IMG/VR virus record: IMGVR_UViG_2609459774_000005
Location: 1 to 13,997 of that record
DNA: 13,997 nt
Source of the DNA: a virus
Lineage: Duplodnaviria > Heunggongvirae > Uroviricota > Caudoviricetes
Reading direction: 5' to 3' (one strand)
Part shown: positions 1 through 13,997 of the stretch, one piece after another
Layout of the letters: each line of letters begins with the position of its first letter
How positions within the stretch are numbered: position 1 is the first letter of the stretch
Position numbers and translations under genes: made by a program
Notes under the pieces: generated by a model
Told to the model about the DNA's origin: nothing
Seen by the model: the letters and a program-made list of their open reading frames with translations, nothing else
The model's database searches: none

Positions 1-1314
1 CTAACCCACTGATTTTAATAAGTCTCTTGTGTCACTTTGGTGACCATGGGACATCATTGGGACATAATCTGCCAGCTTCTGATTCAGCATTGCGATCTGT
101 TCTGCATTACTGTCAGTCATCCATGCTCCGTATACATTGAATACCATCTGGGCACTTGCATGGCCCATCTGGCTGGCAATGAAGCTTGGGTTTGCTCCGG
201 CAGATAATGACCAGCACGCATAAGTGTGTCGTGACTGGTATGCTTTCCGGTGCCTGATGCCCGCACGCTTAACGGCTGTTTCCCATGAGTCGCCAATAGA
301 ATCTACCTTGTAGATAAAACCGACCTGTTTGCTTTTTCTAACCACCTGGGGGTTAAATACGAAAGTACATTCATGATTCACTGAGCGCCCATATTCACGT
401 AGTTGAACCTTGATGTGGTGCTGCTTACCCAGTCTTGTCATTTCAGCCTGATTTTTCAGGACACTGATAGCGGGCTGGATAAGATGCACAACCCTGTTTG
501 TACTTGCTTCAGTTTTAGGTAGAGTGAACTCACTGAGTTTCGTATAATTGCGCCTGATAGTAATAGTTCCTGCTTTCAGATCGATATCTTCCCAGGCCAG
601 GGAGACCAGTTCACCGTGACGCATTCCTGTGTACACAGCCAATGACCACAGGTTTTTCGTCTGCTGATGTCGGCAAGCATCTATCAGGCGAATAAATTCG
701 TCACGAGTTAGCGGATCTGGCTCTGCCCTGGCTCTTTTAAGAGGCTTAATTCCCTGGAAGGGATTTGCTTCTAAGTAACCGTGATCTGCAGCAAACTGAA
801 ACATTCCAGCGATAGTTGTCATGTAATAATTTACAGTAACGACGCTCCGTCCTTTTGCTGCTGCTTTGTTTTTCGTTGAATTCTGATACCCAGTCAGTAA
901 ATCTTTCCTGATATACAGCAATTCCTCTTTGGTTACCGATGACACCAGTCTGCTGCCTCCAATTTTCGGAACCATCGTTCTTGCAACGGATTCATAGCGA
1001 TTGAATGCATTTGCAGAGATTTCCATTCGTTTCAGATCCAGCCACTTTTCTTCAAGTTCCTTCACCGTAATTTCTTTTTTACTTACCCCAAAAGCCTGAA
1101 GGTTGGGGGAGTCAGGGAACTGTGCAGCATAATCAAAGCTTCCTGTGCGGATGGCAAAACATACCGATGTCCTCAGTTCCCCGGCGATCTTCCTGTTCTT
1201 GGCAGTGTCAGGGACACCAAGATTTTCCCTGACACGTTTACCTTTAAAATTAAACCAGATGCGTAATGTGCCGCCGTGGTTTTCGACGCCTGTTGGATAT
1301 TTGACTTTATCCAT
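1..1314 (-). CDS. int: Tyrosine recombinase / phage integrase (437 aa)
   Basis: Complete ORF whose stop codon is the first three bases of the window. The C-terminal region has the H-x-x-R box (SRHTYA) and a downstream Tyr (NVYGAWM) typical of tyrosine recombinases. Its position and orientation directly downstream of an excisionase-like gene fit an integration module. Confidence 0.9.
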   Translation of the reverse strand: MDKVKYPTGVENHGGTLRIWFNFKGKRVRENLGVPDTAKNRKIAGELRTSVCFAIRTGSFDYAAQFPDSPNLQAFGVSKKEITVKELEEKWLDLKRMEISANAFNRYESVARTMVPKIGGSRLVSSVTKEELLYIRKDLLTGYQNSTKNKAAAKGRSVVTVNYYMTTIAGMFQFAADHGYLEANPFQGIKPLKRARAEPDPLTRDEFIRLIDACRHQQTKNLWSLAVYTGMRHGELVSLAWEDIDLKAGTITIRRNYTKLSEFTLPKTEASTNRVVHLIQPAISVLKNQAEMTRLGKQHHIKVQLREYGRSVNHECTFVFNPQVVRKSKQVGFIYKVDSIGDSWETAVKRAGIRHRKAYQSRHTYACWSLSAGANPSFIASQMGHASAQMVFNVYGAWMTDSNAEQIAMLNQKLADYVPMMSHGHQSDTRDLLKSVG

Positions 1315-1369
1315 TGATACCTCCAGACGCCCAAGAGCGATACGAGCTTACATATTTCATGATATTAAA

Positions 1370-1606
1370 TCACCTGGGTTGTTTGTTTTTCATTGAGGCG
1401 ACCCAGGCATCTATTGCTTTTCTGTTATACATACATTCACTGGAAGGCTTTGGATTACCGTCTGGTGATACGTGAATATACTCTCTTCCAACCATCCAGC
1501 ATTCTTTCCGGGCCCGAAGAATTGTGCCTGGTTTGAGCCCGGTAATTGCGATAAGAACGCTTTCACAAACCCATTCATTGGGAGCCAGTTGAATCACATT
1601 GCCCAT
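1370..1606 (-). CDS. xis: Excisionase (lambda Xis-like, 78 aa)
   Basis: Small basic protein immediately upstream of int on the same strand. The segment ILRARKECWMVGREYIHV resembles the lambda Xis region ending in DGREYLFH. Confidence 0.7.
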   Translation of the reverse strand: MGNVIQLAPNEWVCESVLIAITGLKPGTILRARKECWMVGREYIHVSPDGNPKPSSECMYNRKAIDAWVASMKNKQPR

Positions 1607-1764
1607 GCATTACCTCACACAACACTCAGCCCACGGCAGTGGCACCACACTTCAAACATTCGTTTCACAATTTCACGACAGTAGAAGCCGTCAACATCTC
1701 GCGTCAGGTCATAGCGATTGCCGTAACGCTGGCGCACCCATAGCTCAAACGCTTTATTCATTCT

Positions 1765-2007
1765 TTACTTCCTTTTCATGGCCCGTAATTTTTTCAGATG
1801 AGCTTCCTGCTCTGTTTCTGCCAGAATTTGTCGGTATTCCTGGTGATCAATCCGTTCAAACAGTTCATTGAAATCGTTTATTTTTACTGACTGTGTTCGC
1901 CCATCAATTCTTCTGTACAACACAGTGTTGTTTATGCAGCGAATAATTATTACCGGGTAACCGGCACTGTCGGTATACAGTTGTCCCTGATTAATCAAAG
2001 CGAACAT
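1765..2007 (-). CDS. Hypothetical protein (80 aa)
   Basis: The ORF-track reading frame is trimmed to the internal ATG at 2007, which is preceded by AGGAGA. The longer start would overlap the upstream gene by about 90 nt. Confidence 0.5.
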   Translation of the reverse strand: MFALINQGQLYTDSAGYPVIIIRCINNTVLYRRIDGRTQSVKINDFNELFERIDHQEYRQILAETEQEAHLKKLRAMKRK

Positions 2008-2038
2008 TTTTTCTCCTGCTCTCTGAATAGTGAGAACT

Positions 2039-2410
2039 TCAGAGCCGTATGTTTGTAGCGGGTTCAATACTGATAATTTCTGCTGAGATAAGCATCCCGG
2101 CAAGCCAGAGTTCTCCGGACAGGTCTTCATCCTGACATATCAGTTCGCCAATATTAATGGTGGCCATGATATCTGTTTCCCCTGTACGCTCATCCTCGAC
2201 TTCTTCATAAGGCAGTGTTGCGTACAGGCTTTCAATAGCGCAACTGATAACATCGAGTCCGGTCAGGTTGCCACCAACAGTGACTTCGAATGTTTCGCGG
2301 TATTCCCATTGCCCGAAAGTTAATCGAATGGTTTGTTTCGCCATGCGTCCGCATGACGTCAGATTTGGGTCATAGTTCATTATTTGCGGTTGAGTATTAT
2401 GAGTGTTCAT
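2039..2410 (-). CDS. Hypothetical acidic protein (123 aa)
   Basis: Intact ORF in the leftward operon with no motif I recognise. Confidence 0.5.
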   Translation of the reverse strand: MNTHNTQPQIMNYDPNLTSCGRMAKQTIRLTFGQWEYRETFEVTVGGNLTGLDVISCAIESLYATLPYEEVEDERTGETDIMATINIGELICQDEDLSGELWLAGMLISAEIISIEPATNIRL

Positions 2411-2451
2411 CTGCTTTTCCCTTAGCCCGACGGCCTGCCGGGCATATTAAG

Positions 2452-3279
2452 TTATTTAACCTGGATAAATGGTGTATTGGCACCGCTGGTCATGTATTGC
2501 GGCAGCGTGCCGTTCCATTTATTGATGGCTTCCAGCTCCATAACACCGGGGTTCTGACGCAGAGCTTCACCGCGTAAACGAATAGCATCGGCTTCAGCCT
2601 GGGCTTTTGTGCGAATCGCATCAGCCTGTCCGGCAGCTTCCGCGCGCAACATGTTGGCTTCCGCTTCGCGCTGTTTTACTTCCTGCTCGCGTTGCAGAGT
2701 TTTCTGGTTCGCCGTGACTTTGGCATTAATGCTGTCGATAACAGTAGGCGGGTACTCCGGCTTACCCACATATGAGAGGCTTATTACCTGAATACCGATG
2801 GGCGTCATTTCTTCCTGAATGTCTTTAAGAGCTGCATCCAGCAGCTCAGGCTTGCCGCCGTCGATAAATTTGTCGGTGGTCATTTTGCTGGTCAGTCGGT
2901 TGAGTGCGTCGGCTATCTTCTGGCGCAGGTCGGTGTCGGTAATGTCGTCCACGCCTTTGCGGTAGGTCTGAAAGACTGTGGTAACTTTGGATGGATCAAC
3001 CTTGTAGGCTACTCCGATGTGGTAACCAATGGTTGTTCCATCGCTCATCTGGAAACTGAATGGATCATCGTAGGTCTTCATCTGCTTAAAGGTCGGGAAG
3101 ATATAAACTTCAGTGTTCCAGCCTGTCCAGTAGCGACCAACACCGACCACTTCACCGACGCCTTTGTCGTCGCCAAGTTTGTTGACTTTGATGCCCACAT
3201 TACCAGGCTCAACACGATCACAACCGACAAGGCCAATGGCAGGCAGAACAATGGCTAAAGAAAAAATAATTTTTTTCAT
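2452..3279 (-). CDS. SPFH / band-7 (prohibitin-flotillin-like) lipoprotein (275 aa)
   Basis: N-terminal signal peptide with lipobox LVGC (MKKIIFSLAIVLPAIGLVGC). The central region has SPFH-like character and the C-terminus is an Ala/Glu/Arg/Gln-rich coiled coil (QREQEVKQREAEANMLRAEAAGQADAIRTKAQAEADAIRLRGEALRQ), as in band-7 proteins. The start codon overlaps the stop of the upstream membrane ORF (ATGA) and is preceded by AAGGAT. Confidence 0.85.
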   Translation of the reverse strand: MKKIIFSLAIVLPAIGLVGCDRVEPGNVGIKVNKLGDDKGVGEVVGVGRYWTGWNTEVYIFPTFKQMKTYDDPFSFQMSDGTTIGYHIGVAYKVDPSKVTTVFQTYRKGVDDITDTDLRQKIADALNRLTSKMTTDKFIDGGKPELLDAALKDIQEEMTPIGIQVISLSYVGKPEYPPTVIDSINAKVTANQKTLQREQEVKQREAEANMLRAEAAGQADAIRTKAQAEADAIRLRGEALRQNPGVMELEAINKWNGTLPQYMTSGANTPFIQVK

Positions 3280-3464
3280 CTTTTATCCTTAGTGAAAGAA
3301 AGCCCCTTATAAATGGTATAAATACATGGCGGGGTTAGAAACGTCAGTGCAAAGCCAGAAATCACCGCTACCGTATCCTTCATTGATATCAGAAACGGGA
3401 CGAGCAATCCGTAAATACATGCGATAATTGCCAGTGATATAACTATTCTGAAATAAATGTTCAT
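3276..3464 (-). CDS. Small two-helix membrane protein (62 aa), candidate NfeD-like partner of the SPFH protein
   Basis: Two hydrophobic stretches (IVISLAIIACIYGLLVPFLI and VAVISGFALTFLTPPCIYTIY). Strong RBS (GGAGG) before the ATG; stop overlaps the SPFH start. Confidence 0.6.
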   Translation of the reverse strand: MNIYFRIVISLAIIACIYGLLVPFLISMKDTVAVISGFALTFLTPPCIYTIYKGLSFTKDKR

Positions 3465-3524
3465 GGTCCTCCTGCTGTATTCAGCTTGCCTTATTTAATT
3501 GCGTCATGGTTAATTTCGTTTACG

Positions 3525-3917
3525 TCAGAATGGTTTTGTTGCCATCAGTTCGTAATATCCGGCGCTCCATGTGTCATATTTTCTGAACCATTTTTCTGTA
3601 TACTGTTTCCTGGCGATGAGTCTGCGCAGTCGTCTGATTGTTCGCTGGTGTGCGCGGGTGTACTCTGTGGTTGATTCTCCACGTTTCCATATTTCATTCC
3701 CGTTGAAGATAAAACGCTTGTCAGGATGGCGTTGTCGGAATCCTGAACGTTCAAAAGCGCGGGTGGTCATAAAGAATGCCAGGTAACGAATTGCCGTTTT
3801 TCGAGTGAGGCATTTTTTTGTTCTTCCGTGATGTGTTACAAAAAATAACGGGCCGACGGGTGTATCATGTTTCTGTAATGCCTGGTCAATGGCGCTGGCG
3901 GTGCGGTTGTCGATCAT
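3525..3917 (-). CDS. Hypothetical basic protein (130 aa)
   Basis: Intact ORF whose start overlaps the stop of the upstream gene (ATGA). Arg/Lys-rich C-terminus. Confidence 0.5.
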   Translation of the reverse strand: MIDNRTASAIDQALQKHDTPVGPLFFVTHHGRTKKCLTRKTAIRYLAFFMTTRAFERSGFRQRHPDKRFIFNGNEIWKRGESTTEYTRAHQRTIRRLRRLIARKQYTEKWFRKYDTWSAGYYELMATKPF

Positions 3918-4132
3918 TTCTTTATTTCTCCCGAATAACGTTCATGACTCATTATTTCCCAGTTCCGGCCGTCGTCTTTCGATAACAGCCGCCAGCGACG
4001 GTTAACCTTCAGACTGAGATATCCGTTGCGCTGTATCCGATGCGGGAATATACGTCGGCATCTGTACCGCCGCAGGACCAGCAACGCCTGCTGGTGGACC
4101 CACTCAGGAATTCGCGTTGCTGTTAATGTCAC
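3914..4132 (-). CDS. Hypothetical basic protein (72 aa), apparent GTG start
   Basis: The ORF track starts at a GTG at 4132 that is preceded by AGGAGG at a 6 nt spacing. It overlaps the upstream gene by 29 nt. The protein is Arg-rich, so the call is uncertain. Confidence 0.4.
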   Translation of the reverse strand: MTLTATRIPEWVHQQALLVLRRYRCRRIFPHRIQRNGYLSLKVNRRWRLLSKDDGRNWEIMSHERYSGEIKK

Positions 4133-4319
4133 TGGTTTCCTCCTGAGCAGGTGCTGTTATCTGATACCCCGCTCTTTCTGCCAGCCATATGAATGTATCC
4201 ATGCTGGCAATCAGCTCTCCATCGCGGACTTTGCAGACATCTGTTACCTGGCCATTTTCAATTGTCATAACGATCTGCACTTTTTCGTGCACAACAGATA
4301 CAGGGGATAAATTAGCCAT
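4104..4319 (-). CDS. Hypothetical protein (71 aa)
   Basis: Intact ORF whose ATG overlaps the stop of the upstream gene by 1 nt (TGATG). Confidence 0.45.
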   Translation of the reverse strand: MANLSPVSVVHEKVQIVMTIENGQVTDVCKVRDGELIASMDTFIWLAERAGYQITAPAQEETSDINSNANS

Positions 4320-4678
4320 CAGTTAATTCCTCCGCTGATATATTTTTCTTTCGCGTAATCAATAACCTCTTGTAAAAGGTTGTCTATAATTAACTTTCCG
4401 GTTTCAGCCTGGTATTCAGTATGTTGATTAATCCCGATGGCATTCTGGTATGCAGTTCGGAATTCTGTTTCACCCTCCACTCGACCCAATTCACCACGGG
4501 TAATATCTTCAAAGCGCAACAGCAACTGGTTTATAAACTGTTCTGTTATTTCTATGGTCGTAATGTTCCCATCCAGAAGGTCAACAATAAGCAGATCACC
4601 ACCTGTTTTACGTTTTATTCGATGGAGTGCTGCAACAGCTATACGGCGACGATATGTATTAATGGGTTCATGTGTCAT
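4319..4678 (-). CDS. Hypothetical protein (119 aa), first gene of a four-gene coupled cluster
   Basis: Intact ORF downstream of a 195 bp intergenic region (4679-4873). Confidence 0.5.
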   Translation of the reverse strand: MTHEPINTYRRRIAVAALHRIKRKTGGDLLIVDLLDGNITTIEITEQFINQLLLRFEDITRGELGRVEGETEFRTAYQNAIGINQHTEYQAETGKLIIDNLLQEVIDYAKEKYISGGIN

Positions 4679-4873
4679 TTGTTATTTCCCGTATGCTTTA
4701 CGCAGAAATAAGCAGGCAATATGTATGTAATTTTCACCGTATTGTGCAATAAGACAGGCGGTCTTGTGTGATGCCATATTCTTTATAAAAGTCATAATAA
4801 ATCCTCCTGTGGATTAAGATTGTAACAATCCCCGGCGATAAAACCGCAATAAACGTTCAGAGCATATTTGTTG

Positions 4874-5239
4874 TTATTGCGCTAATTCTTTTTCGGCAGC
4901 AGTTTTTGCATACTCACATGCAAAATTCAGAATTTCGCTGCCGAGTGTTTTCGTTTCGTGATTACTGGACATATGTAATACCTGTGTTGCATGCAATAAA
5001 TGATAAACATTTACCGCAAATGAATCAGGCTCCAGACAAATGCCTTCGTAATTATCTTGCTGTGAGGTTGTTTCTGTCATTGCTTCTGAAGTGCATGCGA
5101 GCCTGTTTTTGACAATTCTCTTTCCTCTAATCACTATATCGGCAACATCTATTGCCTTTACAACCTCCGGGAGAAGTTCCGGGTTTGTATAATCAAAGTC
5201 ATCAACATGGAGAACAGTTATGTTTTCGAACTTTTTCAT
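4874..5239 (-). CDS. Hypothetical protein (121 aa) in an AT-rich island
   Basis: Intact ORF with AGGA before the ATG. Visibly AT-rich codon usage compared with neighbouring genes. Confidence 0.5.
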   Translation of the reverse strand: MKKFENITVLHVDDFDYTNPELLPEVVKAIDVADIVIRGKRIVKNRLACTSEAMTETTSQQDNYEGICLEPDSFAVNVYHLLHATQVLHMSSNHETKTLGSEILNFACEYAKTAAEKELAQ

Positions 5240-5418
5240 GGCTTCCTCAGCTGACTTATATGTCCTGCTATATAGCGAGTCTCAGAAGTGTTTTCATATT
5301 GAGACTGTTTCCGCAATGATTGATAATCAGTTACCGGATGCTTATCCGTGTCCGGCGCACGACCACACGTAGCCGCGTGTTGGTCCCCATTTTCAATTCA
5401 GCTCTCAATGGAGGATAA

Positions 5419-5646
5419 ATGATTAACGCAGAGCAACTCGAAAAAGAGATTTCAGAACTCAAAAAAGAATTAATTTGGCACAAAGTTGCTATCTCCGCAT
5501 TAATTCGTCAGGTAGTTTCACCTGAAGATAAAGTAAAGTTTATGAAGCAGTTCTCATCTTCATCAAAGGAGTTTTTCACTGACGAGGTTCATCCAGAGGC
5601 TGGATTTTGGATCCGTCAATTATTTTCGCAAGATAAGCGTAAATAG
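5419..5646 (+). CDS. Hypothetical small protein (75 aa), possible coiled coil
   Basis: Strong RBS (GGAGG, 5 nt spacer) before the ATG. The N-terminus (EQLEKEISELKKELIWHKVAISALIRQ) looks heptad-like. Its 3' end overlaps the convergent gene 5576-5818 by 71 nt. Confidence 0.4.
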   Translation: MINAEQLEKEISELKKELIWHKVAISALIRQVVSPEDKVKFMKQFSSSSKEFFTDEVHPEAGFWIRQLFSQDKRK

Positions 5647-5818
5647 CGTCATCAATACTCGCGTCGCTCTTGAATTTAAGAGCGATGCTCTTTATATCCT
5701 CTGAAATTATTACCAGATCACCATATGTTATATTTTTATTATTGCGCGCAGTGCTTTTTTGTATGAAATCAAGCAATTCACCAATGAGACAAATATGGTA
5801 AGCATTACAGTTTTTCAT
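5576..5818 (-). CDS. Hypothetical protein (80 aa), translationally coupled to the upstream HTH-domain gene
   Basis: Trimmed to the internal ATG at 5818, which overlaps the stop of the 5815-6276 gene (ATGA). AT-rich. Confidence 0.5.
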   Translation of the reverse strand: MKNCNAYHICLIGELLDFIQKSTARNNKNITYGDLVIISEDIKSIALKFKSDASIDDAIYAYLAKIIDGSKIQPLDEPRQ

Positions 5819-6276
5819 GCGCAGATATCCTTTGCTGCCGTTTCGCCAGTTAACAGCCACATCGCATCGCAGCCAAGAATATTTGCCAGTGGGATAAGCA
5901 TACTGATAGTTGGTTCATACTCTCCGCTCTCCCACTGGATGATAATTTCTTCATCGAGATCGAGCAGCCTGGCGAGTTCGGCGGTTGTTAAGCCGCAGGC
6001 TTCGCGTTGGGTGCGAAGGTTAACCAGCCAGCTTTCAGGGAAGGATTGTTTTTGTTGCGCAGGAGAAGCAGCAGATAGAGCATATTCATGGATAAATTCC
6101 ATTACCTCAATGCCCAGTTCCTTTGAGCGAGCACAATCCAGAAGATGGAATGTGCGTACAGCACTTAGCAAATTTGCAATATTTAATGCAAAGGAATCAA
6201 GTTCTAAGCCCTTAAGCGTAACACAGCCGCAGTTGATAAAATTAGTTGTTTCTGGAGTTGCTTTTAGTGTCTTCAT
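5815..6276 (-). CDS. Two-domain protein (153 aa): unknown N-terminal domain plus C-terminal XRE/Cro-type helix-turn-helix
   Basis: The C-terminal segment LRTQREACGLTTAELARLLDLDEEIIIQWESGEYEPTISMLIPLANILGCDAMWLL matches the XRE-family HTH pattern. Start set at the ATG at 6276, which has GGTGGA upstream. Confidence 0.65.
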   Translation of the reverse strand: MKTLKATPETTNFINCGCVTLKGLELDSFALNIANLLSAVRTFHLLDCARSKELGIEVMEFIHEYALSAASPAQQKQSFPESWLVNLRTQREACGLTTAELARLLDLDEEIIIQWESGEYEPTISMLIPLANILGCDAMWLLTGETAAKDICA

Positions 6277-6324
6277 ATATCCACCAACAATTTTAAATTG
6301 AATCAAATCAAGTTATAATTGATG

Positions 6325-6358
6325 GTGCGATATTATGTTTTGGGAAATAGCCTGTCAA
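6325..6358 (-). promoter_or_regulatory. Candidate sigma70 promoter for the HTH-protein/partner operon
   Basis: On the minus strand, a perfect TTGACA (6358-6353) is followed about 16-17 nt later by an ATAATA/TAATAT -10-like hexamer. It lies between the cI terminator and the HTH gene start. Confidence 0.45.
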
Positions 6359-6388
6359 GAAAAAATTGATATCGTATATTTCAGGCAG

Positions 6389-6409
6389 AAAAAAAACGGG
6401 CAAAGCCCG
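6389..6409 (-). terminator. Intrinsic terminator directly downstream of the repressor gene
   Basis: On the minus strand, hairpin CGGGC-TTT-GCCCG is followed by a run of eight T, 14 nt after the cI stop. Confidence 0.6.
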
Positions 6410-6422
6410 TTAGAATCAAAGA

Positions 6423-7112
6423 CTAACCAAATCTGTTTATGTTGAATGGTACTGATGAGATCACTTTAGACTGGATATAAAGCAGAGCTAACCCCTCTTT
6501 TTCGATGCTCCATGGTTGATAATTGGGGTTATCAGATAACACCATGATTTTGCTTCCAATTTTTTGAAGCCTTTTCACGTAGCATTCTCCATCAAAACAA
6601 AATGCATAAATACCATCGCCATCAAAATAAGTTACTGTCTTATCAAGAAAAAGAAGGTCGCCAGGTGAGATTGTGGGAGCCATACTGTCTCCTCTGGCGT
6701 TACCTATTTCTATATTTTTGAATGCCCGATTTCCAACAAGACGTCGGGCATATTCAGGATCAAGTTCTATTGAGCGCACTACATCTATCAAGTCACCACG
6801 GACATGAGTTCCATCACCGCAACTAAACTCAACATCAAGGACATTAAACACGACGCTATCTGTTCTTGTCTGGTGTTTCTCTTGCGAGGAAAAGGTTGGT
6901 GAGGAGTCTTCACCTAAGAACCAGGATTGTGGATAACCGCTAATCTCTGATAAATGCGCGAGCTTATCACTCCGTGGAAATGTTTTTCCTGTTGTCCAGT
7001 ACTGCACTGATTGCGCACTCACACCTAACTTGCGGGCCAGTTGAGCCTGAGTCCATCCTTTTGCTTTCAGCATCGCGGCTATTCGATTTTCCGTGTTTTT
7101 GACGTTCTTCAT
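6423..7112 (-). CDS. cI: CI-like phage repressor (HTH plus LexA/S24 peptidase domain, 229 aa)
   Basis: N-terminal HTH (TQAQLARKLGVSAQSVQYWTTGKTFP) and C-terminal S24-like region with the GDSM motif (NARGDSMAPTISPGD) and a downstream Lys (CYVKRL). Divergent from a Cro-like gene. Start trimmed to the ATG at 7112; the track's start at 7118 is a TTG. Confidence 0.9.
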   Translation of the reverse strand: MKNVKNTENRIAAMLKAKGWTQAQLARKLGVSAQSVQYWTTGKTFPRSDKLAHLSEISGYPQSWFLGEDSSPTFSSQEKHQTRTDSVVFNVLDVEFSCGDGTHVRGDLIDVVRSIELDPEYARRLVGNRAFKNIEIGNARGDSMAPTISPGDLLFLDKTVTYFDGDGIYAFCFDGECYVKRLQKIGSKIMVLSDNPNYQPWSIEKEGLALLYIQSKVISSVPFNINRFG

Positions 7113-7245
7113 GACCAAATCCTGTGGGTTTCTTTACAAGGATAAATCTTTACTTGATTTTAGTGTATTCGATCCTTTTGTAACTTGCATGTTAATTTAA
7201 ACTTGATGTATTCTTGATTTATAAAGTTAATATTGGTGCTTTGTT
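7113..7245. promoter_or_regulatory. Divergent immunity-region promoter/operator segment between the cI-like and Cro-like genes
   Basis: AT-rich intergenic region with repeated CTTGAT-containing motifs (ACTTGATTTTAG, ACTTGATGTAT, TCTTGATTTAT) and an imperfect inverted repeat TTACAAGGAT ... ATCCTTTTGTAA. Exact -35/-10 hexamers could not be assigned. Confidence 0.5.
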
Positions 7246-7536
7246 ATGGAAGGAAATGATTACGACAAACTTCGTGCATTAATTGCGCAAAATGCCATAG
7301 CGCGAAATCTTGGTGTGACGCCGCAAGCGGTGAATCAGTGGTTTTCAAAAAGCACAATTCCTGCTCGTTTCGTTTTACGAGTATGTGAAGTAGTTGCATG
7401 GAAGGTTACGCCTCATGGCTTAAGGCCAGATCTTTATCCTCACCCTGAAGATGGAATTCCTAACTTGTTACGCAAAAGCCTAAATCCAAGTTCACCACAC
7501 AGAGCGGATGGAATACACGCAGGAGATAAACAATGA
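7246..7536 (+). CDS. cro: Cro-like / YdaS-family transcriptional regulator (96 aa)
   Basis: Segment LGVTPQAVNQWFSKSTIPARFVLRVCEVVAWKVTPHGLRPDLYP fits the YdaS/Cro-like family pattern. First rightward gene, divergent from cI. Confidence 0.75.
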   Translation: MEGNDYDKLRALIAQNAIARNLGVTPQAVNQWFSKSTIPARFVLRVCEVVAWKVTPHGLRPDLYPHPEDGIPNLLRKSLNPSSPHRADGIHAGDKQ

Positions 7537-8240
7537 ACATCGCAATTTTTAACGGCAAAGTATCCATGACCAGCGTTGAAATTGCAGAGCTGGTGGGTAA
7601 ACGTCATGACAATGTGAAACGCACTATTGAAACATTAGCCAAAGGTGGCGTTGTCCGGTCTCCTCAAATTGAGGTTTCCGAAAGAATCAATAACTTAGGT
7701 TTTAAAGTTCAATATGAGCATTACCTGTTTGAAGGAGAACAAGGTAAGCGCGACAGCATCATTGTCGTCGCACAGCTCTGTCCTGAATTCACTGCTCGCC
7801 TGGTAGATCGCTGGCGCGAACTGGAAGAACAGATCCGTAAGCCAATGAGCGAAATCGAAATGGTTGCCGCGATGGCTCTTGAAGCAGTTCGTCAGCAGAA
7901 ACGGATCACTCAGGTGGAAGAAAAAGTCAGCCACGTTGCTGAAACAGTCGAGCAAATTAAAAAGGGCACTATTCGTGAGGGCTATGCCGGATATCGCCAA
8001 CTGAAAGCAAAAACCGGTTTGTCAGATGATAAATGCCGCAATCTGGTGAACGCCTATCAGATTCCTACAGACACCCATGAGTTCATGACGCCGGACGGAT
8101 TGTTGTCACGTCGAGCAATTGTTGCTGTGGAACCGTTTATGGCTGCTTTTTATCGGGTTATGGAGGAAGCAGAACCGCGAGGGACTCGCTGGTATCACCC
8201 GAAAATGGGGTTATTTCAGGTTATTGGTTGGCAGCGGTGA
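7533..8240 (+). CDS. Rha-family phage regulatory protein (235 aa)
   Basis: N-terminus (GKVSMTSVEIAELVGKRHDNVKRTIETL) matches the Rha-domain signature. The start overlaps the cro stop (ATGA). Confidence 0.8.
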   Translation: MNIAIFNGKVSMTSVEIAELVGKRHDNVKRTIETLAKGGVVRSPQIEVSERINNLGFKVQYEHYLFEGEQGKRDSIIVVAQLCPEFTARLVDRWRELEEQIRKPMSEIEMVAAMALEAVRQQKRITQVEEKVSHVAETVEQIKKGTIREGYAGYRQLKAKTGLSDDKCRNLVNAYQIPTDTHEFMTPDGLLSRRAIVAVEPFMAAFYRVMEEAEPRGTRWYHPKMGLFQVIGWQR

Positions 8241-8264
8241 AAAAAAAGCCGGGAGTAACCCGGC
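8240..8264 (-). terminator. Hairpin with T-run on the minus strand (A-run on the plus strand) immediately after the Rha gene
   Basis: Plus strand reads eight A then GCCGGG-agtaa-CCCGGC with no downstream T-run. In the minus orientation it is a canonical intrinsic terminator; for plus-strand transcripts it lacks the U-tract. Confidence 0.5.
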
Positions 8265-8371
8265 TCACTCAACATCAATAACGGGGAGCTGTTTCGCATA
8301 AAACGGTTCCGAAACATCCAAGAACAGTTCTAAAGATATCAGCAGCTATATGATCATTTCAAGACCAAATA

Positions 8372-8483
8372 TTGATTCTGCAATTTCGGGACGTTACACT
8401 GTCTCCGCACCTTATAAAGCGGGTGCCGGGGGTCGCAGCCCGGAATTGCATACGGCGATATACGACGCGCCAGCGTCTTTTTT
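8372..8483 (+). ncRNA. Candidate leader or small RNA unit: promoter, two hairpins and an intrinsic terminator
   Basis: TTGATT (8372-8377), 17 nt spacer, TACACT (8395-8400). Downstream hairpins GCACC/GGTGC (8407-8426) and CCGGG/CCCGG (8426-8443), then terminator GACGC-gcca-GCGTC followed by six T (8464-8483). Predicted transcript about 75-80 nt. Not verified by folding. Confidence 0.3.
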
Positions 8484-8649
8484 ATCGTCCGCGCTCACGC
8501 ACGCCAGAATTATGGTGGGCTGGGCAGGGGAGCCGAAAGGCTCGCCGGTTTCCGTATGCGCCGGTACTGCGAACCCTGTTCAGTCTGCCACCAGTGAGTT
8601 TCGCAGCTCCGGTGGTGGAAGTTATCCATTGCATACGGAGGCTGCCATC

Positions 8650-9012
8650 ATGGCTACAGTCCCAACTTCCCCATACCTGAAAATTGAAGTTGTCAACGGC
8701 AAGGCCGTTATTTTCTCCCTGCATGTTGCCTGCCACTTTAAGCGCATGCACCAGAACATCGTCGACAAAATCGAGTATCTGAACTGCTCACGCGAGTTTT
8801 TTACCCGCAATTTCATACCGGGTACTTATCACATCTACGGTGACTCCCTGCGTGGTTATTACATCACCCTTGATGGCCTGATGATGCTTCAGCTTGGGTT
8901 AAGTCTGCGCACAATGCGGTACTACGAGAGCTGCATTGAAGCATTCCATGAGGCAGAGAACAGCCTGAATCTTACCGCTTTCTGCTGTAATCAATGGGAG
9001 GTGCGCCCATGA
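8650..9012 (+). CDS. Hypothetical protein (120 aa), first gene of the replication operon
   Basis: Start assigned to the ATG at 8650, preceded by GGAGG at 8637-8641. The upstream 100 in-frame codons are low-complexity Ala/Gly/Ser/Pro-rich and are treated as noncoding. Confidence 0.5.
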   Translation: MATVPTSPYLKIEVVNGKAVIFSLHVACHFKRMHQNIVDKIEYLNCSREFFTRNFIPGTYHIYGDSLRGYYITLDGLMMLQLGLSLRTMRYYESCIEAFHEAENSLNLTAFCCNQWEVRP

Positions 9013-9233
9013 TTCGCCGCGTCGTTAATTCCCTGTATCACCGATACAACCGTTGCCCCCGTGTGGGGCAGTGGTTCGCCACCAGCAACGGTCACGTTCT
9101 GCGGGTTTGCCTAGTCAACGCTGAAAGCCAGAAAGTCGTGTGCGAACTACAGGGGCGTAGCTACACCATCAGTTACCCTCTGGCGGTATTTCTGTCTGGA
9201 AAAATGTTTAAGCGTCTGGGAGGTGTGGCGTGA
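9009..9233 (+). CDS. Hypothetical Cys-containing small protein (74 aa)
   Basis: ATG at 9009 preceded by GGGAGGTG and overlapping the upstream stop. Confidence 0.5.
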   Translation: MIRRVVNSLYHRYNRCPRVGQWFATSNGHVLRVCLVNAESQKVVCELQGRSYTISYPLAVFLSGKMFKRLGGVA

Positions 9234-9529
9234 ACTGTTTTCAGTTTGTGTGCGGATGTGCTTTCGATAACCCGATTCAGCGCCTGATTATGTTGCGTGT
9301 TTTGATGTCGGGTTCTTCAGACGGTGAAGGCGAGAGAGTTATTGATCATCAGGTGCTTGCTGATTTCTGCTGTTGTTCTAAGCAAGCGATATTCAGGGAA
9401 ACCCTGGCACTGGAAAGAGCTGGTTATCTTCATATCCAAAAAATTGCAACGCTTACTATTGATGCAAAAGCCAGACTACAACCTGCGCGTGGCTACACAA
9501 TTCTCATGCCGCGGAAGGAGGTTGTATGA
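9230..9529 (+). CDS. Hypothetical protein (99 aa), GTG start, possible winged-helix DNA-binding protein
   Basis: GTG at 9230 preceded by GGAGGTG (6 nt spacer) and overlapping the upstream stop (GTGA). The winged-helix guess rests only on the segment SKQAIFRETLALERAGYL. Confidence 0.45.
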   Translation: MNCFQFVCGCAFDNPIQRLIMLRVLMSGSSDGEGERVIDHQVLADFCCCSKQAIFRETLALERAGYLHIQKIATLTIDAKARLQPARGYTILMPRKEVV

Positions 9530-10518
9530 GCCGTTACGCCCCCACACCGGAAGTTATGGCTATTGGTCAAATTAATATTTCCGGCAATGTTACACCTGCG
9601 AACTGGTGGAAATATATTCGACTACCCAGTGGGCGTCCGGATGCGACGGCTATCGCTCTGCTTTCAGAGATCGTTTACTGGTACCGCCCGACAGAGGTCA
9701 GGGATGAGCACACCGGAGCGTTGCTGGGATATCGCAAGCGTTTTCAGGGCGACAAACTGCAAAGAAGCTACCAGGCGTTTGCTGAGCAGTTTGGTTTCGG
9801 GAAAAGGGAAACCGCAGATGCGCTGAAGCGTCTGCGCGATGCAGGGTTTATTACTCTGGATTTACGCACGGTGGAAATGCTCGATGGGGTGAAATGCAGC
9901 AATATTTTGTTTGTCGGGATCAACCCACAGGCAATTGCGGCCATCACCACACCTTCTTCTGTTTCGCCAGAAAGTAACAGCAATAATGCAATCAGCGATA
10001 CAGCTATTACGTTAAAACGGAACACCCCCCGACGTCATAACGGAACAGGGGATACGCCGAATGTTGATACAAATACAGAGATTACTACAGAGATTACAAC
10101 GGAGACTAAAAACACTATTGATGCATCCGCTGACGCGTCTGCGCCAGCGCGTTCTGCCCGACAGGAATATTCACCGGAATTTGAACAGGCCTGGCAGGAA
10201 TATCCCAAACGTGCTGGTGGCAATTCCAAGTCAGCAGCCTTCAAAGCCTGGAAAGCCCGTATCAGGGAGGGAATAAAACCGGAGACCATGCTTGATGGCG
10301 TGAAGCGGTATGCCGCCTGGGTACGTGCTACAGGAAATACCGGCACACAGTTCGTGAAGCAGGCTGCGACGTTCTTTGGACCCGATCGTCACTTCGAAGA
10401 TTACTGGCAACAGCCAGCCGCTCACGGAGGTGGGCGACAGCGACAGGTCGATGTCCTGGCTGGCCTGGGAGCCATGTCTGACAAATTCGGTAAATCCAGT
10501 AACAAATTGACATTCTGA
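9526..10518 (+). CDS. Phage replication initiation protein (O-like replisome organiser, 330 aa)
   Basis: N-terminal region resembles phage replisome-organiser domains. The central part is a low-complexity Thr/Glu-rich linker encoded by tandem DNA repeats. Conserved-looking C-terminal domain (EYSPEFEQAWQEYPKRAGG...FFGPDRHFEDYWQ). Start overlaps the upstream stop (ATGA). Confidence 0.75.
   Translation: MSRYAPTPEVMAIGQINISGNVTPANWWKYIRLPSGRPDATAIALLSEIVYWYRPTEVRDEHTGALLGYRKRFQGDKLQRSYQAFAEQFGFGKRETADALKRLRDAGFITLDLRTVEMLDGVKCSNILFVGINPQAIAAITTPSSVSPESNSNNAISDTAITLKRNTPRRHNGTGDTPNVDTNTEITTEITTETKNTIDASADASAPARSARQEYSPEFEQAWQEYPKRAGGNSKSAAFKAWKARIREGIKPETMLDGVKRYAAWVRATGNTGTQFVKQAATFFGPDRHFEDYWQQPAAHGGGRQRQVDVLAGLGAMSDKFGKSSNKLTF
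10075..10110 (+). repeat. Tandem 12 bp iteron-like direct repeats inside the replication initiator gene (candidate origin)
   Basis: ACAGAGATTACT (10075-10086), ACAGAGATTACA (10087-10098) and a degenerate ACGGAGACTAAA (10099-10110), followed by an A-rich stretch. They encode the TEITTEITTETK segment. Confidence 0.5.
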
Positions 10519-10519
10519 G

Positions 10520-10873
10520 GTGACAGCGATGATGACGATTGACCAACGTGAGAAACAAACAAGACTACAGGCGCGAATGGATGAGTTACGGGCAGAGATT
10601 GCATTTGCTCAGAATGGCGAAAAGCCATGGCCTTACCGTGCCTGTCGGGAATCTGAAGGGGTTGGATGCTGCGAAAAACACGGTAAATATCGTACGCATA
10701 TACTGGTGTGGGATGATCGGCAGGGGGGCGCTGTCTCAAAAATTTCCCGCTGTCGGGAGCATCACAACGAGCTTCATGCGGATCCGCTGGTATTCGAAGA
10801 AAAGCATGGTTCCCAGGTTGATTTAATTTTTCATTTTCTTGATCACGCCTTTGCAACCGGCGTGCTTGGGTAA
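10520..10873 (+). CDS. Hypothetical Cys/His-rich protein (117 aa), nin-region-like
   Basis: RBS GAGGTGA before the ATG. Clustered Cys/His residues (CRESEGVGCCEKHGKYRTH ... CREHHNELH) suggest metal binding; no definite family assigned. Confidence 0.5.
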   Translation: MTAMMTIDQREKQTRLQARMDELRAEIAFAQNGEKPWPYRACRESEGVGCCEKHGKYRTHILVWDDRQGGAVSKISRCREHHNELHADPLVFEEKHGSQVDLIFHFLDHAFATGVLG

Positions 10874-10885
10874 AAGAGGTTACTG

Positions 10886-11245
10886 ATGCGTATAGAGTTT
10901 GTTTTGCCTTATCCGCCAACGGTGAACACCTACTGGCGACGTCGTGACAACACATATTTTGTATCAAAAGCCGGTGAGCGTTATCGCCGGGATGTGGCGC
11001 TAATTGTTCGCGAGCAGCGGCTGAAATTAAACCTGTCCGGACGGCTGGCGATAAAGGTGATTGCAGAGCCACCGGATAAGCGCCGTCGTGACCTGGACAA
11101 TATTCTGAAAGCACCACTGGATGCACTGACACATGCGGGGTTGCTTATCGACGACGAGCAGTTTGATGAAATCAATATTGTGCGCGGACTGCCTGTTCCT
11201 GGTGGTCGGTTGGGGATAAAAATCACAGAGCTGGAGTGCGCATGA
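10886..11245 (+). CDS. rusA: RusA-family Holliday junction resolvase (119 aa)
   Basis: N-terminal LPYPPTVNTYWRRR and central RRRDLDNILKAPLDALTHAGLLIDD match the RusA pattern (LPWPPSNN...RRRDLDN...KA.FDAL). Typical nin-region position. Confidence 0.9.
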   Translation: MRIEFVLPYPPTVNTYWRRRDNTYFVSKAGERYRRDVALIVREQRLKLNLSGRLAIKVIAEPPDKRRRDLDNILKAPLDALTHAGLLIDDEQFDEINIVRGLPVPGGRLGIKITELECA

Positions 11246-11931
11246 ATAACCAGTATTTACAGTTTGTTCGTGAGCAGCTCATTATCGCCACCGCCGATTT
11301 GAGTGGGGCAACAAAAGGTCAGCTTGAAGCCTGGCAGGAGAATGCCATGTTTGATACAGGACGTTACAGACGTAAAAAAATCCGGTACCGCGATAAGGTC
11401 ACTGGAAAAATGGTAACGCTGGATAATCCACCGATCCCGGGAAAGCAATCGCTGGCGAAAGGTTCATCAATTGCCCTGGTCAGTCCGGTTGAGTTTTCGA
11501 CATCATCATGGCGACGCGCCGTTCTGTCTCTTGAAGAGCATCAGAAGGCGTGGGTGCTGTGGGTATACAGTGAAAATCCGAGTTGGGATTATCAGGTGGT
11601 CATTGCGAAATGGGCGTGGGATAAGTTTCAGGTGCATTTTGGCACCAGAAAAATTACAGGGAAAACGCTTGAGCGTCTGAAGAAATTAATCTGGCTGGCG
11701 GCGCAGGATGTCAGGGGGAGGATTACTGGGCGTGACGTCTACCAGCGACAGGAACTTGCCAGACTGTGTGGAGTTAAGCCTGACAACTGGAGCCATAATT
11801 ATGCGAACTACTGGCGTGAGATGTGCGACATTTTTAAGAAACTCGATACAGAATCCTTGATTTGCACCGTGAAAATGAGATCGCAACAAAAAGCGACCTT
11901 TTCACGACGAGATATTGCAAAAGTCAATTAA
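11242..11931 (+). CDS. Putative late-gene antiterminator (Q-like), 229 aa
   Basis: Call is by position only: last gene of the rightward early operon, immediately after rusA and immediately before a strong intrinsic terminator. No Q motif was verified. Start set at the ATG at 11242, overlapping the rusA stop (ATGA). Confidence 0.55.
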   Translation: MNNQYLQFVREQLIIATADLSGATKGQLEAWQENAMFDTGRYRRKKIRYRDKVTGKMVTLDNPPIPGKQSLAKGSSIALVSPVEFSTSSWRRAVLSLEEHQKAWVLWVYSENPSWDYQVVIAKWAWDKFQVHFGTRKITGKTLERLKKLIWLAAQDVRGRITGRDVYQRQELARLCGVKPDNWSHNYANYWREMCDIFKKLDTESLICTVKMRSQQKATFSRRDIAKVN

Positions 11932-11977
11932 ATCGCATACATTTTATGTAAATGTGATATTTTGCCGTATAGTGTGT

Positions 11978-12002
11978 AAACCCGCTTAAATGCGGGTTTT
12001 TT
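11978..12002 (+). terminator. Strong intrinsic terminator downstream of the Q-like gene
   Basis: AAACCCGC-ttaaat-GCGGGTTT followed by a T-run (11997-12002), 47 nt after the Q-like stop codon. Confidence 0.75.
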
Positions 12003-12032
12003 GCTTAACTCTGTGGACCTTTTTATCTGTAG

Positions 12033-12057
12033 TTGTAAGATATGGATATTCTTACAA
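12033..12057. promoter_or_regulatory. Perfect 8 bp inverted repeat (TTGTAAGA, 9 nt spacer, TCTTACAA) upstream of the kinase gene
   Basis: Palindrome at 12033-12057 between the terminator and the kinase start codon. Candidate operator or 5'-UTR hairpin. Confidence 0.4.
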
Positions 12058-12075
12058 TTTAGGTCGGTGAGCTTA

Positions 12076-12840
12076 ATGGAAGAACAGCACGGTAATTACT
12101 TTATAAAACGAATTCAGTTGATTGGAAGGGGTGCATTTGGCTTTGTTGAACACGTTAAGGTTTACAACCTCAACAAGGGTGAATGTGGGGATTATGCTAG
12201 AAAGGTTTTAGCCCCCGAAAAACCAGAGCTTTTGGCGCAAATAGAGCAGTTTAGAAGGCGTTTTAAAAGGGAGGTCGTGTATCAATCACATTGCGTACAT
12301 AGCAATATTGTTCCTATTTATTTGTGCGATTTGTTTGCCGAGAATCCATGGTTCATTATGGATAAAGCAGAATGTGATCTTGAGCACGAAATAACGAACA
12401 ACCTTCTTACAACAGATCAAAAAATTTCAATAGTGAAAATGGTATTAGATGGTGTAGCTCACATCCATGCGAAAGGCTATTTACACAGAGATATAAAACC
12501 ATTTAATGTCTTGCGATTTAGCGACGGAACATACAAGGTGTCTGATTTTGGTCTGGTAAAAGATACAAATCCCGAAGGGGATACCACTAAATTGACCGAG
12601 ATCGGTACCCGTATGGGAAGTACAAGATATATGGCTCCCGAGATTTTATATAATGCCGAGTATTCAGTTAAGACTGATGTTTATGCGGTGGGGCGGTTAA
12701 TTGAGGACTTAAATTTAGATGATAAAAAAATAAAGCCTATCATAGCGAAGTGTACCAGGATGGATAAAGATGATAGATATCAGACAATAGATGATGTGGC
12801 GTTTGATTTTGTGCATTCTTTTTTAAGGAGTGAGTCATGA
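12076..12840 (+). CDS. Hanks-type (eukaryotic-like) Ser/Thr protein kinase (254 aa)
   Basis: Catalytic signatures present in the canonical order: Gly-rich loop IGRGAFGFV, invariant Lys in YARKVL, alpha-C Glu in FKREV, catalytic loop LHRDIKPFN, SDFG, YMAPE, and DVYAVG. Start trimmed to the ATG at 12076. Visibly AT-rich. Confidence 0.9.
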   Translation: MEEQHGNYFIKRIQLIGRGAFGFVEHVKVYNLNKGECGDYARKVLAPEKPELLAQIEQFRRRFKREVVYQSHCVHSNIVPIYLCDLFAENPWFIMDKAECDLEHEITNNLLTTDQKISIVKMVLDGVAHIHAKGYLHRDIKPFNVLRFSDGTYKVSDFGLVKDTNPEGDTTKLTEIGTRMGSTRYMAPEILYNAEYSVKTDVYAVGRLIEDLNLDDKKIKPIIAKCTRMDKDDRYQTIDDVAFDFVHSFLRSES

Positions 12841-13580
12841 TTCAGCTGATAGCGACTTCATCATTCTCGTATCCAAAAGAACCAGGTAGGGTCAACGAAG
12901 ATTCATTGCTTCCTCCCAAAATTGTAGGGGATGGCATCTTATTTGCCGTAGCTGATGGTGTAGGTTCATACACTGGTGCCAGTCAGGCTTCATCAATGGC
13001 AATTGCTGAACTTTCAGCATTGACAAGCTTATCTTTTGACACAGTTCCGGATGTATTTGATGAAGTTAAGCGAAAGGTTATGTCGTTAGCTGATGTTAAT
13101 GATGAGTTCGATAAAGCTGCTACTACACTTACGTTTTGTTATGTTTGTGATAGCGGAATTATTATTGGTCATATTGGTGATTGTCGTTTGTATTGCATTG
13201 GAGAGAAGAAAGCATACCAATTGACGAAGGACGATACCAGGCATCAGATGCTAATTGATCAGAATATTTTTAAACCCAGAGATTTGAAGGATAAACCGGG
13301 CAAAAATATCTTAACGACGGCTATAGCCTCAAATGTTGATATGGAATACGACTGTGATTTTATCACATGGAAAGATTTACCTAGTATTAACGGGGTATAT
13401 CATCTGTGTATCATGTCTGATGGGGTTCATAACGTTTGGGAAAAACGCCCCAGATTTACATCAAATACGATGAGTAATAGTCAGAAGTTTTCTAATGGCA
13501 TTTTGCGTCGTATAGAGAGAGCCGGACCTGATGATGACTTTTCTTTAGTAAGTATAATGGTGCGTGTGACGTCAGATTAG
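12837..13580 (+). CDS. PP2C-family (PPM) Ser/Thr phosphatase (247 aa)
   Basis: PPM motifs present: VNEDS near the N-terminus, FAVADGVG (DGxGG-type metal-binding motif), IGDCRLY (GDSR-type), MSDGVHN and C-terminal GPDDDFS. The start overlaps the kinase stop (ATGA), indicating translational coupling. Confidence 0.85.
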   Translation: MIQLIATSSFSYPKEPGRVNEDSLLPPKIVGDGILFAVADGVGSYTGASQASSMAIAELSALTSLSFDTVPDVFDEVKRKVMSLADVNDEFDKAATTLTFCYVCDSGIIIGHIGDCRLYCIGEKKAYQLTKDDTRHQMLIDQNIFKPRDLKDKPGKNILTTAIASNVDMEYDCDFITWKDLPSINGVYHLCIMSDGVHNVWEKRPRFTSNTMSNSQKFSNGILRRIERAGPDDDFSLVSIMVRVTSD

Positions 13581-13650
13581 TTGTATAAACTCAGTAGGGA
13601 ATGCTAATTTCACATACAACATAGTTAAAGAAAACTTAATTTTAATGTAA

Positions 13651-13677
13651 AAAGGCTGCCCTCAGGCGGTCTTTTTA
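13651..13677. terminator. Bidirectional-looking intrinsic terminator after the phosphatase gene
   Basis: AAA-GGCTGCC-ctca-GGCGGTC-TTTTT: a 7 bp stem including two G-U wobble pairs, flanked by an A-run upstream and a T-run downstream. Confidence 0.55.
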
Positions 13678-13799
13678 TGCTCGAAAATTGATGCAGTACG
13701 TTAAACGCGCTGGTGGTTGCGAATACCGGTCTTTCAGCTTGCTGGCTTTTTAGACAAGAGTTATTGGTATGTCACGTTAACCAGAAAAGGGAAAAAGGC

Positions 13800-13997
13800 A
13801 TGCTAAAACAGCTGGATATGACCGAAACCGCCAGAGTGGTGTTTAATGAATTAAGCGTCACCGAACCGGCGACCGTCGGGGAAATTGCGCAGAATACTTA
13901 CCTTTCACGCGAACGCTGCCAGTTAATACTGACTCAGCTTGTTATGGCGGGTCTGGCAGATTATCAGTTCGGTTGTTACAGACGCCTTCCGCAGTGA
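13800..13997 (+). CDS. Small PapI/FaeA-like winged-helix regulator (65 aa)
   Basis: Start trimmed to the ATG at 13800, preceded by a purine-rich RBS. The segment EPATVGEIAQNTYLSRERCQLILTQLVMAGL resembles the PapI/FaeA family core. The stop codon is the last three bases of the window. Confidence 0.45.
   Translation: MLKQLDMTETARVVFNELSVTEPATVGEIAQNTYLSRERCQLILTQLVMAGLADYQFGCYRRLPQ

Follow-up and report, generated by a model that had tools for sequence, protein, structure and literature searches.

An SPFH-domain lipoprotein gene and its translationally coupled membrane-protein partner in a phiP27-like prophage: a candidate split HflK/C-like module of phages

A phiP27-like lambdoid prophage of Escherichia coli carries, in the leftward operon that includes xis and int, a gene for a protein of the SPFH (Band 7) superfamily and an overlapping gene for a very small membrane protein. 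The question raised by this locus is whether the two genes form a unit and, if so, what that unit does for the phage. The window analysed was the whole stretch of 13,997 nucleotides. From approximately position 6306 down to int, every gene of the window is on the minus strand, and this gene order bears out the initial annotation in placing the pair inside a leftward operon ending in xis-int. The genes and signals concerned are:

1-1314, minus strand: int, the end of the leftward operon
1370-1606, minus strand: xis, in the leftward operon
2452-3279, minus strand: SPFH lipoprotein gene, an ORF of 275 aa
3276-3290, minus strand: translational-coupling junction, consisting of an ATGA overlap (3276-3279) and an internal AAGGA (3286-3290)
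3276-3464, minus strand: small partner gene, an ORF of 62 aa read from the sequence
3468-3473, minus strand: Shine-Dalgarno sequence AGGAGG of the small gene, read in the sequence 3 nt upstream of the ATG (3462-3464)
5815-6306: gene matching a PHROG labelled 'CII-like regulator', a label that rests on an HTH_3 domain

Both overlapping genes were confirmed as real at these coordinates. Of 80 related viral contigs, 79 retain an intact small ORF, for which dN/dS is low at 0.10-0.12. The value of the SPFH gene is lower still, about 0.04, and its mature domain is under strong purifying selection (0.04). Thus, neither ORF is due to chance. At the junction, the ATG of the SPFH gene (3277-3279) overlaps the TGA of the small ORF (3276-3278), and the AAGGA lies inside the 3' end of the small gene, upstream of the SPFH start. 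No operon terminators were predicted between the genes from ~6306 to int, save weak consensus matches. Similarly, a consensus scan of the window found no sigma-70 promoter or terminator flanking the pair, and the idea that the pair has a promoter and terminator of its own, as in the moron test, was rejected on this basis. A GC hairpin following the SPFH stop codon (2425-2443) was also rejected as a terminator: it is without a T-tract and its folding was no better than that of shuffled sequences (z = -1.46).

The larger protein was confirmed as a member of the SPFH superfamily by both its domain and its predicted fold. Its match to PF01145 (Band_7) scored 107.3 bits against a cut-off of 23.6 (E = 1.2e-30) and covered model positions 2-176 of 176. 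The parts of the protein are:

3220-3279, minus strand: predicted signal peptide with lipobox, MKKIIFSLAIVLPAIGLVG-C20, comprising a KK n-region, a hydrophobic core and L-V-G-C at residues 17-20
2656-3216, minus strand: SPFH / Band 7 domain, residues 22-208 by Pfam; the alpha/beta core of the model spans about residues 19-175
2554-2748, minus strand: long single helix in the AlphaFold2 model, residues 178-242 (65 residues), rich in Ala, Glu and Arg
2455-2553, minus strand: conserved C-terminal tail, residues 243-275, with invariant columns in the alignment

The AlphaFold2 monomer model of this protein had a pLDDT of 78 overall and 80-94 in the core. In Foldseek searches, the top matches were HflC/HflK (7vhq, E = 4e-13), followed by erlin, prohibitin and stomatin, all with E values of 1e-10 to 4e-13 and a probability of 1.00; full-length matches comprised these proteins, flotillin and QmcA. 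By sequence, too, HflK and HflC scored best, in comparisons with solved structures as well as with NCBIfam models. The initial annotation had offered structure prediction as a test that could refute it, and AlphaFold2 and Foldseek instead recovered the SPFH fold. Helix 178-242 aligns with the coiled-coil region of HflK and corresponds to the coiled-coil wall segment of SPFH cages. Among close homologues, the tail is invariant at L249, I252, KWNG (254-257), P260, P270-F271 and K275. Residues 249-275 are disordered in the monomer model (pLDDT below 50); by analogy with solved SPFH cages, the tail may be an oligomer cap segment.

The N-terminus of the SPFH protein carries the features expected of a lipoprotein. 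LVGC conforms to the lipobox pattern [LVI][ASTVI][GAS]C at the end of the signal peptide, and Cys20 is the predicted lipidated N-terminus. The mature protein would begin C-D-R-V-E, placing Asp21 at position +2. According to the +2 rule of lipoprotein sorting in E. coli, Asp at this position retains a lipoprotein in the inner membrane through Lol avoidance, and Asp21 thus predicts inner-membrane retention; Arg at +3, as occurs here, may weaken that retention. The lipobox is retained in 107 of 120 close homologues, 102 of these 107 having Asp at +2. With the Band_7 match, the lipobox and its Asp uphold the original description of the protein as an SPFH lipoprotein. More distant homologues carry Glu, Asn or Ser at +2, which under the E. 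coli rule would send them to the outer membrane and counts against the inner-membrane model. In a subgroup on SSU5-like plasmid-phages, Tyr replaces the lipobox Cys and the partner is still kept; these proteins would be signal-anchored or simply periplasmic. Homologues in Gram-positive and archaeal viruses have an N-terminal transmembrane (TM) helix in place of the lipobox.

The small partner consists of two hydrophobic helices and has a basic C-terminus. Its AlphaFold2 monomer model (pLDDT 80) is a hairpin, with one helix at residues 2-26, a turn at 27-30 and a second helix at 31-61. This hairpin, the ATGA overlap and the internal AAGGA agree with the earlier description of a translationally coupled two-helix membrane protein. 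Across the family, the termini are basic and the conserved turn is neutral to acidic, with the motif P-x-[LM]-[IV]-S-x-x-[DSN]-[ST]; Pro23, Ser27 and Gly37 are invariant in the alignments. The family comprises 830 representative clusters, extending from phages of E. coli to those of Agrobacterium, Burkholderia, Pseudomonas and Alcaligenes; the best 150 of the 830 are all free-standing proteins of 45-133 aa. The partner matched PHROG 1130 with an E value of 3.6e-23, and 20 of 30 family members examined also matched this PHROG. Pfam searches with these 30 at E values up to 1 returned only scattered, chance-level TM matches. In outline, the partner resembles a class II holin, having two TM helices and a charged C-terminus. 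Identity as a holin was rejected, as no holin family was matched in Pfam or PHROGs and the gene sits in the early leftward operon. Identity as NfeD was likewise rejected: Pfam detected no NfeD (PF01957) OB-fold domain, and all 62 residues are accounted for by the helical hairpin.

We found that the partner is an obligate, translationally coupled companion of the SPFH gene, a point that is new. Diverse loci were drawn from annotated phage records, the viral-contig scan having yielded only relatives of 96-99% identity. A PF01145 gene lies directly downstream of, or overlaps, the partner gene in 17 of the 17 sampled partner-encoding loci that could be evaluated. An [ATG/GTG/TTG]A overlap is kept in P88, a Klebsiella prophage, the N4-like MY01, phiE125, Pacha, PHB09 and OLIVR6, each with a purine-rich, Shine-Dalgarno-like stretch upstream: AGGAAA in MY01, AAAGGAAAG in OLIVR6 and mostly AAGGA or AAGGAG elsewhere. 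Stop and start codons thus overlap in phages of alpha-, beta- and gamma-proteobacteria, by 4 nt here and in most lineages, and a natural in-frame fusion of partner and SPFH protein exists (P0002). In proteobacterial hosts, phage SPFH genes therefore belong to a strictly linked two-gene module encoding a lipoprotein and a hairpin of 45-100 aa. Counting against a uniform module, rV5-like phages have an extra 54-aa ORF between the two genes. The homologues in FelixO1-like phages, crAss phages and Kayvirus have other neighbouring genes, or none, instead of the partner.

The two halves of the module differ in divergence: between phage types, partners share 21-26% identity and SPFH cores 91-97%. The signal peptide and the last 10 residues of the SPFH protein co-vary with the type of partner. 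We rejected functional covariation of these ends in favour of a recombination footprint, because the breakpoints (2485-3231) fall at the borders of the region with DNA homology to P88 and RCS47.

The pair is already catalogued and is not a new kind of gene. The SPFH protein matched PHROG 200 ('lipoprotein') with an E value of 7.8e-114, and PHROG 1130 is annotated as 'membrane protein' in the category 'moron, auxiliary metabolic gene and host takeover'. The pair occurs in 569 of 5426 complete E. coli genomes (about 10%) and is common in the prophages of pathogenic E. coli, Stx phages included; SPFH homologues occur in 728 of 50,697 phage records (about 1.4%) and range from Staphylococcus phages to haloarchaeal viruses. 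Among E. coli phages, the two-gene module is shared by lambdoid, P1-like, P2-like, N4-like and rV5-like types. Since these PHROGs exist, Asp at +2 is the rule and the partner is widespread, lipobox anchoring and a very short partner are not the oddity that was first supposed: they are the standard form of the family in phages of Gram-negative hosts. It had also been stipulated that a widespread, conserved component with a known function would overturn the original interpretation. The module is indeed widespread and conserved, but a known function is absent: a literature search on SPFH proteins in phage, prophage, superinfection, defence and holin contexts found no functional study of the PHROG 200/1130 family. 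Several phage genome papers either give the SPFH function as unknown or borrow the HflKC/lambda CII explanation. In PADLOC-DB 2.0, neither the SPFH protein nor the partner matched any family at E values up to 0.01, and their neighbours were also without a match. Elsewhere in the window, the only PADLOC match was a distant kinase at 12001-12840.

The closest published counterpart is phiP27, in which L05 and the unannotated ORF upstream of it are direct orthologues, with 97% protein identity for the SPFH protein and 89% for the partner. The two sequences are collinear, with 94.8% DNA identity from int to the partner start, and the operons differ upstream of the pair (window 3456-4681). L05 was originally called a 'putative serine protease'.

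Among cellular systems, HflK and HflC, which form a cage around FtsH (PDB 7vhq, 7wi3, 9cz2), likewise continue from the SPFH core into a long helix and then a C-terminal segment, and their SPFH domains lie on the periplasmic face, as predicted for the phage protein. The differences are nonetheless substantial. Identity is 17-18%, and the phage protein falls far below the equivalog cut-offs for HflC (TIGR01932; 25.4 versus 134.4 bits) and HflK (TIGR01933; 22.0 versus 159.4 bits). HflK and HflC have an N-terminal TM anchor where the phage protein has a predicted lipid anchor, and they form a hetero-pair whereas the operon in the window has a single SPFH gene. The phage helix, at about 65 residues, is shorter than the HflK/C coiled coil. 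Finally, the TM part that HflK/C carry in the same chain corresponds to a separate 62-aa protein in the phage.

The initial annotation had likened the pair to NfeD-SPFH operons, a comparison that goes no further than the adjacency of the two kinds of gene. In QmcA-YbbJ (PDB 8z5g) and archaeal PH1511/PH1510, an SPFH gene is co-transcribed with an adjoining membrane-protein gene, whose product probably sits with the cage, and QmcA was a significant fold match. However, NfeD partners have an NfeD/OB-fold, whereas the phage partner has two TM helices only, and the gene order is reversed relative to qmcA-ybbJ, the phage partner gene coming first. QmcA faces the cytoplasm, the opposite side of the membrane from an exported phage protein.

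Two other phage proteins are relevant. In Kayvirus, the gene for the SPFH protein MbpS abuts an upstream gene for a small membrane protein, MbpV, as in the present pair. MbpS is a distant homologue (about 26% identity) with a TM anchor instead of a lipobox, the host is Gram-positive, and both genes are part of the lysis region; MbpV, with its single TM helix, comes from a family other than that of the window partner. The authors of the Kayvirus work proposed that MbpS/MbpV aid Sec export of Tgl. PM0222 of Pasteurella multocida (OAZ06802.1), from a prophage of a Gram-negative host, is described as an HflK/C-like SPFH protein. It is the only experimentally studied case that we found: lysogenic cells and outer-membrane vesicles both contain detectable protein, its deletion attenuates virulence, and it is reported to be a virulence factor and a TLR1/2 agonist. 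Its presence in outer-membrane vesicles counts against an inner-membrane placement.

We propose that the two genes encode an early-made 'split HflK/C-like' cage, so termed because the TM element is separately encoded, that conditions the host membrane from the periplasmic face of the inner membrane. Taken as a whole, this reading is in our view evenly balanced between right and wrong. Translational coupling would deliver the two products of one module in roughly 1:1 amounts. The SPFH protein would be exported, lipid-modified at Cys20 and held at the periplasmic face of the inner membrane by Asp at +2. As with HflK/C, prohibitin, erlin and stomatin, the proteins nearest to it in structure, its long helix and its tail would mediate oligomerisation, giving a ring or dome above a membrane patch. 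The 62-aa hairpin would cross the inner membrane twice, leaving both ends cytoplasmic and exposing the conserved turn, P-F-L-I-S-M-K-D-T, on the periplasmic side, where the turn would meet the SPFH domain; the hairpin would thereby supply the TM part that HflK/C carry themselves. Judging from gene position, the module would be transcribed with the repressor-controlled early leftward operon, and its action would thus follow infection or induction rather than occur in the quiescent lysogen. The module would serve to condition the inner membrane during infection, the likeliest means being to corral a host complex in that membrane, with FtsH the leading candidate client by analogy only. Homologues in archaeal viruses count against FtsH in this capacity; to our knowledge, archaea generally lack FtsH. 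A bolder version of the proposal is doubtful: that hundreds of temperate and virulent phages deploy early a two-piece HflK/C cage, with a lipid-anchored periplasmic SPFH dome and a separate TM palisade, to fence off an inner-membrane patch and so capture FtsH or another host complex, or block the DNA of competing phages.

Of the alternatives, superinfection exclusion fares best but is still unlikely. By analogy with the early T4 pair Imm/Sp or with lipoproteins of phages such as T5 Llp, the two proteins might block DNA entry or periplasmic steps of secondary phages once a cell is infected or induced, and many phage lipoproteins are exclusion factors. The predicted envelope location facing the periplasm is consistent with such a role, as is the rapid divergence of the partner relative to the SPFH core. 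So is the placement among early genes in temperate and virulent phages alike: the module lies in an early operon next to the immunity region in the window, P88 and a Pseudomonas prophage, and its neighbours in the virulent N4-like and rV5-like phages are early or DNA-metabolism genes. However, no PADLOC model or exclusion-annotated PHROG was matched, and the dN/dS of the mature SPFH domain is unlike that of arms-race proteins. Moreover, the family is conserved in viruses as far apart as Staphylococcus phages and those of haloarchaea, which points to a generic function at the membrane and not to one tied to a particular receptor or injection machinery.

The initial annotation had named exclusion as one possibility and a different role as another: the pair would mimic or perturb host HflK/C and, by shifting FtsH activity on a CII/CIII-type regulator, tune the choice between lysis and lysogeny. 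Several publications have speculated along these lines about other phage SPFH genes. The idea draws on the kinship with HflK/C in sequence and structure, the predicted periplasmic orientation, which HflK/C share, the location of the pair in the early leftward operon, where lambda has cIII, and the 'CII-like regulator' at 5815-6306. Against it, that label reflects an HTH_3 domain, the window yielded no homologue of lambda CII or CIII, and the kinship is remote (17-18% identity; 22-25 bits against equivalog cut-offs of 134-159). The module is also carried by N4-like and rV5-like phages, which are obligately virulent, and by phages of the P1 and P2 types, which operate without a CII switch, and SPFH homologues occur in the strictly virulent FelixO1-like and Kayvirus phages. 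Tuning of lysis and lysogeny through FtsH and CII therefore cannot be the general role of the module. A dedicated role of the pair in that decision is unlikely, and this particular mechanism decidedly so.

Very unlikely, too, is a helper in lysis timing or for envelope enzymes, in which the scaffold would organise or restrain holin-like lesions or aid hydrolase export. MbpS/MbpV offer a proposed precedent. In Kayvirus, the SPFH and small membrane-protein genes are flanked by those for endolysin and the transglycosylase Tgl. A crAss phage has the gene order SPFH, 3-TM protein, peptidoglycan hydrolase, and the class-II-holin-like outline of the partner would also fit. In proteobacterial phages, the window included, the pair is instead among early genes, far from the lysis cassette, and the partner is without a holin family match. 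Lysogenic conversion, in which a prophage-expressed lipoprotein would alter the host surface or influence animal immunity as a TLR2 agonist by analogy with PM0222, is hardly credible: the behaviour of PM0222 in the lysogen, vesicles and virulence, the moron category of PHROG 1130 and the frequency of the pair in pathogenic E. coli and Stx prophages are outweighed by its position within repressor-controlled early operons, the lack of bracketing promoters or terminators in the consensus scan of the window, its equal carriage by virulent phages, and the uncertain kinship of PM0222 with the PHROG 200 subfamily.

Carriers of the module among lambdoid, P1-, P2-, N4- and rV5-like phages are genetically tractable, which makes deletion, localisation and cryo-EM studies straightforward. 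Should its function prove to be the corralling of FtsH or a block to superinfection, this would explain why the gene is found in about 10% of complete E. coli genomes and in some 1.4% of sequenced phage records. If the two-piece cage is correct, the module would represent a general, uncharacterised host-takeover device and a tractable minimal model of SPFH cage function.

Both genes of the pair lie on the minus strand, and their coordinates agree exactly with the coupled 62-aa and 275-aa reading frames described in the initial annotation:

3276-3464, minus strand, small partner gene, 62 aa
2452-3279, minus strand, SPFH gene, 275 aa

The ATG of the small gene is preceded at 3 nt by AGGAGG and that of the SPFH gene at 6 nt by AAGGA; the TGA of the former overlaps the ATG of the latter as ATGA. 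Of 80 related viral contigs, 79 keep the small ORF unbroken, and purifying selection was evident on this ORF (dN/dS 0.10-0.12) and on the SPFH gene (dN/dS about 0.04). Thus, both are genes and not chance ORFs.

The large protein covered the whole Pfam Band_7/SPFH model (107 bits, E = 1.2e-30), and its N-terminus, MKKIIFSLAIVLPAIGLVG-C-DRVE, contains a canonical lipobox with Asp at +2, in agreement with its designation as an SPFH lipoprotein. Structure prediction, proposed as a check, recovered the fold: AlphaFold2 (pLDDT 78) placed an alpha/beta SPFH core at residues 19-175 and a single 65-residue helix at residues 178-242, the C-terminal tail being conserved, yet unmodelled. Foldseek searches of the PDB returned full-length matches, led by HflC/HflK (7vhq, E = 4e-13) and followed by erlin, prohibitin, stomatin, flotillin and QmcA, all of which form cages. 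HflK and HflC were also the best sequence matches among solved structures and NCBIfam models; orthology to either was rejected, as scores fell far below the equivalog cut-offs.

Asp occupied +2 in 102 of the 107 lipobox-bearing close homologues and, under the established E. coli sorting rule, predicts retention in the inner membrane. Two observations qualify this placement: position +2 is Glu, Asn or Ser in some of the more distant homologues, and a Pasteurella prophage SPFH protein has been detected in outer-membrane vesicles. In a widespread subgroup from SSU5-like plasmid-phages (P0113-P0119, 276 aa), Tyr stands where the lipobox Cys would be (GIIGYDRVEPG), and the partner gene is kept. Homologues from Gram-positive and archaeal viruses use an N-terminal TM helix. 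What the three forms share is an SPFH domain predicted to lie outside the cytoplasmic membrane, against its outer face, oriented as in HflK/C.

Two segments of the small protein are hydrophobic, and AlphaFold2 folded the protein into a helical hairpin, with helices at 2-26 and 31-61 joined by a turn at 27-30 (pLDDT 80), which bears out its description as a two-helix membrane protein. In the family alignment, the Pro ending helix 1 is invariant, the turn follows the motif P-x-[LM]-[IV]-S-x-x-[DSN]-[ST], and both termini are basic; by the positive-inside rule, the turn would be periplasmic. A Pfam search with the partner family matched no family, NfeD and holins included. The proposed likeness to NfeD-SPFH operons therefore holds in that a membrane-protein gene adjoins the SPFH gene, but not in the defining sense, which we rejected. 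At 90% identity, the partner profile yielded 116 clusters, and at 50% identity (E up to 1e-3) it yielded 830 representatives; the best-scoring 150 of these 830 were all 45-133 aa, none fused to another domain.

A small two-TM homologue lies directly 5' of the SPFH gene, in most cases overlapping it by 4 nt and with an SD-like sequence ahead of the SPFH start, in phiP27, P88, RCS47, a Klebsiella prophage, N4-like MY01, an N4-like Alcaligenes phage, Burkholderia phiE125, Pseudomonas Pacha and PHB09, Agrobacterium OLIVR6 and SSU5-like plasmid-phages. In rV5-like phages the partner is present, separated from the SPFH gene by one additional 54-aa ORF. We drew partner-encoding contigs from all parts of the E-value range and counted loci with an evaluable downstream gene (n = 17): a PF01145 gene was directly downstream of, or overlapped, the partner gene in all 17. 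The partner is an obligate companion of the SPFH gene. We found no prior description of such strict linkage with a small non-NfeD hairpin across proteobacterial phages. In one natural variant, P0002 (347 aa), partner and SPFH are fused in a single reading frame.

The pair is itself already in databases: the large protein belongs to the SPFH superfamily and PHROG 200 ('lipoprotein'), and the partner to PHROG 1130 ('membrane protein'). Among 5426 complete E. coli genomes, 569 contain its DNA, which sits at 419 chromosomal and 241 plasmid sites; annotated RefSeq loci match the pair at 99.8% identity. P2-like P88 carries it as gp11 and gp12, and P1-like RCS47 with an unannotated 78-aa partner ORF. 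Across these three unrelated phage types (lambdoid, P2-like and P1-like), mature SPFH domains share 91-97% identity, and the partner and signal peptide just 21-26%. DNA homology to P88 and RCS47 is limited to 2485-3231, the region encoding the mature domain. The limits are sharp and fall inside the gene, which we read as a recombination footprint; the signal peptide, the final 10 codons of the SPFH gene and the partner gene fall into different allele groups in the three phage types. In P1-like phage-plasmids (L100-L105, about 4230-4805), the pair lies about 700 nt 5' of a gene of the Tad2-like family (PF11195), whose members are known as anti-Thoeris proteins.

The window is a phiP27-type lambdoid prophage, with the following genes around the pair:

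1-1314, minus strand, int
1370-1606, minus strand, xis
between xis and the pair, minus strand, DUF4222 and DUF5406 genes
after the pair, minus strand, phrog_1886 gene and ParE-like toxin gene
5815-6306, minus strand, HTH gene of a 'CII-like' PHROG
6423-7118, cI-type S24 repressor gene
beyond the repressor gene, cro/YdaS-like, Rha/Ant-like, replication, RusA and Q genes

From about 6306 down to 1 all genes share the minus strand, and a consensus scan of the window found no promoter or terminator bracketing the pair. Hence the simplest reading is that the pair belongs, as initially annotated, to the early leftward transcript that includes xis-int, and is under repressor control with it. phiP27 is collinear with positions 1-3455 (94.8% DNA identity); collinearity ends no more than 10 nt from the start codon of the small gene, and the sequences diverge until 4682. 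The phiP27 SPFH gene, L05, was first annotated 'putative serine protease' and is now 'lipoprotein'; the small ORF is unannotated there.

Several other features were noted. The ParE-like protein (PF24732, E = 1.6e-17; 3914-4132, minus) and an overlapping upstream 71-aa ORF (4104-4319, phrog_340) are likely a toxin-antitoxin pair within the early leftward operon, in the 3456-4681 block differing from phiP27. The 5815-6306 gene, first to the left of the repressor gene, encodes an HTH_3 protein (PHROG 4836 'CII-like regulator', E = 5.8e-77); 5' of it are a strong terminator-like hairpin (6411-6395, minus) and a promoter-like TTGACA-17-TAATAT (6358-6330). No lambda-type N, CII or CIII was recognised in the window. 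Just 3' of the Rha/Ant-like gene (7533-8240), Rfam identified isrK (8407-8483, plus; 57 bits) and C4 antisense RNA (8508-8595, plus; 80 bits), a region resembling a P1/P7-type C4-ant 'immunity I' module; a 220-aa ORF (8350-9012) overlaps both RNAs, and its 5' end is probably not a gene. Finally, 3' of the Q antiterminator gene (11236-11931), a Ser/Thr kinase gene (Pfam Pkinase, E = 2.8e-33; PADLOC mad6, E = 3e-40, with further matches to PD-T4-6 and Stk2) shares 4 nt with a PP2C phosphatase gene. These genes (12001-13580, plus) are a candidate exclusion or defence moron of the prophage, reminiscent of 933W stk.

A literature search found no experimental work on the phage SPFH-partner family. 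With moderate confidence, we read the module as a split HflK/C-like cage, made early, that conditions the infected cell's inner membrane. Superinfection exclusion by the pair is unlikely; the pair matched no catalogued defence system. Less probable again is the initially proposed tuning of lysis-lysogeny through FtsH and CII. At least three papers have put forward the HflKC/FtsH/CII idea speculatively for phage SPFH genes, and one of them already remarks that obligately lytic phages carry the gene. By tblastn, we located SPFH homologues in 728 of 50,697 phage records, strictly virulent carriers including Schitoviridae (N4-like), Vequintavirinae (rV5-like), Ounavirinae (FelixO1-like), Kayvirus, phiCbK-like and crAss-like phages and haloarchaeal tailed viruses. 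Because the intact two-gene module also occurs in virulent, P1-type and P2-type phages, a dedicated CII-type decision role is unlikely as its general function. We consider a helper role in lysis or export slightly more doubtful still; in Kayvirus and a crAss phage, the SPFH gene adjoins cell-wall hydrolase genes. A lysogenic-conversion or virulence lipoprotein is the most improbable reading.

Temperate phages carry the module in early operons under repressor control, and virulent proteobacterial phages carry it among early or DNA-metabolism genes. Under the split-cage reading, a lipid-anchored SPFH oligomer would sit on the periplasmic face of the inner membrane. Whereas HflK/C carry their transmembrane part in cis, the phage module would supply it as a separate hairpin, 1:1 with SPFH. 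Made early, the module would corral a host complex, for which FtsH is the leading candidate by analogy with HflK/C, and may so condition the inner membrane of the infected cell.

Follow-up and report, generated by a model that had tools for sequence, protein, structure and literature searches.

The antisense mechanism considered here has reportedly been known since the work on c4 of P1 and P7 (1990), on CI of P4 (1990s) and on IsrK of Gifsy-1 (2016). In P1 and P7, c4 blocks a ribosome binding site (RBS) and sets the heteroimmunity of these phages (PMC12197685). For P4, PMC10111431 describes a constitutive promoter within eta, the transcript of which is terminated via CI and seqA interactions and processed to CI, a stable RNA repressor; Kil is described there as a truncated product that is translated upon read-through, and full-length Eta as a product made only from an upstream promoter, with Eta translation preventing the termination (Forti et al. 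1999, as relayed by PMC10111431). The activation by IsrK in Gifsy-1 works through a refolding of the orf45 region, whereas in P1 and P4 the C4/CI RNA represses via a2b2/seqC, and compensatory mutant pairs (G28A/C162U and G31A/C159U) switch the Gifsy-1 transcript between translationally inactive and active forms (PMC4825925 for Gifsy-1). A stable STnc1160 species is found downstream of IsrK in Salmonella, and the Hfq binding by IsrK and the trans activation of downstream translation come from Gifsy-1 experiments only (PMC4825925). PMC3632133 equates IsrK and C4 with P4 seqA and CI RNA and places such systems in lambdoid prophages, and the Rfam C4 and isrK profiles detect relatives of CI and seqA, according to PMC10111431.

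We find a cassette of these well-described families (an IsrK/seqA leader plus a C4/CI RNA, as in P1, P7, P4 and Gifsy-1) in the window, by which we mean the whole 13,997-nt stretch analysed, positions 1 to 13,997 of the IMG/VR virus record IMGVR_UViG_2609459774_000005. Given this membership, the finding is one that is already known, and the preliminary description of this DNA had in essence arrived anew at the c4/CI antisense mechanism with only the sequence at hand. In our judgment the gap between the Rha gene and the gene at 8650 is very probably an RNA immunity cassette of the P4/P1 type. Within the window, the basis for this is the family membership, the RNA structures, four covarying complementarities, the position of a2 over the RBS, and a maintained reading frame. 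The coordinates of all features are collected in Table 1.

Table 1. Features of the cassette and of the surrounding prophage in the window
Feature	Position	Strand	Remarks
Integrase gene	in the window		
CI-like repressor	6423..7118	-	
Cro-like gene	7246..7536		
Rha gene	7533..8240		
Long ORF	8350..9012	+	spans the cassette in the frame of the 8650 gene, which it joins; PGAP 'ash family protein', RefSeq CDS
Internal promoter (predicted)	8372..8400	+	-35 TTGATT 8372-8377, 17-nt spacer, -10 TACACT 8395-8400
IsrK / P4 seqA-type leader sRNA, 77 nt	8407..8483	+	Rfam RF01394
b1 site UCGCAG	8433..8438	+	loop and 3' side of IsrK hairpin 2; complementary to b'
a1 site GCAUACGG	8448..8455	+	first direct octamer copy; single-stranded part of IsrK; complementary to the a' loop
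Intrinsic terminator	8464..8483		hairpin 8464-8477, then T run (terminator scan)
C4 / P4 CI-type antisense RNA	8508..8595	+	Rfam RF01695; long outer stem around two hairpins
a' UCCGUAUGC	8551..8559	+	inverted copy of the octamer; loop of C4 hairpin 2 (12 nt, 8549-8560)
b' CUGCGAA	8567..8573	+	single-stranded junction from C4 hairpin 2 to the outer stem
b2 site UUCGCAG	8600..8606	+	downstream b' target, 7 bp with b'
a2 site GCAUACGGA	8631..8639 (element 8631..8641)	+	overlaps the Shine-Dalgarno GGAGG 8637-8641 of ATG 8650
First gene under C4 control (predicted)	8650..9012	+	120 aa, Rha-like regulator or antirepressor-like
Replication initiation genes	9230..10518		
RusA, Q-like antiterminator and kinase-like gene	in the window		

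The window is a lambdoid prophage, and the cassette lies upstream of the replication initiation genes, where the preliminary description had placed it. The gap had been given a start at 8265; it begins at 8241, directly after the Rha gene. A prophage in E. coli ATCC 43886 contains a 460-bp segment of the window at 100% identity; matches to this segment occur in 834 of the 5426 complete E. coli genomes, as well as in many Stx-converting and other lambdoid phages. The product of the gene at 8650-9012 has TIGR02681 and PF09669 Rha matches below the cut-offs. It also matches phrog_995 (4e-56) and, more weakly, anti-repressor PHROGs. This gene occupies the same position as P4 kil, P1 icd and Gifsy-1 anrP, and among relatives the gene at the controlled position varies between Rha-like, Bro/ANT-like, Kil-like, Icd-like and DUF4222 types.

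In an Rfam scan of the window, isrK was matched over its full length with 57.0 bits (gathering score 50). The RNA folds into two 5' hairpins, a single-stranded stretch with a1, and the terminator, and the Rfam match and fold identify the two GC hairpins noted earlier as IsrK hairpins 1 and 2. The intrinsic terminator of the preliminary description was recovered by our scan, and the transcript of 75-80 nt that it predicted agrees with the 77-nt length expected from the isrK match. The promoter-like element that it pointed out is present as well, although at 8/12 consensus positions it is under the cut-off of a generic promoter scanner and was not called. Its hexamers align with conserved TTGA.../TAnAnT columns in a 38-sequence alignment, including the P4 PLE promoter, and the -10 ends 6 nt upstream of the first base of the isrK model. 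This predicted promoter is the counterpart of P4 PLE and of the Gifsy-1 isrK promoter. With the Rfam c4-a1b1 model the score was only 18.5 bits, under its gathering score of 46.7. On the minus strand, a match to sroD at 8241-8301 (24.5 bits against a gathering score of 50) was taken as chance.

The C4 model was matched with 80.4 bits against a gathering score of 45, over positions 1-87 of its 87, and the minimum-free-energy fold of the segment alone is identical to the family structure (z = -3.9), in which the outer stem surrounds a hairpin with a tetraloop and a second one whose loop is large. The octamer GCATACGG noted in the preliminary description is found by a motif search of the whole window at 8448-8455 and 8631-8638 on the plus strand and at 8552-8559 on the minus strand, and these three copies are a1, a2 and a' of the cassette. 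Four copies in the window compare with 0.34 expected, and none of 200 shuffles reached four. The triad is at its described positions and is not random. The pairing of the inverted copy with the RBS copy is exact: GCATACGGA (8631-8639) is complementary over 9 bp to TCCGTATGC (8551-8559). The GGAGG is 8 nt upstream of ATG 8650 and is overlapped by the last direct octamer. We also found a second triad that was absent from the preliminary description, formed by b1, b' and b2, and the a and b triads together give the a1b1 / a'b' / a2b2 layout of P1/P7 c4.

The fourth octamer copy, at 4689-4696 on the minus strand, is unrelated to the triad. It sits just upstream of the ATG of an ORF at 4319-4678, and we considered it as a target of C4 in trans. 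This candidate was rejected because the site does not covary with a': it is unchanged in three loci with different a' loops (L017, L010 and L020), and it is mutated in one locus, L048, whose a' equals that of the window.

To collect relatives, viral contigs were scanned with the conserved stem of C4 hairpin 2, which gave ~120 loci with at least 30 different a' loops and ~41 a'/b' combinations. For the pair counts we used 38 representatives, the window and P4 among them, in an unfitted MAFFT alignment. For the structure comprising C4, a':a2 and b':b2, 95.0% of cells were paired, compared with 34-47% when the partners were slid, and the covariation score was 0.563 compared with ~0.1. For a1:a' together with b1:b', the corresponding values were 94.0% against 32-54% and 0.792 against ~0.13. 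In both structures, 0 of 500 shuffles came up to the paired fraction or the covariation score observed. The preliminary description had named covariation as a check on its proposal, and all four intermolecular helices covary among the 38 relatives. The a':a2 helix is 86.7% paired with changes on both sides in 8 of its 9 pairs, b':b2 is 96.9% paired (6 of 7 pairs), the a1:a' helices are 88-93% paired (8 of 8 pairs), and b1:b' is 99.1% paired (5 of 6 pairs). Within C4, the outer stem is 95.6% paired with 11 covarying pairs, and hairpin 1 is 100% paired with all five of its pairs covarying.

The same pattern is seen when the loops are followed as specificity classes. Across 40 a'/b' classes, reverse complements of the loop recur at constant distances: ~+54 nt from the a' loop for a2, mostly ending in the GGA of the RBS, and ~-96 nt for a1, while the reverse complement of b' is at +23 nt and ~-112 nt. 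Downstream matches average 8.2 nt with the own loop, compared with 5.0 nt with the loops of other loci, and upstream matches average 6.75 nt compared with 5.1 nt. G-U pairs between the sites and the loop are tolerated, for example in P1-like loci. The a' loop of the window occurs with four different b' sequences, indicating that the a' and b' specificity elements reassort. The covariation in the 38-sequence alignment, together with the homology to the c4, CI and IsrK systems that have been studied, bears out two proposals of the preliminary description, that the inverted copy pairs with the RBS copy and that the upstream copy is a competing partner.

The P4 immunity region (PLE, seqA leader, CI RNA, seqC, and the nested eta/kil) gives isrK and C4 Rfam matches in the identical order and orientation. 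Its C4 match at 8420-8507 (minus strand) is at the position of the CI RNA, by the equivalence given in PMC3632133, and its isrK match is on the leader upstream of the C4 match. The promoter, b1/a1, the terminator, C4, b2, a2 and the start context GGAGGCUGCCAUCAUGGCUAC all align between P4 and the window. In P4, too, a long ORF begins ahead of the internal promoter and shares its frame with the short ORF at the a2 RBS. The two differ in that P4 is a satellite whereas the window is a lambdoid prophage, in that the position of the 65-aa Kil is occupied in the window by the 120-aa Rha-like protein, in the a'/b' specificity, and in the spacer from the leader to C4, which is 84 nt shorter in the window (118 nt from b1 to a', compared with 202 nt).

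The isrK-orf45(STnc1160)-anrP locus of the lambdoid prophage Gifsy-1 of Salmonella has both RNAs in the order seen in the window, followed by an antirepressor-like gene. The Gifsy-1 C4 match overlies 'orf45' and the reported STnc1160 RNA, with anrP behind it. Nucleotides 26-32 (UUGGCGU) of Gifsy-1 IsrK are b1, and nucleotides 158-164 (ACGCCAA) are b'. Since G28/C162 and G31/C159 are inside b1 and b', the published mutants are base pairs of the b1:b' helix, and they map to G8435:C8570 and G8438:C8567 in the window. The minimum-free-energy fold of the window's read-through RNA (8407-8665) pairs b1-a1 with a'-b' and so agrees with the inactive 'structure A' of Gifsy-1 (PMC4825925). The AUG located at the 5' end of C4 is the first of orf45, and its equivalent in the window is at 8512. 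In Gifsy-1 orf45 stops at a TGA that overlaps the anrP ATG, whereas in the window the equivalent AUG is in frame with the downstream gene without a stop codon. The location also differs: the Gifsy-1 cassette is after the Q antiterminator gene and has isrJ behind it, whereas the cassette in the window is in the early right operon, between rha and the replication genes.

The immI region of P1 and P7 (c4, icd, ant1/2) has in common with the window the C4 structure, the a1b1/a'b'/a2b2 logic, an a2 site on the RBS of the first ORF, and a specificity that comes from the loop sequences. Two P1-like contigs, L007 and L055, are included in the alignment with the window. Unlike the window, P1-like leaders do not have a T-run terminator and so do not have an IsrK-type sRNA end, P1-like loci lack the long eta-like frame (open only from -98 to +106), and the downstream genes in P1 and P7 are icd and ant. 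In Hamiltonella phage APSE-8 (LR794148), isrK, C4 and then a Bro-family (BRO-N) gene are annotated, and the relative positions of its "Putative a' antisense region" and "Putative b' antisense region" match those of the window; both host and phage are distant, and the APSE-8 annotation is computational only.

Based on these comparisons, we propose the following mechanism for the window. The internal promoter would start transcription at ~8407, and most transcripts would end at the terminator, giving the IsrK/seqA-type sRNA of 77 nt with b1 and a1. Transcripts that read through would carry the C4/CI-type RNA. By analogy with P1, P4 and Gifsy-1, C4 would be excised from the transcript and would act in trans, its a' and b' pairing with a2 and b2 so that translation of the Rha-like 8650 gene is blocked, and Rho-dependent polarity would then lower the expression of the replication genes behind it. 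The a1 and b1 sites of IsrK may compete for C4, either in cis on the read-through transcript or in trans as a decoy, and IsrK would hence be activating; the balance between IsrK and C4 would set whether the RBS is free. The sequence of the window is compatible both with this repression and with an activation by refolding as in Gifsy-1. Transcripts from the upstream early promoter would include ATG 8350, and straight-through translation from this codon could escape the RNA repressor, after the example of P4 eta.

Could the leader instead act purely in cis, as an attenuator in which an unprocessed RNA folds its inverted octamer onto the RBS copy, with the upstream copy as an anti-sequestor and no RNA acting in trans? 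We consider this improbable, although a single transcript holds every site, the fold of 8407-8665 described above uses the a1b1:a'b' pairing in cis, and IsrK mutations had cis effects in Gifsy-1 (PMC4825925). C4 is an independently stable and strongly covarying domain with a' and b' unpaired, as in c4 and CI, and its relatives act in trans: P1/P7 in heteroimmunity (PMC12197685), P4 through CI (PMC10111431), and Gifsy-1 with STnc1160 (PMC4825925). The many a'/b' classes are also the expected product of a trans-acting immunity between phages. The preliminary description had favored a riboregulatory leader, and of this the RNA pairing stands; a leader that only folds in cis is improbable, judging by the relatives, in which the inverted copy is part of a processed, trans-acting C4/CI RNA.

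The preliminary description also stated that the gap has no convincing coding potential, which does not hold, as an ORF at 8350-9012 crosses the whole region and is annotated as a CDS in RefSeq. Like P4 eta, this ORF starts upstream of the internal promoter, and its ATG, being upstream of the -35, is excluded from the transcript of that promoter. Between -150 and +110 nt, 85 of 99 unique loci have this frame open, compared with 4 and 18 for the other two frames, and the eta-like arrangement of a long and a short ORF is also found in P4 and in most of 32 representative loci. Spacers from b1 to a' are 115, 118, 127, 157, 163 or 202 nt (202 being P4), all of them 1 mod 3, a rule that applies to the group in which the frame spans the cassette and from which P1-like and more distant loci deviate. 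These lengths are alignment-based distances, as the terminator T run varies in length and is uninformative as an anchor. The reading frame is genuinely maintained across the cassette, and the combination of an open frame with an RNA cassette fits what PMC10111431 describes for P4. A conserved coding frame over 8350-8649, which the preliminary description had set against its own proposal, is thus formally present, yet the RNA mechanism stands because both coexist in P4 (PMC10111431).

Is this segment then an ordinary coding sequence, the N-terminal 'Ash domain' of a 220-aa Ash-Rha protein in which the octamers are incidental? The PGAP annotation of 8350-9012 as an 'ash family protein' agrees with this, as do the Phage_ASH match (Pfam PF10554, 60.4 bits against a cut-off of 26, aa 16-108), the frame that stays open with indels in multiples of three, and the single-nucleotide codon variants, which are synonymous in 43% of cases compared with ~26% at random. 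The matched residues coincide exactly with IsrK, C4 and a2, and in P4 the Phage_ASH match is on the equivalent segment, where it falls on the old 'cI gene product' ORF overlying the CI RNA and C4 match. Both the predicted promoter and an intrinsic terminator are inside the ORF, and the variation is arranged as compensatory RNA pairs. Codon-position variation in 8407-8649 is flat (0.081/0.086/0.089), unlike the downstream CDS at 8650-9012, which shows a third-position excess (0.075/0.075/0.145). The synonymous share in the Ash part does not differ from the 48% of the CDS (Fisher p = 0.6), so the synonymous counts and the codon-position profile point differently in tone, and the evidence for selection at the amino-acid level on the Ash part is mixed. 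In Gifsy-1 the nucleotide sequence of orf45 is conserved while its amino-acid sequence is variable, a report of the Gifsy-1 authors that is relayed in PMC12197685. With P4 eta as a precedent, an open frame would be expected anyway, and it is compatible with the RNA mechanism. Taking these observations together, we regard the purely coding explanation as very unlikely.

Whether the long ORF is translated in an eta-like manner is uncertain here. On inspection of the sequence, no recognisable Shine-Dalgarno was seen at ATG 8350, and this codon is 110 nt downstream of the Rha stop codon; unlike in P4, the ATG of the long ORF is uncoupled from the upstream gene.

A third explanation, that the octamers are operators or iteron-like sites for a DNA-binding protein near the replication genes, would agree with repeats that are both direct and inverted and that adjoin regulator and replication genes, and was raised in the preliminary description, but it found no supporting evidence and we give it almost no weight, because the sites vary freely yet retain strand-specific Watson-Crick or G-U complementarity to the loop, which is the signature of RNA pairing and not of a protein site, and no protein partner covaries.

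Returning to the RNA immunity cassette, its overlap with the Ash annotations allows a broader proposal. Ash is reportedly listed as a domain of unknown function in the Stx 'Eru' phages. Pfam lists it as PF10554, PHROG 995 includes it, and PGAP names it 'ash family protein'; on the segment, it is the sole annotation in the RefSeq record that we checked. One paper implies that P4 epsilon is the founder of the Ash family, which we rejected because epsilon matches PF25738 and not PF10554. We tentatively suggest, at a little below an even chance of being right, that the 'Ash domain' is the read-through translation of the IsrK-C4 cassette and no protein domain, with the frame kept open only so that ribosomes from an upstream promoter can override the RNA repressor, that the cassette in lambdoid prophages is a second layer of immunity, based on RNA, over the Rha-like gene and replication, and that the independently reassorting a' and b' form a combinatorial heteroimmunity code.

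The value of these results is mainly one of annotation, as the RefSeq record with the identical segment shows only a CDS there, with neither of the two RNA genes and none of their target sites. The locus is also a compact demonstration that the specificity loops and both sets of targets co-evolve across many prophages, and an example of a Pfam/PGAP 'protein family' that occupies the same sequence as an RNA regulatory cassette. For the biology of the lambdoid prophage, the segment probably controls an antirepressor-like regulator together with the replication genes.

Between 8241 and 8700 the window is identical to the prophage of E. coli ATCC 43886 (NZ_CP024256). Outside this stretch collinearity is lost, with the integrase offset by 360 bp and a different ORF layout past 9000, so the window comes from a mosaic relative of the ATCC 43886 prophage. 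Past the Q-like antiterminator lies a serine/threonine-kinase-like gene (phrog_2361, 5e-99), and after it comes the gene for a phrog_5650 protein of unknown function; the two may form an accessory or defence gene pair.

Coordinates of the features discussed, in the window unless another record is named.
Feature	Record	Position	Strand	Remark
Fourth GCATACGG copy	window	4689-4696	-	upstream of ORF 4319-4678
Candidate leftward-transcript region	window	8236-8362	-	between Rha stop codon and cassette
Promoter-like site	window	8362-8333	-	TTGAAA-18-TATCTT, extended TG
Strong terminator	window	8266-8246	-	with U8 run
'Ash' coincidence with RNA segment	window	8395-8673		
'Ash' coincidence with RNA segment	phage P4 (L122)	8330-8521		
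AUG at 5' end of C4	window	8512-8514		
AUG at 5' end of C4, region compared	Gifsy-1 (L124)	34210-34073		
Q-like antiterminator	window	11236-11931		
Accessory/defence gene-pair candidate	window	12001-13580		downstream of Q-like antiterminator
Tandem IsrK-C4-Rha cassettes	viral contig L016	9289-11266	-	
Tandem-cassette example	viral contig L026			long ORF

On the minus strand just before the cassette, the promoter-like site and the terminator could together give a small leftward RNA of about 85 nt. The fold of this predicted transcript has a z-score of -2.2, and the region has a match to sroD that is below threshold (24.5 bits vs 50). The same element may simply be a bidirectional terminator.

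The RNA segment made up of IsrK, C4 and the target sites is also where the Pfam 'Ash protein family' match (PF10554) is placed, and the PGAP 'ash family protein' likewise falls on it. Because the 120-aa Rha-like gene matches phrog_995 at positions 101-221 only, we infer that the first 100 positions of this profile coincide with the RNA segment as well. In P4, the PF10554 match sits on a superseded 'cI protein' ORF. One paper used PF10554 as the profile for P4 epsilon, which is contradicted by the actual Pfam match of epsilon, PF25738.

At its 5' end C4 has a nearly invariant AUG; the ATG is changed to TTG or CTG in two relatives. In Gifsy-1 this AUG is the first start codon of orf45, which terminates in an ATGA overlap with anrP, whereas in the window, P4, and the majority of lambdoid relatives its frame continues into the downstream gene without a stop codon.

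The ATG of an early-left minus-strand gene lies 10 nt past the fourth octamer copy, and the loop of C4 hairpin 2 (a') could pair with this copy. In three viral-contig relatives (L017, L010, and L020) a' differs, yet the site is unchanged, and in a fourth (L048) a' is the same as in the window but the site is mutated. For this reason C4 probably does not target this copy.

Among the viral-contig loci found by scanning with the conserved stem of C4 hairpin 2 (L002-L121), a' and the junction site b' reassort independently of each other, with at least about 30 a' loops and at least about 41 a'/b' combinations. The a' loop of the window, CCGTATGCG, is found with b' TACGCC, ACTGCG, AGTTCC, and AGTGCA. 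In some prophages the IsrK-C4-Rha cassette is present twice, as a tandem pair about 1.3 kb from each other, and the two copies have different a'/b' specificities, which in L016 are CCTTGATCG/ACTGCG and CCGTATGCG/AGTTCC. The different specificities within a pair suggest that tandem cassettes are stacked RNA immunities.

Follow-up and report, generated by a model that had tools for sequence, protein, structure and literature searches.

How is the region between a Q-like antiterminator gene and a protein kinase gene organized, when a strong hairpin stands almost directly behind the first and a perfect palindrome shortly before the second? We asked this of a phage sequence of 13,997 nucleotides (called the window below, meaning the whole stretch of DNA that was analyzed; all features described lie on its plus strand). 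Our analysis makes it probable that two regulatory units stand here in tandem, a late switch of the phage 82 type and, behind it, an inserted kinase/PP2C cassette with its own promoter.

The setting is a lambdoid prophage of E. coli, and positions 11800 to 12200 show 100% identity to prophages of E24377A and other strains. The Q antiterminator gene (11236 to 11931, with the stop codon TAA at 11929 to 11931) matches Pfam PF06323 with an E value of 5e-84 over profile positions 1 to 217 of 220, and it falls in PHROG 304. PF06323 is the Q82 family, one among three unrelated Q families (PMC9388147), and the encoded protein has an amino-acid identity of 67.7% to the Q of phage 82, 63% to that of phage 434 and 60% to that of Gifsy-1; a comparison with PDB sequences found no relative with a solved structure. 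By these matches, the Q gene upstream of the switch is to be placed in the Q82 family. In E24377A, where the Q gene is identical, the RefSeq start is the position equivalent to 11242.

From annotated phages and from IMG/VR we gathered the sequences that flank Q82-family genes on the 3′ side, 88 loci that reduce to 37 distinct sequences, and all 37 align without a gap: TTGCAAAA, a 17-bp spacer, TAxxxT (or CAxxxT), six bases, and AAAT-n-TGATAT..GCC. The −35 element of the late promoter pR′ in the window, TTGCAA (11915 to 11920), lies within the last codons of Q, where TTGCAAAA is invariant in 37 of 37 flanks. The −10 element, TACATT (11938 to 11943), follows 17 bp to its 3′ side at a position that is fixed in every one of the 37 variants, the hexamers found there being TACATT, TATATT, TATGTT, TACGTT, TATACT and others. 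[quoted passage not shown] By analogy, we predict the QBE region of the window in the spacer, at 11919 to 11937 or about −31 to −13. The spacer of pR′ is kept within Q subtypes, yet the same bases encode the C terminus of Q, so that this conservation is confounded.

The predicted start of pR′ is AAA, with +1 at 11950, and together with a predicted sigma-70-dependent pause element it occupies 11950 to 11966. The parts of this element are the TG of an extended −10 (11955-11956, +6/+7), a −10-like TATTTT (11958-11963, +9 to +14) and GCC (11964-11966, +15 to +17), and they are followed by an AT-rich pre-pause segment (11967 to 11977). Published work on phage 82 describes an AAA start that stutters, a pause element with an extended −10 and a −10-like hexamer closer to TATAAT than that of lambda, an AT-rich stretch after a GCC "discriminator" at +15-17, and a pause at +25/+26 with U at +25 (PMC5001585). 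Taking the 82 pause as a guide, we predict a pause in the window at about +24 to +26 (11973-11975). The deposited record of phage 82 ends at the Q stop codon; as a proxy for the 82 pR′ we used PhiR47_2, which encodes a Q with 96.9% identity to 82 Q and the same 3′ end. The downstream sequence of PhiR47_2 shows every published detail of the 82 pR′, the G at +24 and the U at +25 among them, and the window agrees with it at 16 of the 17 positions from +1 to +17. The predicted +25 base in the window is G, which disfavours pausing in 82, and given this base the pause may here fall at +24 or +26 instead.

With 8 of 12 matches to consensus, pR′ lies below the cut-off of a generic promoter scan (at least 9 of 12 matches), and the scan therefore missed it, returning nothing on the plus strand from 11285 to 12714. 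The first-pass annotation had named TATAGT as the best −10 candidate, had distrusted it on account of the hairpin that begins a few bases later, and had allowed that the promoter might lie elsewhere. This caution was well placed. The hexamer stands at 11968-11973, as reported, and falls at +19 to +24 of the pR′ transcript; since these positions belong to the AT-rich segment before the predicted pause, TATAGT is transcribed pre-pause sequence and no promoter element. The promoter lies about 30 nt upstream of it and reaches with its −35 into the coding part of Q; because promoters of the Q82 family overlap the 3′ end of Q in this way, naive hunting for a −10 picks the wrong hexamer.

A Q-like gene followed by a strong terminator within 47 nt had also been correctly noticed. 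The stem, formed by AAACCCGC (11978-11985) and GCGGGTTT (11992-11999) around the loop TTAAAT, begins 46 nt past the Q stop codon, so that the hairpin occupies +29 to +50, and the T-run extends up to 12002. This intrinsic terminator (11978 to 12002, +29 to +53) was detected by a terminator scan and by RNA folding, with a fold of −13.1 kcal/mol and a z score of −4.2, and 0 of 200 shuffles were equally stable. An RNA ended here would measure ~53 nt (about 52-55). Among the Q82 relatives, the stems at this place covary and the loops differ (CCCGC/GCGGG, CTGCC/GGCGG and CCACC/GGTGG). Only four of the 37 distinct flanks have a short leader, in which the hairpin starts at +28/29: those of phage 434, of a single IMG/VR contig, of the window and of another E. 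coli allele. In every other flank the leader is long and its hairpin begins at +45-50. Since 434 is an isolated phage, with the hairpin entered as a terminator in its record, and shares the short leader, the short form is a natural variant and no defect.

The reading that had first been preferred takes the hairpin only as the terminator of the early, Q-containing operon, with the true late promoter elsewhere, for example downstream of the kinase module. We consider this very improbable. It would agree with the empty stretch of the generic scan from 11285 to 12714, and the hairpin would indeed stop unmodified early read-through, but a complete and conserved promoter and pause architecture of the 82 type stands directly upstream of the hairpin, relatives without the kinase show tR′ and late genes directly behind the same promoter, and the stretch past the cassette where a displaced promoter might be sought (13650 to 13800) holds a terminator and no promoter. 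With pR′ and the pause element directly upstream, the hairpin is best read from its sequence context as tR′, a terminator that would also halt unmodified early read-through. The resemblance to a Q / late promoter / terminator region, noted at the outset, is borne out by an architecture conserved in 37 distinct flanks. Every sequence-level feature of a pR′, pause element and tR′ of the Q82 type that we judged is found in this unit, with the QBE region standing as a prediction, and a terminator right after Q would then be no puzzle, as it would be the normal tR′ of a late switch of the phage 82 type. From this organization we infer that pR′ is active, that polymerase pauses close behind it and that transcription beyond tR′ depends on Q.

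Position 11966 (+17) also marks a boundary. Homology to the long-leader Q82 relatives ends there, and homology to the kinase-less Q82 relatives stops at the same base and restarts at ~13650, past the stop codon of PP2C; the interval from 11967 to 13649, with leader, kinase and PP2C, is therefore an insertion. The first of its genes encodes a Hanks-type Ser/Thr protein kinase of 254 amino acids (12076 to 12840; Pfam Pkinase, E value 2e-33; PHROG 2361). The kinase gene had been recognized in the first-pass annotation; its ATG stands at 12076 and not at 12077. A Shine-Dalgarno sequence, GGTGA (12066 to 12070), lies 5 nt before this ATG, and GTCGGTG in the same region is conserved in the leaders of kinases that are 75-100% identical. 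The second gene encodes a PP2C-family protein phosphatase (12837 to 13580; Pfam PP2C_2, E value 2e-14), and its start overlaps the kinase stop. A second intrinsic terminator, GGCTGCC / CTCA / GGCGGTC with T5 (13654 to 13676; −18.3 kcal/mol, z score −3.7), closes the cassette, and the kinase and PP2C genes are in this way bracketed by two terminators. The ~120 nt and the small open reading frame (ORF) behind the second terminator are those that directly trail tR′ in kinase-less relatives. This ORF of 65 amino acids (13800 to 13997; PHROG 331), annotated by RefSeq in E24377A, is the first gene after tR′ in those relatives. The downstream order in E24377A is kinase, PP2C, the 65-amino-acid ORF, a DNA methyltransferase, three tRNAs, several terminators, holins and endolysin.

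The two genes travel together. PP2C was paired with the kinase at every homologous locus examined, down to about 33% identity. Copies at 58-100% identity lie between a Q gene and a holin gene, and examples are found for each of the three Q families: Q82 in the window, Q21 (PF06530) in Raoultella and Q-lambda (PF03589) in Yersinia. More distant copies follow lysozyme or Rz, CI-like repressor, KilA-N, N-like or MT-A70 genes. An intrinsic terminator stands 3′ of PP2C in 10 of the 10 contexts checked, with stems that covary, and the cassette is present in 50 of 5426 complete E. coli genomes. The kinase domain matches the PADLOC models PD-T4-6, mad6 and Stk2; membership in any of these systems was rejected, as the matches span the generic kinase domain alone. 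A literature search on this kinase/PP2C pair returned nothing specific.

A cassette bracketed by terminators would call for a promoter of its own, and the leaders of homologous kinases point to one. Of 32 non-redundant kinase leaders, 18 have the motif GTAnnnT at −47 to −35 relative to the start codon, compared with 2.7 ± 1.6 in shuffled leaders (at most 9 in 2000 trials) and with 1-5 in other 13-nt windows of the same 32 leaders; the motif was picked after seeing the sequences, and the homologous leaders are partly non-independent, so these counts are to be read with that in mind. An upstream TnG, 16-18 bp from the −10-like motif, accompanies 15 of these 18 sites, as against 19% of control GTAnnnT sites taken elsewhere in the same loci (p 9e-9). 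In the window, these elements correspond to a putative −10, TAAGAT (12036 to 12041), and a putative −35, TGGACC (12014 to 12019), which lies 16 bp to its 5′ side, with a predicted start near 12048. In the aligned leaders of kinases 75-100% identical, GTAAnAT, the core of what is also the left arm of the palindrome, is invariant and the right arm varies. The −35-like element is weak and non-canonical, with A or G at position 2 in 13 of the 18 sites, and no strong sigma-70 promoter, taken as one that agrees with the consensus at 9 or more of 12 positions, turned up in the interval from tR′ to the kinase.

The non-canonical −35 could also mean that GTAnnnT, some 40 nt upstream of the kinase, is an RNA-level leader element or a sigma-70 pause, and that the cassette is expressed by read-through only, which would suit close relatives, as they always carry the cassette in the late operon behind Q. 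We find this unlikely: the spacing of 16-18 bp to an upstream TnG is canonical promoter geometry, TAxxxT is the signature of a −10 element, and a cassette that appears between terminators in unrelated genomic contexts calls for a promoter of its own. From motif and geometry we infer a sigma-70-type promoter, weak in its −35, that belongs to the kinase cassette itself. The GTAnnnT motif, the TnG geometry and the bracketing terminators together fit a moron with its own expression in the lysogen, and with its defined junctions, its terminator and its putative promoter the cassette would fit the classical form of such an element. The earlier proposal that the kinase module is regulated separately holds to this extent, and the ground for it is a conserved sigma-70-like promoter, which had not been noticed at first, and not the palindrome itself.

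The palindrome is real. Its description as a perfect 8-9-8 palindrome at 12033 to 12057, between the terminator and the kinase, was confirmed, and it is unique in the window. The arms are TTGTAAGA (12033-12040) and TCTTACAA (12050-12057) with a 9-nt spacer, at about −15 to +10 of the putative cassette promoter, whose −10 hexamer falls mostly in the left arm. As RNA it would form a 10-bp hairpin (−8.7 kcal/mol, z score −3.0). How unusual this is depends on the frame. Across the window we counted 6 perfect inverted repeats (arms of 8 bp or more, spacer 3-15), where dinucleotide shuffles give 2.7 ± 1.7, so that a palindrome of this kind is no rarity over 14 kb; for the 72-nt leader only, 34 of 5000 shuffles hold one. 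The fold of the whole leader is no more stable than that of shuffles (z score −0.66). Searches with Rfam, over the whole window at gathering thresholds and over 11880-12110 at permissive E values, gave only terminator-like noise in the interval between Q and the kinase.

We searched E. coli genomes, IMG/VR, the members of the protein clusters and, by a pattern scan, metagenomes, and found two alleles, A and B, and a divergent third, C. Only A and B bear the palindrome, both are from E. coli, and they are near-identical. No more than two positions set their leaders apart. These are 12039 (G to T) and 12051 (C to G), and they pair with each other, so that G-C becomes U.G; the RNA pair of the plus strand is kept, and the symmetry of the DNA and the pair on the minus strand are lost, leaving the half-sites TTGTAATA and TTGTAACA. 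Allele C (L108), from a locus with a kinase 94% identical, keeps the left arm and has a different right arm, with only TGTA...TACA in common, and leaders of kinases 63-77% identical retain only the −10-like core. As a test of compensatory change, this amounts to one paired change between the two hairpin alleles, the hairpin being absent from other relatives. The apparent "junctions" in the leaders of H169 and H170 were set aside, as they are IS1 insertions. On this distribution, the palindrome appears to be a recent addition, specific to the E. coli lineage.

Could the palindrome be an operator, at which a dimeric protein of host or prophage binds TTGTAAGA-N9-TCTTACAA and represses the cassette promoter? 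The perfect dyad is centred between the putative −10 and +1, a classical position for a repressor, its outer TTGT/ACAA blocks are two helical turns apart, and so good a dyad is unlikely by chance in the leader. The centres of the arms, however, are 17 bp apart and thus on opposite faces of the helix, and allele B alters both half-sites in a way that keeps the pairing of the RNA and gives up the symmetry of the DNA. We looked in the window for further copies or an enriched half-site and found one site only, with half-sites at chance frequency, and a comparison with the immunity-region repeats at 7120-7230 showed no resemblance. Prophages whose immunity regions differ carry the identical palindrome, which makes a phage repressor unlikely, and other cassette homologues do without it. 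Among the hallmarks of an operator, a dyad that overlaps the putative core promoter is present, and a cognate DNA-binding protein, repeated sites and conservation of both half-sites in relatives found no match. To our knowledge, and judged by eye, the spacing fits none of the LexA, CRP, TyrR, LacI, 434 or P22 operator consensus sequences. Taken together, we think it unlikely that the palindrome acts as an operator. A change of the right arm from TCTTACAA to TCAATCAA would break the dyad and leave the −10 intact.

That the palindrome has no function, and arose by chance or as a by-product of mutation around a conserved −10, is a good deal easier to accept, and we regard it as a serious possibility, if still a doubtful one. 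In relatives only the left arm, which is the −10 region, is conserved; allele C retains TGTA...TACA alone; perfect 8-bp inverted repeats are expected 2-3 times per 14 kb by chance; and the leader tolerates insertions of IS1. One route, by way of example, would be the perfection by template switching of a quasi-palindrome (TGTA...TACA, compare allele C). The alleles themselves speak against it, as the paired double substitution between A and B has a chance probability of about 1% (1 in 71, times 2/3) if the changes are independent, and a template switch would give A, not G, opposite the new T. The pairing preserved between these alleles leads us to suggest, tentatively and at somewhat less than even confidence, that the palindrome matters as an RNA hairpin that is under some selection. 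It would do so only in transcripts that enter from pR′, since those begun at the cassette promoter would start too far downstream to include the left arm.

In the mechanism that we propose, RNA polymerase with sigma-70 would initiate at pR′ (11950) and stall near +25, because sigma-70 would re-bind the −10-like element TG-n-TATTTT-GCC. In the absence of Q, transcription would terminate at the hairpin at 11978-12002 and yield an RNA of ~53 nt. Q, bound between −35 and −10, would join the paused polymerase, and the polymerase so modified would ignore tR′ and later terminators and go on to transcribe kinase, phosphatase and, further downstream, the lysis genes. The kinase/PP2C "moron" inserted in the pR′ leader would add a sigma-70-type promoter of its own, with a start near 12048, and its own terminator at 13654-13676. 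With a promoter and a terminator of its own, the cassette could be expressed without Q, so that kinase and PP2C might be made in the lysogen and over-expressed late, when Q is present.

A further step would be that the palindrome hairpin tells two transcript isoforms apart, with the cassette genes handled differently in lysogeny and in lytic growth, and that kinase and PP2C are recurrent, separately promoted cargo; as a whole, this is a speculation to which we give little credence. If it were true, lysogenic transcripts, starting near 12048, would lack the left arm, and transcripts from pR′ would carry the full hairpin, which in lytic growth would sit 6 nt upstream of the ribosome-binding site, and the cassette mRNA would be processed, stabilised or translated differently in the two states. 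Kinase and PP2C would then form a cargo with a promoter of its own that recurs at the "toxin position" of lambdoid phages, behind all three unrelated Q families. Predicted accessibility of the ribosome site showed no clear difference between the read-through isoform and that from the cassette promoter.

The placement of pR′ across the end of Q helps to annotate thousands of PF06323 Q genes. The short and long leaders of the Q82 family are natural variants with which to ask how near a terminator can sit to the pause at which Q is loaded. A kinase and a PP2C phosphatase at the position of stx, behind all three Q families, make their role, be it in defence, host takeover or lysogen physiology, a testable matter, and the dual expression of the cassette becomes testable as well.

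Among known systems, that of phage 82 is the closest in kind. The window shares with it a Q of family PF06323, a −35 TTGCAA near the Q stop codon, an AAA start, the TG of an extended −10, TATTTT, GCC at +15-17 and, beyond these, an intrinsic terminator. It differs in that its Q is 68% identical, in the spacer and presumed QBE (AAGTCAATTAAAT here and AACTGGATTAAAA in 82), in a hairpin that begins at +29 rather than at about +45-50, in having G and not U at +25, and in lacking the segment between pause and terminator that is conserved in most relatives. Phage 434 (OL657226) has a Q of the Q82 type, a short leader with a hairpin from about +28, and a near-identical terminator stem (AAACCCGC...GGGTTT); unlike the window, it has no kinase cassette, and the conserved post-tR′ sequence comes directly after its terminator. 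Going by these sequence features, the unit of Q, pR′, pause and tR′ would be a member of the phage 82 system, in the short-leader variety seen in phage 434.

The cargo recalls that of other lambdoid phages. Shiga-toxin phages carry stx between Q/pR′/tR′ and the lysis genes, beside DNA methyltransferase and tRNA genes. The kinase/PP2C cassette has the same position and reading direction, with the methyltransferase, three tRNAs and holins next in E24377A, and like stx it would be amplified through Q-dependent read-through; in contrast to stx, it consists of a Ser/Thr kinase and a PP2C phosphatase, is bracketed by terminators and has a conserved promoter-like element. A moron, by the definition credited to Hendrix and Juhala, is said to be a promoter, one or more genes and a terminator inserted between conserved phage genes. 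The cassette resembles lambdoid morons in its defined boundaries, its upstream promoter-like element, its downstream terminator and the variety of backbones and positions in which it is found, and it departs from them in holding two genes instead of one and in its constant place, in close relatives, within the late leader.

The terminator that follows the phosphatase (PP2C) gene at 13652-13676 has a hybrid-like structure when compared with the terminator at 1768-1791 of locus L203 and with tR′, the intrinsic terminator of the pR′ leader, in the kinase-less relative L151. Its 5′ half, AAGGCTGCC, is like the 3′ terminator that the kinase and PP2C cassette carries in other hosts, and the 3′ half together with the tail (GGCGGT..TTTTTATGC) is like the resident tR′ of kinase-less relatives. 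This suggests that the cassette became joined to the phage through recombination within similar terminators. In all 10 contexts of the cassette that were checked, PP2C is followed by a terminator. Downstream lies a small ORF of 65 amino acids (13800-13997; PHROG 331, function unknown), which is the first gene 3′ of tR′ in kinase-less relatives. Read in a longer form, this ORF gave a winged-helix match to TrmB that was weak and fell below the cut-off (E 0.0015). In E. coli E24377A, a terminator-like hairpin (L001, 18185-18202) overlaps the stop codon of the ORF; this hairpin extends past the end of the window.

The two-gene cassette is widespread in phages, being found in Raoultella (L200 and L201), Yersinia (L206-L208), and IMG/VR records (L219-L275). 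In close relatives, the pair is located behind antiterminators of the Q82, Q21, and Q-lambda families, and in distant relatives it comes after lysis genes, a CI-like repressor, or KilA-N, N-like, or MT-A70 genes. The kinase leader is interrupted by IS1 in two independent E. coli genomes, STEC388 (L118, about 3289-3986, equivalent to window position ~12065) and SY033 (L119, about 4104-4801, equivalent to ~12050); in one of them all sequence 5′ of the ribosome site is lost, and in the other the leader palindrome is split. Four further perfect inverted repeats, whose arms measure 8-10 bp and are separated by 6-14 nt, are present in the window, one with 10-bp arms at 1205-1235 within the integrase gene and the others at 4904-4925, 5664-5685, and 6722-6751.

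In long-leader relatives of the Q82 type (L151, L164, L191, and most of L134-L199), the segment GATTTTGTACGCGATGGCAAAG is conserved between the pause site and tR′, at about +18 to +44 of the pR′ leader, and may form a UUGCC/GGCAA hairpin. The corresponding stem sequences are UGCCA/UGGCA in PhiR47_2 and UGCUGCC/GGCGGCA in Klebsiella phage 2b; the segment is absent from the window, E. coli leader allele B, L108 (allele C), and phage 434. We also observed an imperfect inverted repeat between the pR′ −35 region, ATATTGCAAAA (11912-11922), and the pause element together with flanking bases, TTTTGCCGTAT (11960-11970). Its cores, TTGCAAAA and TTTTGC, are both nearly invariant across the Q82 family, and the repeat may have arisen by chance from two elements that both contact sigma-70, or it may be related to Q dimer binding. 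One contig (L110/L133, IMGVR_UViG_2529292726_000025) carries a variant tR′ left arm, AAACCCAC, in which a G-to-A change at the equivalent of 11984 disrupts one G-C pair of the terminator stem; the change may make the terminator leaky, or it may be a sequencing error.

Further upstream, on the plus strand, Rfam matches to isrK (8407-8483, 57 bits) and C4 antisense RNA (8508-8595, 80 bits), both reaching the gathering score, are situated at the 5′ end of an ORF at 8350-9012. The pair is an RNA-controlled anti-repressor switch of the P1/P7 c4-ant or Gifsy-1 isrK-anrP type. The Gifsy-1 isrK-anrP switch feeds into the expression of AntQ, a Q-family antiterminator, and the isrK/C4 region shares its prophage with the window Q, which is 60% identical to Gifsy-1 Q.

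What the first reader, a model, noticed from the sequence alone, without database searches (positions are those of the whole stretch)
12003..13680. Translationally coupled Ser/Thr kinase and PP2C phosphatase pair at the Q-downstream moron slot
Two adjacent genes encode a complete Hanks-type kinase and a PP2C phosphatase joined by an ATGA overlap. They sit immediately after the Q-like gene and its terminator, are bracketed by terminators, are preceded by a perfect palindrome, and are visibly more AT-rich than the phage backbone, all pointing to acquired cargo. In lambdoid phages the Q-downstream slot commonly carries fitness or virulence cargo such as Shiga toxin genes, and phage- or host-encoded eukaryotic-like kinases are known to mediate phage exclusion or abortive infection. 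I therefore propose a kinase-effector, phosphatase-brake module. Function and target are inference.
Basis: partly seen in the sequence, partly recalled or inferred. Interest (0 to 1): 0.85.

Follow-up and report, generated by a model that had tools for sequence, protein, structure and literature searches.

The report
Prophage kinase–phosphatase cargo cassette
An E. coli prophage carries a horizontally acquired two-gene cassette, a minimal Ser/Thr kinase translationally coupled to a PP2C phosphatase, that most likely acts as a toxin/antitoxin-like anti-phage switch; it is an undescribed two-gene relative of the published three-gene KKP system.

Summary
Window 12076-12840 encodes a 254-aa Hanks-type kinase with every catalytic motif. 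Window 12837-13580 encodes a 247-aa PP2C with all metal-binding motifs. The two are joined by an ATGA overlap.

Comparison with an "empty" E. coli prophage shows a precise 1.67-kb low-GC insertion at about 12003-13676. It lies right after the Q-dependent terminator tR' and carries its own 3' terminator, so it is a classic moron.

The pair is a discrete, co-evolving unit:
- The PP2C gene follows the kinase gene in 18 of 18 loci from diverse Gammaproteobacteria.
- Mantel r is 0.85.
- It moves between accessory slots: Q-to-holin behind three unrelated Q families, spanin-to-terminase, directly downstream of cI (the lambda rexAB / 933W stk slot), small plasmids and islands.

It is not KKP: there is one kinase, no CSD or FHA domain, and the opposite gene order. 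It is also not PD-T4-6, Stk2 or 933W Stk.

Best reading (about 0.55): a phosphorylation-based toxin/antitoxin-like phage-exclusion module, with the kinase as effector and the phosphatase as brake or sensor. Function, targets and lysogen expression are inferred, not shown. No convincing own promoter was found. I classify it as a new variant of a known kind, of moderate interest.

The parts
11236..11931 (+). Late antiterminator Q gene (backbone; defines the slot)
   Evidence: PF06323 Phage_antiter_Q, E=5.2e-84. RefSeq WP_001064887.1 in identical loci.
11915..11961 (+). Inferred late promoter PR': -35 TTGCAA at 11915-11920, -10 TACATT at 11938-11943, followed by a -10-like TGnGATATT at 11953-11961, a possible sigma-dependent pause / Q-loading element
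   Evidence: Read by eye. These blocks are conserved in ML35 and phiES15 (alignment A3). The match is 8/12 to consensus, below the scan threshold. This is inference.
11978..12002 (+). Resident intrinsic terminator (tR'-like), the target of Q antitermination
   Evidence: Called by the terminator scan. RNA dG is -14.2 kcal/mol, z -3.9. The same stem is present in the empty-site prophage PSJ-22.
12003..13676 (+). Inserted low-GC cassette (moron): leader, kinase, PP2C and its own terminator
   Evidence: Alignment of the window to the empty site L114 breaks right after the tR' T-run and resumes at ATGC 13677. GC is 0.35-0.39 against 0.48-0.50 in the flanks.
12025..12064 (+). Leader hairpin; the core inverted repeat is 12033-12040 / 12050-12057
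   Evidence: Found by the repeat finder. RNA dG is -11.8, z -3.9. In ML35 a paired G>T / C>G change keeps an RNA G.U pair. It is not conserved in more distant loci. Its role is unexplained.
12076..12840 (+). Minimal Hanks-type Ser/Thr kinase, 254 aa, kinase domain only
   Evidence: Pkinase E=2.8e-33. G17xG19xxG22, K43, E66, H137-R138-D139-x-K141-xx-N144, D157-F158-G159, A187-P188-E189, D201 and R234 are invariant. AF2 pLDDT is 87.2, and only the activation loop 161-180 is low. Nearest solved relative is S. aureus Stk1/PknB, E=3.8e-35; Foldseek TM is about 0.72.
12825..12840 (+). Shine-Dalgarno AAGGAG plus ATGA stop/start overlap (translational coupling)
   Evidence: Sequence. A 4-nt ATGA/GTGA overlap is kept in 13 of 16 loci surveyed, TAATG in 1 and a 3-nt gap in 2, always with a GGAG-like SD.
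12837..13580 (+). PP2C (PPM) Ser/Thr phosphatase, 247 aa, catalytic domain only
   Evidence: PF13672 E=2.1e-14. NCBIfam Stp1_PP2C E=1.4e-26, below cut-off. N20-x-D22, D40-G41-x-G43, G114-D115-x-R117, D132, S194-D195-G196 and D233-D234 are invariant. AF2 pLDDT is 90.9. PstP, Stp1 and tPphA give TM 0.74-0.80.
13647..13678 (+). Cassette's own 3' terminator-like hairpin with T-run
   Evidence: Inverted repeat I2. RNA dG is -18.3, z -4.5. Backbone homology resumes immediately after its T-run.
13800..13997 (+). 65-aa backbone gene (not part of the cassette)
   Evidence: phrog_331, E=2.7e-36, unknown function. GC is 0.50. It lies directly after tR' in empty-site prophages.

Best explanation
A horizontally mobile two-gene moron encodes a sensor-less, kinase-domain-only Ser/Thr kinase. 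A PP2C phosphatase is translated from the same mRNA by stop/start coupling.

Proposed mechanism (inferred). The kinase is the effector, or toxin. Once its Ser/Thr-rich activation loop is autophosphorylated, it phosphorylates host and/or phage proteins and arrests growth or phage development. The phosphatase is made in fixed or excess ratio (strong AAGGAG SD against a weak GGTGAG SD for the kinase). It keeps the kinase and its substrates dephosphorylated. Infection by another phage tips the balance, for example when a phage protein blocks the PP2C, as T4 Gp59 does to PfpC in KKP. This would give exclusion or abortive infection and would also stabilise the element.

Shown here: both enzymes look catalytically competent; the pair is a co-inherited unit; it is an insertion into the Q-downstream slot.

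Inferred: toxicity, defence, the trigger, the targets and expression in the lysogen.
For: Enzymes. All catalytic motifs of both proteins are invariant in 18 of 18 family loci, and both structure models are confident.

Obligate pairing. The PP2C gene lies directly after the kinase gene in every locus examined. The overlap and SD are conserved. Pairwise identities of the kinase and the PP2C correlate with r=0.846, 0 of 5000 permutations reaching that value.

Mobile accessory cargo. An empty site is found in 235 E. coli genomes against 49 filled. GC3 is about 0.35 against about 0.52. The slots used are:
- Q-to-holin behind PF06323, PF03589 and PF06530 antiterminators;
- spanin-to-terminase;
- directly downstream of the cI repressor on the same strand, the position of lambda rexAB and 933W stk, in E. 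coli SCU-113 and an Arsenophonus phage-plasmid;
- a 10.7-kb plasmid beside a RelE/ParE TA;
- islands beside NACHT, SymE, PNP_UDP_1 and SocA/Panacea genes.

Precedent. In KKP, prophage Hanks kinases are the toxin, a PF13672 PP2C is the antitoxin, and the system defends against T4 and T-odd phages (PMC11341870).

Other points. The kinase domain matches defence-kinase HMMs: mad6 1e-39, PD-T4-6 1e-34 and Stk2 5e-28. Two independent natural indels disrupt the kinase while the PP2C stays intact, and none of the 49 complete genomes has the reverse.
Against: No experiment bears on toxicity or defence.

In this window the pair lies behind tR' in the late operon. No sigma-70 promoter of 9/12 or better was found between the terminator and the ATG. 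Expression in the lysogen, which a defence role needs, is therefore unproven.

PADLOC hits cover only the generic kinase domain, and the PP2C has no meaningful PADLOC hit (E=0.007).

N-terminally truncated PP2C alleles exist in draft genomes (P0408). The kinase status there could not be checked, so the kinase-lost/PP2C-kept asymmetry is weak.

The gene order, toxin first, is the less common TA layout.
Confidence: 0.55

Rival explanations
1. Prophage or host regulatory switch. The kinase/phosphatase balance tunes lysogeny, induction or host physiology by reversible phosphorylation of a nucleoid protein or repressor, as KKP does with MvaU, without a primary defence role.
For: KKP has exactly this second role (PMC11341870). 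Some family members sit in the immunity region next to cI. A reversible writer/eraser pair suits regulation.
Against: The same cassette also occurs on a small plasmid and in islands with no prophage to regulate. It swaps between unrelated phage backbones, which argues against a backbone-specific regulatory target.
Confidence: 0.15
2. Lytic-cycle host-takeover or anti-defence kinase. It would be expressed from PR' after Q antitermination and would phosphorylate host proteins or defence systems, as T7 kinase does. The phosphatase would limit damage or reset substrates.
For: The pair is the first cargo of the late transcript, with no strong own promoter. Inducible or isolated phages keep it: phiES15 and Flotzy. 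T7 kinase disarms defences by pervasive phosphorylation (PMC13645617).
Against: Late-operon timing is too late for counter-defence. T7K-like kinases have a DPV motif, whereas this one has a canonical DFG. The rex-slot, plasmid and island locations imply action in uninduced cells. An obligately coupled antagonist is hard to reconcile with takeover.
Confidence: 0.12
3. Pure addiction (post-segregational killing) module that stabilises the prophage or plasmid, with no anti-phage function.
For: It has a TA-like architecture. It is present on small non-mobilizable plasmids next to another TA. Alleles with a disrupted kinase and an intact PP2C exist.
Against: It needs differential stability of the two proteins, for which there is no evidence. 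Many TA modules in prophage moron slots turn out to be defensive. This reading is not exclusive with the best explanation.
Confidence: 0.1
4. Virulence or host-interaction effector kinase of pathogenic E. coli, like prophage-borne NleH or OspG, or an ordinary housekeeping Stk/Stp signalling pair.
For: The 100% allele is concentrated in ETEC strains. The nearest solved relatives are the housekeeping Stk1/Stp1 and PknB/PstP pairs.
Against: The family occurs in Pseudomonas putida, Xanthomonas, Vibrio and Acinetobacter, and always with the phosphatase. There is no secretion, transmembrane or PASTA domain: the proteins are 254 and 247 aa of catalytic domain only. Only 66 of 5426 E. coli genomes carry it, always on mobile elements.
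Confidence: 0.03

Closest known systems
KKP (PfpC-PfkB-PfkA) kinase-kinase-phosphatase module of Pf6 and other prophages (Guo et al. 2024, Nat Commun, PMC11341870)
   Same: It is prophage-borne. It has Hanks-type Ser/Thr kinase(s) plus a PF13672 PP2C. It is found on diverse temperate phages and mobile elements of Gram-negatives. [quoted passage not shown]
   Different: Here there is one kinase, not two. The kinase is 254 aa of catalytic domain with no cold-shock or FHA domain, both of which are required for KKP toxicity. The gene order is kinase then phosphatase, not phosphatase-kinase-kinase. Direct sequence comparison could not be done because KKP sequences were not retrievable. Function is untested here.
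933W Stk (lambdoid prophage eukaryotic-like kinase that excludes HK97; my recollection of Tyler & Friedman 2004 and Friedman et al. 2011)
   Same: It is a eukaryotic-like kinase carried as cargo by lambdoid E. coli prophages. Divergent members of the present family occupy the same cI-adjacent slot.
   Different: Identity is only 25.7% over 68% of the kinase, E=5e-7. Stk has no partner phosphatase. It lies in a different slot from the one in this window.
PD-T4-6 (Vassallo et al. 2022, PMC9519451) and Stk2 (Depardieu et al. 2016)
   Same: Both are Ser/Thr kinase-based anti-phage systems. Their PADLOC HMMs match the kinase domain here (1e-34 and 5e-28).
   Different: Both are single-gene systems with extra domains. 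PD-T4-6 is 436 aa. The Stk2 model is 500 positions and matches only at 160-347. Neither has a phosphatase, and the matches cover only the generic catalytic core.
Housekeeping Stk1/Stp1, PknB/PstP and PpkA/PppA pairs
   Same: They are the closest solved structures for both proteins. They are adjacent, co-transcribed kinase and PP2C genes in which the phosphatase dephosphorylates the kinase activation loop.
   Different: Those kinases are membrane receptors with PASTA, FHA or vWA-linked sensors and are core chromosomal genes. Here both proteins are bare catalytic domains on mobile elements.
Lambda RexAB and Stx as occupants of the same moron slots
   Same: The positional logic matches. Cargo downstream of cI is expressed in lysogens for exclusion. 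Cargo downstream of Q is flanked by tR'. In ML35 the cassette is followed by the ileZ-argN-argO tRNAs and a SASA-family carbohydrate esterase gene, which I take to be nanS-p, as in Stx phages.
   Different: There is no sequence or mechanistic relationship.

Membership tests
Hanks-type (eukaryotic-like) Ser/Thr protein kinase | Gly-rich loop, VAIK Lys, alphaC Glu, HRDxKxxN catalytic loop, DFG, APE, subdomain IX Asp and XI Arg; bilobal kinase fold | tested here: met
   All motifs are present and invariant. Pkinase E=2.8e-33. The AF2 model has pLDDT 87 and matches PknB and BTK at TM about 0.72.
PP2C / PPM phosphatase | Metal-binding Asp residues in motifs I (xED), II (DGxGG), VIII (SDG) and XI (DD/DN); PPM beta-sandwich fold | tested here: met
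   N20-x-D22, D40-G41-x-G43, S194-D195-G196 and D233-D234 are invariant. PF13672 E=2.1e-14. PstP and Stp1 give TM 0.74-0.80.
KKP (Guo et al. 2024) | PF13672 PP2C phosphatase adjacent to Pkinase gene(s) on a prophage or mobile element | tested here: met
KKP (Guo et al. 2024) | Two kinases: a PfkA-like kinase with a C-terminal cold-shock domain and a PfkB-like kinase with a C-terminal FHA domain; order phosphatase-kinase-kinase | tested here: not met
   There is a single 254-aa kinase with only Pkinase hits. No other kinase, CSD or FHA was found in any window ORF scanned. The order is kinase then PP2C in all 18 loci.
KKP (Guo et al. 2024) | Kinase toxicity neutralised by the phosphatase; anti-phage protection | not testable with these tools
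   This needs expression and plaque assays.
PD-T4-6 (PADLOC / Vassallo 2022) | Single-gene 436-aa kinase with a C-terminal extension; full-length HMM match | tested here: not met
   The best PD-T4-6 HMM aligns only at positions 11-201 of 327. The PD-T4-6 protein RRM76169.1 spans 1311 bp and has no partner.
Stk2 (PADLOC) | Full-length match to the roughly 500-position Stk2 model | tested here: not met
   Only model positions 160-347 of 500 are matched.
933W-type Stk | Close sequence relationship to Stk of Stx phages | tested here: not met
   25.7% identity, E=5e-7, 68% coverage.
MADS MAD6 / BREX PglW / Stk1 PASTA kinases (NCBIfam) | Score above the curated equivalog cut-off | tested here: not met
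   MAD6 scores 66.7 bits against a cut-off of 460. PglW scores 20 against 990. Stk1 scores 104 against 450.
Moron (Hendrix-type accessory insertion in a lambdoid late operon) | Discrete insertion between backbone genes, deviant composition, own terminator, own promoter | tested here: inconclusive
   The insertion with an empty site, the low GC and the 3' terminator are all shown. The own promoter is not established: the best candidates are TGGACC-N16-TAAGAT (8/12) and TACAAT (5/6), both read by eye, and the scan found none.
Toxin-antitoxin module | Toxin lethal or static alone; the cognate neighbour neutralises it | not testable with these tools
   Only indirect evidence exists: kinase-disrupted, PP2C-intact alleles, countered by truncated PP2C alleles of unknown context.

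The most novel reading that the evidence does not exclude
KP is a distinct, so far uncharacterised two-gene immune family: a minimal kinase with no sensor domain, held off by a translationally coupled PP2C that is itself the phage sensor. Temperate phages shuttle it between their three classic lysogenic-conversion slots (downstream of cI, downstream of Q, and between lysis and terminase), and it also occurs on plasmids. If so, Ser/Thr phosphorylation switches would be a general, modular form of prophage-encoded superinfection immunity in Gammaproteobacteria.
Probability: 0.4. Interest if true: 0.65.

Novelty: new variant of a known kind. Interest (0 to 1): 0.55.

Why it matters
If the two-gene module is a working phosphorylation-based exclusion system, it would be the simplest known form of the KKP principle. 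It has one kinase and one phosphatase, each only a catalytic domain. That makes it a tractable model for three questions: how a phage trigger flips a kinase/phosphatase balance, which host or phage proteins must be phosphorylated to stop infection, and how such switches avoid self-toxicity.

It is carried by pathogenic E. coli lineages (ETEC E24377A, EAEC 55989, an STEC strain) in the same slot that holds Shiga toxin genes. It could therefore influence which phages, including toxin-converting and therapeutic phages, can superinfect these strains.

Tried and rejected
- The genome-contig scan with the kinase alignment used generic HRD/DFG motifs. It returned almost only unrelated Hanks kinases, and only L002 was a family member. 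Context was obtained locus by locus instead.
- A megablast of the cassette against the phage collection found nothing. tblastn was needed to find phiES15 and Flotzy.
- KKP protein sequences could not be retrieved, because the supplement lists only IMG gene IDs. The KKP comparison is therefore by architecture only.
- The context of the truncated PP2C allele P0408 is not on record.
- The palindrome as a conserved operator was rejected. It is confined to E. coli alleles and absent from Raoultella, Yersinia, phiES15 and Flotzy leaders.
- The TTG start at 12001 was rejected. It lies in the terminator T-run, and all homologues start at the M-E-E motif.
- Relatedness to T7 kinase was rejected: DFG here against DPV there.
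- No paper describing a two-gene kinase-PP2C defence pair was found in five literature searches. Absence from this library is not proof of absence.
Full report
**1. Observation**

The window is the left arm of a lambdoid E. coli prophage. In order it encodes:
- integrase, excisionase, an SPFH protein and a ParE-like toxin;
- a cI-like S24 repressor, Cro/YdaS and Rha;
- the isrK and C4 RNAs, replication genes, DUF968, RusA and Q.

After Q (11236-11931; PF06323, E=5e-84) come two co-directional ORFs. The first matches Pkinase at E=2.8e-33. The second matches PP2C_2 at E=2.1e-14. The mechanical ORF starts at TTG 12001, inside the terminator T-run. RefSeq annotation of identical loci and a 23-sequence alignment both place the real start at ATG 12076, giving 254 aa. 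The PP2C ATG at 12837 overlaps the kinase stop (ATGA) and is preceded by AAGGAG.

The kinase keeps the Gly loop, K43, E66, HRDxKxxN (137-144), DFG (157-159), APE (187-189), D201 and R234. The PP2C keeps N20-x-D22, D40-G41-x-G43, G114-D115-x-R117, S194-D195-G196 and D233-D234.

AlphaFold models are confident: pLDDT 87.2 for the kinase, with only the activation loop low, and 90.9 for the PP2C. They match PknB/Stk1 and PstP/Stp1/tPphA. Both proteins are bare catalytic domains.

**2. The cassette is an insertion**

GC drops from 0.48-0.50 (GC3 about 0.52) in Q and the downstream 65-aa gene to 0.38-0.39 (GC3 0.34-0.37) in the pair.

I built a chimeric query from the two flanks. It finds 235 E. coli genomes in which Q, the terminator and the 65-aa gene are contiguous. 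By contrast, 49 of 5426 complete genomes carry the full pair.

Alignment to one empty site (strain PSJ-22) gives the boundaries. Homology breaks right after the T-run of the resident terminator (11978-12002). It resumes at ATGC 13677, directly after the T-run of a second hairpin at 13647-13678. The insert is therefore about 12003-13676, or 1.67 kb: leader, kinase, PP2C and its own terminator. Both hairpins fold far better than shuffles (z -3.9 and -4.5).

The sequence between the Q stop and the first terminator contains conserved blocks: TTGCAA-N17-TACATT, then TGnGATATT. I read these as the late promoter PR' and its sigma-dependent pause element. This is inference, and the match is below the scan threshold. 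On that reading the upstream terminator is tR', the terminator that Q overrides, and the pair is the first cargo of the late transcript, as stx is in Stx phages. In strain ML35 the cassette is followed by tRNA-Ile-Arg-Arg and a SASA-family carbohydrate esterase gene, which I take to be nanS-p; this is the Stx-phage layout.

**3. The pair is a unit that moves**

Kinase homologues of about 250 aa occur across Gammaproteobacteria at 40-77% identity.

In every locus I opened, the PP2C gene immediately follows the kinase gene:

| Setting | Host or element |
|---|---|
| Prophage | E. coli (several alleles), Yersinia, Raoultella, Enterobacter, Serratia, Haemophilus |
| Chromosome, island or uncertain | E. 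coli YSP8-1, Vibrio, Xanthomonas, three Pseudomonas species |
| Plasmid | Acinetobacter |
| Phage-plasmid | Arsenophonus |
| Isolated or inducible phage | phiES15, Flotzy |

The 4-nt overlap and the GGAG-type SD are conserved. Across 18 loci the pairwise identities of the two proteins correlate with r=0.846, and 0 of 5000 permutations reach that value.

The PP2C clade is small and discrete. About 20 clusters at 50% identity score E<=2e-59, followed by a gap to 4.5e-51. This is out of 43,198 PP2C hits among 1.8 billion representatives.

The slots used are telling:
- between Q and the holin, behind three unrelated antiterminator families (PF06323, PF03589, PF06530);
- between the spanin and the small terminase;
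- directly downstream of the cI repressor on the same strand, in E. coli SCU-113 plus 13 further genomes and in the Arsenophonus phage-plasmid, which is the position of lambda rexAB and 933W stk;
- a 10.7-kb plasmid next to a RelE/ParE pair;
- islands beside NACHT, SymE, PNP_UDP_1 or SocA/Panacea genes.

**4. What is known**

The closest published system is KKP (Guo et al. 2024, PMC11341870). It consists of a PF13672 phosphatase, PfpC, followed by two kinases, PfkB with an FHA domain and PfkA with a cold-shock domain. The two kinases are jointly toxic and the phosphatase is the antitoxin. KKP modules from E. coli, Salmonella, Vibrio and Shewanella protect against T4 and T-odd phages. T4 Gp59 binds and inhibits PfpC. 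KKP also controls Pf lysogeny through MvaU.

That study searched only for phosphatase-kinase-kinase triplets with CSD and FHA domains. It called Stk2 the only other kinase-based defence.

The present cassette fails the defining KKP features: it has one kinase, no CSD or FHA, and the opposite gene order. It is also none of the following:
- PD-T4-6, a 436-aa single gene;
- Stk2, which gives only a partial HMM match;
- 933W Stk, at 25.7% identity;
- any NCBIfam equivalog, since all scores are far below cut-off.

PHROGs has families for both proteins, phrog_2361 ("serine-threonine kinase") and phrog_5650 (unknown function), but neither carries any functional study. Five literature searches found no description of a two-gene kinase-PP2C defence pair.

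**5. Mechanism**

I commit to a phosphorylation-based toxin/antitoxin-like exclusion module, with confidence about 0.55. The kinase would be the effector. The coupled phosphatase would be the brake and probably the sensor.

Support comes from four sources:
- the KKP precedent;
- obligate coupling and co-evolution of the two genes;
- the rex-slot and TA-neighbour contexts;
- two independent natural indels that disrupt the kinase while the PP2C stays intact (strain 510016, and the 118UI group of five genomes), with none of the 49 complete genomes showing the reverse.

Three caveats apply:
- Truncated PP2C alleles exist in draft genomes, and their context is unknown.
- No own promoter reached the scan threshold. 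By eye the best candidates are TGGACC-N16-TAAGAT and a 5/6 TACAAT.
- Nothing here measures activity.

The rivals are a lysogeny or host regulatory switch, a late-expressed takeover or anti-defence kinase by analogy with T7 kinase (PMC13645617), pure addiction, and a virulence or housekeeping role. Each is weighed in its own section of this report.

**6. The palindrome**

It is an inverted repeat with 8-nt arms and a 9-nt spacer. As RNA it extends to a 15-bp hairpin with dG -11.8 and z -3.9. The ML35-type allele carries a paired G>T / C>G change. That change keeps an RNA G.U pair but breaks DNA symmetry. Leaders of more distant cassettes lack the repeat. Its role is unexplained.

**7. Verdict**

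"Acquired cargo" is proven to the base pair. The functional proposal is plausible and now has a precedent, but it is untested. This is a new variant of a known kind and of moderate interest (0.55).

Noticed in passing
L110 5749-7214 (E. coli SCU-113) and L112 3998-5511 (Arsenophonus phage-plasmid): Divergent members of the same kinase-PP2C family (47% and 44% identity to the window proteins) sit directly downstream of the cI-like S24 repressor on the same strand. This is the lambda rexAB / 933W stk slot. Thirteen further E. coli genomes share the SCU-113 type.
   Followed up: partly
window 8407-8595: Rfam finds isrK (8407-8483, 57 bits) and C4 antisense RNA (8508-8595, 80 bits). Both lie inside the mechanical ORF 8350-9012, whose N-terminal part hits the Pfam Ash family. 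That part of the ORF is probably RNA-coding rather than protein-coding.
   Followed up: no
window 3914-4319 (- strand): A 72-aa ParE-like toxin (PF24732, E=1.6e-17) is overlapped upstream by a 71-aa ORF with no family hit. This may be a toxin-antitoxin pair in the early-left region.
   Followed up: no
window 2452-3464 (- strand): An SPFH/Band-7 protein (275 aa, E=1.2e-30) lies next to an overlapping 62-aa hydrophobic ORF (3276-3464), which lies just upstream of it on that strand. It is an accessory membrane pair of unknown role in the prophage early-left arm.
   Followed up: no
window 10520-10873: The DUF968 gene is only 117 aa here and matches just the last 40 profile positions. Related prophages have proteins of about 350 aa (L001, L094, L114), so the window appears to carry a deletion or mosaic joint upstream of RusA. 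No complete E. coli genome matches more than 84% of the window.
   Followed up: partly
L107 (strain 510016) and L108 (strain 118UI and four others): These are natural kinase-disrupted alleles. A 10-bp deletion removes the N-terminal 64 aa including the Gly loop and K43. A 1-bp deletion truncates the kinase at 218 aa. The PP2C is intact in both.
   Followed up: yes
window 12033-12057 versus L095 (ML35-type allele): A paired substitution in the two arms of the leader inverted repeat (G>T and C>G) preserves an RNA G.U pair but not DNA symmetry. This hints at an RNA element, based on a single event.
   Followed up: partly
L110 and L093 kinases: The APE motif is not conserved in two family members: D-Y-N in SCU-113 and S-D-E in phiES15. 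All catalytic residues are kept in both.
   Followed up: no
window 12837-13580 (PHROG scan): The PP2C matches positions 273-520 of the 565-position profile phrog_5650. Some members of that PHROG therefore carry about 270 extra N-terminal residues. These could be fusions, but the window kinase does not hit that profile.
   Followed up: no
L102-L104 (Enterobacter) and L092 (Flotzy): Prophages with the same Q-small ORF-DNA methyltransferase-holin backbone carry the kinase-PP2C pair after the spanin instead of after Q. The same backbone therefore accepts the cassette at two different slots.
   Followed up: partly
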